A DNA stretch of 64,000 nt, from the NCBI RefSeq assembly GCF_009914755.1, contig NC_060926.1. One strand, 5' to 3'. Below, in pieces: positions 1 to 64,000 of the stretch. This stretch comes from the human T2T-CHM13v2.0 reference genome, Homo sapiens. Every line of letters begins with the position of its first letter. The stretch's first letter is position 1. The position numbers were made by a program, and so were the translations under genes. Under the pieces are notes generated by a model that did not search any database, had not been told where the DNA came from, and saw nothing but the letters and a program-made list of their open reading frames with translations.

Positions 1-59
1 AGATATGGACACATGATAAAGACAACTCCAGTGATGCTTGAAGACCATTAGTTTTGGGG

Positions 60-260
60 TGGCGTGGCCTGGATTGGAAGCCTTGGCTCTGCCATTTCTT
101 GACTGTATGATACTAGACAAGTGACAGAGCCTCTAAGCCTCAGTTTGTAAACTGGGGTTAATAATATTAATACCTACTTTACTAAGTGGCCAAGAAGCTT
201 AAATGACACAGTACTCAGCTCAGAGCCTGGCACACAGCATGTGCTCAATGAGTGGTAATG
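60..260 (+). mobile_element. MIR SINE fragment
   Basis: MIR-like text: ggctctgccatt...ctctaagcctcagttt...taatacctac...gcctggcacacag...tgctcaat. Confidence 0.7.
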
Positions 261-544
261 GCTATGAGGACGATGATAATCATAACAGTAATACTATTCA
301 TTATGATTTTTATCATCCTCATCTGTATCCACATCCTCATCTCAGCATCCACAACCACAGCACACGTATCGTAAGGATACCTCCAACTCTCTTTATACGG
401 ATAAAGAAACTAAGTCCCAGAAGTCAGTGATTCACCCAGGGTCGTCTGCCAAGAGAATGTCAGAATAGACACTGGGATAGATATTTCACTCTTCTACTTA
501 CTTCATCAGCAGGAGAGGTGAAAATGGAAGGGGGAGAGGCCCAC

Positions 545-1614
545 CTGGCATGGAGTACTTGGAGAAGTCGGGCAGAGTGTGGGAGAAGGAGACGGTGCTG
601 CCCCCACTGGGACTGGACATGCCGCTGGCGACAGGCGAAGACACCTTCCCATTGATGGTGGCATAGTTGGGGAGGCTGCCTGCCCGGTCTCCCACTGACA
701 TCCTTCGCTTCTCTGGCAAGGCTGGTGTTGGGCTCCCTTGCCGGAAGGCTGCGGAGTCTGGTGACGGGGAGGTGGCAGGGCTGCTCAGGCCAGGGTAGTA
801 GGCAGGGGAGACAGGGAAGGAGGGCGTGGAAGGAGCCTGGTAGCCAGAGGCACTGCTCTGCCGGGACAGTGTGGGTCTCCGATCCTCCGGGGTAGAATAG
901 CCACCATAGGCCACATGCCGGTCCAAGCAGGGGCTGCCGGGAACCACAGATCCAGACCCTCCGAGGTGACGGCCCAGGCTGGGGCTTCCAGGGCTGGCTA
1001 TTGCATTGCTATGAAGACCGGAGGCCAGGTTGCCTTGGTGAGCCCCAGGGTGCCGGCCCAGGCTGGGACTCCCCGGGGTGGTGGCCACTTTGTTGTGGAG
1101 GCCAGAAACCTGGTAGACCCCTGCTGGGTGCCGACACAGGCTGGGGCTCCCCGGGGTGGTCGCTGCACTGCTCTGGGGGCTGGAGACAGTGCTACCATGG
1201 AAGCCAGTGCCTGGTGGACCCATCATCTGGTGATGGCTCAAACTGGGACTGCTGGGGGCAGCCATGCTGGGATTGATGGCCCGCCAGCCGAAGCCAGGAC
1301 TAGGGGGAGTGTTGGTGCCCACTGTTCTGTGGCGCGCCTGAGGGCTCCCAGGCACCGTGTGGACGCCAGCCACACTGAACTGAGCTCGAGCCTGGCTTTC
1401 CGGAGAGGAGCTGAAATGCTGAAGTGAGTAGTCGGGGCTGCTGTAGCTACTGCCCACAGTCGGGAGAGGAGAAGAGCTCTGGTAGTTTCTCTGGGCAGAC
1501 GGGCTGGGCTGTCCCAGGCTGCCTGAGCGGAAGCCAGACTCCAACAGAGGCTGGGTGGGCGTCCGGGGACCCTGGTCACTGCTCTCTCCCGACGGGAAAC
1601 TCCCCACTGAAGTG
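545..1614 (-). CDS. TNS1: Tensin 1 coding exon (1070 nt), Ser/Pro-rich disordered region before the SH2 domain
   Basis: Acceptor ctctctgcag|C ACT TCA at 1614 and donor CCA G|gtgggc at 545. Translation [18 protein letters not shown]...[10 protein letters not shown] matches human tensin 1; phase 2 in, phase 1 out. Confidence 0.97.
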
Positions 1615-4059
1615 CTGCAGAGAGATGGCAGGTTGCGATGTCAGTGGACAGAACTGAATGAAGGGTGGATTTACAGCAGGCTGTCTGCCCTCCCTCCAAC
1701 CATGAACAACAGTAAGAATGGTCCCACTGGCAGTGCGGAAGGACATCAGGGTTTTATACGTTACCTTACAGAACCATCAGAAGAAGAAACTGAGGCTCAG
1801 GGAGGTTAAGCAGTAGGCTTAGTACCACACTGCTTATAAAAGACCAGGGTTTCAACTTAGCTGTGTCTGATTCCAAAGCCCACGTCTTCCCCACTGCACC
1901 ATGCTCACTCCTGAGCCATGTCAAAGTGAAGAGCCCTCTCCTATCGAAACTGGAGGTGGCTGTCATGTTATAGCCTCCAGCATCACAGAAATTCCTAATG
2001 GAGTTTCCTGGCTCCTGTTCCTACTGGGAGTAGCCCTGTCTTGACTCAGTTTCCTCAAGTGTGATATCATCATCCTTAAACATTGACAGAGAGTGCTAGA
2101 ATTGGGCTTTCACTCCTAGATGGCTCCAAAAAAGCAAAGACAAGGAATCACAGGGGAAGGTTTCACATCAGGGGATTTGAGGTCATTGTAAGGTCTGCTC
2201 TCCAGCCACTGGGGATGTGGCCACCAATGGAGAAAGCTGTCTTGCATGGTAATGAGGCTCCTGTCATTAGGAGCATTTAAGCAGAGGCTGACAGACCTAT
2301 TGGCCTGAATGCTGTAGAGGGAATTTCCTGCATTGGGAGGTTAGATGAGATGAGCTCAGAGGTCACTACCAATTCTGACTCTGAAACAACTCAGTTCAGA
2401 GGAGACTATACCTGGGGTAATTGCCACAGTCAAAGGTTCCCTTGTAAAGTTAAGTCTAGGTCTGCATGGAGTGACAGATGAAAGCACAGCAGTACAATGT
2501 GATGGCCAGTGAGTTTTTTTGCTTATTAAAGTTTTTCCATGTGGAAAATGACAGGACTGGATTAGGTGACCCTGACTCCTTCTAGACCCAAATTTCTATC
2601 CAACTATGGTGAGAGAAACAAAGGTTGACAGGGGCCTTACATAAACTAGTATGTAGGGAGGGAGCAGGCAGGCTGTGCACCAGGAACCCCCCATGGGGAG
2701 AGGTCCTTACTTAGCCAATGGGCCAAAACCTGGAGCTGCAGGCTGGAAGGATCTTGTTGTGGGCTGGCCCTCCCTGGGCCAGGCTGGATAAGCTCAGGTT
2801 CACGGGGTGATATGAGGTTTTGGTTGGGGGTGTGCTCTTGGGCCAGGCAAGAGCCAAGGGCAAGGAGAAGGTCAGGGGCCAGGCTAGGGCAAAGTCTACC
2901 TTGCATCCCAGAAGGGGCCAAAGCAGAAGGCCACCTCCTGGTATAATCCAGAATAAACTGGATTCTGAGGAGTGGGAGACAGAGCCAGGCTGAGCAGGGT
3001 GAGAGAAGGAGACACTAAAATGGAGTTCTGGAAGGCTAATCCCAGGGGAGAAAGGCTAGCTTCCTGGAAAGGGCCAACACTTCAGCAGGAGGGATTTGAG
3101 TGAGAAACAATGAACAACTTCCTAATGCCAGGGCTCACTGAACATCAACAATGGGTGGCTGGGACAACTTAGGAAAATCCCCTTTCCTTTAAAATAGGAA
3201 ATGCAACCCTCGGCCAGAGTCAGGCCTCCTGAGCAACGCAGGCTGCTGCCTGTTAAGAGGCTGGGGAAGGGGAATGCTTGGCTTAGAATCCAGAAGACAG
3301 TTGCCTCTGCTCATCTGCTCCCCTAGTCATCCCATGGTGCCCCCACTTGCAGGGGAGGCTCAGCATTGAGCCAATGTAGACTGTGCAGCAAACTGGACCC
3401 ACTGGGCCTGGCAGGGGAATTTGCAGGCTCTGTGACATCCCAGGCTAGGGAGGGCAGTGGGCACGGCGAAGAAGGGATGGTCAGGGCAGAGTCTCCCCTC
3501 CTGGGGGCGACACCTCCTAGGTCCTCCTCCTTTGCCTGGCACTCGATGCCTTGCCTGAGCTGATTGCAACCCTCCTTTCCTATGCCGTCATCCCATCTCT
3601 TTGTCCCCTCCACCTTCACCCCCACTACCCCAGTCAAGCAGCTCCTTGCTGCACCCCTCCACTAAGCCTGTCAGCAGGGACTGTCACCCACCTCTGGGCT
3701 TTCATCTCTGTGTGATGCACTCAGAAATATGGATGCCAGCCATCCATCCACCCAGGCATCCCCTAATGGCAGGCCACATGCCCTCAGCCTCACACTCCCA
3801 ACATGGCCACAGCCCAGTCCTCTGTCCCTGCTGGGCTGTCCTTCTGGAATGCCCTGTCTCTCTTTCTTCATCTTTCAACATCCTGCTACTTCCTCTACAC
3901 CCTTCACAAATGCCTCCAGCCCTCAGAAATCCTCGCTGCATCCCTAGCCAGAAATAATGGCCCCTTGTTCTGAGCTCCAAGCCCTTCACTCATGTGTGGG
4001 CTTTGGGCCCATCTGACTCTCATCCTGTGCAGGGAGGGCGCCATGATGCAGGTCTGGGG

Positions 4060-4285
4060 CAGAGGATAGAGATGCGGGCTCTGGAATCACACGCTTCCAC
4101 CTGAATCTGATTTCTGCCACTGCTTAGCTGTGGCACCTTTATGCCTCAGGTTCCTCTTCTGAAAAGTGGGAACAATAATAGTGCTCACCTCCTAGGATTG
4201 CTGCGAGGATTAAATAACTGCATAAAGCACTTAGCAAAGTGCCAGGTACCTAGGATGAGCCCACTACATAAGTCATTACTGTTGG
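4060..4285 (+). mobile_element. MIR SINE
   Basis: ggctctggaatca...ctgccactgcttagctgtg...cctcaggttcctcttctgaaaagtgggaacaataatagt...aaagcacttagc. Confidence 0.75.
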
Positions 4286-4594
4286 TAGATTTTCAACTTG
4301 GGGAAGGACTTTGCCACATTCACCGTGGTACCCTTCACTCCTTCCAGCACAGTTTTGGATGGGCGGAATTGAATGCGGCCTGGGAATTATAGGTCACTGG
4401 GCTCCCCACAGGATTCAGCGCGCAGGACATGTGCCCTCAATGCACCTTGATGAACTGGTTTGCAAGGTACCGCCATCTGGGTATGCTTTCTGCCTGTCCA
4501 CGCCATAGGCAACAGATCCAGGAGGCCTCACCCATCCCGTCCCAGTCCCAGGCCCGGATTCCCATCCCCCACCCACTGCCCCTTCCCGGCTTAC

Positions 4595-4793
4595 CTGTCA
4601 GCACTGAGGATGGGGCTGCTGGTGGAGAGGGGGCTGGGGGAGACAAAGGAGCCACCCAGGGTCCCGTTCCTCAGGGGTATCTCATGGCCATAGGCCTGGG
4701 TGGCTGGAGCACTAAAGCTCTTGGGCTCAGAGTCCTGAGCTCGGGGTCCAGCCACCGCTGTCCGTGCCACAGACTCCACATAGCTCCGGGGCT
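4595..4793 (-). CDS. TNS1: Tensin 1 coding exon (199 nt), [11 protein letters not shown]...SSPILSAD
   Basis: Acceptor cccttccag|AG CCC CGG and donor GAC AG|gtaagc; AG|C gives Ser in frame with exon 545-1614. Confidence 0.96.
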
Positions 4794-6019
4794 CTGGAAG
4801 GGGCAAGAGGACAGAGACACTGAGCACAGATGCACAGGGGTGCAGTGCAGGTCCCCCCCAACCTCCCCTGGAACACAGCTTCCTGGACTCCTGCCTGGGA
4901 ACATAGGAATAGCCCCCAAAGGACAGGCAGGGCTCCTGCCTGCCCAGACCCACCCTGCCCTGCAGTGACCTTTCACCAGGGCCTTGCTCAGAGGAGGGGG
5001 CCCTGAAATGGATCCCAGGCCCCGCCTCAGAACATGGCCATCAGAGACTCTTCCCTCCAAGGACTAGGAGGCTGTCCATAGCTGGCACCCCCTTTGGCTG
5101 CTCTCTTTCTTCAATGATCTTGCTCAGCACCCAGGCCCTTCCAGGTTCTCCTCGTGCCACTAGAGTCTGGGGCCCTACAGTGGGCCCAGAGGTCCATCCC
5201 TGCCTTGCCTGTATCCCAGGATAGTGCCAGAGTTCATGTGAGCTCCACCCCCTGCCCAGAATCCAGAAACAGCCTTGGCCACCTAGCAACAGGCCTGCAC
5301 TGGTGAGTCTTGCCCTGTGGGGCTGCTGTAGACTCACCAGCCCCTTTGATGCCAAGACACACCCACCCCTCTCTGCCTGACACACTCAGCATTCCTCTAG
5401 AGACTGGCATCAGGGAACCCCATTCCCAGGCGGAACTCAACATTCCATCGCCCACCTCTGGCATTCCTGTAGCACTGAGCAGTTTAGTTTACAGAGGACC
5501 TCATTATACACGGCACTACCTGGTGTTCAAAACAGCCTAAGAGGGGGTGGGGGACACACGCTAGAAAAGGCCATTTTACAGATAAGGATGGATGCTGAGG
5601 CCCGACAAGGGAAATGACTAGGTCCCCAGATGGCCCGACTCCCAGACCGGCACCTGCCCAACTCCTCTACGGCCTCTGAGGCCAGCTCCCAAACGAACTC
5701 CGCTTGAAAGAGGAAGAAGCAACAGAACGCTCTTGTTTACCCCGGGCCATGATCCGGGAGGAATGTCATTCCTACCACCTCCAAATCCCACCCTGTCCCT
5801 GTCTTACCCAGGAGGAACCTGGCCTGAGTACAGAGCCATACTGCCCACAACTAAGGCATCCACTGAAATCAGCCTGAGAAACTGAAGAACCAGAGTCTGT
5901 GCATCCCTCAGGAGGCCAGGCCCCTGCAGCCCCTGCTGGCCAAGACTGCAATGGTCAGAGTTGGAGAAGAGCCCCCTCCTCCAGGTCTCCTCCAGAAGAC
6001 AATGCAGAGATCCCCTAAC

Positions 6020-6197
6020 CAGGGCCAGTACACTTTTTTGTAAAGACTTAATAGTAAATATCTTAGGCTGTTGGGTCAGGCTGTCACTGTTGCAACTATA
6101 CAACTCTGCTGTTGTGGTGTGAGAGCTTACATAGACAATAGGACAGTGTATGGGCATGGCTGGGTTGCCATCAAACTTTCTTTACCAAAATAGTCAG
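6020..6197. mobile_element. MER58A (hAT-Charlie) truncated copy, duplicated from the copy at 6863-7081
   Basis: MER58A-like sequence, ~95% identical to the downstream copy including non-element flank. Confidence 0.8.
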
Positions 6198-6862
6198 GTC
6201 CTCCAGGTCCCTCCTCCAGGTCCCTCATGGGTGACAGGCCTGGGGTCCAGCTAGCTGAAATGCAACCTTCCTCCTCTTAGCCCAAAGAAAACCTTAATTT
6301 GGAAGGAGCCTAGTCACCAGGGTGCTAGCAGGGTGCTTCCAGCCTTTGCTGCATAGGGGCATGGCCTCCGTGGAGTGGCTTCTGGGGTGGCCCTCAGGTC
6401 TGACATCCTACACCCAGGCCAGAGGCCTCTCTAGACCCCGGAAGAGGATGGTCCCTCAGCACAGGACCCTTTACAGAGCAGGACCCAGAGGCTGCAATGG
6501 AGTCTGCACACAGCTCCAGCCACAGCCTGCCCGTCTGTCTTTTGTCCCCATACAGAACCCCCTCCACCCAACAGCAAGACAGTGGACAAGGCTGGGGCAG
6601 TTTGTCTGCAAAGAGGCAGGCACGGGAGGTCTATTCTAGGTAGCAGGCACAAGGTGATGTAGAACCAGGCACCTCGGCACCCAAAGCTGGAATCCATGTA
6701 GGCAGTGCCAGCAAGGCCTCCTCGAAATCCTCCCTCAACCAGCCCAGGCCACCCACCTCCTCGCAGAAGGCCCAGGCCAAATTCATACCAAAGGCATGGA
6801 TTCTGTGCCACCCAAGCACGAGGCTCTGCTGGAACTAGAAGACAATGCAGATATCCCCTGAC

Positions 6863-7081
6863 CAGGCCCAGTACACTTTTTTGTAAAGACTTAATAGTAA
6901 ATATCTTAGGCTGGTGGGTAAGGCTGTCACTGTTGCAACTACACAACTCTGCTGTTGTGGTGTGACAGCTTACATAGACAACAGGACAGTGAATGGGCAT
7001 GGTTGGGTTGCAATCAAACTTTCTTTACCAAAATAGTCAGTGGACAGGATCTGACCAGCTGCCACAGTGTGCTGACCCCTG
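6863..7081. mobile_element. MER58A (hAT-Charlie) DNA transposon, full length
   Basis: cagg...ttttttgtaaagac...agtaaatatcttaggct...caactctgctgttgt...catagacaa...aaactttctttac...gctgacccctg follows the MER58A consensus with terminal inverted repeat ends. Confidence 0.85.
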
Positions 7082-7949
7082 ATCTAACCTATCTCCTCAG
7101 CCCAGAGAGGTGGAGCCGTGCGCCAGGACACATGGATAATTAGTGGCAGTGAACACTAGCACCAAAGTCTCCAGACTCACAAGCTGGCTCTGGGTGACCT
7201 AGACAGGGCCCATAGGCTCACAGGACACCCAGAGCTGGCTCTATCCAGCACTTCAGCCCATCAGGCAGAGAAAAGCCAACTCCATAGGGCTATTCCTAGT
7301 GATAAAAAGAGCAAACAATTATACAGGAAAAGTAGGATTCGGGGGATGTAAGTACCTTGCCCAGGTCACAGCTGGCAAGGGGCACAGTCAGCCAAGGAAC
7401 CCAGGCAGTCTGGCCCCAACCTGCCCTTACCCACTGCACATACAACCCTCTGCAAGTCGGGAAGCCAATAGTTTCAGTGAGTGTCTTTAGTCTTGGGCAA
7501 CTGGTAACCCAACTTGGGAGAAGAGAACATCAGAGGGAGTCTCACCCACAGCCATGCAAATGACACCCAAGATCAGAGTCCACTCTCCCCTCCCGTCTCT
7601 TGCCACCCTAGGTCACTCTCTGAAAACTCTTCCCAGACCCTTCCAGGCACTCATCATGGCTACACCCAGGTCCCCACGGCTCTCGGCACCACCTCTCTCC
7701 CAGCCAGGGAGAGAAAGCCACTCTTTGGCTGCCCGTGGGCTCCCAGAGCCTGCCTAGCTGATCTGTGTGCCGAGCCCTCACACAGCACCTGGCACACAGC
7801 AGGCCCTCAATCTGCATGTGCTCCACAAAGTCACAGAAGCATGATCCTTACCCTCCAGCCCCATCCAGAGACACATAGTAAGACCTCAGAGGCACACATC
7901 CATTTTTCTCATTCCCTGAAGTTCAAGTTGAAACCTATGTGAATGACAC

Positions 7950-8390
7950 TGTGAAGGTGTGTGCTCTTCCCCAATTCACTGACGTCGCTCCTGATCTACT
8001 CTCTACCCTGATCTGCATCCCTGAAGGCAGACTTTTATTTACTATGTCATCCAGACCCCCTTAGTCTCTGGCTCAGGATAGCTTTGGCCTTTGGCTAGTA
8101 AGGAGGGACTGGCAGGGTATGAGAGGGAGGGAGAGAGAAGGGCAAGGTGCCAGTGGCTACATCCCCTACCCACCTCCCTCTAGCCACACTCCAGTCAGCA
8201 GCCCTGCCCTCCAGCTCCCTCCTGGTTCCTTAAGGCCTGGGAGGATGGCTCCCTGCTCCTGATAGGGAGCACTCGGGGTGCTTTACCATCCCTCACTGCT
8301 CTGCCCAGACCTTTTAAGAGTCCATCAACTGTCCTAGGTTGCTCCATTGGAATGAACCATCAGTTTCCCACCAGGCCCCTGACCCACACA
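7950..8390 (+). mobile_element. Old ERVL-class solo LTR (LTR33-like)
   Basis: Starts tgtg and ends ccatcagtttcccaccaggcccctgacccacaca, resembling the LTR33 3' end. Confidence 0.5.
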
Positions 8391-11300
8391 TTAGGTAAGC
8401 AATTCACATTGCCCTACGCCCCACCCTTTTAAAGAAGTACAGGTACCCCTGCTAGCAACAGTAAAACTGAGATAAAGTGGGCCACACCACCCCGTCCTGT
8501 GGTCAGGACACAGCCAAGCCTGTGGCTTGCGGGTGCTTACTTGCCATTAGGCAAGGCTGGGTCTACTAACTGCTTCTGGCCTAAACACAGGCACCTGAGC
8601 TGCAGCCTGGGAGTCTGATGGCAAGATTGCATGGAGGGCCCATGGGACAGTGTATTAGAAACCCTGAGATGGCTCGATAGCATGGCCAAGTTCTTAAGGC
8701 AACAGTCCCATTGGCCCCTTCAGCTCCTAAACTGCAGAACACCAGAGGAGTTCTCAAGACACTGGGAGTCTGAACTTGGGGAACAGGATGGCTCGCCCAG
8801 GGAGAAGCAGCAGCATCCATTCTGACCACAATGTTGGAAACAGCCCTTGTGCATTGGGTGGCCAACCTAGCCAAGGCCACTCAGACCCAGCCCCACCTGG
8901 CCCTGCCCTCACCGGGCCCCCACCTCCTTTCTCCTTCCCAGTGCATCCTCTTCCTTGGTCAGCTGGTCTGCCCTCCCACTGCCACCCCTACCTGCCCTTC
9001 CAGTCCCAGATCATGGGGTGGAGATGAACGAAGCCCTTCCATACAATCTCTACTCCTCATGAACCCAGAGCGGGAAGGACCTTTGAGAAGTTATTTGATT
9101 TCCTGAGTTCATCTCCAGAACTGTTTAAAACCCATCTTCAGGGCTAAACATTAGTTTTCCCAAGTTTTCAGATGCAGATCTCCGTAGTGAAAATGCTTCC
9201 TTTTTCTGTTTATTCCCTGGCTCTTTCTCTCTCTCCCACCCCAGGACAATATACTTCTACTTGCAAGCTCTCCCCTCACCCACCACCCGTGCACTTACTA
9301 GAGACTTTCTGGGACTCCGTTTCCTCATCTGCAAAGTGGGAATGAGGATACCCACCTGCCCAGCTAGGATCAGGTGAGAAGAGGCAGGAAAGAAAGTTCT
9401 TCCTAATTCTTTCCTGCCAATTCCAGGCCCAGTGTTCAGAACCAGCCCTGCTGCTGCCTCCGCTGCTCCTAGCCGCCCATCCCTGCCTTCCTCCACTCCT
9501 CACTCGCACCACCTCTCCTGCTGTTTTCCTCCTTCCCTCCAATCCTGGAGCAGCTGCATCAGAGGCTACAGGGAGTTGGGCAGGGCGGGAGAGGTGGGGA
9601 CAGGGAGGGTGCTTCATGTAGAACATTCCAGGAGCCCAAACCCTGCCAAGTGGCTGCTGGCGGTGAAGAGCAGCTGCAGCACAGGGTGACTTGGGCTCCT
9701 CCGGTCTGGCACTGTCAGCTCCTTGTCCACACCCTGAAGTGCATTTTCTGTCTCCCAAAGAGGCCCTTTGCTTGGAGAGAAGGGGCACACCCACCCTAAC
9801 TAAAATCAAGACATGTGGGTGGGAAAGAAAGAAGGGAATATGGAAACCCCCAGGTCCCAGATCTAGAAGCTCAAAAGTTAGAATTCCAAATATTTTAGAT
9901 TGAGCCACATGCCCCCTCCTCCCAGCCCCCATGACATCCTATTCCTACCTCAGCTCAGCACTTTTGCCTAATATTGAAATGTCTGTTGGCATCACTCTCC
10001 TCACCAGCTGCCTTAACACATCCTTATATTCCCAAAGCCTGGCAAACAGTCAGCGCACAAAGTATTATGAATAAATGAATCAATGCATGAAAGAATGAAT
10101 GAATGTAAAGTGTTTCGCACAGCGCCTGGGACATAGCAGACATCCCTCAAATTATTCTTTTCCCCAAGCCGAATAATCCTGCCTCTGGCCATTTTTGCCT
10201 CACTGGCATTTTTTTCTGAATTTCCCATCAAAGTATCAGCAAGGAAATCAAGCAGAGCCTCAGAGGGTCAGCAAAGAATGAGCTTTAGTCTGACCCGGGC
10301 AGTGGCACATGAGTCAGGAAATAAGGAACTGGCTGCCCACAGCTTTGCTCCCTGCCCCTTCCCCGCTCCACTCCCCAGGCCACGGGCAGCAATTCCAACT
10401 CCCACGCTGGAATCCCAGGGCACGGTGCCTGCAGGCAGGAGAAGGACTTTGAAATGGCCACTTGAGGAAGAGACAGGAGACCAATAACTCCAGTCTGGCT
10501 CCATTACCTCCTAACTGTGACCTTGGGCAGATCCCCCAACACCACCCACAGTGCTGATGTCAGCTGCATATCTGTGACAACGATGGGTGTGGCTGAGTTA
10601 ACCCCTAAGAACCTTCCCCTCCAAACTCTGTGGCTCTGGCCAGAGCACTTGGGGCCCTGTAAGATGAGAGTAACTCAGCAGGTGCAATTGGCAGATAGTT
10701 CAGTCCTGTCGAGGCCCACGCCCCTGAAGTCACCCCAAAGTGAGAGACACAATCACCAGGCTCTGCCAGCTTGCTGGATAATCCACCCCATGGCCCTTCC
10801 CACTGGAGAGTGTTTGAGATACCACTGGTCTGTTAAAGTCAACCAGCTGCGAGGAGAGCTGAGAGCCTATTGCGTGGTCCGGCATCTGAAGCACAGAAAC
10901 GTTGGCTCTGAGCTCCAGCTAATTCTAGACTCTCTCTCCCAGCTCCTGCCTTGCCAGGACCAGCAGTCAGCCTCCAGCTTGGGAGAAAGCCCTTTCCCCA
11001 AGCATGAGGCTGCGGGGGAGCAAGGAGGGGCCGTTCCCAGCAGAGGGAAGCATGCTGTGGCCCACCTGTTCTGTCTCTGGAAGCTGCCCTGTTCTGCAGC
11101 CCCTGAGCAGCCTGATGTTGTTGCCCAAACCCCAGCTGGTCAGGAGAGGGCAAAGTCTTCTGGGAAACTCCAATCATCCTACCTGGGTGACAGCAGATTT
11201 AGAGGAGCACAGGCCATCCCCGCTTAGGGGGTGGAAAATCAAGGTGGTGTGGTCAAAGGAAAATGGGAAATAGGCCTGAGAAAACCAGCCAATCGGCCCA

Positions 11301-11778
11301 GGGCCCAGGTGGGAAGTCAGAACACCTAACCCATCAGAACTGGAAGTGATCACAGCACCCATCTTGCCCCATCTTCCTGAGGGGGGGATGCCAGTGCCCA
11401 GAACCACACCCTGGCCTCCCGCCCAGGCTGGCACCCACTTTGTTTCACCTGCTGGTTTGAGTCCTCACTCGAGTTCTGCTCCTGGTGTGTCCAAGGCCTC
11501 CCACCTGATTATGCCCCCTCTCTGCTTCCCTGGTGCCCAGTGCAGGGCTCATCTAAATCAGGGGTTCCTCTGGGACCCATAGACATGCCAACTCCTTGAA
11601 ACTGCTTTTCAGAATTACGTGCATGGGAATCCCAATGCATTATTGTATACACGGTGAGTCCATAGATTTCCTGAAACACGCAAAGTTGTCTGAGATCCCC
11701 GAAAGACAGACTTAGTACTTTCTGTGTTGATAGGAAACCAGGCAGGGCTTCCAGAGGGCAAATCGTGGCTGTAAGATG

Positions 11779-12297
<519 letters not shown>

Positions 12298-12696
12298 CTC
12301 TGAGAAATGCCTGTGGAGCACGTCCCGGGAAAGGGGATCTGAGTCCCTCCCTGTCTACCTCTATGAGCTGCTGCACACCAGGCAGGCTGGTGCAAATGGC
12401 GCTGGGAGAGGAAGGTGCAAGAGGAGCGTTTTGGTCAACAAGGTGACACTGCAGGAGCCCCCAGACACTGGCTGTGCCTGAGCCAGCGCCTGGCAGCTAC
12501 AAGCTCCCCCATCAGGACTCAGGAGGTGTCCAGGGTGGTATCTCATCACCAAGCGTTGGGGGACAGGAAGGCCATGTGCCTGGTCGCCTGAGTCCCAGTG
12601 AGGAAAGAGAGCTGCCTCCAGCCAGCCTCTTCAAGCCCTGCGTGAAAAGCCATTTCCAGACCCAGAGAGCAGGAAGTCACGGCAAATGCTACTTAC

Positions 12697-12735
12697 CTTC
12701 TGACAGCCTGACCACCACCTTCCCCTCATCTTCCT
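12697..12735 (-). CDS. TNS1: Tensin 1 39-nt microexon, EEDEGKVVVRLSE
   Basis: Long pyrimidine tract ending cttccctcag|AG GAA GAT; donor GAA G|gtaagt; phase 1-1; peptide recalled from the canonical TNS1 protein. Confidence 0.92.
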
Positions 12736-13219
12736 CTGAGGGAAGACGAGAAGAGAGGTGGGAGGAAGGAGAGGCAGGAAAGAAGGGCAGGTGGTGAAGA
12801 TGAGGAAGAGCAAAAAAGGAAAAAGAGAGAAAGAGATTAACAGGGATTATTTCTTGAGAAAGAGAATCTGTGGAGAAAACGGAGATGGGAAAGCTGGGGT
12901 GAGGCCAGGGCCGATTTGCGCTGTCCACAGAAGGACTCCAAGGGGAAGGCCGAGGCCCACCCTGCAAAGGAACCCAAGGCTCCGAGGCATAGTTGAGTCC
13001 CCGGCTCTCAGGAGCCTGAGCCCCTCGCAGCCCCTGTGCCCAGGGCTCTGTGGGCCAAGTGTCAAGCAGGAGTGTGCTGGCTGGTGAGAGGGAGCCCCCA
13101 GCCCCCTTCTACTGATCCCCCGTGGCTCAGTGTCCCTGGCCATGCCGACACTCTGAGTGGGAGGCTATGCCCAGCTGCGTGGCTTCATGGGTCACAAATG
13201 CATGCCACTGCCCACCTAC

Positions 13220-13243
13220 CTGGCTGGATCCGTCTTCTGGTAA
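13220..13243 (-). CDS. TNS1: Tensin 1 24-nt microexon, VTRRRIQP
   Basis: Acceptor ttttttccttag|TT ACC AGA; donor CCA G|gtaggt; phase 1-1; peptide recalled from the canonical TNS1 protein. Confidence 0.92.
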
Positions 13244-14307
13244 CTAAGGAAAAAAGTAAAGTTGACCCCAATAGCCCCCACCCAGCCCTAAAACCAGAGT
13301 CCAGGGAGCAGCTTTCTGAGTTCAGTGGCCCCACATGGCCACCAAGGGCCCAGGGAGCCCTGTCTCCCTCCACCATAAGAAGGAGAGGAGCTGGGAAATG
13401 GGAGGAGGAGGTAGGAGGTGTGAACCTGGGGTGGTGTCTGCTCAGAGGAGCACCTTCTCCCAGACAGGCCCAGGGCCCTGCCCTCTACCGTGCCAACAGG
13501 ACAGGCTGTTTGACCCCAGGGAGGCCGAGCAGCCATCCTCCTTCCTTCCTCAGAGCTTGGGCTGCTCTCCTCAGCAGCAGAGTAAGATGCAGCCAGCATC
13601 GGGAGTAGGGATGGGGGATGAGCACAGGCCAGGGAGAGTCAGAAGCCCGGAGGTGGCAGGTCCTTTGACAGTCAGGAGAAGACCTGGGCTGAGGGCAAGG
13701 GGATCGAGGAAACGGCAGGCAATGATGGCCACTGCTAGTCATGGGTTTCTCTGGTAGGGTTCTCTGGGCCTGAAGAGGCAGACCTAGAGACCACTCTGAA
13801 TGCCAGGTGATGCCTCGTGGATGCCAGGTGAATGCCTGTGATGCTTCGTGGATGCTCAGAGCAGAGCCAGCTGGGCTGCCAGCAGAGGCCCTGGCACACA
13901 GCAGCAGGGGCATGCTTCTCTGACTCTGTGTGTGTGTGTGTACATGTGTGTGTACCCATGTGTGCATGTATGTGCGCCCATGTACGTGTACCCGAGGGCC
14001 TGAACACCTAGAATGTGTGGCTTCCAGCAGAGATCTCAACACCACCAAGGAAACTGAGACCAGGCCTCCAAAGCCTCAAGCTAGAGGAGGCTGGGAGTTG
14101 TGCAAACTCCACAAGTCAACAGACAGGAAGGCTGCAAGGAAATCTGTCACCCCCAACCCCTACACAGAGAGCCCCAACCCAGGCCTGACCTCAGTGTGGG
14201 CACAAAGCTGGCTGCTGACCAGATTCTGAGACCCGGGTTTCTGTCCAGAACCACAGGAGTCCTCCTCCCCCTGGCCCCCCTCCCCATCTTCCCTCTTCCC
14301 AACTCAC

Positions 14308-14400
14308 CTCCTGTGGGGTGCAACAGGATGTCCGCTGGGTTGTGAGGTTTCAGGCCCAGAGCAGACAGGGGTGTCTTGGCCAGACCCGGGGGGGACCGCA
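14308..14400 (-). CDS. TNS1: Tensin 1 coding exon (93 nt), [31 protein letters not shown]
   Basis: Acceptor cttcctggcacag|TG CGG; donor GGA G|gtgagt; phase 1-1; [14 protein letters not shown] is a conserved tensin motif. Confidence 0.96.
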
Positions 14401-14794
14401 CTGTGCCAGGAAGAAGAGGGGAGACACAGGGAGTGAGAGGTGGGCAGGAGGGCAGACACGCCAGGCACGTGAGGGCACGCTTAGTGAGGGCTGGGGGGCT
14501 GGAGACGGTGCCGAGGAACCACCCTGAGGCCCAGCGCTTTGGCTCCACTGCCCTTTCCCGCCTCCGTATTTCTCTACATTTGAACAGTTTAAAGGATAAA
14601 GGGAAAGACTCAGGAAATGGCAACCTTGCCCTGGCTCTGGCCCCAACCTTGAGAGAATCATTTCCACCCCTAGGCCCTTAGCTTCTCGCTGCAGTCCCTT
14701 TACTTTGCAATGGCTTATACCACACACGCAGGCTTTTGCAGCTGTCTCTGACCTTCTCTATAATACTCTCTCATCCCTCTTCCTACCCTCACCC

Positions 14795-14795
<1 letters not shown>

Positions 14796-14837
<42 letters not shown>

Positions 14838-14842
14838 ACACA
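14796..14842. repeat. (AC)n microsatellite
   Basis: About 18 perfect AC units plus an interrupted tail. Confidence 0.95.
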
Positions 14843-16512
14843 GTCCATTTAAAACATGTACTTGGATGGATTCAGAAGAGAACAGAAGAAAATTGGGCCT
14901 CAGGATGGCACACCCTGCAAAGGACAGAGACAGAAGGAGATAATGGGCCAGAGCCACGCCAACCCTGAGACCTCAGGCCAGCCCTCGGCCAAGCATGTCC
15001 CTTGAAAAGCCCAGGAGGAGAGAACTTCTCAATGTGGGGCTCTGTCCCCCCAAACCTCAGTGTCCTGGAAGGAGGAGAAGCCTATAGTCTGTGGCCAAGA
15101 GCACCCACTCCCTATGCGAAGCCTGGGCTCCTCCCAGGCCGCCCATCTGGGTTACAAGTGTCATGTAACACACAAGGTCAGAAAGGGCTGCTGGCTTTTT
15201 CCCATTAGCCAAGAACCTGGCCAGATTCAGAGCTGATCTGCAGGGTGGCTGTTATGCCCAGTCACGAGATACCTGGGTGGCAGCTGCCATGTCTCCTGAC
15301 ACAGCTCTGAGAAGAAGTTAAAAAATGAACTCTGTGTCTCCTATCAACGACATTGGGAGCCTGCAGAGACCACAGCCCCAAGGATACTCTGCCTGCCGAA
15401 TGGCCTCAACAGATTAGCTGTGGCCCTCAGATGCCCAGGAACCACCAGCAGCAAATGCTCCACGACCCTCCCTGCCCCTGCTGCTTTCCCCAAAAGACAG
15501 TCAGACCTACAGGAATCTTACAACAATGAAAAAATACACTCTCTCTCCATGCAAGCAACATACATAACTCGTTTGTGCAGGTGAACACCCACATGCACGT
15601 GGGAACAGGAAGATATCACAGGGGTCCGGATGAGTGGCACACCCCTGCCCTTCACCCTCACTCTGTCCTTGGATGTCCAAAGAACAAACACAGCATAGGG
15701 GACAAATGGGTACAAACATACACCTCCAGGTATGGGATAGCTCTAGGCCTCATGTCTCTGTCTATCCTCCCTCTGTCTTTACATAGACACACACACAAAC
15801 ACACACACACACACATAGACACACACAGATTCTGTTTCTACCACCGCCACACCCCCTCTTCCCTGTCATGGTGTCTTGCTCATAGACGCTTATCAAACAC
15901 TTATTAATGTTTGTCAAACCAATGGCGGTTGAATGAAATTAATTACGAAATAATATGCCTGGCCTCAGAGACGGTCATTCATGGAATAACCACGAAGCAG
16001 CCCCAGCCCACAGGTACGCGCATGTTTAACCAACTGGTGCAGCGGAGGCGCAGGTGGGCCCGTGAGGAGGTGAAGCGGACGAGAGGACCAGACAGGGCAG
16101 GAGCTCTCTCTTGGTTCCTCCCTTGTTCACCTCCAGCTCCTGAATTCCTCGTTCCCCCAGTTCCTGGGCAATTGGGCCCTTCTGCTGAGGCAGATGAGTG
16201 GGCGACGCTAAAGCCAGGCAAGTCTTTTGCTTCCTGAGAGAAAAATTCCACACGTTTCTCCACCTTCTGTCTTCTCTCCCTAACCCTGTGTGTCTATGGA
16301 ACCTCTGACTTCTCACCGAGGTACCCATGGCTGGCCAAGAGGAGGGAGAGAAGAAGGCAAAACCCAGTTCTAGCACAGCCCAGGTGGCTTCCACCCAAGG
16401 CAAGGTGATGTCCTTTCCCTGGCCATTTACAGCTAACAGTGAATGGAAGCAGATGTCACCATGGAAAGTGAGAGAGGTTCCCCGCAGTCACAAGAGGCTG
16501 CAGAGCTGGCTC

Positions 16513-16956
16513 TCACGTAACCTGCTCTAGGCTCACCCTGTCCAGCACAGCAGTCACGAGCCACACATGGCCGCAGAGCCGTTGCAGGGTGACCAGTGTG
16601 AACAGAGACATGCCATAAGTGTGAAACACACACAGGGTTTTAAAGTATGAAAAAGAACACAAAACATCCCGTTCTTTTTTACATTGATTATACGTTGAAA
16701 TGCTAATATTTTAGACTGGGGTTAAATAAAACATATTAAAATGAATTTCACCAGTTTCCTCTTAAATTTTATAAGAGATTGTAAAATAGCTCAATATTTT
16801 TATTGACTTATTTGCCTATTGAAAGGATATTTTGGATTTAACAAAAATGTTATTAAAATTAATGTAACCAGTTTCCTGTTATGCTTTTTAATGTGACTAC
16901 TAGAGAATTTTAAATTATAAATGTGCTCATAGTATATTTCCATTGGACAGTACTGC
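16513..16956. mobile_element. MER33-like hAT-Charlie element with internal AT-rich duplication
   Basis: ttgattatacgttgaaatgctaatatttt...ttaatgtgactactagagaattttaaattata...atatttccattggacagtactg. Confidence 0.7.
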
Positions 16957-17951
16957 TCAAGGGAGAGCCACGGCTTCCTGGGGCCACCAATCAGTCACAG
17001 CTTCAGCCTCCTCATGCCCAAGATGGCAGCCAACACAAGTTCTGTTGGCACAGGGGCCACGTACATTGCCACATTCCTCTCCAGTACAGGACAGCCAGCC
17101 CCTAGGGGAATGCACAGCCAGCTCCAGTTCTCCCTCCTCTCACCAGGGCCAGTGGATAGCTTGAGCCAGGCCCAGCCAACCTGATCCCTGAACAGCACCA
17201 GTGTCTCCTTTTTGTGCTGACCCAGGCCTCTCCTGAGTACACTGAGTCCCTCGCGGCCTGGTATTAATCCATCACTTCCTTCCCCACAACCACCTCCTCC
17301 AGTTCCTCTTCATGTCTCTTCTTCTATAAAAAGGAACACTGCCCCATGCCTTGGCTCATTTGGGTCTTGGCCTTAGGTGGATGTGTCTCTGTCCTTTGGG
17401 GATCTGCCTCCCCAGTAAGTGTATAGGGGCTGGGGGCTAAATGCCTCTGCCTGGAGGCCAAGGATGGATGAGCTGGGGGCTCTGTCAGCCTGAGGGTCCT
17501 GGGTCCCTCTCTCCTTGGTAGAAGCTAAATAGGTTGCCTGGAATGGAAGAGGTGTCTGGATGCAGGCAGAAATGGAGGTCAGAAACAAAGTCAAAGTCAA
17601 GTCACAAAGAGTCACGCTAAGATGGTAGGGTCTTTTGAGTGTAGACGGTAAAAAGACTCAAAACAAGTAAGAAAACTCCATAATGTGGGAGCCCAGAGTC
17701 CCATGGTCACTCAGTCTGGACCCTAAAACTGGGGCGGCTGCACCCTTAGATGTGTGAGTGTGGACGACGGAGAAGACAATGGCCACAAGCAATGGAAGAG
17801 AAGGGGCCATGGGAGTGAGGAGCAGCACGTTCTGGCCCCACCTGGGGCACTGTCACCCCCAACCCTCAGGCCTGGGGCACTCCCACAGGCAGGGTTGAGC
17901 TGAGGGGCTGGAGGGTACACAGGGAAGACGAGCTTCACAGGGAATTCTTAC

Positions 17952-18027
17952 CCCCACTGGGTGGTGGGCTGCTCGGGGAGGTTCCCTCCATCTCCTCGAA
18001 GGCCTCCTTGTAGCTGTGCAAATGGGG
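17952..18027 (-). CDS. TNS1: Tensin 1 coding exon (76 nt), [25 protein letters not shown]
   Basis: Acceptor ttctcccacag|CCC CAT; donor GGG G|gtaaga; phase 0-1. Confidence 0.96.
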
Positions 18028-18259
18028 CTGTGGGAGAACACAGGGGAGAAAAAGAGGGAAACCATGAGAAGGAGAGATTTCCCCTTCAGATGACCTGAGG
18101 TATGAGGACAGTGAGTTAACCAGCCCCCACATCCCCTCGTCAGCCTGGCTCCTCACTGGTGCTCAGGGCAGGAGACAGGTCCTGCCACAGGCAGGAGAGA
18201 AAAGATATCCACAAGCCACTTCTATCCAGAATGACTCATTAGCCTGGCTTTTATAGGCC

Positions 18260-18452
18260 AGTACACTCGCTCCCTCAATGTGGCCCATGGACCACCTACA
18301 TCTGAATCTTCCAGGGCACACATTTAAAATGCAGATTCCTGGGTCCCATCCAGATCTACTACCCTGAAATCTCTGGAGGTGGATTTGGGAAGCTACAGTT
18401 TTAACAAGCTCCCCATTGGTTGTTACTCATGATGAAGTTTGAGACTCACTGC
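18260..18452. mobile_element. MER5-family hAT-Charlie element
   Basis: aaaatgcagattcctgggtccca...ttttaacaagctcccca...aagtttgagactcactg; related copies near 36840-37020 and 43745-43930. Confidence 0.75.
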
Positions 18453-18875
18453 CTCCAACTACTGAAATGTCTTAGAAATGCAAATCTTTTGGAATGAAAA
18501 TTAAATCTCCTGAGAAAAACCTTATATCTGCAAAGGGCTCAAAAATAATTTTGCCACTCTCCAGGATCTAGTTTGGAGTTTTGAAATTGTGTTCACCTAT
18601 ATCATCCCCAGGATTCTTACCACCTTATTAAGGCACTCTCTCTAGGAATCAAAAAGGAAACTTCAATCTCAATATTAATGCAAGAAGTGGGAACATAGAG
18701 CTATTTAATGGGCCCCAGACTCCACATGTCAGAGAAGAGAGTTTGGGTGAGGACGTAGGGGGAGACAAATCACTGAGTATACTGATATCAGTGCCAAGTT
18801 GACCATCAGGTTTCTGGAGATTTAAAGTGGGCACCACTACCCTCCATAGCCCCAAGATACAGCTTAAGGACTCAC

Positions 18876-19072
18876 CTCTTTGGGCCGCCCTCCAGGATTG
18901 AGAGCGATGGTAAGAGCCAGCTCCGGGGAGACACACTGGACAGGGGAGCGAACCCCAGGGCTACGAGGGGATGTGGCTTCTGGAGACTGGTTCTCATACT
19001 GTCCATCACTGGCCGCCCGCCTCCGCAGAGGGGCTGGGGGCTCTGCAGGCTGCTTCTCCCGAGCCTGTACCC
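18876..19072 (-). CDS. TNS1: Tensin 1 coding exon (197 nt), GVQAREKQ...NPGGRPKE
   Basis: Acceptor tttcctcccag|GG GTA CAG; donor AAA GAG|gtgagt; phase 1-0. Confidence 0.96.
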
Positions 19073-22000
19073 CTGGGAGGAAAGCAGGGTGTAGAGGACA
19101 ATGAGCATTTTTGTGTAAGAAATGATCAATCGGCCTAATCCCATCAGAGAAGGCAGTGCCTCCTAGCTCAGAGGCCATGCTGGGGCTCGCCTGTCATCCC
19201 CCATTGTCTTCCCCTCAGCCCTCCTGGGTCCAACTCTGTTCACACCCCAGGTTTTCTCTGCAGGAGAGGGGATCTGCTTAGATTGGCTCAGACTTCACCA
19301 GGAATCTCTCCACACAGAGCTGAGACCAAGAACACAAAGGACTGATACAAGAAACAGATGTCAACTACTTCCAACCCCTGGAGGCGGAGGGCCAGAGCTT
19401 CCAGACAAGGGAGGGGAGGTGGAGGGAAAAGACAGTCTCCAAGGCAACTGCATCAACCAACCAGCAACATCAAGCCTGTGGGGAAGAACTCTTGGAAAGG
19501 GCTAAATTGCATCATCTTGCAAATGGTGCTCCCAAGGAGAAACAAAGACATGACTAAGCCTTGTTACGAAGTCCCCAGCCCCAGTTGGCCTCTGGGATAT
19601 TTTTGGCTTTCTCTGGGGTTCCCCAACTTCATCCGGTGTACCGCTGAACCTCTTACCAACTCCCCTTATACTGGCCTCTTAGCTCCCCGCCCCCTTTTCC
19701 CTGCCCCAAAGATAGCGGCGGATCCCACCATGTCCCTCCCAGCTGAAGAGCAGACAGAGAGAAGTCGTGTGCTCCATCTGCTTTTCTGTACTTCCCATCC
19801 CAATCCCATTCCACAGGCCTGGGGATGCTGTTAATCTCACCCTCCTTCCTTCCCACTCCCTCTTCCCACAGCTGGGCTGAGGCACGGAATCCATTGCCTC
19901 ATTGAGCTGGCTCCCAGAATCCTAGAAAACTCACTTCCTGGGTCCCAGAGGCCAAGACCCAGCCTGAAGCGTGGGCTTCTGGTCTTGACTCTCTTCTGGG
20001 AAGAGATTCCCCGCCCTGCTTTCACCACCACTAGGACTTAACAAAGGCCTCAGGTCACATGGGTCAGCGTGTGTGCACACACACTGCACACACACTGCCA
20101 GCCCCTAGGAATGTGCCAGTACAGCCAAGCAGAAATCACCCTCATTCAGACAGAAACATCTTCTGCCATCCACAGTGAGGACTGCATGTCCCCAGCCACG
20201 CCCCCCAGCACCCCCAGTCTGGCACAGCCACAAAGGCTGCCATAAACAGCGCCACCTGGGAAGCCTTCCTACTTGTCATGAACAGCAGGCTGCCGGCTGC
20301 CAAGCCTACGGGCAGACACACACTTACACTCACATAGGCACAGCCACTCTGAGACACGCCCTCATACTCTCCCATAATCAGGGGCTCCCATAATCGGGGG
20401 TGGGGGGCGCATCAGGAGAGCAGCAGGACTGGCATTTGCACATTAAATGCAGAAGGTACCGAGTGGTGCCCTGAGTCTCCGCTTTGGGCTTTTTATTAAT
20501 CAGGGGCAGCCCTGCTGCCATCTCAGCTAAGAAAATAGCGCCCAGGATGGGGACAGTAAACTAGACTCTGACCTCACTCTGCCACTTACAAACTGTTCCA
20601 CTTAAAGCAAACAAGCCCCACACCTTGAAGAGCCCTTATTCGCAGAACAGAAAAATAGGAGTCCCATTAGACCCAGCCAGGGGCTGCCAGGAGCATCTAC
20701 CTGAAGGAAAGAAGGGCGTGGTTTTGGGAAGGGTGGGCAGCTTGCTGCAACCCTGCAGCAACCCCAGGCTCCCAGGCCTTAGCTCCCCGGAGCCCCCATC
20801 CCACTCAGGTCTCCTGGGCAGCTTGGACCAACACTGCCACTGATTTCATTCCTGGCAAAAACATTAGAGAGAAACAGACATAGCCATTGATTTTCTAACA
20901 ATAATTGTGACAGAAGAAGCCCATTTGGGAGACGCTCTTGGGGTTTGGAACTCAGTTCAGCCCCAAGGTTAAAATAAATGCATTAGGGCTGGTCTCAGTT
21001 CCGGGCTCCTCTGCCCCCAGCAGCTCTTTCTGGCAGATCCCTCTGCCTTTTCAAGGGGTGGCCAGTTTCCCTGCTTGGGGATCTGACGTTTGCCATTAAA
21101 AAATAGATCTGTTTGCATTTGAGGCACCGAATCTCCTGGACAAACAAAGAACATTCTGCCCAACCTTCCCAAAGCTTTCTCCATGTTCAGGGGCCACAGA
21201 TGCCTGCAGCAGCTTGGGGTGCAGGGGGCACCTGACATCCGTAGAGAATGTGAGATCCTGGCATGAGGCAGTCAGCCATCTGAGGGTGAGCTGCACCTTC
21301 CCAATCCTCTCTCCATCACCACCAGAATGGCACGTGGGAGCATGTTCTGACCAGAGGCAGGGAAATGGAGGGAATGACCTCCAAAGAGCTAAGGAGCTGC
21401 AGGGCAGTGCCTCCCTCTGCGGAAGGGTAAGACCCTGCATTCCACTCCCACGGGGCCAGCCCCTCCCCTGCAGAGCACCAATGGCCCCATGGCACCAATG
21501 GCCAGTCAGGGCCACTCACATTCTTTGAACACAGTGTCCCACTGTTGTCCCCCTTGGCAAGCCCAGATCCGCCTGGAGTGCCTGGAGAGACATGTTCCCT
21601 CTCTCTTGTCTTGCTCTATGGGAGGGGAGACTGGCGTGGCAGAGGGGAGAGAAGAGAGCCCCATTGTTCCTTAGCCAAGCTAGGGTGTCTGGACACAAGC
21701 TGACAACCAGTGTCATGGAGAGAACACCCTCTCTCACGTCCCAGAGTCTGACTGATAATAAAAATAGGCCTGCTCTCCCCACCTCCCTCCCTCCCGCCAC
21801 CACCCTCCACCCCAGGACTTTCTCAGTCTTTGGCCCCATTCTCTCTCTCAGGGCCTCTGTCTCCTACACCCACCTAGGCAGAGGCAGGTGCCTTGCACAG
21901 ACACACATGTGCATGCTTGCATGTACATACACACACACACACACACACAGCCTAACAGAAATGGCAGCAGGACACTGGGATGATGGGGGTACATAGTGGG

Positions 22001-23794
22001 GCCACTGGGTCACCCTCAGAACCTCTAGGGCCAGCCCCTACCCCAGCAGGAGGCCGTGTGGCCAGAGGAAGAAAGGAAGAGAAGCTCCCAGGAGGCTGAG
22101 AAGGCTGGGGTACCCTTATGACAACAAAGTATCTTTAGGACCCTAACACCCTATGTTCAAGGAGCCCTGGGCGTTCTCTAAGGGCTGCTTCATACACGGG
22201 CATCAGGCCTTCCCCACAGCCCTGCCAGGATGAGCAGTTACCCCAGCCCCAGGGTTCCACACAGGCCCCCAGACCTGAGGAGCAGGGCACCAGAGCAGCC
22301 CCCTTCCCAGGGAGGCGTCACTCTTCTGCCAGGACAGTGCTGTGCTGGACAACAGCTCACTCCAAGGCTCCCCTAGCGTGAGCCAGACTGGAGGCAATTA
22401 ATCCCCTTCATCTGACACACACACGCACACACACTCACACGCACACTCGCACACCCTGCAATTCTGGGAGCTGTAGCCCTGACACAGACCGATACATGTA
22501 CTTTGGCAAAGCACTGCTGCCCACCACCCCTGGATCACGTGACGAGTACCCTGGTGTCAGGCTTCATGATGTGCCTCCTCTGCACCCCCCAGACCGGCCA
22601 CTGCCACCCTCACAGCCCCAGCTCTTCTTTCCAGTCTTCCGATTTCCAAAAGACTGGATTCCTCAGGTCCAGGTAGCAGGGCTGGGTGTCCGACAGCATG
22701 CCTGGGGCTCCAGAAGCGAGGGGATCCGGGAGGCCACCTGCTGGGCCAGGGTGCCAGAAAGCCACACGGCGATCACACTAGCAGCCCTAGGGCAAGCCAT
22801 GCCAGCTCCCCTTAAGGCAGGCCCACCATCCCAGAACCTGCCCCTACCCAGGCCCAGCTGAACACTACACTCCCCACCACTGGGCTGAGAGAAGGGCAGA
22901 GGAAGAAGAAAGGAGGGAGGGGCGGTTGAAGGGAGCAGTCTGCTAGAGCCATCTCCTGATCATCCCTGGACTGGGAGAAGAAGGGACCATGGAGGCACCA
23001 GATAACTGACATTGGGAATCAACAGTTCCCATTGCCCCTAGGCCTTTTCCTGGAGCTGCTCAGGGGCATGGTGTAGGGCAGGCCTGAGCATGGCATCTTC
23101 CCTGACCCAGCCTCCAGTGTCAGAGGAGCAGGGGAAGGAAGAGGTGATTCCCTGGCCAGGGCTCAACGCCTAAGGGCCTGCGTGTCCCAGAGGCCAGGGG
23201 TAGATGTTAGTGGACGGCATCATTCTCAAATGAATTACTGTGACCCCAGTGAAGCATCCACAAGGTCCAGGGCATGTCAAACCACCGTGCAAAATACACA
23301 ACAGGACAGGACTATCATCTGTCCACTTCTCAGACTGGGAAATTGAGCTCTAAACAGTTAAGAAACTTGCCCAAGGTCACAGAGGTGGTCTCAGGCAGGG
23401 CCAGGACCCCAACCCAGGGCTTCTGACTCTTGGCCATGGGATCAGAGATTAGGAGTGGGACCAGAGGGGGTACGCTGTCCCCAGGGTGTGCCATGCTCTA
23501 GAGTGGACAGAGCAGCAGGGGCTGGGGCACCACTCTGTGTTGTGTCTGGTGGCCCCATGCAAAGCTCAGCCTGGCTCCTGCCGAGACCTAGCCCTGCAGC
23601 CCAGGCAGTCTGGCCAGGGTGGCCGGAGTGCTGGACTGTCCAGAGCCCTCCTGAGCACCCTCATTGCAAAGGCCTGCATCTCCTCAGGGGACCCTGAATG
23701 TTAGTCTAGTTATTCCAGGCATTGTTCCCAGCAGGCAAGGCCAAGGCTAGCATGAGGCCCATGTTCATGCAGAAGTGAGCTCTGGCTCATGCAG

Positions 23795-24060
23795 ACAGGA
23801 GGGAGAGAGGGCTGGAGAGAGGAGGGATGGAGAAGTAAGTGAGGAGACAGAAGAGAGGATAGTGAGAAATGGGGAAGGAGAAGGAGAAACAGATGGAAAC
23901 CAGAGAACAACAGAAGAGGGAGAGGAAAAGACAGAGGAGAGAAGGAAGAAGGTGGGAAAGATTTGGAAGGAATAGCACATGAAGAAGGAGTGAAAAGAAA
24001 CTGATGCTCAAAAGTGGGCCAAAGAGCTGGAAAGGGAGAAGGGGGAAGGAGAGCCACCCA
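23795..24060. repeat. Long purine-rich (GA) low-complexity tract; CU-rich on the pre-mRNA
   Basis: ~260 bp dominated by G/A on the plus strand. Confidence 0.8.
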
Positions 24061-24061
24061 C

Positions 24062-24148
24062 CAGAGAGGGAGGAAGATTGGAGCCGGTGGAGAGGAGGGG
24101 GCGGGAAGCTGCCACTGTGTCCGATGCCCTGCAGCCTGGCGTTGTACG
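24062..24148 (-). CDS. TNS1: Candidate alternative TNS1 cassette exon (87 nt), AYNARLQGIGHSGSFPPPPLHRLQSSSLS
   Basis: Acceptor gggcag|CG TAC AAC; donor TCT G|gtgggt; phase 1-1, stop-free in the TNS1 frame; retains CpGs; preceded by a ~194-nt AG-free zone. Confidence 0.75.
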
Positions 24149-24289
24149 CTGCCCACCCCCCACCCCAGGGGAGCCAGCAGGGAGTGGGAGGCAGGAAGGA
24201 AGGGAGGATATGGGGCAAGGCAGGCACCCCACCAACAGCACAGGGAACAGATGGACATGGGAAACACAGAGAGTGCAGGGGACGGGGCA

Positions 24290-24338
24290 TTAAACAGGAC
24301 AAAACACAACAAAAACAAAGAGAAAATCAAGATTAGTT
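24290..24338 (-). promoter_or_regulatory. Distant branch point (ACUAAU) and polypyrimidine tract for the 87-nt exon
   Basis: Minus strand CCAACTAATCTTGATTTTCTCTTTGTTTTTGTTGTGTTTTGTCCTGTTT; no AG between here and the acceptor at 24149-24150. Confidence 0.7.
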
Positions 24339-24849
24339 GGTGTTCTGACTCTGGTATCTGGGCACACACTGGAGGGAGGTGGGGAAGGTATCAGACAGGA
24401 AGAGAGGGGGATCCAAGGTCCTGCTTCTCCAAGAGGCAGATGGACCTCCTGCTGGCCAGCACCACAGCGTTTCCCTCTCTTCTAACCCCAGGGTGGAAGC
24501 AGAGGTGCCATCGTGGGACCAGGAGAATTCACGCATCCCTCACCTGCTCCCATAGGCAGCAGGCCTGTCCCTGGACCACCCATCTTTTCCTGGGCACCTG
24601 CCTCTCCCTGGACCCAGGTAACACACCCAGCCTGAGCCCAAGGGTCACCCTCTCTCACACCCTGGCTCCTTACCACAGCCATCTGAGTGATCCTCTTTCC
24701 TGGGGAACCCCTTGTGCTTTTCTGCTCTGGCCCCCAGCTTCTGGTCATCACCAGAAAAGTCCTTAAGATGAACCTTCTCAGATGCACTAGAAGGACCTGC
24801 TATGTTATCCTTTCCTTGCCCCTTGTTGACTTCTAACCCACCTTCACAC

Positions 24850-27660
24850 CACAGGGGCCACAGGAGTGGCCAACATTGCCCCTGCCCTGGCCCCCAGAGT
24901 TCAAGCTATGTTACCTTTCCTCTCCTTCACAAGCTGCTCCATGCCAGTTCCTATGCTGGTTCCCTCCTCCTGTCTGTAGCCTTGGAATGTGGGAGGTTCC
25001 AGGACTCCATCCTTGGGACCTCTCCTTACCTGTCCTCAACCCCTCGGTGACATTGCCCAGTGCTATGCTTAATCTGGTATGTACACGTCAACAATTCCCA
25101 TATCTCTAAGTTCCAGCCTCTTCTCCTTAAACTCCTGACTCATTTATCCAACCACTGCAGATGTTTCATGGTCATCTCAAACTTAATGTGTCCAAAAGTC
25201 ATGTTTCTAGTGTTCCCCTGAAACTGCTCTTCATAAATTGTTACCCATCTCAATAAAGAGCAACTCCATTCTTTAGTTGCTCAGGCCCCAGACCTAAGCG
25301 TTGTCTCTGACTTTTCTCTTTCTCTCTCATTCCATGTGTAATCTATCAGTAATCTTGTTGGCTCTACCTCCAAAATATGTCTAAAATCCGAGCACTTCTC
25401 CCCTTTCCATGGCCACTGCCCAGATCAATAGCAGCAGCCACCTAACTGCTCTCCCTCCTTCCATCCTGCCCACCCTGGTCAATTCAGAACAAGTCAGATG
25501 ATGTCACTCTTGGGCCCAAATCCTTCCTAAGGCTTCTCATGCCACACGGAGTAAAAGCCACCATTCTTACAATCACCTCAAAGACCCTCTGTAAGCTGTC
25601 CCTGTTCCCATTTCCTCTCTGAACTTGTGTCCTGCTATGCCTCCCTTGATCACTCTACTCCAGCCATGCCAGGCACACTCCTGCCTCGGGGCCTCTGCAC
25701 TTGTTGCTCCATGGGGCTCATCTCTCGCTGCCCAGCCCTGATCATCCCATGTAAAGTGCAGCCAGCCACCCCCTACCTCTCACTGCTTTATCTCAATGGC
25801 ACGTATCACCTATCTGACATATCCTATGTATATGTGCTTATTTGCTCAGTATCCATCTCTGCTGTAAGGGCAAGGATCTTTATTTGCCACCATTTTCACA
25901 AAGCCTAGACTGGCAAGCAGCACCCATTAGAAGTTCATGTTGAATCGAATGATTGAATGAGCCTTCAACTCATCTCCTATTTTCAGAACAAAATGTAAAA
26001 AAAAAAAAACACAAGAGTTTTCACTTCAAGCTCCCAAAGCTTGACATCAATATTTCCCTCTATCTTTATCTATCCTTTATTCTAATTTCATGAAGAGGTA
26101 TCTCACCTCCTGGTTGAGCCTAATTTACCTACATGGGCTCCTAGGCCTGTCCCCTCTTACCTCCTTAGAGACCTTATTCTATCAACTTCTTTCTTTCTCT
26201 TCTTTTTCTCATCCTTCCTCCCCCCATGTCCAACCTACTCCCCTCCTCTTCTACATACAAACATTCTCATGACTCTTATATTTACAAAAAAGTTCCCAAT
26301 CACTCACTATCCTCTTTAGCTACCACTCTCTCCTCTCTTATCACAAAACCACTGAAAAGAGTACTTGGCTTGCTGTCTTCACTCCTTCTCCACTCATCCT
26401 CAATCCCCCACAGTCTGGTTTCTGTCACCAACACGCACTAAAAATATGCCTTTGATGTTTTACACAGGGCTGCCTAATTTGCAAGCCCAGTGGATTTTTC
26501 TCAGTCCTCCTCATGATCTCTTCAGGCTGACACTGCTAATCTCCTGCCCTTCCTCCTTGAAACCCTTTACCATCTTGACTTCTATGATGACATGCTGTCC
26601 TGGTCTCCTGCCACCACCCGAACACTCACTCTCAGCCCCTTTACAGCCTCTACCTCCCTTCATGGCCATTCCATCCTAAGTTCTTTTCTCTCCAAGCCCT
26701 CTGACATTGAGATCTCACATACACCCAAAGCTTTAACCATCACCTTTGTGAGAATGATTCCAAAACCTGTAGCTCTTCCTTTTCTTTCACACTCAATTCC
26801 AAAGTTCAGCTGCCTTCCATATGTCTCTCCCTGGAGGCTCCACTCTCCCCTCAAACTCAACATGTCTAACACCAAGGCTTCATCTTCCACCCAACGTCCT
26901 CCTCCTGCCTTCCTGCTTGTTAACAGAACCATCATTCTATTTCTATTCATGGAGCTCAGAATCATTTTTGATGATCCTTCTCCCTCATCCGCTCCAGCCA
27001 ATCAACACATAAGTGCATTGGTTCTACCCCCACAGTATCCACTGCATCATCTCTTCATTTGCATTCCTATGGTCAGCACCCTAATCCAGCCCCGCACCAC
27101 TTAGGCTATCTAATAAGCTCCTATCATCTCCTGGCTCAAAGTCTCTCCCATTTATTGTCCTTCCTGCCCAGACCCACCAGACACATCATCCTGAACCTCA
27201 GCTCTGGTCATGGCATGTTCCCCCCATGAAACCACAGGAATGGCTTCCTACATTGCTGCCAGGTAAGATGCAAGCTCCTTAGTCCGGTATTTAAGATCAT
27301 CCAGAGACAGACCCCAGGCTACCTATCCCGACTGTCACTCACACAGACCATATGTTCTCAATCTACTTGCCATTCTCCAAACATTTTCTGTGCTCTCCTG
27401 TCTTCACTGTGAACCCTCTCTGCCCAGTGATCCCGTTTACTTTCAAAATCCTATTCCATCTTCCAAGGCTCAGTTTAAAACCACACTTAACACTGCCTTC
27501 CCCATCACTAGCTGACAGCAATCGCTTCACCTCTCTCCTGCAGAGCTTTCTCCTTATCTCTCTTATTACAAAAGACTATTTTAAAGTTCCAGTTCTTTTT
27601 TCCCCCTATTAAACTCTAGACTCCTTAAGGATAAGATCCATATCTGATTTCCAACATGTA
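24850..27660 (+). mobile_element. L2 LINE fragments (at least two adjacent old copies)
   Basis: catctcaaacttaatgtgtccaaa, gcaactccattcttt...gttgctcaggcc, ctcaaactcaacatgtctaa, and a gaatgattgaatga 3' end at ~25950. Confidence 0.75.
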
Positions 27661-27744
27661 TTGAAATCTCCACCTCTAGAGACATCTGAGATCAGTCCAG
27701 CCACAGAATCAGGGACATAAGATAACTCAGTTGGACTCTCCAAC

Positions 27745-27935
27745 TCTGACTCTTATTTCTTTTTCTTGTCTTATTGCACTGGCTAGGACATCCAATACAA
27801 TGTTAGATGCAAGTGGTGATAACAGACATCCTTATTTTGTCCCTGGCTCTAATAGGAACGCTTCCAATGCTCCACAGGAAAGTGTGATGTATGCTATAAA
27901 TTTCTGGTCCCTACCCTTTATCAAATTAGAAAACT
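27745..27935 (-). mobile_element. Old L1 (L1M) ORF2 fragment
   Basis: ttatttctttttcttgtcttattgcactggctaggacatccaatacaatgtt...gtggtgataacagacatcctt is typical antisense L1 text. Confidence 0.75.
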
Positions 27936-30326
27936 GCCCCTACCTTCTCCTCTACAACTTAAGCTGGAATAAGGCACAAGGGTGATTGGATCAAAGTGGA
28001 ATAAACCAGGGACTTGAGACTGAGGTATGGAGGACAGCCAATGGGGAAAAGGCAGACCTGGGGGAGGAAAGCCAGGAGAAACCAGATCAAGTTCATGGCC
28101 ATGAAGAGGTTCTCCCACAGATCTGAGCTTCCTAGGTTACTCATGTCAAAGTGTATGTTCCAGCTTCTTACGGCAGAGATGTAGACAGAGCAGAAAGAAG
28201 TAGTGCTGAAATCTATCTTCCCTGCCTCCCAGACTTTTCCACACATTGATCTTGTCTGTCTGCCTTTATCTACACAGGCACTGCAGATACCCTGAAAGGC
28301 TACTAAGGAAGTTACTCATGCAGGACCTGCTGACATAAATTCTGTCATAATGACAGGGCTTGAACCAAAGAGGCAACTTCATAGACCTGGGAGCCAAATA
28401 TAAGTGTCCCCTCTATACATTTCATCCCTTCTCTTGAGTCACTCCCAGTTGATGGAGGAAATGGCAACAGGGTTAGGGAATGGGAACATTGTGCCAACAG
28501 TATCCTTCCCTATCTATGACTTCATGGCAGCCAAAGCCTGAGAGGCTACAGAATATGGAAGTTGACAGTCAAGCCTTCGAAAGCTGGTAGGAGAGAAAGG
28601 GCTAAAAGGCAGTCCACTACAAGATGGGCATCCTCCCAGGGCCATTAGGGTTATGGCCTCCTCTTGAGCAAGCTCCAGGAGAGCTGCATGGAAGGGTTCT
28701 TGTAGGGGAGGAAATGTATTCTGCTCCCCCAGAGAGAAGGCTCCTGGATCCTGCCCCTCATTAGACTAGCGTGTCACTAATCTTTAGGCCACCACTCCAA
28801 CCTTGCAAAATATTGGGAGAGGAATTAAATTCCCAGGGAATTCAGAAAGCCCCATCCCTCTCACCTCAAAAAAACCAAGAAGAAAAGGATCTCTGCTGAC
28901 AAAGCCAGGGGGGTATCTTTATCTCAGGGGCCCAGATGTGGGAGAAGGCAGAAGTCAAAGCCCATATGGACCACCCATGGAGCGTTTCATCCGAGGTTAA
29001 GAACTGCCCATCCTTTGTTCCGATGCTCAGGTAAAAGGAATTGTTACTGCTAGGCCAGCTCTCTATGGGAGGTGAGGCTGATTGCCAATTTCCATGGTGT
29101 AAATACTCCTGCAATGGCCAATTTCAAGCTATTATACCAATAGTGGAGCTGGGGACTCTGCTCTGCTCTGAAGTATAGGAGCAGGGAGCCTGTGTCCCCA
29201 CACCAGGTCCTGAGCCAGCTGGCCTGCCCCAAGCTGCTTCCCTAAACCCACGGTCCATCTCCAGGGAGGGTGTTTCCTTCCCTCCCTGCAGCTGGCATGG
29301 TGACTCAGCTTCCCCTAAATTTAGGAAAAGGGGTGGAGGACAGAGACAGCTGCCCAGGCTCCTCTCCTCCTCGCTGAGCTCCCACCACCCTGTCAGCTGA
29401 GGGGCTGGCACAAGGTCCACCCAAATCCACAGTCTCTGGTCCACCCCTGTCTGGGCTCCACCTCCAGAATAAAGTCACCCAACAGGTTTTCCTGCCAAGT
29501 TCAGCCACCCTTGTGGAATGGGCATAGGCTTAGACCAGTGGGAAGGGAACCTCGCAGCTGTCTCTCCCAACATGGCCCCAGACATGCTGTCATTTCTTGC
29601 CTTTGTCTCCCCAAAAGCTCTTCTGAGTGTCCCACTTTCCTCTCTCCCAAAAGAGAAGCCCACTCTCTGATAGGAAAAGGAGCTTTGTCTCTCAGCACCT
29701 ACTTCCCATACAGGGCTGGTCCTCAGCAAAGACTAACAGGAAAACTGACTTAGAAGGGGAACCTTGGCCTCCCCGCCCCAGCAGATAGAGCCTAAGGGCT
29801 TGAGGATACCCTCTCGGACTCTTTCATGGCCTCTAGGAGCGGGACCTAAGAGGGAATTTGAGTCTACAAAGGCCTCCCTCCAGCCTTCTCCACGTCTCCC
29901 CCAAGGAACTAAAGTCTGAGGACAGACAGCACGACAGGCAATTGCAGAGTCTCCTCTGTGTCTAGAAAGTCTGTACTCCAACCCCAAAGTCACCACCTCC
30001 TGGAAGCTTTCCCTGACTGCCCTAGGTGGTAAGCTTTGCTTTCCCAGGCTCTGGGATCTTGGTCCCACCTCTGTCACCGTACACATTACTCTCTAATGAA
30101 ATCATCTGTCTGTGTATCTGTCCGCTCACTAGACTGTAAATTTCTTGAGGGCAGGAATTGCTTGACATTGAACTTTGAAACTTGGTGTCTGGCTTGGTGC
30201 CTATCAGACAATGAATGCAGGAAGGGATAACTGGCTAGCATATAGGCTCCTGAGAGCCTCCTCCCACCAGTGAAAGCAACATCTGCTTAGGGGTCATGGC
30301 TGGACCTGCACCTCCCCCCAGCAAGA

Positions 30327-30336
30327 CCAAATAAGG
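30327..30336. promoter_or_regulatory. CArG box (SRF consensus) CCAAATAAGG
   Basis: Exact CC(A/T)6GG match ~37 bp from the giant-exon donor; a second match CCTTAAAAGG lies at 37452-37461. Motif match only. Confidence 0.35.
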
Positions 30337-30372
30337 AAGGGGTAGAAGGAGTCAGGACTGAATACCTCTTAC

Positions 30373-31024
30373 CTGCTACCCTGTGGGCCACCAGCCCTTC
30401 TAAATTCAATGGCTCCTCCTCTGGAGTCCGGGAGGGGTCTGAAGTCGCTTCCTTTGGTGAGAGCAGAGGCTGAGCAGTGAGGCCAGGGAGAGAGGCTGGG
30501 GGTTGCTGAGGCCCTGGAGGGCTGTGGGTGGTCGGAAGGAAGGCAGGCAAGGAGGAAGAGGCTGGGCTCTTTGAATGGAAATCCTGGTTAGGCCCAGCCA
30601 AACATGGCTGATAGTCATAAGGTGAGTAAGACCTGCCAGGAGGGACAGACTCCAGAGAGGCCCGTGGGGCTGGCTCAGGGGTTCCCAACGAATGCCCACT
30701 GGGGATATAGCCAGATCTGGACTGGGTCAGTGGATGGGACTGACGGGAGGATCCAGAGAGGGGCTGGGAGGAGAGTGGAGAAGCCCCTGGCCAGGCCCCG
30801 GGGACACTCTGGGACTTGTGTAGTGGGGCAGCAGCGGAGGCTGGCTCCAGGTCCAGCATCAGCATATTGAGTGTTTCGATGGACTGTTCAATCTCCTGCT
30901 GGGAGGCTGCTCGCGGGAACTCAGGGAGACTGGGGATGGGGGTCTCTGCCAATGGCTGAGGGCTGGGCCTGCTGGCTACAAGACTCTCCAAGTGGGCTCT
31001 TTCCTGCTGGCGTGGAGGTGGGCG

Positions 31025-31057
<33 letters not shown>

Positions 31058-31950
31058 TGAATTCAGTCCCCTTTGCACAGCCTCCCGGCTGCTTCCCCCT
31101 CGGACCGGAGCTGGGGGCAGCTGGGGTTCAGCTTCCGAAAAGGATTGAGAGCGGAACATACCGCTGGGGTCATGGGCATAGTGGGAGGTGGTCACTGGCT
31201 GTGGCCAGGCTGGGTGGGGCCCCTCCCTCTGGTAGCCAGCTAAACCCTCCTGTGCAGAGTAGGAGGGCCGCATGGGGGCCGTGTGGCCAGCATGGGCAGG
31301 CCCCGCCCGGCTGGCAGACTCGTAGGGGTAGCCTCCTCCATTGACCATAGGCTCCATGGGGTAGGACTTGTCCAGACCGTTGGTCAGTGGGGACAGGGCC
31401 TCTGGGTAGCCCCCCTCACTGGTGTTGGTGACCCCGTCCAGAGAAGAGAGTGTGCCCATGCTGCCCGCACTGTGACCATCCTGGTTTGGCAATTCATCGT
31501 CCAGGATGTCTGTCTCCCGCTCAGATGCTAACGCCCCACCATTGACATGAACCTGGGCTGGGACAACGTGGCGTCCAGAGGAGGGCACAGCCGAGCCCCC
31601 TGCTGGGCGGGACCTGAGGTGCTGGGTGTGGTACATGGCGCCTTGCTTCTCTCGCTCTAAGCCAAAGCCACTCAGCAGGCGGTCCAGCTCCCGCTTCTCC
31701 TGGGGACTCAAGGCAGCAGTGGCACTGGAGGCCCCGGGGACAGGCTCGTCGGTCTTGTCGGTCTTGGTGGAGGCTGTGGAGTTGCCCGAGTCGCTGCTCA
31801 CAGAAAGCGTGTGTTCCACGTGGTTGGGGGTGGCCGACAGTGTAGGACGTGTGGCATTAACAGCCCCGGTGCTGCCGTGCAGGGAGTCTTTCTTCTTCAC
31901 CTTAGCATACAGGCTCCCATCTAGTGGCCCCTGCGTGTGTCCCACCACCT
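30373..31950 (-). CDS. TNS1: Tensin 1 giant coding exon (1578 nt), [21 protein letters not shown]...[11 protein letters not shown]
   Basis: Acceptor tcccttgcag|AG GTG GTG; donor GCA G|gtaaga; phase 1-1; lies within the 566-aa ORF; contains Q9 and [16 protein letters not shown]. Confidence 0.97.
31028..31054 (-). repeat. TNS1: Uninterrupted (CAG)9 coding repeat (polyQ)
   Basis: Nine ctg triplets on the plus strand, translated as QQQQQQQQQ. Confidence 0.95.
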
Positions 31951-33445
31951 CTGCAAGGGACAGAGCCGGAGGGGAGACAACAGACAACAGACATTAGCGG
32001 GAGGCAGGGGTATCATCCACTCTGCCAGAGAAAGAAGCTAAGAGCTCCCATGCCCTGCATCCTAAAACCTCCTCTCACCACCCTGAGGTGGGGAAAAGGG
32101 GAGCTGACAGAAAGACCTCTACCCCAGGCTTTGGGGCAGAGCCTCACCAACACTCAGCTTCAGGGCCGGGCAGTGGAGCCCAACACTGAGCAGGAAGTGC
32201 TGGGGGCAAATCGCTCCAGTCCCAAGCCTAGCTCTGGCATTTCACCAGCTTCCTGACCAGAGGCATGAATAACTCTCTGAGCCAGCCTCCTGGTCCATAA
32301 AATGGGGATAATAATAGAATCTGGTTGAACCATCTGAAATTGCCAATATTCATTAAATACACTGTGCTTTGAGTTTAAATGAGTTGACACATGACATGCT
32401 GAGACCAGTTCCTGGCACGTGATGGGAGTTCAACAGCTGGGAGCCCTAACCATCACCATTATGAGTATCTTTAATTCCTGAATGACCATTTCCAAAGCAT
32501 CCTCAGTCCCCTCCGCCACCCCATCTCAAAAAGTCTCACCCCTGCTTCGATGTCTGGAGTTCCCACTCTGGATTAGAGGCAGAATGCCAGGAGAGTAGCC
32601 ATTGCCTTGAATGCCCATAGAGGTATCAGCATGGACGGCCAGTCGCCCCGAGGATAGCCTTTGCCCACGGAAGCAGGGGGAGAACCCAGGAGGGCAGTAG
32701 GGTGCAGCAAAGGGCCCCACCATGCCCAAGGTGGTGGTGGCAGGGAGGCTGAAGGCAGAGCTGGGACTCTCTAAGACAAGCTTGCCCTCAGCTAGATTTG
32801 TCTCCAGCTCAATGCAAAGGATGTGATAGAACCATTCAGAGATACAATGTCATTCATGCTGCCCACTGCCACATTTCCAGAGGCTCCTCCCAGCTCCTCC
32901 CCAGCACTGCCCACTCCTGATGGACCCCTACCCCTCCACCAGCAAGCTCAGCCCATACCACTCAAGACTCCAGGAAAGGGACGCGGGTCCAGGGAAGGTA
33001 TGCCGGGCAGGATCACAGCAGGTCTGCAAAGACGAGCATCCTGATCCCACTGCTCTGAGCCAGCCCGGGGGCCCCTGAAGAACAGGCCAAGGTGGGGCTC
33101 AGCCAAGCCAACAGTCCCTGTGCCAGAGGGGACACGCTTTTCCTATGCTGGAGGATGGGGGGCATATAGGGTGCTGATGCAGGGGGTTCAGGGACTAGGG
33201 CAGGAGGGGAGGCGTCTTAGGGATCGTGAACACAAAAACAAGATGTCTTCATGGGGGAGAGGGTCCTCTTGTCTGCAGACAGCTCTGAGGACCCCCCTGA
33301 GCAACACTTTCTCTGGAAGGAAAAAGTGAGCGCTGGGTGGCTCGGGGCCAAAGGGCTGACTCAGGAATGAAGAACTTCCCCGCCCAGAGGAACTCAGTGA
33401 TTTCACACCCTGTACAGTCAGCAGCCCAGCCGCCAGCCCCGACAG

Positions 33446-33485
33446 ACACACACACACACACACACACACGCACGCACGCACGCAC
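33446..33485. repeat. (AC)n(GCAC)n microsatellite
   Basis: Direct inspection; further AC tracts at ~33973-33997 and 34290-34323. Confidence 0.9.
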
Positions 33486-34123
33486 CTCCCCTTACTCTAA
33501 TCCAGGCTCTCCGTTAGCAAGGAAAAAAGCCAGCTCCCAAAGACTGCACCAGCTCCAGCCAGACACCAGCAGTCACACACCGAGCCAGACAAAAAGACAG
33601 TAAGAGATCACCCAAATCAGAAACACCCAGGCATGAGCACACACTAGGTGCCACACAATGCCAAGAACCACAGTCAGACAGCACCGGCATGAACATGTAC
33701 ACACAAATACCAACAACAGTGACCACCGTGCAGTGAGCACAGCGCAAACGCCAACACTTCGCCAGGCACTCTACACGCACATCCTCTCTAGCCATCGCCT
33801 CCGAGCCAGACAGTATTACACCCATCACAGTAAGGGAGAAACTGAGCCTCTGAGAGGGGAAACCATTTATGTGCCAACAATGCTACCTGATAAAGCCAAG
33901 ATTTAAAATCAGAGCTAATTTCCTTCAAACAGTATGTAATTTTTATTATGCTACACCTCCCTCATATCACAAACACACACACACACACATACACACAAAT
34001 TAGAATAAACACATAACAGGCAGGAATACCCCCAAATAAATACTTAAAGCCACAAATATTTCAGAAAATACAAATGTTCCTACCATGCCCAAGGATCAGC
34101 CCTTAGGCCAGAAGTGGCAGCCT

Positions 34124-34133
34124 CTAAAAATAA
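34124..34133 (+). promoter_or_regulatory. MEF2 consensus site CTAAAAATAA
   Basis: Matches YTAWWWWTAR; the same site recurs at 43235-43244. Motif match only. Confidence 0.3.
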
Positions 34134-34289
34134 ACACTCTGACAGAAGCCCATGGCCAAAAACAAGTGATCAGACAACCACAAAACAGGAACATCCCAAT
34201 CAACATACACACACACAGACCACAGGCCAGCCATGTTACAACACAGAGAACTGGCACAAAGATGCTCCACCAGGCACTTGCATCCCTCT

Positions 34290-34322
<33 letters not shown>

Positions 34323-34655
34323 CCCCAGGGACTGGATGCCCTCCTCATTTACTGACCTCTCCAGATCCACCCCTCTGCCCCCAGTTTTCCCCAAGGCTTT
34401 GGGACCTCAGCCAACACCAGCCCCAGACAACACAGGACCAAAGTATTGCAGCAGCCCAGGGCCCAGGGCCCAGGGCTGGTCTGAACTGAAAAGGGGTTTT
34501 GGCTAAAATACATTCTGAATCTCCACCAACCTGGCCCTGTGCCTAGACCCCTAAAGGCTGCTAAGATGCAGGACCAGGCACAGCTGCCTCTTCCAACCCC
34601 CTATTATCATCGTAAAGGGGTCCTCTCCCTGTAGGATGAGGGAGGCTGACCTTCA

Positions 34656-35025
<370 letters not shown>

Positions 35026-38000
35026 CTAGGGGGCAAAGCACTGAAGACAGGAGCCTCTGATGCACTCATAGCTCTGGGGTGGTTCTCTTGAGGATGGGGC
35101 CCCTTGGACAAGTTGGCCGAAATCTGAAGAGCTGGCTTTCCTTCTCACTGTCCCTAGAAAGCTGCAGGCCCCCTCCTGAGCCAGGGCACCCCCTCTGCCA
35201 CCTACACTGTGAGGTGCCAGAATTTCCCTCCTGGGCCAGTGATCCCCTCCATCCTTTGTGCCTCCTCATCCCCCACGTTCATGCTCATGTGGTCTGAGAA
35301 GTGGGGAGCTGCAAAGCAAAGGCTGGTGTGTCCAGTGGCTTCCCCACTTAGACATGTTCCACAGTGAGAGCCATGGGGGCAAATTCAAATCAGAAAGCAC
35401 ATAGGCCCCTGCAGCATCTCAGTCATGACTAACAGAAAAACTATGAAGGCATCCCCCAGGCAGGAGAGAGAATTGACTACCTGATATCTCAGCCCTTCCT
35501 TGCCCCTGTGGCCAAGCCCCACTCAGCATCGATTTTGAAAATGTCAATGTTAAACTTGTTCTGTCATGTAATCTATCCCCAAGTGGGCTCCTGTTTGCAG
35601 CAACAACATCAGGAACAATCATAGCCAAGCCACTAAGGCATAGTAAGAAAATCGAACAGATGCAAATTGTTTAATTAACTCCTGTTCGCTAACTACAAAT
35701 GGAAATGTCTCTTGGCCCCAGATTGCACCCTCCAGGCCACTCAGCACCTTTGCTGAGTTGTCCTCTTCCTATCCAAGGGAGGTTTTGAGAATACCCAGGC
35801 TGATCCCAGGCCTGTCCAGCCCTGATGAGGACTCTGCTGAAACCCCAGCATAGCAGCAGGATCTGTGGAGCACGTGCCCCTCCTCCTCCCACCAGAGACA
35901 AGACAAAAGTCCCCCAGCCCCCACTCCGGCACACACACTCTCATCATTCCCTTCTCACCATCCACCACGGCCACATTAGAGCTTTTTACCGGGACCACAA
36001 GAAGCCGGAACACAATGTTGGTTTCAATCCATCAAGGCAGGAAGGGCAAAAGAGAGACGGGGGCAGAGAGGACAGGAGTGAAATAAGGTAGAGGAGGATA
36101 AGAGAGGGACTTAAGGGAGGCTGGGGAGGTGGCTTTACAGCTCTTAATCTGAGGGGTCTCCAGAGCCATCCTCTTGAAGTCCCAGCAGCCACAAAGGGAG
36201 TGATCAGTTCAGGGGAATGCATCTCAGATGAGAGGAGGCTGGACATCCAGAACAATGGGGCATGGGCTAGAGGGAGGGGTCTGCATGTTTGGGGGCTGTG
36301 GGCATTGTCACGGGTGACAATGGAGTGGGATAAACTGAAGCAGAAACACAAGCTGCAGGCAGCCCCAAGTGGAGAGCTCCAGGCCCCAAGCCCAGCCAGC
36401 CTGGACATCTGCTCTTGTGGGCTGAAAGGTCCAGTGTCCTGCCCATTCCTCTTGGTGGTTGCAAAACCCAAAATCTCTCCATGGCCCCACTGTCTTTGTC
36501 TGAGGATGTCTCCCTGCTCTTCTCAGCAGCTGCAGAGAGTTCCAGACTCCACCCTCGATGCTGAGCTTGATTGCACCACGGGGCCTTTATTCCAGGGCAG
36601 CCATAATCCAGATGCACGAGTCATGCTTTTGGAAAGCTCTGAGGAAAATCCCCAGCTGACTAGGGTGTGCACCCACTCCCCGGGGCTCCCTCCCAGAAAA
36701 GGGTGCAGAGGTGTGTGCGGCACTAGCCATGCAGCTCAGGCTGGGATGCAGGAAAGTAAGGATGCAGCCATCTCACACACTTAAAAAAGAACGAAGGAAA
36801 CAAATAGGGGATGTTAAAGTCACACGGTTTCAGGGCAGCTGTTTTCTAATTCTGATGTTCACAAGAACCTCCTCTGGAGATTGTTAAAAATCTAGATTTC
36901 AGGACCCTATCCCCAGGGACTTCCACTCAGAGGCCTGGGGTGGGGCCAGGAATCTGCATTTTTGCCAGCTCTCCAGGGGTCCTGGCACACACATGGCTGG
37001 AGGACATCTAGAGAAACCCGCCCCAGCTGATCAGCACTTTGGGCTCTGAGATCAAGAAACCCCACTTCTCTTCCTCATGAAAAGTAGGGAGGTTTTGCTT
37101 ATTTAGATGTTAGGACAGACGGCCCAACCATGAAGAATAAAAGGTGCCAGCCATATTGACTGCAAGAAAGGAGTCACCTTCATTGGCAATGACTCAGTGA
37201 AGACAGACCCTTCCCTGTCGGACCAGCAGGTAGGTTTTGAATAGCGAATGAGTTACTAAGGTTTTCAGGATGAGTCCCTTCATGATAAAAAGTCCTTTGG
37301 GTCCAAGTCCAGCAAATAACAATTCATTAAAATGCATTACCCAGAGCCGTGATGACCACCCAACGTGGGGGAAAATCAGTGCCATGACAATAGGAAGAAG
37401 CACCGTGCCTACCCCAGACATAGGCTGTTTGGAGGCAGACTGGGCAAAACTCCTTAAAAGGAGGAGTGGGGAATCCAAGGCCACGTGCATCTGAGAGGTA
37501 GGTGAGCTTTGATGAGAAGTGAAGCTTGGCCAAGAGCCTGCCCAGAGAGCAAGTTCTGGTTGCATTTTCCCTTATCCACACACTCTGCCCCAGCCATGGG
37601 AAGAGGCAGGAGAGGCTATGGCTGGGGCAGGCACCAGGACAGGAGGGAGGGCTGGGTCCAGGAAGGCCACAAGGGATGGCTCTGGAGAGGAGACAGGGAA
37701 GTGCGCCTTCCCACCCCACCTCGGCAGCCAGACACACCAGCACTCAGAAACATAGCTGCCATCTTAATGGCCATATCAGCTTGCATTGACCACTTACCCA
37801 CTCAGAGCCCGGCCTGCAGGCCTGTCAGGTGAGGATTCGAGAGTGTGTGTGCAGCTTTGCTGAGTGATAGCACTCAGGAGCTAAGGCTCTTAAGCTAGAC
37901 CTGGCATATCCAAGCACTCTCTACTTTTCCTCTCTCCATCCCCTGCTTTACATTTCAACAGCTCTCATCACCCACAGGGTAAAGCCCAACCCCCACGCTG

Positions 38001-41000
38001 GAAATGTCAGACCTTTTCCCAACAGGCCTCTGCCTACCTTCTGAAGCCTCACTTCCTTGTCCTCCATACCCAGAACACCCTCCACTCTACTCCTACTCAA
38101 CTCTTCATATGCTCTTTCCCCTCTGTGCATGCTGTTCCTTCCGTGCAATGCCCTTCCTCATCCTGCCCGTGAAACTCCCAACCTCCTGGGCAAATGCTTT
38201 CAGACTCAGTTCAAACTTCCCTGGGAAATTTCCCTTAATCTAACTTCTTCCCTACTGTCCTCCAGACTCAGGTAAACCTCTACGGTGCTCCTGTTGTCCC
38301 TTGTAGACATCTCTACTGTGACAACAGTCACCCACAGAATGGTCATTACTGATGTCCATGTCTGTCTTCCCACTTTGCTGAGAGCTTGTTGAGGAAGAGC
38401 CTTTATCTCTCTCTCTCTCTCTCTCTCTCCCTCTCCCTAGGGCCGGTTCCCAGACGGTGCCATCCACAATGTGGTCTGTGTGAATGATGCCTCTTGAAGT
38501 TCAATATGTAACCTGCATGGCTGTACAGAATGGCCCTAGAGAAGAGTGCTTGTTCCATAAATGCTTCTTGCCTTACACCGAGTAGCCGAGAAAGCTTTAT
38601 GTAGTTCTGTCAGCCATTGAGATACTCTTCTTTCACCACCACCCAGTGAAAAATCAGGGGTTCTAGGTGGACCCCGAGTTTCTCCCCAAAGGTGAGGGAA
38701 GAGAGTCAGTGCAGCCGAAACATGAAGACATGTATTCCTCATATTCTGCAGCAAAGGCTGAGCATGGTGGAGGTCCCTGAGCCAGAGCCTACCCCATGGC
38801 ATCCCCTACAGACCTCTCCAGCTACACTCCAGCCCAGTGGACATTAACTTCCCTAGACCCAGGACCCCTGGGAGATCTGGTGAAATAAGGGAGTTGATGA
38901 ACACCCCAAAAACCATCTGTGGATCCCAAGATACAACATATGCATCGAAAAGTTAGGGTGCTGTCTCTGGGGATCCTCTCTGTCACCCATGACTTGCATG
39001 GAGAATGCCAGGCTCCATCCAGGGGAAATGGGGCGGCACACTGAGTGGAAGCTTTGCGGCTGCGGGAGCCTAAGAAGTGGCTCAGGGTGCTCCACTGGGT
39101 TTTAACCTGCCAGGGGAAGTGATGTGAGGAAGGCATGAGGGTACAGAGGGCCCCGTGGAGAACCCCAGCATGTGGCTCCAGGAAGACCCCGACCTCCTGA
39201 AACATCCTGGCATTGGTGGCAGGGACTTCCTGGGGCTCAGTCTGTGACAGTCTTGGCCTCCACCCATGCCAGCTTCCCTTCCCACAGACAGCTGGGGATT
39301 GAGGCAGCCCTTTGTTCCCCACAGCCTGCAGCGAGCTCTGGAACTTTCTCAAGGGGAATGGGCTTCTGCAGGGGCTCTGAAGATCTGCAGAATTAGAGGT
39401 TGAAGAGAAATCCCGGAACCTCTGAAGGAGAGCCACACAGAGGAGACACAGCCTCTGAAACAGCAAAGAGGGCAGGTGCCAAGTGCAGCCCAGGAGACTT
39501 AGGTGCACGTTGGGAACACGTAAAAAGATTTTTTGGTAAAAAAAATTACCAAAGATTTTTTGGTAAAAATAGCTCCAGAGCCCACAACAAGCACAGGGCC
39601 TTGGAACCCTGTGGGCAGGGACAGACCAGTCCATGAGTGACAAATAGACACCTGTTTTTCTTTCCATTTAATAGCACACACCTTCAGAAAGTGAACAGGA
39701 GAGAACAAGATTTTTCTCAGGGCTGTGCTGTCAGTCTTGTCGCAGGTGGCTTTGTCCTCTAAGCAAGTGACCTCACCAGTGTCACCTACAAGCTTGCCTC
39801 TGGACCCAGGGAGGGTGGACCAGCTGGGCTTCTCCTGGCCACCTTCCCATTCTGCTGAGTCCAAGAAAAAAAGAGGGAGGCTCAAGGTCCAAGACCCACA
39901 CGGAGCCCAAATCTCAATGTCAGCCTGTGGCCTTGAAGATGGAGAAAGTCAGCTTCAGAATGAAATAAAAAATAGAGCCCCTCCCACCCACGGCTGCCTC
40001 TGCTGCTCCAGGCCCTCTGGGGGACAGCAGAACTGGGATCTCCAGGGCCCGGGAGGTTGGCTCAGCCAAGAGAGCTTTTTAAAAGCCCTGGGGCTTTTAG
40101 AGCTGAAGGGCCTTAGGGGAGTAGTTAATCCCCCTGCCCACCCCTCACTTTATAGGCTGACAATGAAGCTCAGCAGGCTCAGGACCACCCAAGGTCACCC
40201 GGCAAGGAAGTACAAAACCAACTCCTGGCTCCCTATTCAGTGCTCTTGTCCCTAATGCTGCTTCAAGGTGAAGATGGCTGGGGCTGGAGGCATTGGAAGG
40301 TGGACTCTCCAACTATGTCTGTGGACCCAGAACCACAGGACAACATAATATATGGTGCTTCTGTCAAGCGATGATGATAAATGTGTCCCCGGACCCTCCT
40401 TAGGAAGGACCCGTGGCAATTGTCCCAGGTATCTTCTTACTTGAATTCATACCATGCCCTCCATAAAAAGGGAGTAGGAGCAGAAAACCTGATCGTGACC
40501 TTGACTTCAGTCCCGAGAGACCAGGGGCCTGGAGGGCAAGTGATCTGCCCTGCCCTGGATGGCCCACGCCTGCAGGGCAAATGTGAATTCTCAGACCCAG
40601 CCTCCTGACTCCGGCCTGGCCTGTGTTCCCCCCAGCCTGAAGCTATAACCCGAGCCTGGCACTCCCACCCCTACCCTCAGCCTATACGGGCAGCAGATAT
40701 CACAGGCACACTCAGGATGGTAAAAATAGCTCCAGAGCCCACAACAAGCTGAAGTCCTTCTCTGCCAGGCCAGGGTGCCAGCCTGGGCACTCAGAGATCC
40801 CTGGCTAGAGGAGAGTCAAGCTGCCAAAATCTCTGCCAAAGTCAGGAGAAAGCCGTGAATGGGAGCCCACAGGAGGCCGGTGGGGAATGGTGAGCACTGG
40901 AGGTGCCCCAAAGCTCAGGCCAAAGATGCAGGGAGGGGGCGTCCTGAATAACATCTCACCAGAGCTATCCATGCATCCACCTCATTCCCTCTGCCAACCC

Positions 41001-41340
41001 CATTCGCGCACAAGACGAACCGTTACCCCCGCAAGACTTAGGACAACTCAGACACACGGCCCCCCCACCAACCCAGATACCCTCGCCCTGAAAGCTATGG
41101 CTCTTACGTGTCCCAGAAGCAAGTCCAGGAAGGGGACCACCAGGCCCGTCACATCCACATCAGACAGCAGCACAGCGGGCCACAGCCCCACTCAGCCACA
41201 AGCCCTTCCAAGGTGGGGTCGTGACAGAGCCTGCCCCTCCACACCCTCCCAGCACAGAAGCACGAGCACCCCAGCCCAGATCCAGCAGAAAGCCACACAA
41301 GAACACTCACAGGCAAAACAACTGCCCAGCAGACACTTAC

Positions 41341-41477
41341 CCTCTGGAGGGAGGGAGGGAGAGGGAGGAAGCGGAGGGAAGCCCGCTCTGATTTGATCCT
41401 GGTGCCCCAAGTTCCCAATAATTCCTACATGGCTGCAGCTCCAAGTGCTGTCTGTGTCCTACTCAAGCTCCCTCCGA
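41341..41477 (-). other. TNS1: Candidate non-canonical TNS1 exon (internal first exon or cryptic cassette); 5' boundary uncertain
   Basis: Donor CCAGAGG|gtaagtgt at 41341; possible acceptor cctcccacccctgacag at 41478; contains GCC ATG TAG. Confidence 0.5.
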
Positions 41478-41518
41478 CTGTCAGGGGTGGGAGGAGCCAG
41501 TGCCGCCTGCCTGCCCAT

Positions 41519-41520
<2 letters not shown>

Positions 41521-41550
<30 letters not shown>
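41521..41550. repeat. (AC)15 microsatellite
   Basis: Direct inspection. Confidence 0.95.
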
Positions 41551-41552
<2 letters not shown>

Positions 41553-41779
41553 CACTCCCTCCCTCCCTCCACTCTCCTGCACGCTCTCTCCCCAGCTCAG
41601 CTTGCTCTGCCTCACTCTGGCTTGTAGGAAGCCAGTGGGATAAAACTGTCTGTAATTTCAGCCAGCTGGGTCCCCAGGGCTTCACTTATCATCCTGCAGC
41701 TATGCCGTTCTTGAATGACATCACGGTGGCTTCCCAAGCCCTTCACTCCCACCGGCCGGGAGTCAGGAAAAGTGGCCAG

Positions 41780-41975
41780 CCCAGTCCAACTCCAGCCCCA
41801 ACCCCAGCCCAGCCCCAGCCCCAGCCCCAGCCCCTGCTCAACTCTCACCCAGCACAGTCTAGCCCAGCCTGGTCCCAGCACAGCCCAGCCCAGCCCCACC
41901 GGGTCCCAGTCCAGCCCAGCCCAGTCCCAGTGTAGCCCAGCCCAGCCCCAGTCCCAAACCCATGGCAGCCCCAGT
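41780..41975. repeat. (CCCAG)n/(CCCCAG)n repeat; (GGGCT)n on the transcribed sense strand
   Basis: More than 20 degenerate cagcc/cccag units. Confidence 0.9.
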
Positions 41976-42093
41976 GCCCTGAAGAGAAGCAGGGAGAGAA
42001 TCTGGGAGCAAAGTGAAACTGAGCCCCAAGCGGAAAGGCAGGGATGCAAGGGCCAGAGAGGGAGGGGAGAGAGGTCCTATGAGGGTATTGAGA

Positions 42094-42099
42094 TTTATT
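42094..42099 (-). terminator. Candidate intronic polyadenylation signal AATAAA
   Basis: Plus-strand tttatt ~350 nt downstream of the alternative stop codon; the downstream element is CU-rich rather than clearly GU-rich. Confidence 0.45.
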
Positions 42100-42446
42100 T
42101 CCCCAAATTTTCCACATTTTTTTTCCATTCTCAGCAAATGGAAGGCAGAACAGATGACAACAATTTTCCAGCTGCTGAACAATAAGGTGGAAATCTTTTT
42201 TTCCCTCTCTCTCCCCCTTTCCCCTCCACAGGGCAGAGTCCAGGAGCCAGAACACTTCCTTGGCTTGGAAAAGGAAAAAGAAAAAACCCCACAGGGTCCT
42301 GCACTTCCCAGAGGTGAACACAGGACCTGAATAGAAGGACTGGGGTGTCACCCAGGCAGGGCTCCAGGAGGGGACAGGAGCCCCAACATGAAGTTCTCAG
42401 TGCAAAGCTTTGGATTCTGGCTTGGCAACTTGACATTTTGGAGGGC

Positions 42447-42550
42447 CTAACTTTGGGAAGGCCAGTGTGTGTCTGGCCAGGTATATTGATCCTCCAGGCC
42501 ACCTGAGATGCTTCCAATTGACTGGCTATTGGTATTCTGTTTGTTCCCAT
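42447..42550 (-). CDS. TNS1: Alternative TNS1 exon: terminal form DGNKQNTNSQSIGSISGGLEDQYTWPDTHWPSQS*, or 48/99-nt in-frame cassette
   Basis: Acceptor atttccacag|AT GGG AAC in phase 1 after exon 63747-63863; phase-1 donors at 42503 (CAG|gtggcc) and 42452 (AAA|gttagg); TAG at 42447-42449; minus-strand AATAAA at 42094-42099. Confidence 0.7.
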
Positions 42551-44424
42551 CTGTGGAAATCATGAATAGCAGAGTATCACTTTTCAGAGTTCGCAATGCC
42601 TCACCCTCGTTCCCAACCACCCAGATCCGAGAGCCATGCAGCTGAAAGGCAGGTGAACGGCCCTCAAGTTCCCACCATTATCCTGATGTGCCCTGGAAAG
42701 TGCCAGGAGTCCCTAACTGATAATAAGACACCAAATCCCCACTCTTATTAACATGTTGTTTGTGACTTATTTGCATATCAATTGAATCTCCCAACCCAAT
42801 TCTCAGAGTGGACAGGAGGTGATCTGGGCTTTGCGGCCAGGCCAGTGGGAGCTTCAGCGACTGGTGTCTCCATGCAGAGGGCCCCAGTTAGTTTGCAACC
42901 CCAAAATGCTTCCACAGACACAGGCTTGCCCTGAGCTATGGCTACCCCATCCTCGTGCCCAGACCTTCCCAGCTAAGTTTGGTACAGCGAGATTGGGAGG
43001 GAAAGCCCTGCCAGGCACAGCCCAACTACTCCCTGTGTTTCCCCTCAGACACCTGAGCCCTCAGCCCCTCGCCATTTTCAGCACCCCTCTCTGGCTGCTG
43101 TTCTTTGAGGGTAAAGAAAGAAAATAAGGGGAAGAACAAAAATGGTACCCAGTGCCCTGTACCCTGGCCACTGACCTATCTTCACTGATGAGATAAAATG
43201 GGACAGCTCGGTGTCACAGACTTCAAAGAGACCACTAAAAATAAGGAGACCAGGGGAGGGGAAGCAGAGGGGTTCTATGCCTCAGGCTCCACCTGGGGAA
43301 GACCACAGTTTGGACAAACTATTGCAATTATCCTCCTACCTCCATAGAGTCTTCTAGAACTAACCAACAAACCTCGGGCTCTTGAAAGGTTTAAGGCACC
43401 CCAGTTCACCCACTTGTCCCCACCCCAACCAACCCACAACAGTATTAGCAGAGATTTTGTTTGCACGCAACCTTCATGTTTATTTGTCCATCTGAATATC
43501 ATCTACATTATTATTTTGTAAGTTATAAAAATAAACTTCATTTAACTTAAACTAGTTCTAAGCACAATATCCATGATGTCCCAGATTGAATGTGCAAAAT
43601 ACATACCTTTTTTTCCAATACACATCAAAATAAATATACCTAATATCAGTTCATATATAATTAGCAGTCTGACCATACTTTGGAACCTGAACCTTACTTT
43701 GGAAAACACTACCACACAATAGTTCCTGCCAGTGGCAACCCCATCTGATGGTTCTCCACTATCATCCAGGGGGACTAGCTATACTAGAAAGCCCCCAGGG
43801 AGTTTTATAAGAACCCCGATCCCCTGGCTCCACACAGAGGCAAAACTGTCTGGAATGGGGCCTGGGACTTTGAATTTGAAAATGCTCCCCAGCTGCAAAT
43901 AATAAGAGAGTCAGGTTTGGCAAAAACTGTTCCTAGCTGTACTCAAATTCTTCCAGGTACAGGGATTTTACTGTCTTCCTCCAAAAGCCCAGCTCATCTT
44001 TAGGGGGCCGTAACAGTGGATTTTAGCTCAACATAGGAAAAAACACCCTGGAGCCCTCTTTTCCACTAACTGGCCTTACAGTGCCCGATGGAGTGGGTCA
44101 GAACAAGCCAATCGCCCCCTCGCTAGAGCCCTTCAGATACTGAATGAGACGTGCCTGCCCTCCTGAATCTCCCCTTTGACAGGCAACCCCTCTCCCTGCA
44201 AGTCCCTGAGCCTGACATACTTTCTGGTTGCTTCTCTGCACTTGCTTCCAGTCGTTCTTTATCACTTTGAAGCAAGGGACCCACAAACAGCCCATGTGGG
44301 CGCTCTGACTTAAAAGAGGCACAACAGGCCTGTCACCTCCCATTTTCTGGAAACCATGCTTTTGTTAATGCAGCCTAAGATTATGCCTGGCCCTTCTCAT
44401 TCTCATCACTTCAGCATCTGCCAG

Positions 44425-44640
44425 GTTAAGAACATGGACTTGGAAGTCAGACATTGGTTTGAATACAGATACTACCAACTACTAGCTTAAGGCAACCCTG
44501 AGCCAATTACTTGGCTGAGCTTCAGTTTCCTTATCTGTAAAATGGGTATACTAGTCATTGTATCTCAGTAAGTAGTGCAAAGACTGATATAACACATGAA
44601 AAGCTCTCAGCACAGTGTACAGAACACAGAAGTGCTCCAA
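44425..44640 (+). mobile_element. MIR SINE
   Basis: ggttaagaacatggacttggaagtcagac...ttcagtttccttatctgtaaaatggg...aagctctcagcacagtg. Confidence 0.8.
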
Positions 44641-46159
44641 AGGACAGAACACGAGTAGTGCAGCGTGGGCTTCCCCGTCTCCCTTCCCTAGCCCTGTGCC
44701 CCCTGAGCAGTACCTCTGTGACCCTATCTCACCAGCCCATATGTATCACACCCAGTGCTTAAGCTTCAGGACATACAATTTGGCCCACCCGATCTCTGCT
44801 CAAAAATCATGGCCTGGAATGGCCAGCATAGAGAAGAGGCTTCCAAAATGGTGCAGACTACAAGGATGTGATGCCATTCCATTAACAAATACTGAGCCTA
44901 TCCCAACACTGATTACTGCCAATGGTGTGCCTGAAAATGCATTGCCACTTCCACCTGCAGAGATGAATTCAGCCTCAAGGACCACAAGGAGAGAAGGACG
45001 GGCACAACCTCAGCTGCATGCATAAATAGGAAAGGACTTCCTGGGGGCTTGGGCAGAGGGCAGGGCATGGCAAATCTGGTTCAAAAAAGAATACACTTCG
45101 TCTTACCATGTTTCTATTTGGGGGAAAAAAAAAGACAATTTTTTTTCTTAAAACAAACTACAGGAAATAGCAGGAGAAAAGTCTTTCCCAATAGTGGGTG
45201 GGTTAAACTAAGCTTGAAAGATGATGGTATTACTCTGTCTTCAGAGGCAGCCCAGTATCCCCTGTACCCCCTGAGGTGGCCCTGAGCAGGGCAGTTTCAT
45301 AAAACACAAGTTCTAGAGGTAGGAGGGTGGGTCTGGATACCTTCTGGAAACTTCTCAGGTGCCAAGGATTCTTCAAGACCCCAGATTTGCCACATGGCAC
45401 CGCACTGTGGGCAGTCAGCCCAGGCAATTTCCTAGAATCCCCGCATGGTCAAGCCAGAGGATGTTGTGAGTTCATTGGGCCCAACCCACCCACCCGATTT
45501 CATCTGTCCAAGTCAGCGAAGGGAAGAGTTTCCCACTGTCACACATGGTCAGTGCTGGAGTGAGATTGCCACCAGGGCCCCTGGCTCTCAGAGGGAGTCC
45601 TCCCCACTGCCAGATCTCAGTCAGATGCCATGAGATGGGTGCTCAGAGACTGTGAACTCTCATTACAGAAGAACCACAAATGTCTGCAGGTCTAGCTGTG
45701 CGAGGAAAGTAGGATATTGGTGGACAATTCTACAATGAAGACACACTTCCCAACTGTAGGTCAAGCAAATGCCCCCATTCCCTCCAGACCATCCTTCCAG
45801 CCAGCAGACCTACAGCTGGAGCCAGGTGGCCAGGGCCCCTCACCCACACTGAGGGGTCTCTCCAGGGAGGAAGGGGGCCCAGCCTCCCTGGTCACCCCCT
45901 CCAAGGCTTAGTCCCTTCCTGTCAAGTTCTTTCTTTTCATTCGTAGGTATAAAGCAACATTCCTGGCCTGGCTCTTTGTTCTTCCTCGTAAAGAACAGAA
46001 TGGCTGAGTGCTTTGGTTTCCAAGCAGCCGGGTCCCAGAACAGAAGGAGGAAACAGAACAGAGTGTCTCCAGTGAAAGACTACTTCACACCCTGCAGGTG
46101 GGACAGGTGAGATCACAAAGATGAGAGGTTAGAGGAAAGAGGAGCACCCCCAGGTAGCC

Positions 46160-46372
46160 AGGGCCCCCCAGGGAATGTGTGACAATACTGCAGATATTTG
46201 GGGTTATCACACCTGGAGGAAATACTACTGGTGTCTAGTGGGTACAGGCCAAAGATGCTGCTAAACATCCTACAATACACAGGACAGACCCCCACAACAA
46301 GCAATTGTTGTGGTGGTCCCAAGCAATTGTATTGGTCCCAAATGCCAATAGTACCACAGGTGAGAGGCCCTG
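46160..46372. mobile_element. MER20 (hAT-Charlie)
   Basis: tactggtgtctagtgggtacaggccaaagatgctgctaaacatcctacaatacacaggacagaccccc...aaatgccaatagt. Confidence 0.85.
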
Positions 46373-47784
46373 AGCTAGACTGAGGGATGAAGGAGCCTGG
46401 GGTGTAATAGACCGATCTCCGAACTAAGACTCAAGAGTCTTGGGTTTCAACCCCATCTGGGCCACTACTTCACTGCTTAAACTTGGGCAAGTGATTTCCT
46501 TTTCCTGGGACTCAGTTTCCAACGTGGTAAAATGAGTGGGAGGAGATAAGCTTTGAACTCTAAAACTTCTGGTTCTATGGACAGCCATCAAGGAAGAGAA
46601 AGACATGGCTGGAGGGAGCAGTCAGGACAGGAGAAGGAAGGGGTCTCCCAAGATAGGCATGGTGTCAAGGTTCAAACGTCTGGGGATAGAGGGAGGAAGG
46701 GCCCGCTGCCTGGGGTGGGCACAGCAGCTGCATATGTGATGAAAACATGTCCTTAGACCTCCCCAGGACCTCCTCCCTGCCTCCCAGCCCAGTGGACAGG
46801 GAAGACAGGGCCATCGGAGCAGGACAAGCTTCAGGCACCCCTGGCAGGGCCTCAGCCTTCCAGGGTCTTCACACTTCCCATCCCAGGAAGGCAGTGGGCA
46901 GGGCCAGGCCCAGGAGCATGTTCCCTAAGAACAGGACAGGAGCCCTAGTGCCAGAGGATTACTCAGGAAGGGAATTGTCAACTCCCAGGCAGATGTTTGT
47001 GTTGGATGAGGGTCGGGACATATCCACTCACCGCGCTTCTGCTTCTCCCCACCCTTACTGCTCCCAGGACGTGGACACCATGTCAGTGGCAGTCCTCACT
47101 GAATGGGGAGAGGGTATATGGGGCTTTGGGAGCAAGGGCGAAGGAGAGGGTAGAATGGAATGAGGCAGGCATGTTATTGAGTATGTGCCTGCACGTTAAT
47201 GGAAGTTCCCTTGCTTGGTTCCACAACTGCCTTTCAAAGTGGATATTGTTATGCCATCTTCCTGATAAAGAAACTAAGGCTCAGGGGTTGGAGCTTGCTC
47301 AGGATTACATTGCCAGTCTGACTCTGACATTCATGCTCTTTCTGCTTCCCAGAAAGGAAGGAGAAACAAGAAAGGAGATGGAGGAGGCAAAGGTTTAGAT
47401 CTTAGAAGATCCAACAAGAAAAAAGGAGTGGAGAGTGACAATAAAGTCACAATGCTGGTTTATAACAAACTCCAGCAGGCAAGTGAGCACTGTCCCCATC
47501 AAACTGGTTCCCTGGGAATTTTATGCATTTATCCTCACAATGCTACCAGAGCTCAAAGCATTTCTGGAAACAAGTAGAACACTGCCTCAGGGCTGGTTTA
47601 TAATTCACACGAATGAAACCATCTCTGCAAGTGAGGTCAATCACTATTCCTGATCCCAAACAGGCCCATTCTCTCAGCATCCACATATAAGTTGGGTTAT
47701 CAAACTGGCTGGGCAGTTTTATAATTACAGCTCCCAATACTGTACGCAGTGGGGCAGAGTTGGGGTACGCAGTGGGGCAGAGAT

Positions 47785-48065
47785 CCATGTGGTTCCATGC
47801 AGAGAGGTGGGTGTGTGCAGAGGAGCCCATGTGGTTCCATGCATGAGAGGTGGCTATGACTACAGGGGTCCATGTGCTTCCATGCATGAGAGGTGGCTAT
47901 GACTAGAGGGATCCATGTGGTTCCATGCATGAGAGGTGGTTGTGAGCAGAGGGGTCCATGTGGTTCCATGTGTGAGAGGTGACTATGAGTCAAGGGGTCC
48001 CTGTGGCTCCATGCATGAGAGGTGGCTATGAGTACAGGAGTCCATGTGGTTACATGCATGAGTAG
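47785..48065. repeat. Minisatellite, ~43-bp unit, ~6.5 copies
   Basis: Unit ccatgtggttccatgcatgagaggtggctatgactacaggggt starting at 47785, 47827, 47870, 47913, 47956, 47999, 48042. Confidence 0.95.
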
Positions 48066-50059
48066 GTGCAGAGGTGGGTGGAGGATCTGGGTGGGTATCT
48101 GCTTCCTTCCCCAAATAAGCCCATCTAGGGCTAGGCTGAAAGTGACTCACTTATGCAGAGGCCACCAAACCATGAAGCACAGGCCTGCATGGCAGACAGA
48201 AGCCAGGGCACCACCCTTGGGCCTTTCTGCCTTTGCATCACATGAGGAGCGCCCATCTGCTTCTCGAAGGTTCTCAAGCAATGTGCAGACAGAGAGAGGA
48301 AGGCAGGGAAGAAGGAGAGAGCTGAGAAGCTTTGAGCTTTCATATCAAAATCTGATCTCACTGCCCCTGGAGAAGGAGAAGAACACACATCAAAGAACAC
48401 TTTGCTGCTAACAATTTTTTTAAGCAATCAAAGGCATAAGTCCCAGATAAGCAGCCAGGGCATCGACTGGCTGTAAAGATGTAAAGATTGGGCAGTCTGA
48501 AGCTCCCCACATCCATCAACAGCTCTGTTGCTGCTTCCCAGGGCACAGGGAGATAAATGGCCCAGGGATTGAACAACTGAGGTCCAGTATTCTGGAGCCA
48601 GGAGTGTCTGAGGCAGGACACCCCAGGTCCCTGAGGGATAGTCTTGTGAGTGTAAATAATGCTTGAGCAAAGAAAGAGGGGCAGGAGAAAAGGGACTTTG
48701 GGGTGAGACTCCTGAGTCCCCTTTGCACAAGAATGAGCTAGGACCTTGTCAGAACCCTCTAGAAGTTGCCTTGTTTTCCCATGTCCACAAGCCATGGTCA
48801 CTCATCCTACCTAGACAGATGCGTGGAGTGGAAAGGTTCTTCTCCTCAACTTTCAGAAAATCTAGAAAATCTAGTCCTGGCACCTGTTCCTGTTACTCAG
48901 ATCCCCCAAAGGCAAGAGGGTTCTCCTGAATGTCAGACCTCCATCCTTCCAGCAGCAGCTAAAACTCACCTCTCCAACTCTGCCCCTAGATCTCTAACCA
49001 GCCACGGTGTAACAAACAGACCTAAAGAAAATGCTGCCTGGCTGCAGCAGCAGACTAGGAGCCAAAGAGCCAGAATTCTAAGGGGTGATTTTGGACAGGC
49101 CTCAGTTTACTCCACTGTGCAATGGCAGAGGGCAAGTATAGGTGATCCCTAAAGTCCTGTTTGGATCTGGATCCTCAAGGATACAACTCAGAGAAGATGC
49201 TCTACCAGGCACTGTTTGGATCCCAGAGCCCCTGGACTTGGCAGGCCTGTATCTCCTCTCCTGCTTGGACCTGCCCGGGTGGCTTCAGGCTCCAAACTTG
49301 TCTGAGGCTATTTCTGCAGCAGCCATGGAGTCCCTGAGGCTAGGACAGAAAAGGGGACTTACAGGAAGTCTGTAAACACACACCAGGCTGCAGAGGTTCC
49401 CAGGGCCATGCAGGGCAATCAAGAGGCTGATTTATTTTCATCAGTGAAATGCTGAAACTTAATCCCTGGAGCAAGCTGACCCGGCAGACAGCGGCAGGCA
49501 GCTCCTCAACCAGAGCAGAATTAGCTAGTCCGCAGCCTCTCAGGCCTCTCCACTGGGGCTGGCAGAGGGAGGGGACAGGGAGAAGGCTGGGGCTGGCCAG
49601 TTCAGCCACTGTGGCTCCAGATCCCTTGGGCTGGCCTCTCCCCTCCCCCATCACTGGCCTGCAAGGGTCTCCAGGACACAGGCACAGCATTGGGCAGAGC
49701 TGGACAGGCAGGCTTCCCACTTTAACTCAGTTCCTATTCCCTAGGTTCTCAAACCCCAACTGCATGGGGCAGCAGGGCAGGGCTCCTCAGGACTCCTACC
49801 CTTGTCAGAAATGGTGAGAAATGTTATGCTGAGAAATGGTGGGTGTCAGAATCCAAGCTCTACCCCTACCTGGCTGTGTAAGCATCAGTAAGTTACTTAA
49901 CCTCTCTGTGCTTGTTTCTTCATCTGTGAAATAGGAACAAGAGAACTCAGGTCACAGGAGAGTCATGAGGAGTACAAGAAATTATGGGTACCTAACAGTA
50001 TCTCACATATTGGGGGGTGCATATTAAAGGAGGTGGGCGGATAGATTCTCCTCCTCATC

Positions 50060-50400
50060 CCTAGCCAAATCACTGTCTGGGAGCATCAATTAATACAGTC
50101 CTTATGAAGGCCAATCTGGCCCTGTCTATAAAAATTATCTCTTCATATATTCTTCTACCCAGCAATTCCACTTCCAGAAATTTGTCCTATAGATAGACTT
50201 ACCCAAATGAAAATGGTATATGTGCAACGCCATTCACTGCAGCATTTTTTTGGAAACAGCAAAAGATTGGAAACAGCTTAAATGTTTCTATGATTTAAAG
50301 GCAGTTTTTAAAAACCTAGTTATTAAAACATAGTGCACACATACAGTGGAATAGTATGCAGCTGAACAAAATGAGAAGACTCTTTACCTGCCATTACAGA
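50060..50400 (+). mobile_element. Old L1 (L1ME-like) 3' fragment
   Basis: cccagcaattccacttccagaaattt...attcactgcagcatt...agcaaaagattggaaaca...acagtggaatagtatgcagct. Confidence 0.7.
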
Positions 50401-50419
50401 AAGATCTTTACAATGTATC

Positions 50420-50975
50420 ATTCTATAAAGAGGCTGAGGCCAAAGCCAAATCCTTACTATGGCTACCAGACCCCAGGTGATCTACTCCCTGTTACCTTAT
50501 CTCCCAACACAACCTCCATTCAGTCACACTGTCCTCTTCCCGGCTTCCCAAACATCTCAGGTGGGCCCCTGCCTCAGGGCCTTTGCACCTGCTGTTACCT
50601 CTGCCTGGAATGCTCTTCTCCAGATATTTGTCTGGCCAGCTTCTGTGCCTCTTTCAAGTCTTGGCTCAAGTGTTCCTCCTCAGAGGGCCGGGACTGACCA
50701 ACTCCCCTTTTTAAAAATGTCAACTCTTCAATGCCCCCATTCCCAATCACCCTTACTCTGCTCCATTTTTTGCCAGGGTATTTCTCAAGTTCTAACAGGC
50801 TCTGTCAGTTATTTATTATGGTTGTTTTTAAATGTGTTATTGTCTGCCTCCACTAGAATGGAACCGCCGCATGGCAGGGATCTTTGTTTCATTCATTGTT
50901 CTGTCCCCAGCATCTAGAACAGTGAGTGGCCGGTACAGAGTAAGCACTCAGTAAAGACCTATTGAATGAAGAAGC
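50420..50975 (+). mobile_element. L2a LINE 3' end
   Basis: cctcagggcctttgcacctgctgtt...gcctggaatgctctt...ggcagggatctttgtt...ccccagcatctagaacagtg...ttgaatgaa. Confidence 0.85.
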
Positions 50976-53900
50976 GAATGTGACTGAGGACAGCTTATGT
51001 ACTAAAGAATGTAGATGATGTGGGGTTTTTCCTTCTCTTCATCTTCTTCAATTGCATGGACTTAAGGTTAGGCCTATCCTTATGTCATTCCCACCCTCTT
51101 GCATGCTGATGTGTTTTCTCAAAGGGAGGAGGCCATAGCCTGCAGCCTGGTGGTTACTGACGACCAGTGCCAAGGAGGCAGGACCCCTGAGCAGAGGAAG
51201 TGGGTCACACCTGGGGATGGAGCCTGGCATTTAGATGATGATGGGGAAAAGGTTCACAGACACCTAGTTCTGCATAGTGGGAAGAACACTGGACTTGCAG
51301 CCAGAGGCCTTGGTTCAAAGTCCAGCTCAAGAACTGGGATGGTTGAAGGTGAACTCGGGGAAGCATTTTATAAAGTGCTACCCAAGGTCAGGTAGTGGTA
51401 TTAGCAAAAGTTAATGCTTAGTAATGACTTCCTGTATAACAGTCGCTGAGCTAGGTGCCCATAGATGATTACTTTTAATTCTCAATGCTATAAGACAGGT
51501 ACTAGCCTTCTCCCCACTTTACAGGTGAGAACACTGAGGCCCAGAAAAGCTAAATGATTTGTCCAAGGTCAACAAAAGGCAAGAGGCAAAGCTAGGGCTC
51601 AAGCCCAGACAGCCTGAGTCCCAAGGCCATGCTCCCAATCAGCACGGGGCCTCCCAAGGATCTTCCCATCTAAAGACTATCACCTCCCAAGGACGTGGGT
51701 TCCACCCCTTCCCAGCCTACTCTAAGACACTGTCCTTAATTTTAATGGAGGCAGCCGATTACTGAAGCTATGTGAGCTCAGTGACTCTGGTAGGATTTTA
51801 GAAGGTCTTGTGTCAGGGAGAGGGACATAGAGAAGAAAGGAGATTTATAGGGGATGAATCATCCATGAGCAGCTGAGGAAGTAGAGGGAGGGTTATCAAA
51901 GGAAAAGGGACTGATCATTTGCCAGACCCCAGATCCCTTGAAGCCTTTTCCCATAAACAGCCTCAGAACTGTCCATCAGACAGAAAGCAGGGACTCAGAG
52001 AGTGGACCAAGAGGGAGGGCCTCTGCTGCAGGAAGACAGGGTGCCAGGTAGCAGGCAGGGGAGGGAGTGGGTAGATGCAGGCAGGCTCCAGGGAGGATGC
52101 CGCCTCTCCGAGGCTGATGGAGAGATTGGCCCCAAAGCCAGGCGAGGACAATGAGTGAAGAAGCTCAACTTTGCCAAAGCAAATCAGCCTCTGAAAAGGC
52201 AGGGAGGAGCGCCCAAGGCCTCAATAGATCCAGCAAGGAATCATTTGGAATAGTCCAGAAAGAGGACCTTCACCACGGAGGGTTAGATGCTGCTGTGAGC
52301 TGAATGGGGAAGCTGGAGGGCTGGAGCCTGAAGGCAAGAAGGCCCACTGTAGGAGCCACACACCCATCAGAGCCAGGGGTGGCATCAACCCACCCCCACC
52401 TGCGTGGGACTCTGAGTGGCCTGATGGAGTCTCCCCAGGCGGCCACATGGGGAGGAGGTGAGGAAAGGCAGCCCTCAGCCAGCCAAGTCCACCAGGGCAA
52501 GAAATGCAGGCTCTGTGGACGCATCTACTGCGGGTTTGGTGTGCTTTATTTTGTAAAGGTTGCTTTGAAAAACTGAAAGCAAAACAAAGGAGAAAAGAGG
52601 CCCCTGAACCCCTTCAATAGCAGACGGGGGAATGGAGCCCCAGGACTCTGGTGAGGGCTTCTGGGCCAGCTCAGCTCAGCTCCTGGGAGCAGCAGGGACC
52701 CCCGGGGAACACCAGCCCCTCCCTTGGCCCCACACTGCAACTGTTCTCACCTCCCTGGCCTCCTGCAAGGGTGCCCTGGCCCTCAGCTCACCTCCACCAC
52801 CTCCAACATCCCGCTAAGGTCCCACCCACCCCACCGCAGTGACCAGAGCAATTGTGTGAGGAAGCCAGTCAGATTTGATTGTTTCTCGTTCCTTTTACTT
52901 TCCAGACTTTGAACAACGTTGTTATGCCACTTTTTAATCTGAAAAACAATTCTGCCTTCAATGCCATTTATCCTCCCAGGGGCCCTTCAAATGCAGACCC
53001 TCTGCAAAGCCAGCCCCTCTGATCATAATCATCCCCAGAAGACAGGGCACTTGCCCGAGCCCCTTACCCACGGGCTGCAGGGCAGAGTGGATACAGCACT
53101 GGGCTGACACCCCTACCCCGTCTCCAGACAACCCCAGGGCACAGCTTTCTATATCCCCAGGGCTTACACAGTGCCCACCACCTAGCAGGGGATCAGTTAA
53201 GTAACTGGAAACAGAAAGGAAGGAAGGAAAGGAAGAAGAGAGGAAGGTAATGATGGGTGCAAAGCAGCTTTAGGTGAGTAAGAAAAAGTATTTGATTGAT
53301 AGAAGCTTAAATTCCTTTTATTGGATATAATTAGAGTCGGTATCTTGGGGTCTTGATGGGTCCGGATAGCTTGCACTTGTCTACAGGTCTGGCAGGAGAG
53401 GAAACAGGGAGGGAGGCTGAGGGGGAAAGAGTACACACTCCCCTGACCCCTGCCTCGATCTGGATATTTGAGCACAAGAGAGCAGACTGTGCCCAGAGCT
53501 CCGGCTGGCTCTGAGCGTGGCTCCGGCCTTCCAGCCTGCACCCGATGGCAGAGATTACAGAGCACCAAAGGCACATTCACTCGGGAGGGTATTGGTTTAC
53601 CGTGTGTTCCATGGGCAGAGGCTGCTGCCCAAGCATGCCAGCTGCCTCGCAGAGCAGGGCCAGCTAAGGGTCCGAGGGCATTGAGACAAACCCAGCGCTG
53701 CTCGACAGAGAACAGTGCAAGCAGGTGGCTGGCAGATACTGGGTCAGTGGTGTCATCTTTTTACCCGCAAGGTCAGGCTTGCCTTGTATTTGAATTCTCA
53801 AGACTAATTGTGCCAGTGAGTCAGGAGAGGACTCCCCTCTTGGGGGAGGCAAAAGAACCGAGAATCCTCCTTAAGGAGCTGTCTCATCCAGGCCTCTATC

Positions 53901-55104
53901 TTGGCCTCTATGCAGACCAGCACACACTAAGATCCACCCCTCTTGTCCCTCAACATCACTGCCCAAGGGGGCCAAGAGGACAAGAGGACCAATCTGCCTG
54001 TCACAGCTGATTCACCCTCTCACAGTTGGGAAGTTCTACCAGGAGGCTAACCCAAACCTCTCCTGCTAGTATCTCAGCCCTTTGTCCTATATGATGTGAT
54101 AGATCAAGGTCAGAAGCTTTCAGTAGCAGCTTTGAATTCCTCCCTCCCCTGCTACTGCCCCCACCACCTTGAAGTCACAGGCCAGAAGGGCTATCCCCTC
54201 TGGAGGCCAGGTGACCATTTCCCAACAAAAATCAGTTCAGGGTCGAATCTCAGGCTCTCAGCACCCACATGTAGAAACTCACCCCTGAAGCCCTCTGCTT
54301 AGATACAAGGGGCACATGTATCACTCCCCAGGAACCTTGGACTATTTCCCTGAGTTATCTGGGACCACCTGCAATCCTGTACTCCCCTCTCTTGCTGGTT
54401 TCTCCCACGTCTTACTCAAAAGTTCAGAAGGCAAGAATGTCAGAACCTGAGAAAATACATCAAGGGCAAACAGCGTGGTGCACACGAGTTCTCTCCCACA
54501 GCCCCACCCAGAGTGAGCACTGGGACTCTGCTCCCCACTGCTGAAATCTCTCACTCTCAAACCTGGAGGACACCTTCTCACCACTCTCCCATCCGGCCTG
54601 GGCCCCAGGAGATGAAGGGAGACAGGGCTACACAGGCCCGGGGCTGGCTGGAAGGCAGAACTCATGGGCTTTTTCCTGTTCTACCATCCAGGGATCTGAA
54701 ACTCGGCCTCCCTCTCTGTGAGCAACCTTTCCAGGCTAATCCAGGCACCTCTTCTAAAGCTGGAAAGAGATCAGGCCATACAGCCTAAAGCATTTTGGGC
54801 TACAGATGAAGATCATAAAATGTTAAGTAGCAGTGCAAATCCCTGACTGGTTGCAGACCCACCACGTTGGAATCCTGCCTTCACCATTTATCCAGAAGAC
54901 TTCGTTGGACGAAGTCCTTAACTTCTCTGTTACTTGCCTCAGTTTCCTCATCTATCAAATGGGAACACTATTTGTGACCAGATGTTAACGTGAAAGTACT
55001 TGGGTCTCAGTTGTAAAAGAGGCCTGAGGACAAGGAATGACACATTTCAAAAGTAAGGCAGAAGACCACCATGCAGGCCTTGCAGAAGAGATGACTGACA
55101 TCAA

Positions 55105-56065
55105 GAAGTGAAAAGACCACTCACAGAATGGGAGAATATATCGGCAAATTATATATCTGCTAAGGGACCTGTTGCCAGAATATAAAATGAATGCTTACAA
55201 CTCAATAATGAAAAGACAAAACAAAAATTTAAAAAGGAAACAGAGGATGTGGATGGGCAGTTTTCTAAAGAAGATCCATAATGGCCAATTAACACATGAA
55301 AAGATGTTCAACATCATCAATTCTTAGGAAAATGCAAATTGAAACCACAATGCAATACCCTTTCACACCCACTAGGATGGCTAGCATCCAAAAGATAGAA
55401 AATAAATGTGGGTGAGGATGCGGAGGAAGTCTCATACATTGCTGGTAGGAACGCCAAATGGTGTAGCCACTTTGGGAAACACTCTGGCTGTTCCTCAAAT
55501 GATGACACAGGTGATCCAGCAGTTCCACTCCTGGCTATCTACCCAAGAGCAATGACAACCTAAGTCCACACAAAAACTTGCACATACATGTTGACAGCAG
55601 CATTCTTCACACAAGCCAAAAAGTTGAAACAATGCAAATGTTCATCAATTGATGGTGATGTATGGATAAACAAAATATGGTATGGCCTACAATAGAATAT
55701 CATTCAGCAACAAAAATGAATAAAATACTGATACATGTTACAACGTGAATGAAACATTGGGTCAAGTAAAAGAAACCAGACACAAAAGACCACATATTGT
55801 ATCACTCCATTTACGTAAAGTGTCCAGAATAGACAAATCTACAGAGACAGAAAGTAGATTAGGGTTGGGAGTTGGTGGCAGAAGTGGGAGTGGCTGCTGC
55901 TAGTTATAAGATTTCTTTGGGTGGGGGTGATAAAACTGTTCTAAAATGAGATTACGGTGATGGTTGTACAAGCCTAAATATACTAAAACCCATTGAATTG
56001 TATACTTTAAAGAGGTGAAGTTGTGGTATTAAATTATATCTATACAGCTATTAAGTTTTTAAAAA
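55105..56065 (+). mobile_element. L1M (L1MB/MC-like) 3' end
   Basis: gaatgggagaatat...aatgcaaattgaaaccacaatg...ctcatacattgctggtaggaa...ccacacaaaaacttg...tagagacagaaagtagattag...cattgaattgtatactttaaa. Confidence 0.9.
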
Positions 56066-56871
56066 GAGAGTGATGGCTGAAAACTGCTTTGTGGCTCCAA
56101 ACTATACCGCCATACACACCATGCACACACATACATATCAAAGGTGTAAAAAGATTAGAAAGTGGAAGATTGTAAGAGGAATTGTGGAGAGCACGGTGTT
56201 TGGTGGCAGGTCCCACCTTTCTAGAGGCTTCTCCCTCATCTCAGTGAGTCTGCTCAGAGACTCAGCAGGTACCTGCGGGCGCATGGAGGATGTGAAAGAC
56301 AGGGGCCTAACTGTGCTGTGGGAACAGGGGTGGGGGCGCACTGGCCACCTCAACCCGGGTCTTTGCGGGGGCCAGGAGTGCTGACTTTTTACTTTGGACC
56401 AAGGTGAGAGAGAGCCAGCCCCTGGGCTGCCTCAAATGCTGTCCATGAGGGCCACCTGCAGGGGTGAGAGATTTCAGCAGGAGGAGGCTGGAGGGAGCGA
56501 AGGATGACTGGGCTGAGGAAGGGGGTCCTGAGCATCTGAACAGAACCATGTTCGCCACCCAAAGGGAACAGCGAATGAAAGACTTTTGGGCAGTTGGACA
56601 GGGTCTCCCAAATACCTACAGAAGTGCCTCAGGAGAGAAGCCAGAGGGCATTCAATGCCTCCAGAATCTTCCACTGGCAAAGAACCCAAGAGATATCATT
56701 TGTGTCTCTGTCTCCACACAGAGAATGCCTGTGCAACCCCACCAGGCAAGAAAGAATGTTCTGGAATGTTCCCCCTTTCTTCCCTTCCTAACCCTAAATA
56801 TGTAAGTCAGGAAAACAGAAAGAAGACTTACTGAGCCTCCCCACCACCACCACCACCCCCGCCCCCCAACC

Positions 56872-56872
<1 letters not shown>

Positions 56873-56903
<31 letters not shown>
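56873..56903. repeat. (AC)15 microsatellite
   Basis: Direct inspection. Confidence 0.95.
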
Positions 56904-56904
<1 letters not shown>

Positions 56905-57809
56905 CTAGCAGCCAGGTAGGAGCTGACAAGGGGGAGGAGCAAGTTCACCAGCACTGGGCGTATTTATTTATTACCCACCAAAAGACCTTGTATTACCTGA
57001 GAGTGGCTAGAAAAGGGATGGAACTTGCCCCAGTGTCATTTGGGGGAAGGGGAAACAGGGTAGACTTAAAGGGCAGTAGTATACAAAACAAGTAGCTTTT
57101 TAATCACATCCTACAAATTCTGCTTGTTCAGCCCAGTAAGTACAAAACAGCACCCACCTACAGGTGTTTGGGGAGGATTAACCAAGAGAACATACAGTCA
57201 GTGGTGCCTGGCACCCAGAAAGTACACAGTGCTCTCATCTCAAGGTCATCATCAGCATCAGCATCCTCAACATTGTTAGGGCTTTGGAGCTGGAAGCCCT
57301 TTTTGAAATCCATTATCCTCAATTTGCTGATAATGAAACTGAGAACCAGAGAGGGGAAGTAATTTTTCCAAGGTCACATAGCAAGTTGATGTCAGAGGCA
57401 TGTCTCCTGACTCCCAAGAGTGGGGTTCCCAGAACAGAGCCAGCTATAGATGGTTCCCAGAGAGTAGAGGGGCAAGGGGAACGCGGCTTTTTCTAAAGAA
57501 GAGAGGGCTAAAATCATGTCTGTATCTTCTCTCCTCCAGCACTTCAATAATAATAATAACAGACACAAATCACTGCCAGCATGGCATGCGCCACTCTGCT
57601 TTTCACATTTCATGTATATTACCTCATTGTATATCAGACAATAATGCTATAATGAAAGTACTGTTATTGAACCCATTTTACAATTAAGACATTTGGATCT
57701 CAGAAAGGCAAAGTTACTTGGCCAAGAAACACACCTATAAACAATAGAGCTTAGAACCAGATCTTCTGGTTCTAGGTCCCATAGCCTTAATTCCTAGAGA
57801 TTGGTCTGT

Positions 57810-58165
57810 TCAACCTTATTTCCAGCTTCTCATCCTCTATGCACAACTTCCTTGCCCCCTTTGAAGCTAGGCATGGGTGTTTGGCTTGTTTTGGCCAATT
57901 AAACATGAGCGGAAGGAAAACATGTGAGTTCTAGGCAGGAGCAGTGTGCAAGCCATGGTGTCTTCTTCCCACAGCTGCAGCAGTGAAGGAAGCACCTACA
58001 AGATGAAGCTGCCCTCAGCCTAGAGTATCTGTGATGAACAGAGACCTTTCTGACCCCCAGTGGATATGTAGTATGAGCAGAAATATGCTTTTGTTGGGTC
58101 AGGCCCACTGAGAAGGTGGGATCATTTGTCACTGTGGCATAATTGAGCCTCTCCTGACTGATAGA
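57810..58165 (+). mobile_element. Old MaLR LTR (MLT1J/K-like)
   Basis: tggatatgtagtatgagcagaaata...ccactgaga...tttgtcactgtggcataa...cctgactgataga. Confidence 0.6.
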
Positions 58166-59426
58166 ACCACTAAGCCATGCTCCTTCCTGCTCTAAGCCCA
58201 TGGGTTGCGAAAGTCTGAGAGGGAAGCCTGGCAGGCCCCTTTTAGGTCTTCACAAGTCATGAAAAGACACAATGCTTGAGCTCAAAGAAATGGAAAGAAA
58301 TACTATCTACTCCAGCCCTCACATTTCATAAGAAATAAAAAGGACCTATGGAAAAAGAGTTACCAGAGACACCCAGAACCCAAATCTTCTGCCTCCCAGG
58401 CCAATATCTATCCATGCCTGTCTATCTCTCCATGTCTCTCATCTATTTATTTCTTTCTCCTTCTTGGTCTCTGCCTGTTTGCTGTATCTCTTTCCCTCCC
58501 TCTTTCCTCTTTCAAAAAAAAAGTATCACAGAGTCCTTGGATAAGCCCAGCTCATAAGAAGTCATCACAGAACAGGGATTCCTGGCTCCAGGCAGAGGCT
58601 CCTCCCCTACCCAGACAAAAGCACTTGGGGAGTGGATGGGCACCCTTTAGAACTAGAAGATCTCCCCTGAGGGCTGAGAAGCTTGGGCACAAAACCAAGG
58701 CCCCCTGTCACCAGCCCCCGGTTCTGGTGGGATTGTCCATGGAAACAAGGGAAAGACTGATGGGCGCCAACCAGGAGAGATGCAGAAGTGGGGTGGACAC
58801 CAGCCCCTCACCCTTGTCAGCCAGGCTGGGAGGTTTGTCATTCCCCTGAGTCACCCTGTCCTTTATCCCTGAGAAATCTACTTTCTGAGAGCACCCCTCA
58901 CTTGCCCAACCCCTGTTCCCATCCTCTCTGTTGAGTCAAGAGAAACTCTAAACAACTGATGTCCAAGGAAGTCACAGAAAGGTGGGGGGTGGATGAGAAG
59001 GCAGGCAGGAACCCAGGCCTGGTCAGCCTGCAGGCTTCTCAGAGGCAGAGGGCAGTCCATATCCCTTGGTTCAAGGCTTGCTTCCGAGAAGGCTTGCCCC
59101 GGAACACTATGGAGGAATTTGGAGCCTGCTTTATACAGCAGAGGCAAAAACACAGCGCCACCCCTACCCATGGGGACCTGGAATCTGGGCACGGGGCATC
59201 AGAACTCAGGCCAAGTTGCTAATGGGGTTTCTGGAGGCTGCAAAACTGGTGTTAGCCAGAGCACTGAGCCGGCAGGCTCCAGATCTAACTGGAGAGAGGC
59301 AGAGGTGCCCGCAAGGAGGGAACCAGACCTCTCCCCACCACCTGTCCTTGACCTTTCCTTCCTCCCACTCAGGATCAAAGGCCTGGGGCATCCAAATACA
59401 TGTGACCCAGAAAACTCCTTCTCAGG

Positions 59427-59813
59427 TGTGACGAGCTGAACTGTTCCCCCATTCAGATTCCTGTTTTGCAACCCTAACCCCCAGCAGCTCAGTATGCCAC
59501 TGTATTTGGAGATACAGCCTTTAAAGAGGCAATTAAGGTGAAAAGAGATCATTAGGGTGAGCACTACTCCAATACGTCTGGTGTCTTTATAAGAAGAGAT
59601 GAGGGTAAGAATACAAGCAGGGGGAAGATGATGTGAAGATACAGGGAGAAAACAGCATCTCCAAGCCAAGGAGAGAGGTCTCAGGAGAAACCAACCCTGC
59701 TGAAATCTGGATCTCAGACTTGTAGCCTCCAGAACTATGAGAAAATTCATTTCTGTTGAACAAGCCCCTGGGTCTGTGGTGCTTTGCTGTGGCTGCCAGA
59801 GCAGATTAATAAT
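59427..59813 (+). mobile_element. MaLR solo LTR (MLT1B-like)
   Basis: ctgtatttggagatacagcctttaaagagg...ctggtgtctttataagaagag...caagccaaggagagagg...gaaaccaaccctgctg...gcctccagaactatgagaaaat. Confidence 0.85.
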
Positions 59814-62800
59814 ACTTCAGGCATGGGATTCACCAGAAGGCACTGCTCTGGGAGTAAAGGGTCCCCAAGATGGCAGGCACTGTCCTCCCAGCCACTGTCC
59901 CACAACAGAGAACTTCGTCCAGTCCGAGGGTCCTTATTATTGAGCTTCCCTTTGATTCTTCACCCTCATCACGCCCCCCTCCTCCTGGCCCAGGAGCAGG
60001 TGAGCCCAAAGTCTCCACCACAGCCACACTTTGCTACACAGAGACACAGCTGGACCCGTCCCACCATAAACGGGCTTCCCTTTGTGGTAGTGAGCCCCTG
60101 TCATCATTAGGGCTTCAGAAATGGGACGACCATCCTGAAGGAGCCACCTGAAGGATTATGGGTATGGGTTCCGGGGTGCTGTTAAGCTGAGCTCCAAGGG
60201 AGGTAGAAAGGGATTTGGATTCCAATATCAACTCCACATCTTGTCTCATGACCCTGGACAAGATTGCTAACCTCTGCCTACTTCTGGGGTCTTCATCCAG
60301 GAAATGGGGTTGGTACAGGCTGAGCTGAGCTAATGCCAAGGAGGGCCCATACTTCGGGGTTTCCTGCCCCTTTGGCAGGCCCCCTCCCTCTCGGGTTTTA
60401 TGACTAGCCCAGCCACCTGAGCCTGAGAAGTCAGCCTTCAGAGAACAGAAATTCAACAGAATTCGGGAGAGGGCTCTAAGTGTCACAGTGCTGCAAGCTG
60501 TAAACTTGAACTTGGAGCTGGGTTGGGGGGCTGCAGGCAGTGAGGAAAGGGTTAAATGCAGAGCAGTTCCTGAGATGATGGTTAAGTCAGGGGCAGCAGG
60601 AGGGCCTCCTGGGGGACCAGGAGCTCTGAGCCTGGTGCTGGCCATGCCTCACTGCCAGGAGAGGGCAAGGTGGGGACACAGGCCACACGAGAGGATGCAG
60701 GCCAGAGATGACATCTGCTGCTGACTGCCTGGCTGGGTGCTCCCTGCCCCCCTCCTCCAAGTCTCCTGGTGGGCTCCAGAGGGAATGGTCTGGCCTCTAC
60801 TATCACCCTCCCGCAGTGGGCCTGAAATAGAAGAGGTAGGCAGGGGGCCACTTTCAGAAATGGCCCCAGGTCACCTTGGACACCCTTCCCTCTACCTATT
60901 TCGAGAGGCCTGCCACTCATCAGAAGCATTCCTGAGTGAGCGGCCCACACTCTTCTCTGTGGGTCGGGCCAGGGGCTCAGCTGTTGCCTGCACTGAAGTC
61001 TTGCTGAACGCCTGCCTCAGGGCAAGCCCAGTGGCCTCCGGGGTGCCACGCTCCAGCACACCCCCCTCGCCTAACCCTCCCTCTTCCTAACAGTCAGGAT
61101 GGGTTGACTTTCTCTGTCCATGGGTGAGAGGTAGCAGCCAGAGAGGTACTAGGCTTAGTGGGACCCAGGTACTGCCACAAAACCAGATGCCCAAAGCAGG
61201 CCCCTAGGGACGTCAGCCAACCCAGGACAGCACAGGGGGCAACGCGGTGGCTTGAAACCCAGATCTGCTCTTGACTGGCTTGGCAAGCTGGGGCAGGTTA
61301 CTTAACCCCTCTGTGCTCCAGTTTCCCCATTTGGACATAATAAGAGTCATAGAATGGCTGGGAGCATCAAATGAAATGGCAACTACCAAGTTCTTGGTGC
61401 CATGGCTGGTGCATGGTAAATCCAGGCCTTCTCCCTTAGCCATGTCTTGCAGGCGCCTGACACACTGGCCACAGCTGACACAAATGTGTCACGGACCCCC
61501 AAGAAAACACCACATGCAGTCCTTCCTCAGGCCGTGCTGCCCACAAGGGGCTCAAAATGATTTGTTGACTGAATTCCCATTTTACAGCAGGTCAAACCGA
61601 GGCCCCAAGGACAGTACCTTGTCAAAGGATTTGAAGCCAGGTAGTTTGGCTGCAGAGGCTGCATTCTTAACCACATACTAACTGCCTCTCATGAAGGCCG
61701 CTATAGGCAGGTAGAGGGGACAGAGGGTTGGTGAGGGAAGGCCCTGGCCGCTTCTTCTGCCCCCTCGCCCTTCCTTTTTTCCCTTCTAATCCATTCCCTC
61801 AGACAGAGGGATGGAACCAGCAGGACCTTTTGGTCAGTTAAAGGTCAGCTCATCCTGCAAGGACAGAGGGGCCCTGTCTGGAGGCTGAGAAGCTGGCCCT
61901 CTGCCGAGAGGGGGAGCCGCTCTCGGCTCTGCTGTCCCTGGGCTGCCTCCCACTCTGACCGTCTGCTCTTCTTCCTTCCCCCACAGCCAAATACATCCTA
62001 AGCCCCGTCTTTCCCACATCTCCTCCTCACCGTTAATTATTTTACCTTTTATTTGCCTGGCACTTTATAGTTTACTAAATGTTTTTACATTTATCATCGC
62101 ATTGACCATGCACCAAGAAGAGATGGAGAGACAGTAAAAATTCTTTCCAATTGCCAAATGTTCTTGTTAAAAATGCAAACATCCCCAGCACAACGACCAA
62201 TTAGGCTGGCAGCCACTGAAACCTCAGAACAAATTCGCTCCAGCCTCTGCTTTCTGCTTGGCCGCTCAGCGCCCGGGGATGGAGGAGTGCTTTTCACAAG
62301 CAGCCTGGGGGGTCGGAGGGGCCTGGTGGGGTGTCTTGGCCAATCTGAGGGTGCTGGGCCCCTGGGGGAGGAAAAGGGGTTGGGAACTGAGGCAGGTGTG
62401 AGGACAGGCCATCCACTTTTCAATGTTGCACGTAAAAAAATGTGCTCTCAGTGAGTCCCCAAATTCTAGTCCAACCACCCTCCCTCATCCCACTTCTCTC
62501 TGAAACCTTGTGCTCATTCTGGTGACCCCAAGGTCAGAGGAGAAATCTTTATTCAAGGAAAGGCCCAAAGATTTTCAGAGAGGAGTCATCAAATCCAAAA
62601 CCTTGGGGAGGGAGACAGAAGACAGCGCCGTGTAGAGGAAAGAGGGCACAGGGAGGCCCCCAGGCCTACCTATCTCTAACCTAGCTCTGCCATGGGACCC
62701 AGGGGCCCCAGGATGGCACAGCCCCACCCAGGACTGGCTTCAGCTGGGAGGAGAAGCCAGACGCTGGGTGCTGGCATCCTTGAAAGGGCCATCCTGGGTC

Positions 62801-63746
62801 ATGGGGGTAAATCAGGAGGTTCTGCCTCTGGGAAGGGTCTCAGTCACCCCAACTGAACACAGATGGGTGATGGGCTGGACCATCCTGAAGGTCCTCCCAG
62901 CTCCAACATTCTGCAGTCCTACGACCAACTCAAGAAAAGAAGCTTGTGGCCAAACCCCAGGCAGGGCATCTCAAGAGTTCCTGGGCTCTGGGCATGCTCA
63001 CTTTCGGAGCCTGCCCCACGTCTCCTTACACATATGCAGATAGACCACATAAATAAATAGAATGCATGTAGAACTCTCAAGAGACGACCTGAGTTGCAGT
63101 GGACCATTTGACATAATGTTAGGTTTGTAGCTAAATTAAACATGTATTAATTTCAATTCTGCTGCTTTCTTTTCAAATTTCAGAGCCTATCAGTTTGTTC
63201 CCAGCTCTCAAACATTTTTGTTGGCTGTTGATGAAAGCTTGTAGGCCCTAGATCCTGTGCCTCTGTTCCTAGTACTCTGACCCCAGAGAACTCAGGCAGC
63301 AAGCCTGAAGAAACCCAACAGTGGGTTTAATACACATGTGACAAATGCTGTTTTTGCAGCACAGTGGGGGGTATCTCAAGCTCCACTCAAGGCCACATCC
63401 TCCAAGGAGCCTTCCCAGATCACTCCAGCTCTCAAAATCCCTCCCTGCCAATCCCAGAGAACTCACTGTCCACGGAACTTACTTGGCTGTAGCAACACAC
63501 TTCCACGATAACCCCCTTGTGGCCATTTTGCTGCCTTCTTTGGCTCTGTCCTCACTTTTATTTAATACATTCATATATGTGCCTTATCTTCCCCCAGTTA
63601 ACGGTGAGCTCTCGGAGGTACCTCACACTTCCCCTCTGCCTCCTCTCGAACCCAGATCTCTTGAAAGCAGGCCAAGAGAAGCAAGGTCATGTGAGCAGAG
63701 GCTGTGCAGTTTGGATAGGGGCTGGGAGCCACTAGGTCCCACCTAC

Positions 63747-63863
63747 CCTCCATGCCGTCATCTCGATGCCCACTGAAGTTGTCGTAGGAGTCCCAGCGGA
63801 TGAGGGGGTCAGAGGTGTTATAGTCCACAGACACGCTCGGCCCGTTCTCCAGGTGCTCCATGC
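63747..63863 (-). CDS. TNS1: Tensin 1 coding exon (117 nt), [39 protein letters not shown], just after the C2 domain
   Basis: Acceptor tcccacttag|GC ATG GAG; donor GAG G|gtaggt; [15 protein letters not shown] is conserved among tensins. Confidence 0.96.
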
Positions 63864-64000
63864 CTAAGTGGGATGGGAAAGGCAGCGGCAGTCGGGGAGA
63901 CAGTGCAGAGAGGGAAAAGAGATCAGCAGCTGGAAAAACAGAGAAAGCCCACAAGCTCCCCAAAAGAGGCTCCCTGAGGGACTTCTCATTTTCTTGAGCG

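What the first reader, a model, noticed from the sequence alone, without database searches (positions are those of the whole stretch)
23766..24344. Hidden in-frame 87-nt exon with distant branch point and full muscle-type splicing code
Seen: exon 24062-24148 would insert AYNARLQGIGHSGSFPPPPLHRLQSSSLS between ...AHRVA and GVQAREK. Its acceptor is G-rich and looks weak, but no AG occurs for ~194 nt upstream (24151-24344), where ACUAAU plus a U-rich tract sit ~185 nt away. Downstream are ~260 nt of CU-rich sequence and two UGCAUG (23788-23793, 23766-23771). Established: this layout resembles regulated tropomyosin and alpha-actinin exons; ACUAAY binds QKI/SF1; FPPPP is the Ena/VASP EVH1 ligand core. 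Inference: a tissue-specific exon, absent from the canonical protein as I recall it, that adds an Ena/VASP docking site to tensin 1.
Basis: partly seen in the sequence, partly recalled or inferred. Interest (0 to 1): 0.8.

Follow-up and report, generated by a model that had tools for sequence, protein, structure and literature searches.

The report
Annotated tensin-1 muscle-type cassette exon
This is a real but already annotated 87-base optional exon of the human tensin-1 gene, kept from frogs to humans and built like other muscle-regulated exons, while the proposed Ena/VASP docking motif inside it is found only in monkeys and humans.

Summary
Window 24062-24148 (minus strand) is an 87-nt in-frame cassette that would insert AYNARLQGIGHSGSFPPPPLHRLQSSSLS between AHRVA and GVQAREK. 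Its acceptor lies behind G tracts. A 194-nt AG-free zone precedes it, with AACUAAU plus a U-rich tract at its 5' end. A 262-nt tract of 84% C+T and two UGCAUG follow.

The exon is not hidden. The hub's RefSeq table lists exactly these coordinates in other TNS1 transcripts. Predicted tensin-1 isoforms of 84 other tetrapod species, amphibians to primates, carry it.

The layout fits known classes: long-AG-exclusion-zone (distant branch point) exons, G-tract 'REPAG' acceptors, and PTB-type flanks with RBFOX sites downstream. Smith-lab papers describe a smooth-muscle 'Tns1 exon 22' activated by RBPMS, MBNL1/2 and RBFOX2 but not QK. It is probably this exon, but I could not prove that because the supplements were closed.

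The Ena/VASP idea is weak. FPPPP occurs in 2 of 85 species rows and an EVH1-type core in 3 of 85, all anthropoid primates. It has no acidic flank, extra prolines or second motif. What is conserved is YNxKL (85/85) and a basic Ser-rich tail (R..S 83/85, R.R..S 61/85). That points to a phospho-regulated linker segment.

Verdict: ordinary, already known.

The parts
24062..24148 (-). 87-nt cassette exon of TNS1. One base is carried in and one carried out. It encodes (A)YNARLQGIGHSGSFPPPPLHRLQSSSLS(G).
   Evidence: The hub's RefSeq table has the same coordinates. Orthologous peptides were found in 84 species.
24149..24150 (-). Acceptor AG.
24152..24166 (-). G tracts between the pyrimidine-rich region and the 3' AG: GGG at -4..-6, G6 at -8..-13, G4 at -15..-18. 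This is a 'REPAG'-type acceptor.
   Evidence: 35% pyrimidine in the last 20 nt. The definition and hnRNP H/F silencing are taken from passages of PMC6339879.
24151..24344 (-). 194-nt AG dinucleotide exclusion zone.
24332..24338 (-). AACUAAU, the best branch-site candidate (branch A24333, 184 nt from the acceptor G). It matches TACTAAC at 5 of 7 positions and fits yUnAy.
   Evidence: This is a prediction and has not been mapped.
24292..24331 (-). U-rich polypyrimidine tract directly after the candidate branch site (68% U, 80% pyrimidine in the next 40 nt).
24056..24061 (-). Donor gtgggt, after exon end CTG. It is non-consensus at -2 and +4.
23800..24061 (-). CU-rich downstream tract (84% C+T). 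It is dense in PTB-type motifs: the 300 nt downstream hold 42 YCUY (top 0.2% of 637 tiles) and 8 UCUU (top 0.8%).
23788..23793 (-). UGCAUG (RBFOX-type), 269 nt downstream of the exon.
23766..23771 (-). UGCAUG (RBFOX-type), 291 nt downstream of the exon.
23700..23712 (-).
   Evidence: Sequence. The motif definition is recalled.
23492..23640 (-). Further downstream cluster. CACN1-12CAC starts at 23630, 23551, 23544 and 23505. GCAUG is at 23560 and 23496.
   Evidence: The RBPMS motif definition is from passages of PMC6613909.

Best explanation
This is a real, already annotated cassette exon of TNS1, conserved across tetrapods. It adds 29 residues to the long domain-free linker of tensin-1 between the C2 and SH2 domains.

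The following steps are inferred. The exon is skipped by default because it is poorly defined:
- The acceptor is separated from its pyrimidine tract by G tracts, a known silencer arrangement.
- The branch site and U tract most likely sit 140-185 nt upstream, at the start of a 194-nt AG-free zone.
- The donor is sub-consensus.
- Both flanks carry dense PTB-type CU motifs.

Inclusion is most likely switched on in differentiated, chiefly smooth, muscle-type cells. The likely activators act from downstream: RBFOX at the two UGCAUG, possibly with MBNL and RBPMS, as PTB repression falls.

At protein level, the conserved payload is a YNAKL(R/Q) head and a P-x-P-P-L-H-R-x-R-S-x-S-x-S tail. The tail looks like a basophilic-kinase or 14-3-3-type phospho-site. 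The FPPPP of humans and macaques is a late primate change in the variable middle.
For: Shown directly:
- Exon, frame and splice sites.
- Identical coordinates in the hub's RefSeq table.
- All 121 long proteins held after carry the insert.
- In 85 species rows (human plus 84), YN.[KR]L is present in 85/85, R..S in 83/85 and R.R..S in 61/85.
- The insert lies at residues 914-942 of macaque isoform X11, between PTEN_C2 (209-335) and SH2 (1528-1622).

Architecture:
- The AG-free zone of 194 nt is the longest of 5148 gaps. Seven constitutive acceptors have 24-77 nt.
- AG avoidance goes beyond composition (149/10000 shuffles).
- The only yUnAy candidates in the zone are A24333, A24327 and A24290. 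A24333 has the best heptamer and is followed by 68% U.
- The acceptor has 35% pyrimidine, with GGG inside -15..-3.
- PTB-type motifs are in the top 0.2-0.8% of tiles downstream and the top 4-12% upstream. YGCY upstream is in the top 6%.

Literature (passages read):
- AG-free zones of 150 nt or more mark a class of distant-branch-point exons enriched for alternative splicing; the rat alpha-tropomyosin exon 3 branch point is at -175 in ggCTAAC (PMC1431707).
- Differentiated smooth-muscle cassette exons have longer AG-free zones, weaker splice sites and upstream PTBP1 motifs (PMC5062968).
- G tracts between the pyrimidine tract and the AG silence acceptors through hnRNP H/F and go with more distant branch points (PMC6339879).
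- Rat Tns1 exon 22 is activated by RBPMS, MBNL1/2 and RBFOX2. Its inclusion was 19% in differentiated and 2-3% in proliferative PAC1 cells (PMC12721327).
- Tns1 is named among splicing patterns typical of fully differentiated tissue smooth muscle (PMC6613909).
Against: - I saw no RNA-seq junction data, so the tissue pattern of this human exon is inferred.
- Identity with rat 'Tns1 exon 22' is unproven. Eight coding exons lie downstream of 545-1614, which makes the large exon number 20 of 33 in the selected transcript. The cassette would then be number 21 unless the rat model has one more 5' exon. Other TNS1 cassettes exist.
- No CACN1-12CAC cluster lies within 300 nt of either side. The nearest are about 360 nt upstream and 430-560 nt downstream.
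- The YGCY cluster is upstream, a position more often linked to repression (recalled). The paper reports MBNL as an activator.
- The branch point is not mapped. Non-consensus A residues at -36, -60 and -62 precede C-rich stretches.
- The fold of 24140-24345 is no more stable than shuffles (z -0.79).
- The phospho-site reading rests on motif conservation only. Humans have Q where most species have the -3 Arg, and birds lack R.R..S (0/13).
- The species table cannot show species that lack the exon, because exon-bearing isoforms were ranked first.
Confidence: 0.72

Rival explanations
1. One reading: the purpose of the exon is to add a tissue-specific Ena/VASP EVH1 docking site (FPPPP) to tensin-1.
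For: - Human and macaque peptides contain exact FPPPP.
- FP4 is the optimal EVH1 core (passage of PMC3514034).
- In the 1800-residue macaque isoform, the exon supplies one of only two EVH1-type regex hits. The other is LPPAP at 659.
Against: - FPPPP is in 2 of 85 species rows and the EVH1-type regex in 3 of 85, all anthropoid primates. Other lineages have FRPSP, FWHPP, SGHPP, SRLPP, SMHSP, SPHPP or APRPP at that place.
- It is a single motif with no acidic residues, no extra C-terminal prolines and a basic flank (GSFPPPPLHRLQ). Acidic flanks, C-terminal prolines or paired motifs raise affinity, and FPPPPPPPP alone binds ENAH EVH1 at 28 uM (passages of PMC8789275).
- Endogenous Mena overlapped only weakly with GFP-tensin in fibrillar adhesions (PMC3514034).
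- None of the three papers holding tensin, EVH1 and FPPPP reports a tensin-EVH1 contact in the titles, abstract starts or passages I saw. None of the 12 listed papers holds TNS1.
Confidence: 0.1
2. The branch point is proximal or only moderately distant (A24185 at -36, or A24209/A24211 at -60/-62). On this reading the long AG-free zone is a by-product of a CU/GU-rich binding platform for PTB, MBNL or hnRNP H, not a scanning zone from a branch point at -184.
For: - A C-rich stretch with 85-88% pyrimidine follows A24211 and A24209.
- The downstream 187-nt AG-free tract is fully explained by composition (4926/10000 shuffles). So such tracts can arise here without a branch-point role.
- Gooding et al. 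estimate that only one-fifth to one-half of AG-free zones of 100 nt or more mark distant branch points (PMC1431707).
Against: - None of the proximal A residues fits yUnAy. They match TACTAAC at 2-3 of 7 positions, against 5 of 7 for A24333.
- The upstream zone avoids AG beyond its composition (149/10000).
- The strongest U tract sits next to ACUAAU.
- In PTBP1 exon 11, a well-scoring site at -51 was inert while the site at -351 was essential (PMC1431707).
Confidence: 0.28
3. The exon is annotation noise or a rarely used pseudo-exon with no function.
For: - It is absent from the selected transcript.
- Its splice sites are weak.
- The flanking introns stay open in the same frame for 70 codons, so an open frame alone means little.
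Against: The peptide is kept with conserved ends in amphibians (8), birds (13), squamates (9), turtles (8), marsupials (4) and placentals (43 with human). Lengths are 26-37 residues, mostly 29.
Confidence: 0.03

Closest known systems
Rat 'Tns1 exon 22', a smooth-muscle differentiation exon (PMC12721327; Tns1 also named in PMC6613909 and PMC11646123)
   Same: Same gene. It is a low-inclusion cassette raised in differentiated smooth muscle. The RBFOX2 activation reported fits the two downstream UGCAUG here, and the lack of QK dependence fits the incomplete upstream QKI site.
   Different: Identity is not shown. The coordinates are in supplements I could not open. My exon count puts this cassette at about number 21 in the human selected transcript. 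I found no CAC clusters within 300 nt in the human sequence.
Distant-branch-point exons with long AG exclusion zones: alpha-tropomyosin exon 3, alpha-actinin SM exon, PTBP1 exon 11 (Gooding et al. 2006, PMC1431707)
   Same: The AG-free zone is 150 nt or more. A consensus-like branch sequence with an adjacent U tract sits at its 5' end, and there is no good site near the acceptor. The exon is alternatively spliced and has PTB-type motifs.
   Different: The branch point here is only predicted. Tpm1 exon 3 is repressed in smooth muscle, whereas this exon is probably activated there. The details of the alpha-actinin SM exon are recalled, not read.
[quoted passage not shown]
   Same: GGG runs lie within -15..-3 of the acceptor. 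The exon is alternative and the branch-site candidates are displaced upstream.
   Different: The branch points in that paper are mostly within 100 nt; here the best candidate is at -184. hnRNP H/F binding was not tested. TNS1 does not occur in the paper's main text.
Ena/VASP EVH1 class I ligands (FP4 motifs of ActA, zyxin, vinculin, ABI1)
   Same: The exact FPPPP core is present in the human peptide.
   Different: It is a single copy with no acidic flank or proline extension. It is confined to anthropoid primates. No binding data exist. The zyxin and vinculin examples are recalled.

Membership tests
Long-AGEZ / distant-branch-point exons (Gooding 2006) | AG exclusion zone of at least 100 nt (strict set: at least 150 nt) upstream of the acceptor | tested here: met
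   194 nt. It is the longest of 5148 gaps in the window.
Long-AGEZ / distant-branch-point exons (Gooding 2006) | Consensus-like branch sequence with an adjacent pyrimidine tract toward the 5' end of the zone | tested here: met
   AACUAAU at 24338-24332 matches at 5 of 7 positions. The next 40 nt are 68% U.
Long-AGEZ / distant-branch-point exons (Gooding 2006) | No obvious branch site or pyrimidine tract close to the acceptor | tested here: inconclusive
   No yUnAy A lies within 140 nt, and the last 20 nt are 35% pyrimidine. However, non-consensus A residues at -36, -60 and -62 precede C-rich stretches.
Long-AGEZ / distant-branch-point exons (Gooding 2006) | Branch nucleotide mapped, or inclusion lost on branch-site mutation | not testable with these tools
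   Needs lariat mapping or a minigene.
REPAG acceptors | GGG between -15 and -3 of the 3' splice site | tested here: met
   GGG at -4..-6 and G6 at -8..-13.
RBFOX-activated cassette exons | (U)GCAUG within about 300 nt downstream of the exon | tested here: met
   UGCAUG at +269 and +291. Two or more GCAUG are matched by 4.4% of tiles. The distance rule is recalled.
RBFOX-activated cassette exons | Inclusion responds to RBFOX level | not testable with these tools
   Reported for rat Tns1 exon 22, whose identity with this exon is unproven.
PTBP1-repressed exons | Clusters of UCUU/CUCUCU-type motifs in the flanking introns | tested here: met
   The 300 nt downstream hold 42 YCUY (top 0.2%), 8 UCUU (top 0.8%) and 3 CUCUCU. 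The 300 nt upstream hold 18 YCUY (top 4.2%). Binding and repression were not tested.
RBPMS direct targets | CACN1-12CAC clusters near the exon, downstream for activation | tested here: not met
   None within 300 nt on either side. The nearest are at 24515 and 24507 upstream and at 23630-23505 downstream. Human sequence only. The motif is from PMC6613909.
QKI response element | ACUAAY core with a UAAY half-site within 1-20 nt | tested here: not met
   The upstream ACUAAU (24337-24332) has no UAAY within 20 nt on either side. A complete UAAC-N3-ACUAAC does exist at 23712-23700. Rat exon 22 was not regulated by QK. The motif definition is recalled.
Ena/VASP EVH1 class I ligand | Core [FWYL]PxPhiP / FPPPP | tested here: met
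   FPPPP is in the human peptide.
Ena/VASP EVH1 class I ligand | Affinity-raising context: acidic flanks, C-terminal prolines or a second motif | tested here: not met
   The flanks are GHSGS and LHRLQSSS, and the motif is single. The criteria are from PMC8789275.
Ena/VASP EVH1 class I ligand | Motif conserved among orthologues | tested here: not met
   3 of 85 species rows.
Ena/VASP EVH1 class I ligand | Measured binding to an EVH1 domain | not testable with these tools
No PDB chain resembles the peptide (0 hits at E up to 10).

The most novel reading that the evidence does not exclude
In anthropoid primates an ancient, muscle-regulated tensin-1 cassette turned its variable middle (ancestral-looking SPHPP) into a working FPPPP. 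The included isoform, and only that isoform, would then recruit Ena/VASP to tensin-rich adhesions. In the same peptide, humans lost the -3 arginine of the older R-x-R-x-x-S site. Together this would be a lineage-specific rewiring of an adhesion scaffold through a tissue-specific exon.
Probability: 0.1. Interest if true: 0.55.

Novelty: already known. Interest (0 to 1): 0.22.

Why it matters
Tensin-1 links integrins to actin in fibrillar adhesions. Its splice isoforms are part of the smooth-muscle contractile versus proliferative switch.

This work places the exon in a defined regulatory class: a long AG-free zone, a G-tract acceptor, PTB flanks and RBFOX sites. It also shows which residues have been kept for the whole of tetrapod evolution. 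That directs experiments to the YNAKL head and the basic Ser-rich tail, and away from the eye-catching FPPPP.

The primate-only FPPPP remains a cheap, testable side question.

Tried and rejected
- Frame 1 of the exon gives RTTPG... and is not the coding frame.
- A 30-residue query was too short for the protein search. I lengthened the reference by five in-frame intron codons on each side.
- RNA folding of the AG-free zone found a G-tract/C-tract hairpin, but it is no more stable than shuffles (z -0.79; 46 of 200 shuffles fold at least as well). I dropped the structure idea.
- Tandem Repeats Finder found only four short low-score rows in 23600-24500. The CU tract is not a simple repeat array.
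- Exon numbering to tie this exon to rat 'exon 22' gave about number 21 and stayed ambiguous.
- Literature searches for a description of this exon found only the three RBPMS papers and a preprint version of one (10.1101/563304), none with coordinates in the main text.
- Literature searches for a tensin-EVH1 link found none.
Earlier findings were not open.
- The PDB sequence search with the peptide gave 0 hits.
Full report
**What is there**

On the minus strand, window 24062-24148 is an 87-nt segment. It is bounded by an acceptor ...ggggtggggggtgggcAG|CG and a donor CTG|gtgggt. The upstream TNS1 exon (30373-31950) ends ...L V A H R V A plus one carried G. The downstream exon (18876-19072) begins GG GTA CAG GCT CGG GAG AAG. 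Frame 1 of the segment alone is not the coding frame.

**The flanks are as described and unusual for this locus**

- No AG occurs between A24346 and the acceptor A24150. That is 194 nt, the longest of 5148 AG-to-AG gaps on this strand of the 64-kb window.
- The second longest gap (187 nt, 24002 to 23813) lies directly downstream of the same exon.
- Seven constitutive TNS1 acceptors in the window have AG-free zones of 24-77 nt.
- The upstream zone has 16 A and 43 G but no AG. Mononucleotide shuffles give a mean of 3.55 AG, and only 149 of 10000 have none. The downstream tract (14 A, 9 G) is explained by composition (4926 of 10000). The intervals were picked after the fact, so these numbers are descriptive.
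- ACTAAT sits at 24337-24332 and TGCATG at 23793 and 23771. The stretch 23800-24061 is 84% C+T.
- Tandem Repeats Finder reports only four short, low-score rows here.

**Splice-site anatomy**

The 20 nt before the acceptor AG are 35% pyrimidine, against 70-90% for the seven constitutive exons. They consist of G4, G6 and G3 runs.

Within the AG-free zone, only three A residues fit yUnAy: A24333 (AACTAAT), A24327 and A24290. A24333 matches TACTAAC at 5 of 7 positions and is followed by 40 nt that are 68% U. Non-consensus A residues at -36, -60 and -62 precede C-rich stretches.

The best prediction is therefore a branch site about 184 nt upstream, with alternatives at -178 and -141. A proximal branch cannot be excluded. 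A predicted hairpin between the G tracts and an upstream C-rich stretch is no more stable than shuffles (z -0.79).

**Regulatory motifs**

I compared the two flanks against 637 tiles of 300 nt from the same strand.

| Motif | 300 nt downstream | 300 nt upstream |
|---|---|---|
| YCUY | 42 (top 0.2%) | 18 (top 4.2%) |
| UCUU | 8 (top 0.8%) | 4 (top 11.8%) |
| CUCUCU | 3 (top 1.6%) | 2 (top 4.4%) |
| GCAUG | 2 (top 4.4%) | 0 |
| YGCY | 1 | 9 (top 6%) |
| CACN1-12CAC | 0 | 0 |

The nearest CAC clusters are at 24515 and 24507 upstream, and at 23630, 23551, 23544 and 23505 downstream. Two more GCAUG lie at 23560 and 23496.

The upstream ACUAAU has no UAAY half-site within 20 nt. A full UAAC-N3-ACUAAC lies at 23712-23700.

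**The exon is not hidden**

The hub's RefSeq table lists 24062-24148 among the exons of other TNS1 transcripts.

A search with the exon peptide found tensin-1 isoforms of macaque, marmoset and camel that carry it. That query was padded with five intron codons on each side to reach the tool's minimum length.

Two region searches followed:
- The first returned 194 proteins with E at or below 0.001 among 421 candidates.
- The second returned 197 proteins among 328 candidates.
- In each case only the best 120 were listed and examined.

All 121 long proteins held after carry the insert.

I took one protein per species and dropped the other isoforms. Names were mapped by hand from the tables. This gives 85 rows including human:

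| Group | Rows |
|---|---|
| Amphibians | 8 |
| Birds | 13 |
| Squamates | 9 |
| Turtles | 8 |
| Marsupials | 4 |
| Primates | 5 |
| Other placentals | 38 |

Lengths are 26-37 residues, mostly 29. Exon ends in two rows (Suricata, Elephas) were cut imprecisely. Because exon-bearing isoforms score best, the table says nothing about species that lack the exon. The models are mostly automatic predictions.

**What is conserved**

- YN.[KR]L is present in 85 of 85 rows.
- R..S is present in 83 of 85.
- R.R..S is present in 61 of 85. It is in 0 of 13 birds and is absent in human, which has RLQSSS.
- [LVIM].R..S is present in 64 of 85.

The sauropsid and amphibian form is close to EYNAKLRDIRKSMKSPHPPLHRQRSFSFS.

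The middle varies. Exact FPPPP occurs in 2 of 85 rows (human, macaque). An EVH1-type core ([FYWL]P.PP or [FYWL]PP[ALIVTFY]P, a regex written from memory of the ELM entry) occurs in 3 of 85, adding marmoset FPHPP. Other lineages show FRPSP, FWHPP, YRHPP, SGHPP, SRLPP, SMHSP, SPHPP or APRPP.

The insert lies in the domain-free linker between PTEN_C2 (209-335) and SH2 (1528-1622) of the macaque isoform.

**Literature**

Passages of PMC12721327 describe rat Tns1 'exon 22'. Inclusion was 19% in differentiated PAC1 cells and 2-3% after RBPMS or MBNL1 knockdown and in proliferative cells. It was activated by RBPMS, MBNL1/2 and RBFOX2 and was unaffected by QK.

PMC6613909 names Tns1 among patterns typical of fully differentiated tissue smooth muscle. 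It also gives CACN1-12CAC as the RBPMS motif. PMC11646123 lists TNS1 among RBPMS-induced changes in human cells.

To check the numbering, I mapped the macaque protein onto the window and 19 kb downstream of it. Eight coding exons follow 545-1614. The large exon is therefore about number 20 of 33, and this cassette about number 21. Identity with 'exon 22' is likely (my estimate is about 60%) but open.

For the class, three papers fit this exon:
- PMC1431707 defines exons with AG-free zones of 150 nt or more and distant branch points. It reports the rat alpha-tropomyosin exon 3 branch point at -175.
- PMC5062968 shows that differentiated smooth-muscle cassettes have longer AG-free zones, weaker splice sites and upstream PTBP1 motifs.
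- PMC6339879 describes G tracts between the pyrimidine tract and the AG as hnRNP H/F-dependent silencers linked to alternative exons and more distant branch points.

**The Ena/VASP idea**

FP4 is the optimal EVH1 core (PMC3514034). However, PMC8789275 shows the simple motif is an over-simplification. Acidic flanks, C-terminal prolines or paired motifs raise affinity, and FPPPPPPPP alone binds at 28 uM.

The human motif is single and sits in GHSGS-FPPPP-LHRLQ, with no acidic residue. In PMC3514034, Mena overlapped only weakly with GFP-tensin. Searches for tensin with EVH1 and FPPPP gave 3 papers. A search for TNS1 with EVH1 or ENAH listed 12 papers, none holding TNS1. No reported contact turned up.

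Given that 82 of 85 rows lack the motif, it cannot explain why the exon is kept. A primate-specific gain of function remains possible (about 10%).

**Verdict**

The exon is already annotated, ancient, and a member of well-described regulatory classes. The docking-site interpretation is not supported as its function.

The most likely mechanism is default skipping through a crippled, G-tract-masked acceptor with a displaced branch site and PTB-type flanks. RBFOX-type downstream sites, possibly with MBNL and RBPMS, would relieve this in differentiated muscle-type cells. Inclusion adds a conserved, probably phospho-regulated linker segment. The exon, the motifs and the conservation are shown here. 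The tissue pattern, the branch nucleotide, the factor dependence and the protein function are inferred.

Noticed in passing
window 22618-22737 (-): A second conserved cassette lies 1.3 kb downstream. It encodes GGLPDPLASGAPGMLSDTQPCYLDLRNPVFWKSEDWKEEL (120 nt, open in human, 78% identical to the dolphin exon). Many carnivore, whale, pangolin, elephant and some rodent isoforms include it right after the 87-nt exon. In human, the position of the orthologous donor reads GG rather than GT. The next GT (CT|GTGAGG) would break the frame.
   Followed up: partly
window 12697-12735 (-): Another TNS1 alternative exon, a 39-nt microexon, has a 115-nt AG-free zone before its acceptor. That is the fifth longest on this strand of the window.
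   Followed up: no
window 23700-23712 (-): UAAC-N3-ACUAAC, a complete bipartite QKI-type element, lies about 350 nt downstream of the exon.
   Followed up: no
window 23812-24002 (-): The 187-nt pyrimidine tract downstream of the exon ends in an AG (23813-23812). It has the form of a long polypyrimidine tract plus AG and could act as a decoy acceptor. Its lack of AG is explained by composition.
   Followed up: partly
window 24075-24083 (-), codons LQS: Human has Q where most species have the -3 Arg of R-x-R-x-x-S (RLRSSS or RQRSFS). Camel, sloth and beaver also have Q. Macaque keeps R.
   Followed up: partly
proteins P0003, P0004: Two 'hypothetical proteins' of 174 and 158 residues from metagenome sources are read-through translations of primate-like genomic DNA. 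They cover this exon and both intron flanks, which probably reflects host DNA in those data sets. The human frame is likewise open for 70 codons across the exon.
   Followed up: no
window about 47760-48140 (-): This is the densest GCATG cluster on this strand of the window: 6 within 300 nt, against 0.35 expected. It lies next to the RefSeq enhancer at 48182-48241.
   Followed up: no
window 14308-14400, 13220-13243, 12697-12735 (-): Comparing predicted isoforms shows further optional segments. A 31-residue block (VRSPPGLAK...LHPTG, the size of the 93-nt exon) is missing in one camel isoform. A 21-residue block (VTRRCIQPEEDEGKVVVRLSE, the summed size of the 24-nt and 39-nt exons) is present in macaque X11 but not in marmoset X5.
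   Followed up: no

What the first reader, a model, noticed from the sequence alone, without database searches (positions are those of the whole stretch)
41341..42550. Possible gene-splitting module: terminator and restart within 1.2 kb
Seen, in transcription order: alternative exon with stop, AATAAA, G-rich repeat, (UG)15, start-stop uORF, strong donor. All lie in the 31.8-kb intron that separates the folded N-terminal module from the IDR-SH2-PTB half. Inference: one compact element may let cells express the two halves of tensin 1 separately; the C-terminal product would resemble tensin-4/CTEN, which naturally lacks the N-terminal domains. This integrated model is a hypothesis.
Basis: inference. 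Interest (0 to 1): 0.75.

Follow-up and report, generated by a model that had tools for sequence, protein, structure and literature searches.

The report
Internal TNS1 promoter; terminator unproven
This stretch of a long tensin-1 intron holds an already annotated internal start exon inside an unusually G-rich repeat patch, while the proposed upstream "terminator" is built of motifs that occur by chance all along the intron.

Summary
All six listed motifs are present at the stated places on the minus (TNS1 sense) strand. They carry very different weight.

Solid:
- Exon 41341-41482 is listed in the hub's RefSeq table. It has no AG acceptor before it and a near-consensus donor AGG|GTAAGT, so it is an alternative first exon.
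- It sits in the most sense-strand G-rich 1 kb of the 64-kb window (G 0.392 against a median of 0.278).

At chance level:
- The acceptor at 42550 has a weaker pyrimidine tract than all 10 annotated acceptors checked, and 198 of 2,397 intron AGs are at least as good.
- AATAAA occurs 14 times in the intron, and all 14 have such an acceptor 50-600 nt upstream.
- The hexamer at 42099 lacks UGUA and a GU-rich downstream element.

No tool here shows RNA 3' or 5' ends, so coupling of termination and restart could not be tested.

Separate expression of tensin halves is already in print: human eTNS1, which starts 16 kb further downstream in the next intron, mouse Tns1 cDNAs for each half, and a short TNS3 isoform.

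Verdict: a known kind of internal promoter. The "gene-splitting module" remains a hypothesis of low probability.

The parts
41341..41482 (-). Alternative first exon of TNS1 (142 nt, non-coding apart from a start-stop). It is the transcription start of an internal promoter.
   Evidence: Listed among 'exons of other transcripts' in the hub's RefSeq table. The upstream flank ...ccacccct has no AG. The donor is AGG|gtaagt.
41335..41343 (-). 5' splice site AGG|GTAAGT, matching 8 of 9 consensus positions
   Evidence: It is one of 3 GGTAAGT, and one of 6 sites matching at 8 or more of 9 positions, in the 31.8-kb intron.
41425..41430 (-). Start-stop mini upstream ORF (ATG TAG), context GCAGCCATGT
   Evidence: There are 13 such sites in the intron, so its presence here is only weakly unusual.
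41521..41550 (-). 15-copy GT/TG dinucleotide repeat, 39-68 nt upstream of the annotated start. It is outside the short transcript and intronic in the long one.
   Evidence: TRF: period 2, 15.0 copies, 100% matches.
41550..41570 (-). (GGGA)4-type G-quadruplex motif on the sense strand
   Evidence: TRF row 41555-41570. G4 regex cluster 41567-41550.
41776..41979 (-). Imperfect (GGGCT)n minisatellite. It contains the largest sense-strand G4-motif cluster of the window.
   Evidence: TRF 41776-41962, period 5, 32 copies, 67% matches. G4 clusters at 41979-41874 (106 nt) and 41834-41796.
41001..42000 (-). Sense-strand G-rich, G-skewed, CpG-poor island around the start site
   Evidence: G fraction 0.392, the highest of all 1-kb windows (median 0.278). 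Plus-strand GC skew is -0.17 to -0.32. CpG observed/expected is 0.15 around the start.
42094..42099 (-). AATAAA hexamer, 612 nt upstream of the annotated start. Use as a poly(A) signal is not shown.
   Evidence: The context has 0 UGUA in the 100 nt upstream and a C/U-rich downstream stretch with 2 GT/TG dinucleotides.
42447..42550 (-). Hypothetical alternative terminal exon start. It would add 34 residues and then TAG (42449-42447) if spliced from exon 63863-63747.
   Evidence: Frame worked out. The acceptor is no better than 198 other intron AGs. I could not see whether any of the '5 more' annotated exons is this one.
31634..31636 (-). First ATG in the TNS1 frame for a transcript that joins 41341 to 31950 (context GGCGCCATGT). 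It lies outside the finding's span.
   Evidence: The frame is open for the remaining 421 codons of the exon. It is preceded by upstream ATGs at 41430, 31920, 31908 and 31857.

Best explanation
The lower half of the span (about 42000-41341) is an internal, TATA-less, CpG-poor alternative promoter of TNS1 with its non-coding first exon. It is embedded in a sense-strand G-rich patch of simple repeats.

Proposed mechanism:
- Transcripts start at about 41482 and use the strong donor at 41341. They skip every exon of the PTP-like and C2 N-terminal module and join the disordered-region exon at 31950, or the small alternative exons just before it.
- The first in-frame AUG is then at 31636. My estimate is about residue 456 of the 1,735-residue form, giving a product of about 1,280 residues that is disordered region plus SH2 plus PTB.
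- The start-stop and three short upstream ORFs probably keep translation low.

Shown: the exon anatomy, the reading frame, the G-richness, and the fact that the exon is annotated.
Inferred: promoter activity, the splice partner, the protein product, and the dampening by upstream ORFs.

The upper half of the span (acceptor 42550, stop, AATAAA 42099) is most likely ordinary intron sequence whose motifs occur by chance, not a dedicated terminator.
For: - The hub's RefSeq table lists exon 41341-41482.
- There is no AG before it, and its donor matches 8 of 9 consensus positions.
- The window holds at least five further annotated exons whose upstream flank shows no polypyrimidine-AG acceptor, read here as first exons (33421/33412/33051, 32864, 30333, 12009/12010). 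Internal starts are therefore a habit of this locus.
- The frame opens at 31636 after four upstream ATGs.
- This is the G-richest 1 kb of the window and holds 4 of 19 sense G4 clusters.
- Both halves of the span are single-copy in the genome, so it is not a recent mobile element.
- Background statistics for the terminator half: 14 AATAAA in the intron; 14 of 14 with an equal-or-better acceptor 50-600 nt upstream; 198 of 2,397 AGs at least as good; the candidate's pyrimidine fraction is 0.65 against 0.71-0.94 for the 10 annotated acceptors checked; no UGUA and no GU-rich downstream element.
- Mouse Tns1 and Tns3 have well-supported alternative 5' exons beyond intron 5 (PMC1431701, Table 4).
Against: - I could not see which RefSeq record carries the exon (curated or model), nor any CAGE, RNA-seq or chromatin data. 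The strength and tissue of the promoter are unknown.
- No core-promoter motif was found. There is no TATA, no GC box and no Inr at the start; there is one GATA site at -209 and one CACCC at -8.
- The hub's table hides '5 more' alternative exons. If the table's listing runs in ascending order they lie at or above 41341, and one could be the proposed terminal exon.
- There is no 5'-splice-site-like motif (7 or more of 9 positions) between 42604 and 41340, where about 2.9 are expected. This mildly fits an unprotected poly(A) site.
- The G-rich array begins about 115 nt after the hexamer. That is a position where pause elements have been described (PMC8972054 passages).
Confidence: 0.62

Rival explanations
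1. One reading: a compact intragenic terminator-plus-promoter cassette. Full-length transcription is ended at a skipped terminal exon (42550 to about 42075), giving a PTP-C2-only protein of about 385 residues. The G-rich array pauses polymerase II and shields the promoter 0.6 kb downstream from read-through. The two halves are then made as separate proteins. It would work like a short tandem intergenic region (STIR) placed inside a gene.
For: - The order hexamer, then G-rich sense-strand array, then same-strand start, all within 0.62 kb, is real.
- G-rich motifs on the transcribed strand are enriched between a cleavage site and a promoter up to 2 kb downstream. The C2/factor B pair uses a G-rich pause element (PMC8972054 passages).
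- There is a 1.26-kb gap free of 5'-splice-site-like motifs around the hexamer.
- Mouse cDNAs exist for a catalytic-only Tns1 form and for an SH2/PTB-only form (PMC1431701, Tables 6 and 7, and supplement rows).
- Mouse Tns1 shows increased intronic polyadenylation after Srsf10 knock-down; the intron was not stated in the passage I saw (PMC8989518).
Against: - The acceptor, the stop and the hexamer are all at background frequency, and the poly(A) context is weak.
- There is no exact G4NG4 or G5AG5 motif between the hexamer and the start: 0 of the window's 8 G4NG4 hits fall there.
- The strong donor 750 nt downstream could suppress the site in the long pre-mRNA through U1 telescripting (recalled knowledge, not tested here).
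- There were 0 TNS1 hits in the held supplements of one immune-cell intronic-polyadenylation atlas, although TNS1 may simply not be expressed in those cells.
- The homologous 27-kb TNS3 intron shows no look-alike cassette.
Confidence: 0.1
2. The exon is a low-level by-product. The G-rich patch would be an intronic enhancer or open-chromatin site whose sporadic transcripts are captured by a chance strong donor and spliced into TNS1, with no meaningful protein output.
For: - Four upstream ATGs, including a well-placed start-stop, precede the first in-frame AUG, with a leader of 456 nt.
- No core-promoter motifs and no CpG island were found.
- RefSeq lists 44 transcripts for the gene, many of them likely models (hub table).
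- No paper describing this start was found: 0 papers for TNS1 plus 'intragenic promoter', and among 14 papers for TNS1 plus 'alternative promoter' plus 'isoform' (11 listed, 4 opened in passages) the passages read did not describe it.
Against: - The exon is annotated with defined ends.
- The donor is among the best 6 in 31.8 kb.
- Other internal TNS1 and TNS3 starts give real proteins: eTNS1 in PMC12753235 and the 61-kDa Tns3 form in PMC9596163.
Confidence: 0.2
3. The acceptor at 42550 is used without polyadenylation. It would serve as the start of a stop-containing 'poison' exon or of a retained-intron transcript that lowers TNS1 output through mRNA decay, independently of the promoter.
For: An in-frame stop lies 34 codons after the acceptor. 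The acceptor-to-donor span 42550-41341 is bounded by legal splice signals.
Against: A 1,210-nt internal exon would be unusually long. The acceptor is weaker than every annotated acceptor checked. There is no supporting data.
Confidence: 0.05

Closest known systems
eTNS1, the erythroid short tensin-1 (Ghosh et al. 2025, PMC12753235; abstract, passages and supplement passages read)
   Same: It uses an internal alternative first exon of human TNS1. Its product lacks the N-terminal actin-binding and PTP-C2 part and keeps SH2-PTB.
   Different: - eTNS1 starts in the next intron. I map its exon 1E to ATG 24942 plus 9 codons and the donor at 24915, 16.4 kb downstream of this exon.
- Its first exon is coding and derived from a LINE element, and it is reported as primate-specific, with GATA1 and TAL1 occupancy.
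- The exon here is non-coding and single-copy, and it would keep about 420 more residues of the disordered region.
Short tandem intergenic regions (STIRs) and the C2/factor B MAZ pause element (Nissani and Ulitsky 2022, PMC8972054; passages read)
   Same: The layout is the same: poly(A) signal, G-rich sense-strand sequence, and a same-strand promoter, all within 2 kb.
   Different: - Those regions lie between two genes with proven cleavage sites. Here everything lies inside one intron and the cleavage site is unproven.
- No G5AG5 or G4NG4 motif is present.
L1 'gene-breaking' (Wheelan et al. 2005, seen only as cited in PMC4859970)
   Same: One intronic element supplies both a premature end for the upstream half of a gene and a new start for the downstream half.
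   Different: Gene-breaking needs an antisense L1 with its antisense promoter and poly(A) sites. This stretch is single-copy in the genome searches.
Positional initiation-termination axis (PITA; PMC10802295; abstract and passages read) and the Dcamkl1 example (PMC1431701 passages)
   Same: Upstream starts pair with upstream ends and downstream starts with downstream ends, giving isoforms with different domains.
   Different: This is a statistical, gene-wide tendency, not a compact element. TNS1 is not named in the text or in the 2 held supplementary files.
Short C-terminal Tns3 isoform (61 kDa; PMC9596163 passages) and TNS4/CTEN
   Same: They are tensins that lack the PTP-C2 module.
   Different: They come from another gene or paralogue. 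The homologous TNS3 intron (about 27.2 kb) shows no similar repeat-plus-donor cassette. I could not place the TNS3 short start.

Membership tests
Alternative first exon / internal promoter | The exon's 5' end is not a splice acceptor | tested here: met
   The flank ...ctcccacccct|GACAG has no AG.
Alternative first exon / internal promoter | A functional 5' splice site at the exon's 3' end | tested here: met
   AGG|GTAAGT matches 8 of 9 positions. It is one of 6 such sites in 31.8 kb.
Alternative first exon / internal promoter | Capped 5' ends (CAGE or 5'-RACE) and promoter chromatin at the site | not testable with these tools
   Only the hub's RefSeq exon row is available. No expression or chromatin data can be reached.
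Alternative first exon / internal promoter | Downstream in-frame start codon giving a truncated protein | tested here: met
   The ATG at 31636 opens the TNS1 frame, but after 4 upstream ATGs.
Intronic polyadenylation with a skipped terminal exon | 3' splice site stronger than the intron background | tested here: not met
   Pyrimidine fraction is 0.65, below all 10 annotated acceptors checked (0.71-0.94). 198 of 2,397 AGs are as good or better (a crude measure, not MaxEnt).
Intronic polyadenylation with a skipped terminal exon | AAUAAA with UGUA upstream and a GU/U-rich element downstream | tested here: not met
   The hexamer is present, with 0 UGUA in the 100 nt upstream, T fraction 0.30 and 2 GT/TG dinucleotides downstream. 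It is average or worse among the intron's 14 hexamers.
Intronic polyadenylation with a skipped terminal exon | Mapped poly(A) tails / 3'-seq cluster | not testable with these tools
   No 3'-end data are available. There were 0 TNS1 hits in the 4 held supplementary files of PMC5928244.
STIR-like terminator-promoter unit (C2/factor B type) | G-rich motifs on the transcribed strand between cleavage site and promoter | tested here: met
   Sense G4 clusters at 41979-41874, 41834-41796 and 41567-41550. It is the G-richest kilobase of the window.
STIR-like terminator-promoter unit (C2/factor B type) | MAZ-type element (G5AG5 or G4NG4) | tested here: not met
   0 hits between 42094 and 41483. Only G4N2G4 occurs there, 4 times.
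STIR-like terminator-promoter unit (C2/factor B type) | A used cleavage site up to 2 kb upstream of a used promoter | tested here: inconclusive
   The hexamer is 612 nt upstream of the annotated start. Its use is unknown.
L1 gene-breaking | Antisense L1 5' end supplying the promoter and poly(A) sites | tested here: not met
   Both halves of the span match only themselves in the 3.1-Gb assembly. The tool skips very common words, so an old, diverged repeat cannot be excluded.
eTNS1 (TNS1-208) start | Exon 1E lies in intron 17, with an initiator Met and 9 unique residues | tested here: not met
   This exon lies one intron upstream, and its only ATG is followed at once by TAG. The 9-codon exon end maps to 24942-24915.

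The most novel reading that the evidence does not exclude
A single 1.2-kb intragenic cassette splits tensin-1 into two independently made proteins. It would consist of a weak terminal exon, a switch-region-like (GGGCT)n R-loop and pause array, and a promoter. Polymerases arriving from upstream would be stopped by the G-rich array, which would at the same time keep the internal promoter free of transcriptional interference. This would be an intragenic counterpart of the short tandem intergenic regions found between closely spaced genes.
Probability: 0.08. Interest if true: 0.6.

Novelty: already known. Interest (0 to 1): 0.22.

Why it matters
Tensin-1 links integrins to actin through its N-terminal half and binds phosphotyrosine partners such as DLC1 through its C-terminal half. 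Isoforms carrying only one half could act as dominant modifiers of adhesion signalling, as eTNS1 does in erythroblast enucleation.

A defined internal promoter in the intron before the disordered-region exon adds one more such isoform to test. However, it is already annotated, and the class is well known.

Only if termination and restart were shown to be coupled in this 1.2 kb would it become a useful model for intragenic insulation of promoters.

Tried and rejected
- Earlier findings of this scan were not open to the session.
- Rfam: 0 matches at E up to 1 in 38000-46000.
- Hidden gene: the ATG-started ORFs of 139-169 aa on both strands gave 0 Pfam families for the 4 of 7 that I scanned. I read them as chance frames in repeat-rich, GC-rich DNA.
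- Mobile-element origin: each half of the span matches only itself in the assembly.
- Exon 24062-24148 as eTNS1 exon 1E: rejected, because it has no ATG. The 24942-24915 end fits instead.
- TNS3 layout: I fetched 27.5 kb. It has 0 GGTAAGT, 3 sense G4 clusters and 7 AATAAA. One AATAAA, at chr7:47546418, is followed by two small G4 motifs, but there is no repeat array, no GT/TG repeat beside them and no strong donor nearby. Without annotation this says little.
- Enrichment of AATAAA upstream of internal starts: 2 of 4 start clusters have one within 1.2 kb, against a 33% background. This is not enriched.
- Literature:
  - TNS1 plus 'intronic polyadenylation': 2 papers, one relevant and on mouse.
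  - TNS1 plus 'intragenic promoter': 0 papers.
  - A five-term search was too loose to be useful; none of its 20 listed papers held TNS1.
  - 'Tensin' plus 'N-terminally truncated': 11 papers, seen as a listing only, none on this exon by title.
- Supplements:
  - PMC8989518 could not be read, so the intron of the mouse Tns1 event is unknown.
  - PMC10802295 gave 0 hits for TNS1 or TNS3.

Full report
**What was checked**

The finding lies on the minus strand, which is the sense strand of TNS1. It is inside the intron between exon 63863-63747 and the 1,578-nt exon 31950-30373. That intron is 31,796 nt long.

A PTEN_C2 exon of the gene lies upstream of the window, at chr2:218,369,885-218,370,016, which is about window 67885-68016. 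Tensin-type PTB exons lie downstream of the window. Neither the 525-residue product of the large exon nor the 38-residue exon before the intron matches any Pfam family.

**The observation**

Reading the strand, running Tandem Repeats Finder and working out the frame confirm every item:
- An acceptor-like cag|ATG with the first base at 42550.
- In the phase left by the upstream exon, 34 added residues and then TAG at 42449-42447.
- AATAAA at 42099-42094.
- An imperfect (GGGCT)n array at 41776-41962.
- A perfect 15-copy GT/TG dinucleotide repeat at 41521-41550.
- ATG-TAG at 41430-41425.
- The donor AGG|GTAAGT after 41341.

**Which parts exceed chance**

The donor is rare. There are 3 GGTAAGT in the intron, and 6 sites match 8 or more of the 9 consensus positions.

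The G-rich patch is exceptional:
- The 1-kb window 42000 to 41001 has the highest sense-strand G fraction of the whole 64 kb, 0.392 against a median of 0.278.
- That kilobase holds 56 G-runs against a median of 22.
- Four of the window's 19 sense-strand G-quadruplex (G4) motif clusters lie between 41979 and 41060.

The other items are ordinary:
- AATAAA occurs 14 times on the sense strand of the intron. A third of all window positions have one within 1.2 kb upstream.
- The acceptor's pyrimidine fraction is 0.65, lower than at all 10 annotated acceptors I checked (0.71-0.94). By this crude measure 198 of 2,397 AGs in the intron are at least as good.
- All 14 hexamers have at least one such acceptor 50-600 nt upstream. 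A stop soon after any such acceptor is to be expected in intron sequence, so the composite 'exon with stop plus AATAAA' does not distinguish this place.
- The hexamer's context is weak. There is no UGUA in the 100 nt upstream, and the downstream stretch is C/U-rich rather than GU-rich. The hexamers at 43484 and 33947 look better.
- ATG-stop occurs 13 times in the intron.

**What is really there**

Exon 41341-41482 is listed in the hub's RefSeq table. Its upstream flank has no AG, so it is a first exon and not a cassette.

The same test shows further internal first exons in the window, at 33421/33412/33051, 32864, 30333 and 12009/12010. TNS1 therefore has a series of internal starts.

Around 41482 there is no CpG island (observed/expected 0.15), no TATA, no GC box and no Inr at the start. 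There is one GATA site at -209 and one CACCC at -8, which I do not over-read.

Joined to the large exon, the transcript has a 456-nt leader with the start-stop and three short upstream ORFs. The first ATG in the TNS1 frame comes at 31636.

I estimated the product size using the residue numbers given for eTNS1 and the canonical protein (PMC12753235 passages) and the exon lengths in the window. On that basis the large exon covers about residues 352-877, and 31636 is about residue 456. The product would be about 1,280 residues. This is an estimate, not a read-out.

The stretch is single-copy in the assembly. It has no Rfam match and no Pfam-bearing ORF.

**Relation to what is in print**

- *eTNS1.* Ghosh et al. 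2025 describe a short erythroid tensin-1 from 'exon 1E' in intron 17, with an initiator Met and 9 unique residues, inside a LINE element and reported as primate-specific (abstract and passages). In the window, only ATG 24942 followed by 9 codons and the donor at 24915 fits that description and runs in frame into exon 19072. This is 16.4 kb downstream of the present exon and in the next intron. The present start is therefore a different one.
- *Mouse cDNAs.* Forrest et al. 2006 list mouse Tns1 and Tns3 among loci with well-supported mutually exclusive 5' exons beyond intron 5. They list a Tns1 cDNA with only the catalytic-like domain (AK053112) and one with only SH2 and PTB (AK004758) (Tables 4, 6 and 7; supplement rows). 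I could not see where these clones break.
- *Tns3.* A 61-kDa C-terminal Tns3 isoform is detected in mouse oligodendroglia (PMC9596163 passages).
- *Intronic polyadenylation.* Mouse Tns1 is named among genes with increased intronic polyadenylation after Srsf10 knock-down (PMC8989518, one passage). The supplement that might name the intron could not be read.
- *Another isoform promoter.* An isoform-specific TNS1 promoter (ENST00000446903) is linked to outcome in Ewing sarcoma (PMC7814737 passages). I could not place it in the window.
- *This exon.* I found no paper on the 41482 start. TNS1 plus 'alternative promoter' plus 'isoform' gave 14 papers, of which 11 were listed and 4 opened in passages. 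TNS1 plus 'intragenic promoter' gave 0.

**The module hypothesis**

The layout of hexamer, then G-rich sense-strand array, then same-strand start within 0.62 kb is that of short tandem intergenic regions. In those regions G-rich motifs on the transcribed strand are enriched, and in the C2/factor B pair a G-rich MAZ element aids termination (PMC8972054 passages). The hypothesis is therefore mechanistically reasonable.

In its favour:
- There is a 1.26-kb gap without 5'-splice-site-like motifs around the hexamer, where about 2.9 are expected.
- The array begins about 115 nt after the hexamer.

Against it:
- The acceptor, the stop and the hexamer are all at chance level, and the poly(A) context is weak.
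- No G4NG4 or G5AG5 motif lies between the hexamer and the start.
- One intronic-polyadenylation atlas has 0 TNS1 entries in its held files, though these are immune cells, where TNS1 may be silent.
- From recalled knowledge of U1 telescripting, the strong donor 750 nt downstream might suppress the site.

The homologous TNS3 intron is also long, at about 27.2 kb. It shows no comparable repeat array with a strong donor. Without annotation this is weak evidence.

**Verdict**

The lower half of the span is an annotated internal first exon and promoter of TNS1 in a remarkable G-rich repeat patch. This is a known kind of feature in a gene family where such isoforms are documented.

The upper half is most likely ordinary intron. 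I give the integrated 'gene-splitting module' about 0.1.

Noticed in passing
window 24915-24942 (minus strand), inside annotated exon 24915-30333: ATG 24942 (context GGCATGG), 9 codons and the donor at 24915 run in frame into exon 19072. This fits the published eTNS1 'exon 1E' (9 unique residues, intron 17).
   Followed up: partly
window 33947 (AATAAA), 34290-34323 (17-copy GT/TG repeat), starts at 33421/33412/33051/32864: A second hexamer-then-start arrangement occurs in the same intron. This AATAAA has a better context (2 UGUA upstream, T fraction 0.45 downstream, a TG run just upstream) and lies 0.5-1.1 kb upstream of a cluster of annotated first exons. Two of the four internal start clusters have such a hexamer, against a 33% background.
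   Followed up: partly
window 14796-14842, 15787-15827, 34290-34323, 41521-41550, 56873-56903: All five long dinucleotide repeats (TRF score 60 or more) read AC on the plus strand, which is GU on the TNS1 pre-mRNA. None has the opposite orientation.
   Followed up: no
window 47778-48068: A 43-nt unit repeated 6.6 times (also scored as 129 nt repeated 2.3 times) is the strongest tandem repeat of the window. It lies about 115 nt from the RefSeq 'enhancer' 48182-48241.
   Followed up: no
G000 chr7:47531478-47558663 (L008-L010); chr12:53023092-53023190 (L004): TNS3 has an intron of about 27.2 kb at the same position as the 31.8-kb TNS1 intron. In TNS2 the matching exon sits in a 560-residue open frame, so the intron seems short or absent there.
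   Followed up: partly
window 42604-41340 (minus strand): A 1.26-kb stretch has no 5'-splice-site-like motif (7 or more of 9 positions), against an intron-wide density of 2.3 per kb.
   Followed up: no
window 13220-13243 and 12697-12735: These two small alternative exons (24 and 39 nt, together 21 residues) match the '21 amino acids (1000-1020)' said to be missing from eTNS1. The selected RefSeq transcript also omits them.
   Followed up: partly

What the first reader, a model, noticed from the sequence alone, without database searches (positions are those of the whole stretch)
42094..42550. Three-way alternative exon: 48-nt cassette, 99-nt cassette, or stop plus poly(A)
Seen: one acceptor at 42550 opens DGNKQNTNSQSIGSIS... 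in TNS1 frame. Both downstream GT donors (42503, 42452) are phase 1 and preserve frame; reading through the second gives AGT TAG, with AATAAA ~350 nt later. The ORF track shows only a different frame here. I recall a short TNS1 cDNA ending this way but cannot verify it. Inference: intronic polyadenylation yields a protein made of the PTEN-like PTP-C2 module plus a 34-aa tail, without talin, SH2 or integrin-binding PTB regions.
Basis: partly seen in the sequence, partly recalled or inferred. Interest (0 to 1): 0.7.

Follow-up and report, generated by a model that had tools for sequence, protein, structure and literature searches.

The report
Weak hidden last exon in TNS1
A long intron of the human adhesion gene TNS1 holds a splice acceptor, a short in-frame stretch, a stop codon and a poly(A) signal that likely serve as a rarely used early end of the mRNA (an ordinary kind of event); the proposed three-way switch is not supported, and the added peptide is not conserved like a working protein part.

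Summary
The anatomy is as described. The acceptor at 42550 is in TNS1 frame, GT donors follow after 48 and 99 nt, TAG lies at 42449-42447 and AATAAA at 42099. Ending there would give a 385-aa protein: intact PTP-C2 plus a 34-aa tail. It is not beyond chance. Both donors score below all 23 annotated TNS1 donors. Of 117 equal-or-better intronic AGs, 19 have AATAAA behind an in-frame stop, and a MIR-like repeat at 49923 mimics the whole pattern. None of 97 spliced mammalian TNS1 proteins carries the insert. Three orthologous ORFs show alignable single-copy DNA but no conserved protein. One has a 1-nt deletion inside the 48-nt part, none keeps the stop, and one lacks donor 2. Best reading (0.55): a low-usage skipped terminal exon (intronic polyadenylation), possibly already in cDNA records (recalled, unverified). 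A regulated three-way cassette is unlikely (0.05). No RNA, 3'-end or peptide evidence could be reached. Interest 0.2.

The parts
63747..63863 (-). Annotated upstream TNS1 exon (117 nt); its phase-1 donor would join 42550
   Evidence: annotation table
42551..42570 (-). Candidate 3' splice site (AG at 42552-42551), weak pyrimidine tract
   Evidence: score 3.35, matched by 117 of 2398 intronic AGs; residues around it kept in 3 of 3 orthologous ORFs
42450..42550 (-). In-frame coding stretch of the candidate last exon (34 codons counting the junction codon)
   Evidence: single copy in the genome; 25/34 and 23/34 aa identity in two orthologs
42497..42505 (-). Candidate donor 1, CAG|GTGGCC (would give a 48-nt cassette); weak
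   Evidence: a 1-nt deletion upstream of it in ortholog P0002 would make the cassette 47 nt
42446..42454 (-). Candidate donor 2, AAA|GTTAGG (would give a 99-nt cassette); very weak, overlaps the stop
   Evidence: not encodable at this place in ortholog P0124
42447..42449 (-). TAG stop of the short form
   Evidence: kept in 0 of 3 orthologs
42117..42124 (-). A8 run 18 nt before the hexamer (a second run, A7, at 42202-42196): oligo-dT mispriming risk for cDNA and 3'-seq ends
42094..42099 (-). AATAAA; predicted cleavage near the CA at 42081-42080; C-rich downstream, no GU-rich element, no UGUA upstream
   Evidence: the N-K residues read across it are kept in ortholog P0002
41341..41482 (-). Annotated exon of other TNS1 transcripts, about 610 nt after the AATAAA; no AG before it and a strong donor, so it looks like an internal first exon
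   Evidence: annotation table
42561..42780 (-). Octamer (42776), two Fox-like and GATA motifs upstream, plus an in-frame ATG at 42563 in weak context (rival: enhancer or first exon)
   Evidence: the Met is kept in 3 of 3 orthologs
30373..31950 (-). Annotated downstream TNS1 exon (phase-1 acceptor); first in-frame Met is canonical residue 457
   Evidence: annotation table

Best explanation
The stretch 42550 to about 42080 is likely a rarely used 'skipped terminal exon' of TNS1: the donor at 63747 would at times splice to the weak acceptor at 42550 and the RNA would be cut and polyadenylated after AATAAA 42099, which is predicted to give a 385-aa PTP-C2 protein with an unconserved 34-aa tail. 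Shown: sites, frame, stop, hexamer, intact domains upstream, lack of protein-level conservation. Inferred: that the acceptor and poly(A) site are used; that splicing across the 31.8-kb intron normally wins; that the message escapes NMD because its stop is in the last exon; that a product would keep PP1-alpha, DLC1 and actin contacts of the N-terminal region while losing IDR, SH2 and PTB. The two internal GTs are most likely bystanders, not regulated cassette donors.
For: Frame, stop and canonical hexamer line up. The C2 domain (PF10409) ends 46 residues before the junction, and the N-terminal part of a bat homolog matches PTEN structures at E about 1e-39. The DNA is single-copy and not MIR-like. 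Residues spanning the acceptor are kept in 3 of 3 orthologous ORFs, and those spanning the hexamer in the 1 that reaches it. Skipped terminal exons favour long introns and 84% have AAUAAA/AUUAAA (PMC5928244, passages). Mouse Tns1 is named among genes with intronic polyadenylation after Srsf10 knock-down, intron not given (PMC8989518, passage). Two papers call Q9HBL0-3 canonical, so other UniProt isoform numbers exist; that one of them is this short form is my recall only.
Against: 19 of 117 equal-or-better intronic AGs have the same acceptor-stop-AATAAA layout. The poly(A) site lacks UGUA and a GU-rich downstream element, and A8 and A7 runs could fake cDNA ends. No protein with this tail was found among the 120 listed of 1004 TNS1 hits or in three direct searches. 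The stop is kept in 0 of 3 orthologs; in P0002 the frame is open past the hexamer. TNS1 is absent from the readable supplements of two IpA papers, but these hold only differential subsets.
Confidence: 0.55

Rival explanations
1. Pseudo-exon: the acceptor, donors and AATAAA are a chance arrangement in a 31.8-kb intron, used only at noise level; any cDNA ending here is a rare or misprimed product.
For: 2 of 117 comparable acceptors show the full three-way pattern, the other inside a MIR-like repeat. 13 AATAAA lie on this strand of the intron. 0 of 97 spliced TNS1 proteins carry the insert. Ortholog substitutions are mostly one base away (8 of 9 and 10 of 11) and include radical ones such as W>G and Q>L.
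Against: The DNA is unique and alignable in three other species with the acceptor residues kept.
Confidence: 0.25
2. Regulatory DNA of the internal promoter zone: the conserved stretch is an enhancer or a minor first exon (in-frame ATG at 42563, spliced at donor 42503), and the AATAAA would stop upstream transcription just before the annotated start near 41482.
For: A perfect octamer at 42776 (0.04 expected per 350 nt), Fox-like and GATA motifs. The Met is kept in 3 of 3 orthologs, outside the query that found two of them. Several annotated internal first-exon-like exons lie in this intron (annotation). TNS1 has a proven internal promoter in the next intron (eTNS1, PMC12753235). Conservation without frame constraint suits non-coding function.
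Against: No CpG enrichment or TATA box; weak Kozak context; donor 1 is weak. The motif counts were picked after looking, and 4 of 5 conserved residues upstream is within what neutral similarity allows. No chromatin or CAGE data were reachable.
Confidence: 0.15
3. Regulated three-way hybrid exon: one acceptor feeds a 16-aa insert, a 33-aa insert or a terminal form, chosen by U1 versus poly(A) competition.
For: Both donors keep frame, and all three products are open. Donor 1 pairs with U1 better than 5 of 23 real donors. The 16-codon length is kept in 2 of 3 orthologs. Hybrid internal-last exons are a described class (PMC8769537, passages).
Against: Both donors score below all 23 real donors. 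9 of 117 comparable acceptors have two such donors by chance. There is a frameshift in a close ortholog and donor 2 is lost in another. 0 of 97 proteins carry either insert. Tail identity is 68-74% against 92% (minimum 79%) for the next 39 constitutive residues in 94 full-length proteins.
Confidence: 0.05

Closest known systems
Intronic polyadenylation with a 'skipped terminal exon' (as defined in PMC5928244, passages seen)
   Same: New acceptor inside a long intron, short ORF, stop, AAUAAA; predicted loss of C-terminal domains without NMD.
   Different: Usage is unshown; the site has weak auxiliary elements and nearby A-runs; TNS1 is not in that paper's readable differential tables.
Hybrid internal-last exons (HIT index; PMC8769537, passages seen)
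   Same: One acceptor with a possible donor and a downstream poly(A) signal.
   Different: The class is defined by junction reads on both sides. None could be seen here, and the donors are weaker than all annotated TNS1 donors.
eTNS1 / exon 1E (PMC12753235; abstract and passages seen)
   Same: A lineage-restricted TNS1 half-protein made from intronic sequence.
   Different: eTNS1 is the C-terminal half from a promoter in the next intron (846 aa, rejoining at about residue 878 by my arithmetic), with protein and knock-out data. The candidate here is the N-terminal half, ends by poly(A), and has no expression data.
PTEN-like PTP-C2 module (PF10409; PTEN, auxilin, TPTE2 and VSP structures)
   Same: The predicted product is essentially this module with a short tail, about PTEN-sized.
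   Different: The TNS1 PTP domain lacks the catalytic cysteine by two reviews, so it would act as a binding module, not a phosphatase.

Membership tests
Skipped terminal exon (IpA) | 3' splice site inside an intron, downstream of an annotated donor | tested here: met
   CACAG|A at 42550; score within the low range of real TNS1 acceptors (above 3 of 19)
Skipped terminal exon (IpA) | Poly(A) hexamer downstream in the same intron | tested here: met
   AATAAA 42099-42094; also true of 19 of 117 comparable AGs
Skipped terminal exon (IpA) | Auxiliary elements (UGUA upstream, U/GU-rich downstream) | tested here: inconclusive
   No TGTA within 100 nt; downstream 50 nt is 50% C and 30% T with no GT. 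These elements are common, not obligatory (general knowledge).
Skipped terminal exon (IpA) | Junction reads into the acceptor and a genuine 3'-end peak | not testable with these tools
   No RNA-seq or 3'-seq access; the supplements searched are partial
Hybrid internal-last / cassette exon | Usable 5' splice site(s) | tested here: inconclusive
   Canonical GT, but below 23 of 23 real donors on an approximate matrix; U1 energy puts donor 1 in range and donor 2 out of range
Hybrid internal-last / cassette exon | Inclusion seen in spliced products | tested here: not met
   0 of 97 proteins joining the two flanking exons carry it; limits: 120 of 1004 hits seen, 90% clustering, few primates
Conserved coding exon | Frame and stop kept across species | tested here: not met
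   Frame broken in 1 of 3 orthologs, stop kept in 0 of 3
Conserved coding exon | Amino-acid constraint like that of neighbouring exons | tested here: not met
   68-74% against 92% for the next constitutive 39 aa; compatible with 12-15% unconstrained base change; species of the orthologs unknown
Exonised MIR-like repeat | Similarity to interspersed repeat copies | tested here: not met
   A profile of 53 local copies finds 57 hits in 124 kb, none at 41900-43000; one genomic match only. Other repeat families were not tested.
Internal promoter / first exon | Capped 5' ends and open chromatin | not testable with these tools
   Only motif counts

The most novel reading that the evidence does not exclude
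This intron is a split point of TNS1. The poly(A) site at 42099 ends a PTEN-sized, catalytically dead PTP-C2 protein that could sequester PP1-alpha and DLC1. The promoter about 600 nt downstream starts a CTEN-like C-terminal protein from Met457. One gene would thus make its two halves as separate, coordinated mRNAs, echoing the proposed origin of PTEN and TNS4 by gene splitting (review passage).
Probability: 0.1. Interest if true: 0.6.

Novelty: new member of a known kind. Interest (0 to 1): 0.2.

Why it matters
If used at real levels, the short form would be a natural N-terminal-only tensin-1. It would keep the PP1-alpha and DLC1 binding C2 domain and the actin-binding region but lack the IDR that drives condensation and talin binding, and the SH2-PTB integrin anchor. 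It could act as a decoy in RhoA and adhesion control, and C-terminal antibodies and 3' probes would miss it. But intronic polyadenylation is common (4927 events in one atlas), the tail is unconstrained, and the form may already be catalogued, in which case the novelty drops to 'already known'.

Tried and rejected
eTNS1 exon 1E as the identity of this exon: rejected, it lies in the next intron and encodes 9 unique residues. The heart TNS1 variant Q9HBL0-J1: a different exon, window 12697-12735. MIR-like origin: no hit. Structured RNA: 0 Rfam matches at E up to 1 in 41000-43500. Paralogous copies: none. Mouse 'GLK' (3 models) and camel 28-aa (5 models) inserts at the same junction: the camel insert has no significant match in the human window; the 2-codon mouse insert is too short to test. 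Literature searches with no paper on this isoform: TNS1 + intronic polyadenylation (2 papers, neither gives this site), TNS1 + alternative last exon (0), Q9HBL0-2 (0), ENST00000310858 (0), six recalled identifiers or tail peptides (0), TNS1 + polyadenylation + truncated + intron (4 of 6 listed, one read, not relevant). Supplements: no TNS1 in those readable for PMC5928244, PMC8559711 and PMC8769537, but they hold differential subsets or little text. The PMC8989518 supplement, which may give the mouse Tns1 site, could not be read. Three older papers were not held. No structure or complex prediction was run; it would not bear on whether the exon is used.

Full report
Observation. On the minus strand, TNS1's 31.8-kb intron between the exons at 63863-63747 and 31950-30373 holds an acceptor, TTTCCACAG|AT, at 42550. 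Both flanking junctions are phase 1. In-script translation shows three open products: a 48-nt cassette (donor CAG|GTGGCC, 42503), a 99-nt cassette (AAA|GTTAGG, 42452), and read-through to TAG at 42449-42447. AATAAA starts at 42099 after a gap of 347 nt. Mapping the ten upstream coding exons from fetched genome stretches gives a 385-aa short form from the canonical start. Its KVEF falls at 299, as in the published PP1-alpha motif. PF10409 ends at residue 451 of an 1860-aa primate TNS1, about canonical 305, so the C2 domain is complete 46 residues before the junction.

Is it more than chance? I scored sites with approximate human frequency tables (recalled, not MaxEntScan) and benchmarked them on TNS1's own sites. 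The two donors (0.13, 0.18) fall below 23 of 23 annotated donors (1.04-8.76), and about 240 of 1789 intronic GTs do as well. U1 duplex energy is kinder to donor 1 (-7.3, better than 5 of 23) but not to donor 2 (-3.1, worse than all). The acceptor (3.35) beats 3 of 19 real ones and is equalled or beaten by 117 of 2398 intronic AGs. Among these 117, 19 have AATAAA within 500 nt of the in-frame stop, 20 have one frame-keeping donor, 9 have two, and 2 have the whole three-way pattern. The second, at 49923, has a better acceptor and sits in a high-copy repeat that looks like MIR (name recalled). The poly(A) site has no TGTA upstream and a C-rich, GT-free downstream stretch. A8 and A7 runs at 42124 and 42202 could misprime oligo-dT. 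Sequence alone therefore does not single this place out.

Spliced products. A search with the upstream exon returned 1004 proteins, of which 120 were listed. Of these, 97 join the upstream exon to the downstream one: 88 directly, 1 with one extra residue, 3 mouse models with a two-codon insert and 5 camel models with a 28-aa stretch that has no significant match in the human window. None carries the candidate insert. The other 23 end otherwise, 22 by reading through the 63747 donor; none has this tail. Direct searches with the tail found only genomic-type ORFs. The limits are real: the database is clustered at 90%, 884 hits were not seen, and few primates were listed, so a human minor isoform could hide as a cluster member.

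Orthologs. Three ORFs from unnamed assembled sequence cover the orthologous DNA. P0002 (11 member sequences; about 82-92% aa identity in three human frames, so probably a primate, an inference) follows the TNS1 frame to 'SQS' and then switches frame. This means a 1-nt deletion inside the 48-nt part. There both cassettes would shift frame, and the frame stays open past the hexamer, whose N-K residues are kept. P0123 and P0124 keep the frame, with 25 of 34 and 23 of 34 identities, but stop 17 and 3 codons later. P0124 cannot encode donor 2. Of their substitutions, 8 of 9 and 10 of 11 are one base away, and they include W>G and Q>L. A neutral simulation reaches this identity at 12-15% base change, while the next 39 constitutive residues are 92% identical (minimum 79%) across 94 full-length proteins. 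These two hits were selected for similarity in this frame, which inflates their identity, and their species are unknown. Reading: the DNA is single-copy, not MIR-like and perhaps mildly conserved around the acceptor, but the peptide, the stop and donor 2 are not maintained.

Mechanism. The best fit is the skipped-terminal-exon type of intronic polyadenylation: new acceptor, short ORF and AAUAAA in a long intron, with splicing and cleavage in competition and no NMD (PMC5928244 passages). I put use in at least some mRNAs at 0.55. That figure leans partly on my recall that a short TNS1 isoform with this tail is in UniProt or Ensembl, which I could not verify: searches for the recalled labels and tail peptides gave 0 papers. 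Two papers do use Q9HBL0-3 as canonical. Mouse Tns1 shows intronic polyadenylation on Srsf10 loss, at an unstated intron (supplement unreadable). A product would keep the inactive PTP domain and the C2 domain that bind PP1-alpha, DLC1 and actin (reviews). It would lose the IDR that drives condensation and holds the talin site, and SH2-PTB. A decoy role is conceivable but unshown; I would put a selected protein function near 0.1.

Rivals. Chance pseudo-exon (0.25). Regulatory DNA or a first exon (0.15): an octamer, Fox-like and GATA motifs lie 130-230 nt upstream, an in-frame ATG at 42563 is kept in all three orthologs, and an annotated first-exon-like exon starts about 610 nt after the hexamer; these motif counts are post hoc.

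Comparison and novelty. It works like an IpA skipped terminal exon. Membership needs junction and 3'-end reads that I could not reach. It fails the tests for a conserved coding exon and shows no inclusion as a cassette. It is not eTNS1 exon 1E, which lies in the next intron (PMC12753235 abstract and passages; preprint passages), nor the heart J1 exon. Papers seen: passages of PMC10592692, PMC8989518, PMC12753235 and its preprint, PMC12383349, PMC5928244, PMC8769537, PMC12154655, PMC9687257, PMC9462884, PMC13396368 and PMC10507764; supplement searches only for PMC8559711; no paper read whole. The boldest reading left open is that this intron splits TNS1 into a PTEN-like half and a CTEN-like half starting at Met457 (probability 0.1). 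Verdict: real anatomy, ordinary class, weak evidence of use; interest 0.2.

Noticed in passing
window 63747-63557 (-): Reading through the 63747 donor gives a 49-aa tail, a stop at 63600-63598 and AATAAA at 63562 only 36 nt later, with TGTA upstream: a composite-terminal-exon candidate with better poly(A) context than 42099. A named Myotis myotis protein (P0023, 435 aa) ends by the same read-through.
   Followed up: partly
window 49783-50028 (-): A high-copy repeat (MIR-like, name recalled) supplies a strong acceptor at 49923, two frame-keeping GTs, a stop and AATAAA, a chance mimic of the whole finding.
   Followed up: yes
window 41341-41482, 32959-33421, 32540-32864 (-): Annotated exons with no AG before them, two preceded by GT repeats, look like internal first exons. 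The 41341-41482 exon has only a Met-stop uORF, so its product would likely start at Met457 and lack PTP-C2.
   Followed up: partly
junction 63747/31950 in P0057, P0063, P0065; P0033-P0037; P0029: NCBI models show small lineage-specific changes at this junction: mouse G-L-K in place of E, a 28-aa camel stretch, and one extra Ala in Tamandua.
   Followed up: partly
window 42680-42780 (-): AT-rich patch with a perfect octamer, two Fox-like sites and GATA cores, possibly an unannotated enhancer.
   Followed up: partly
window 41770-41960 (-): G-rich pentamer repeats (GGGCT/GGGGCT) between the hexamer and the 41482 start; G-quadruplex-prone, could pause polymerase.
   Followed up: no
window 24062-24148 (-): This annotated 87-nt exon has no ATG, so it is not the whole of eTNS1 exon 1E, which must lie elsewhere in or extend within 19073-30372.
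   Followed up: no
annotation table: Only 1 in 100 of the window is listed as masked, yet a MIR-like profile alone finds about 20 copies at E up to 0.01 in the window.
   Followed up: no
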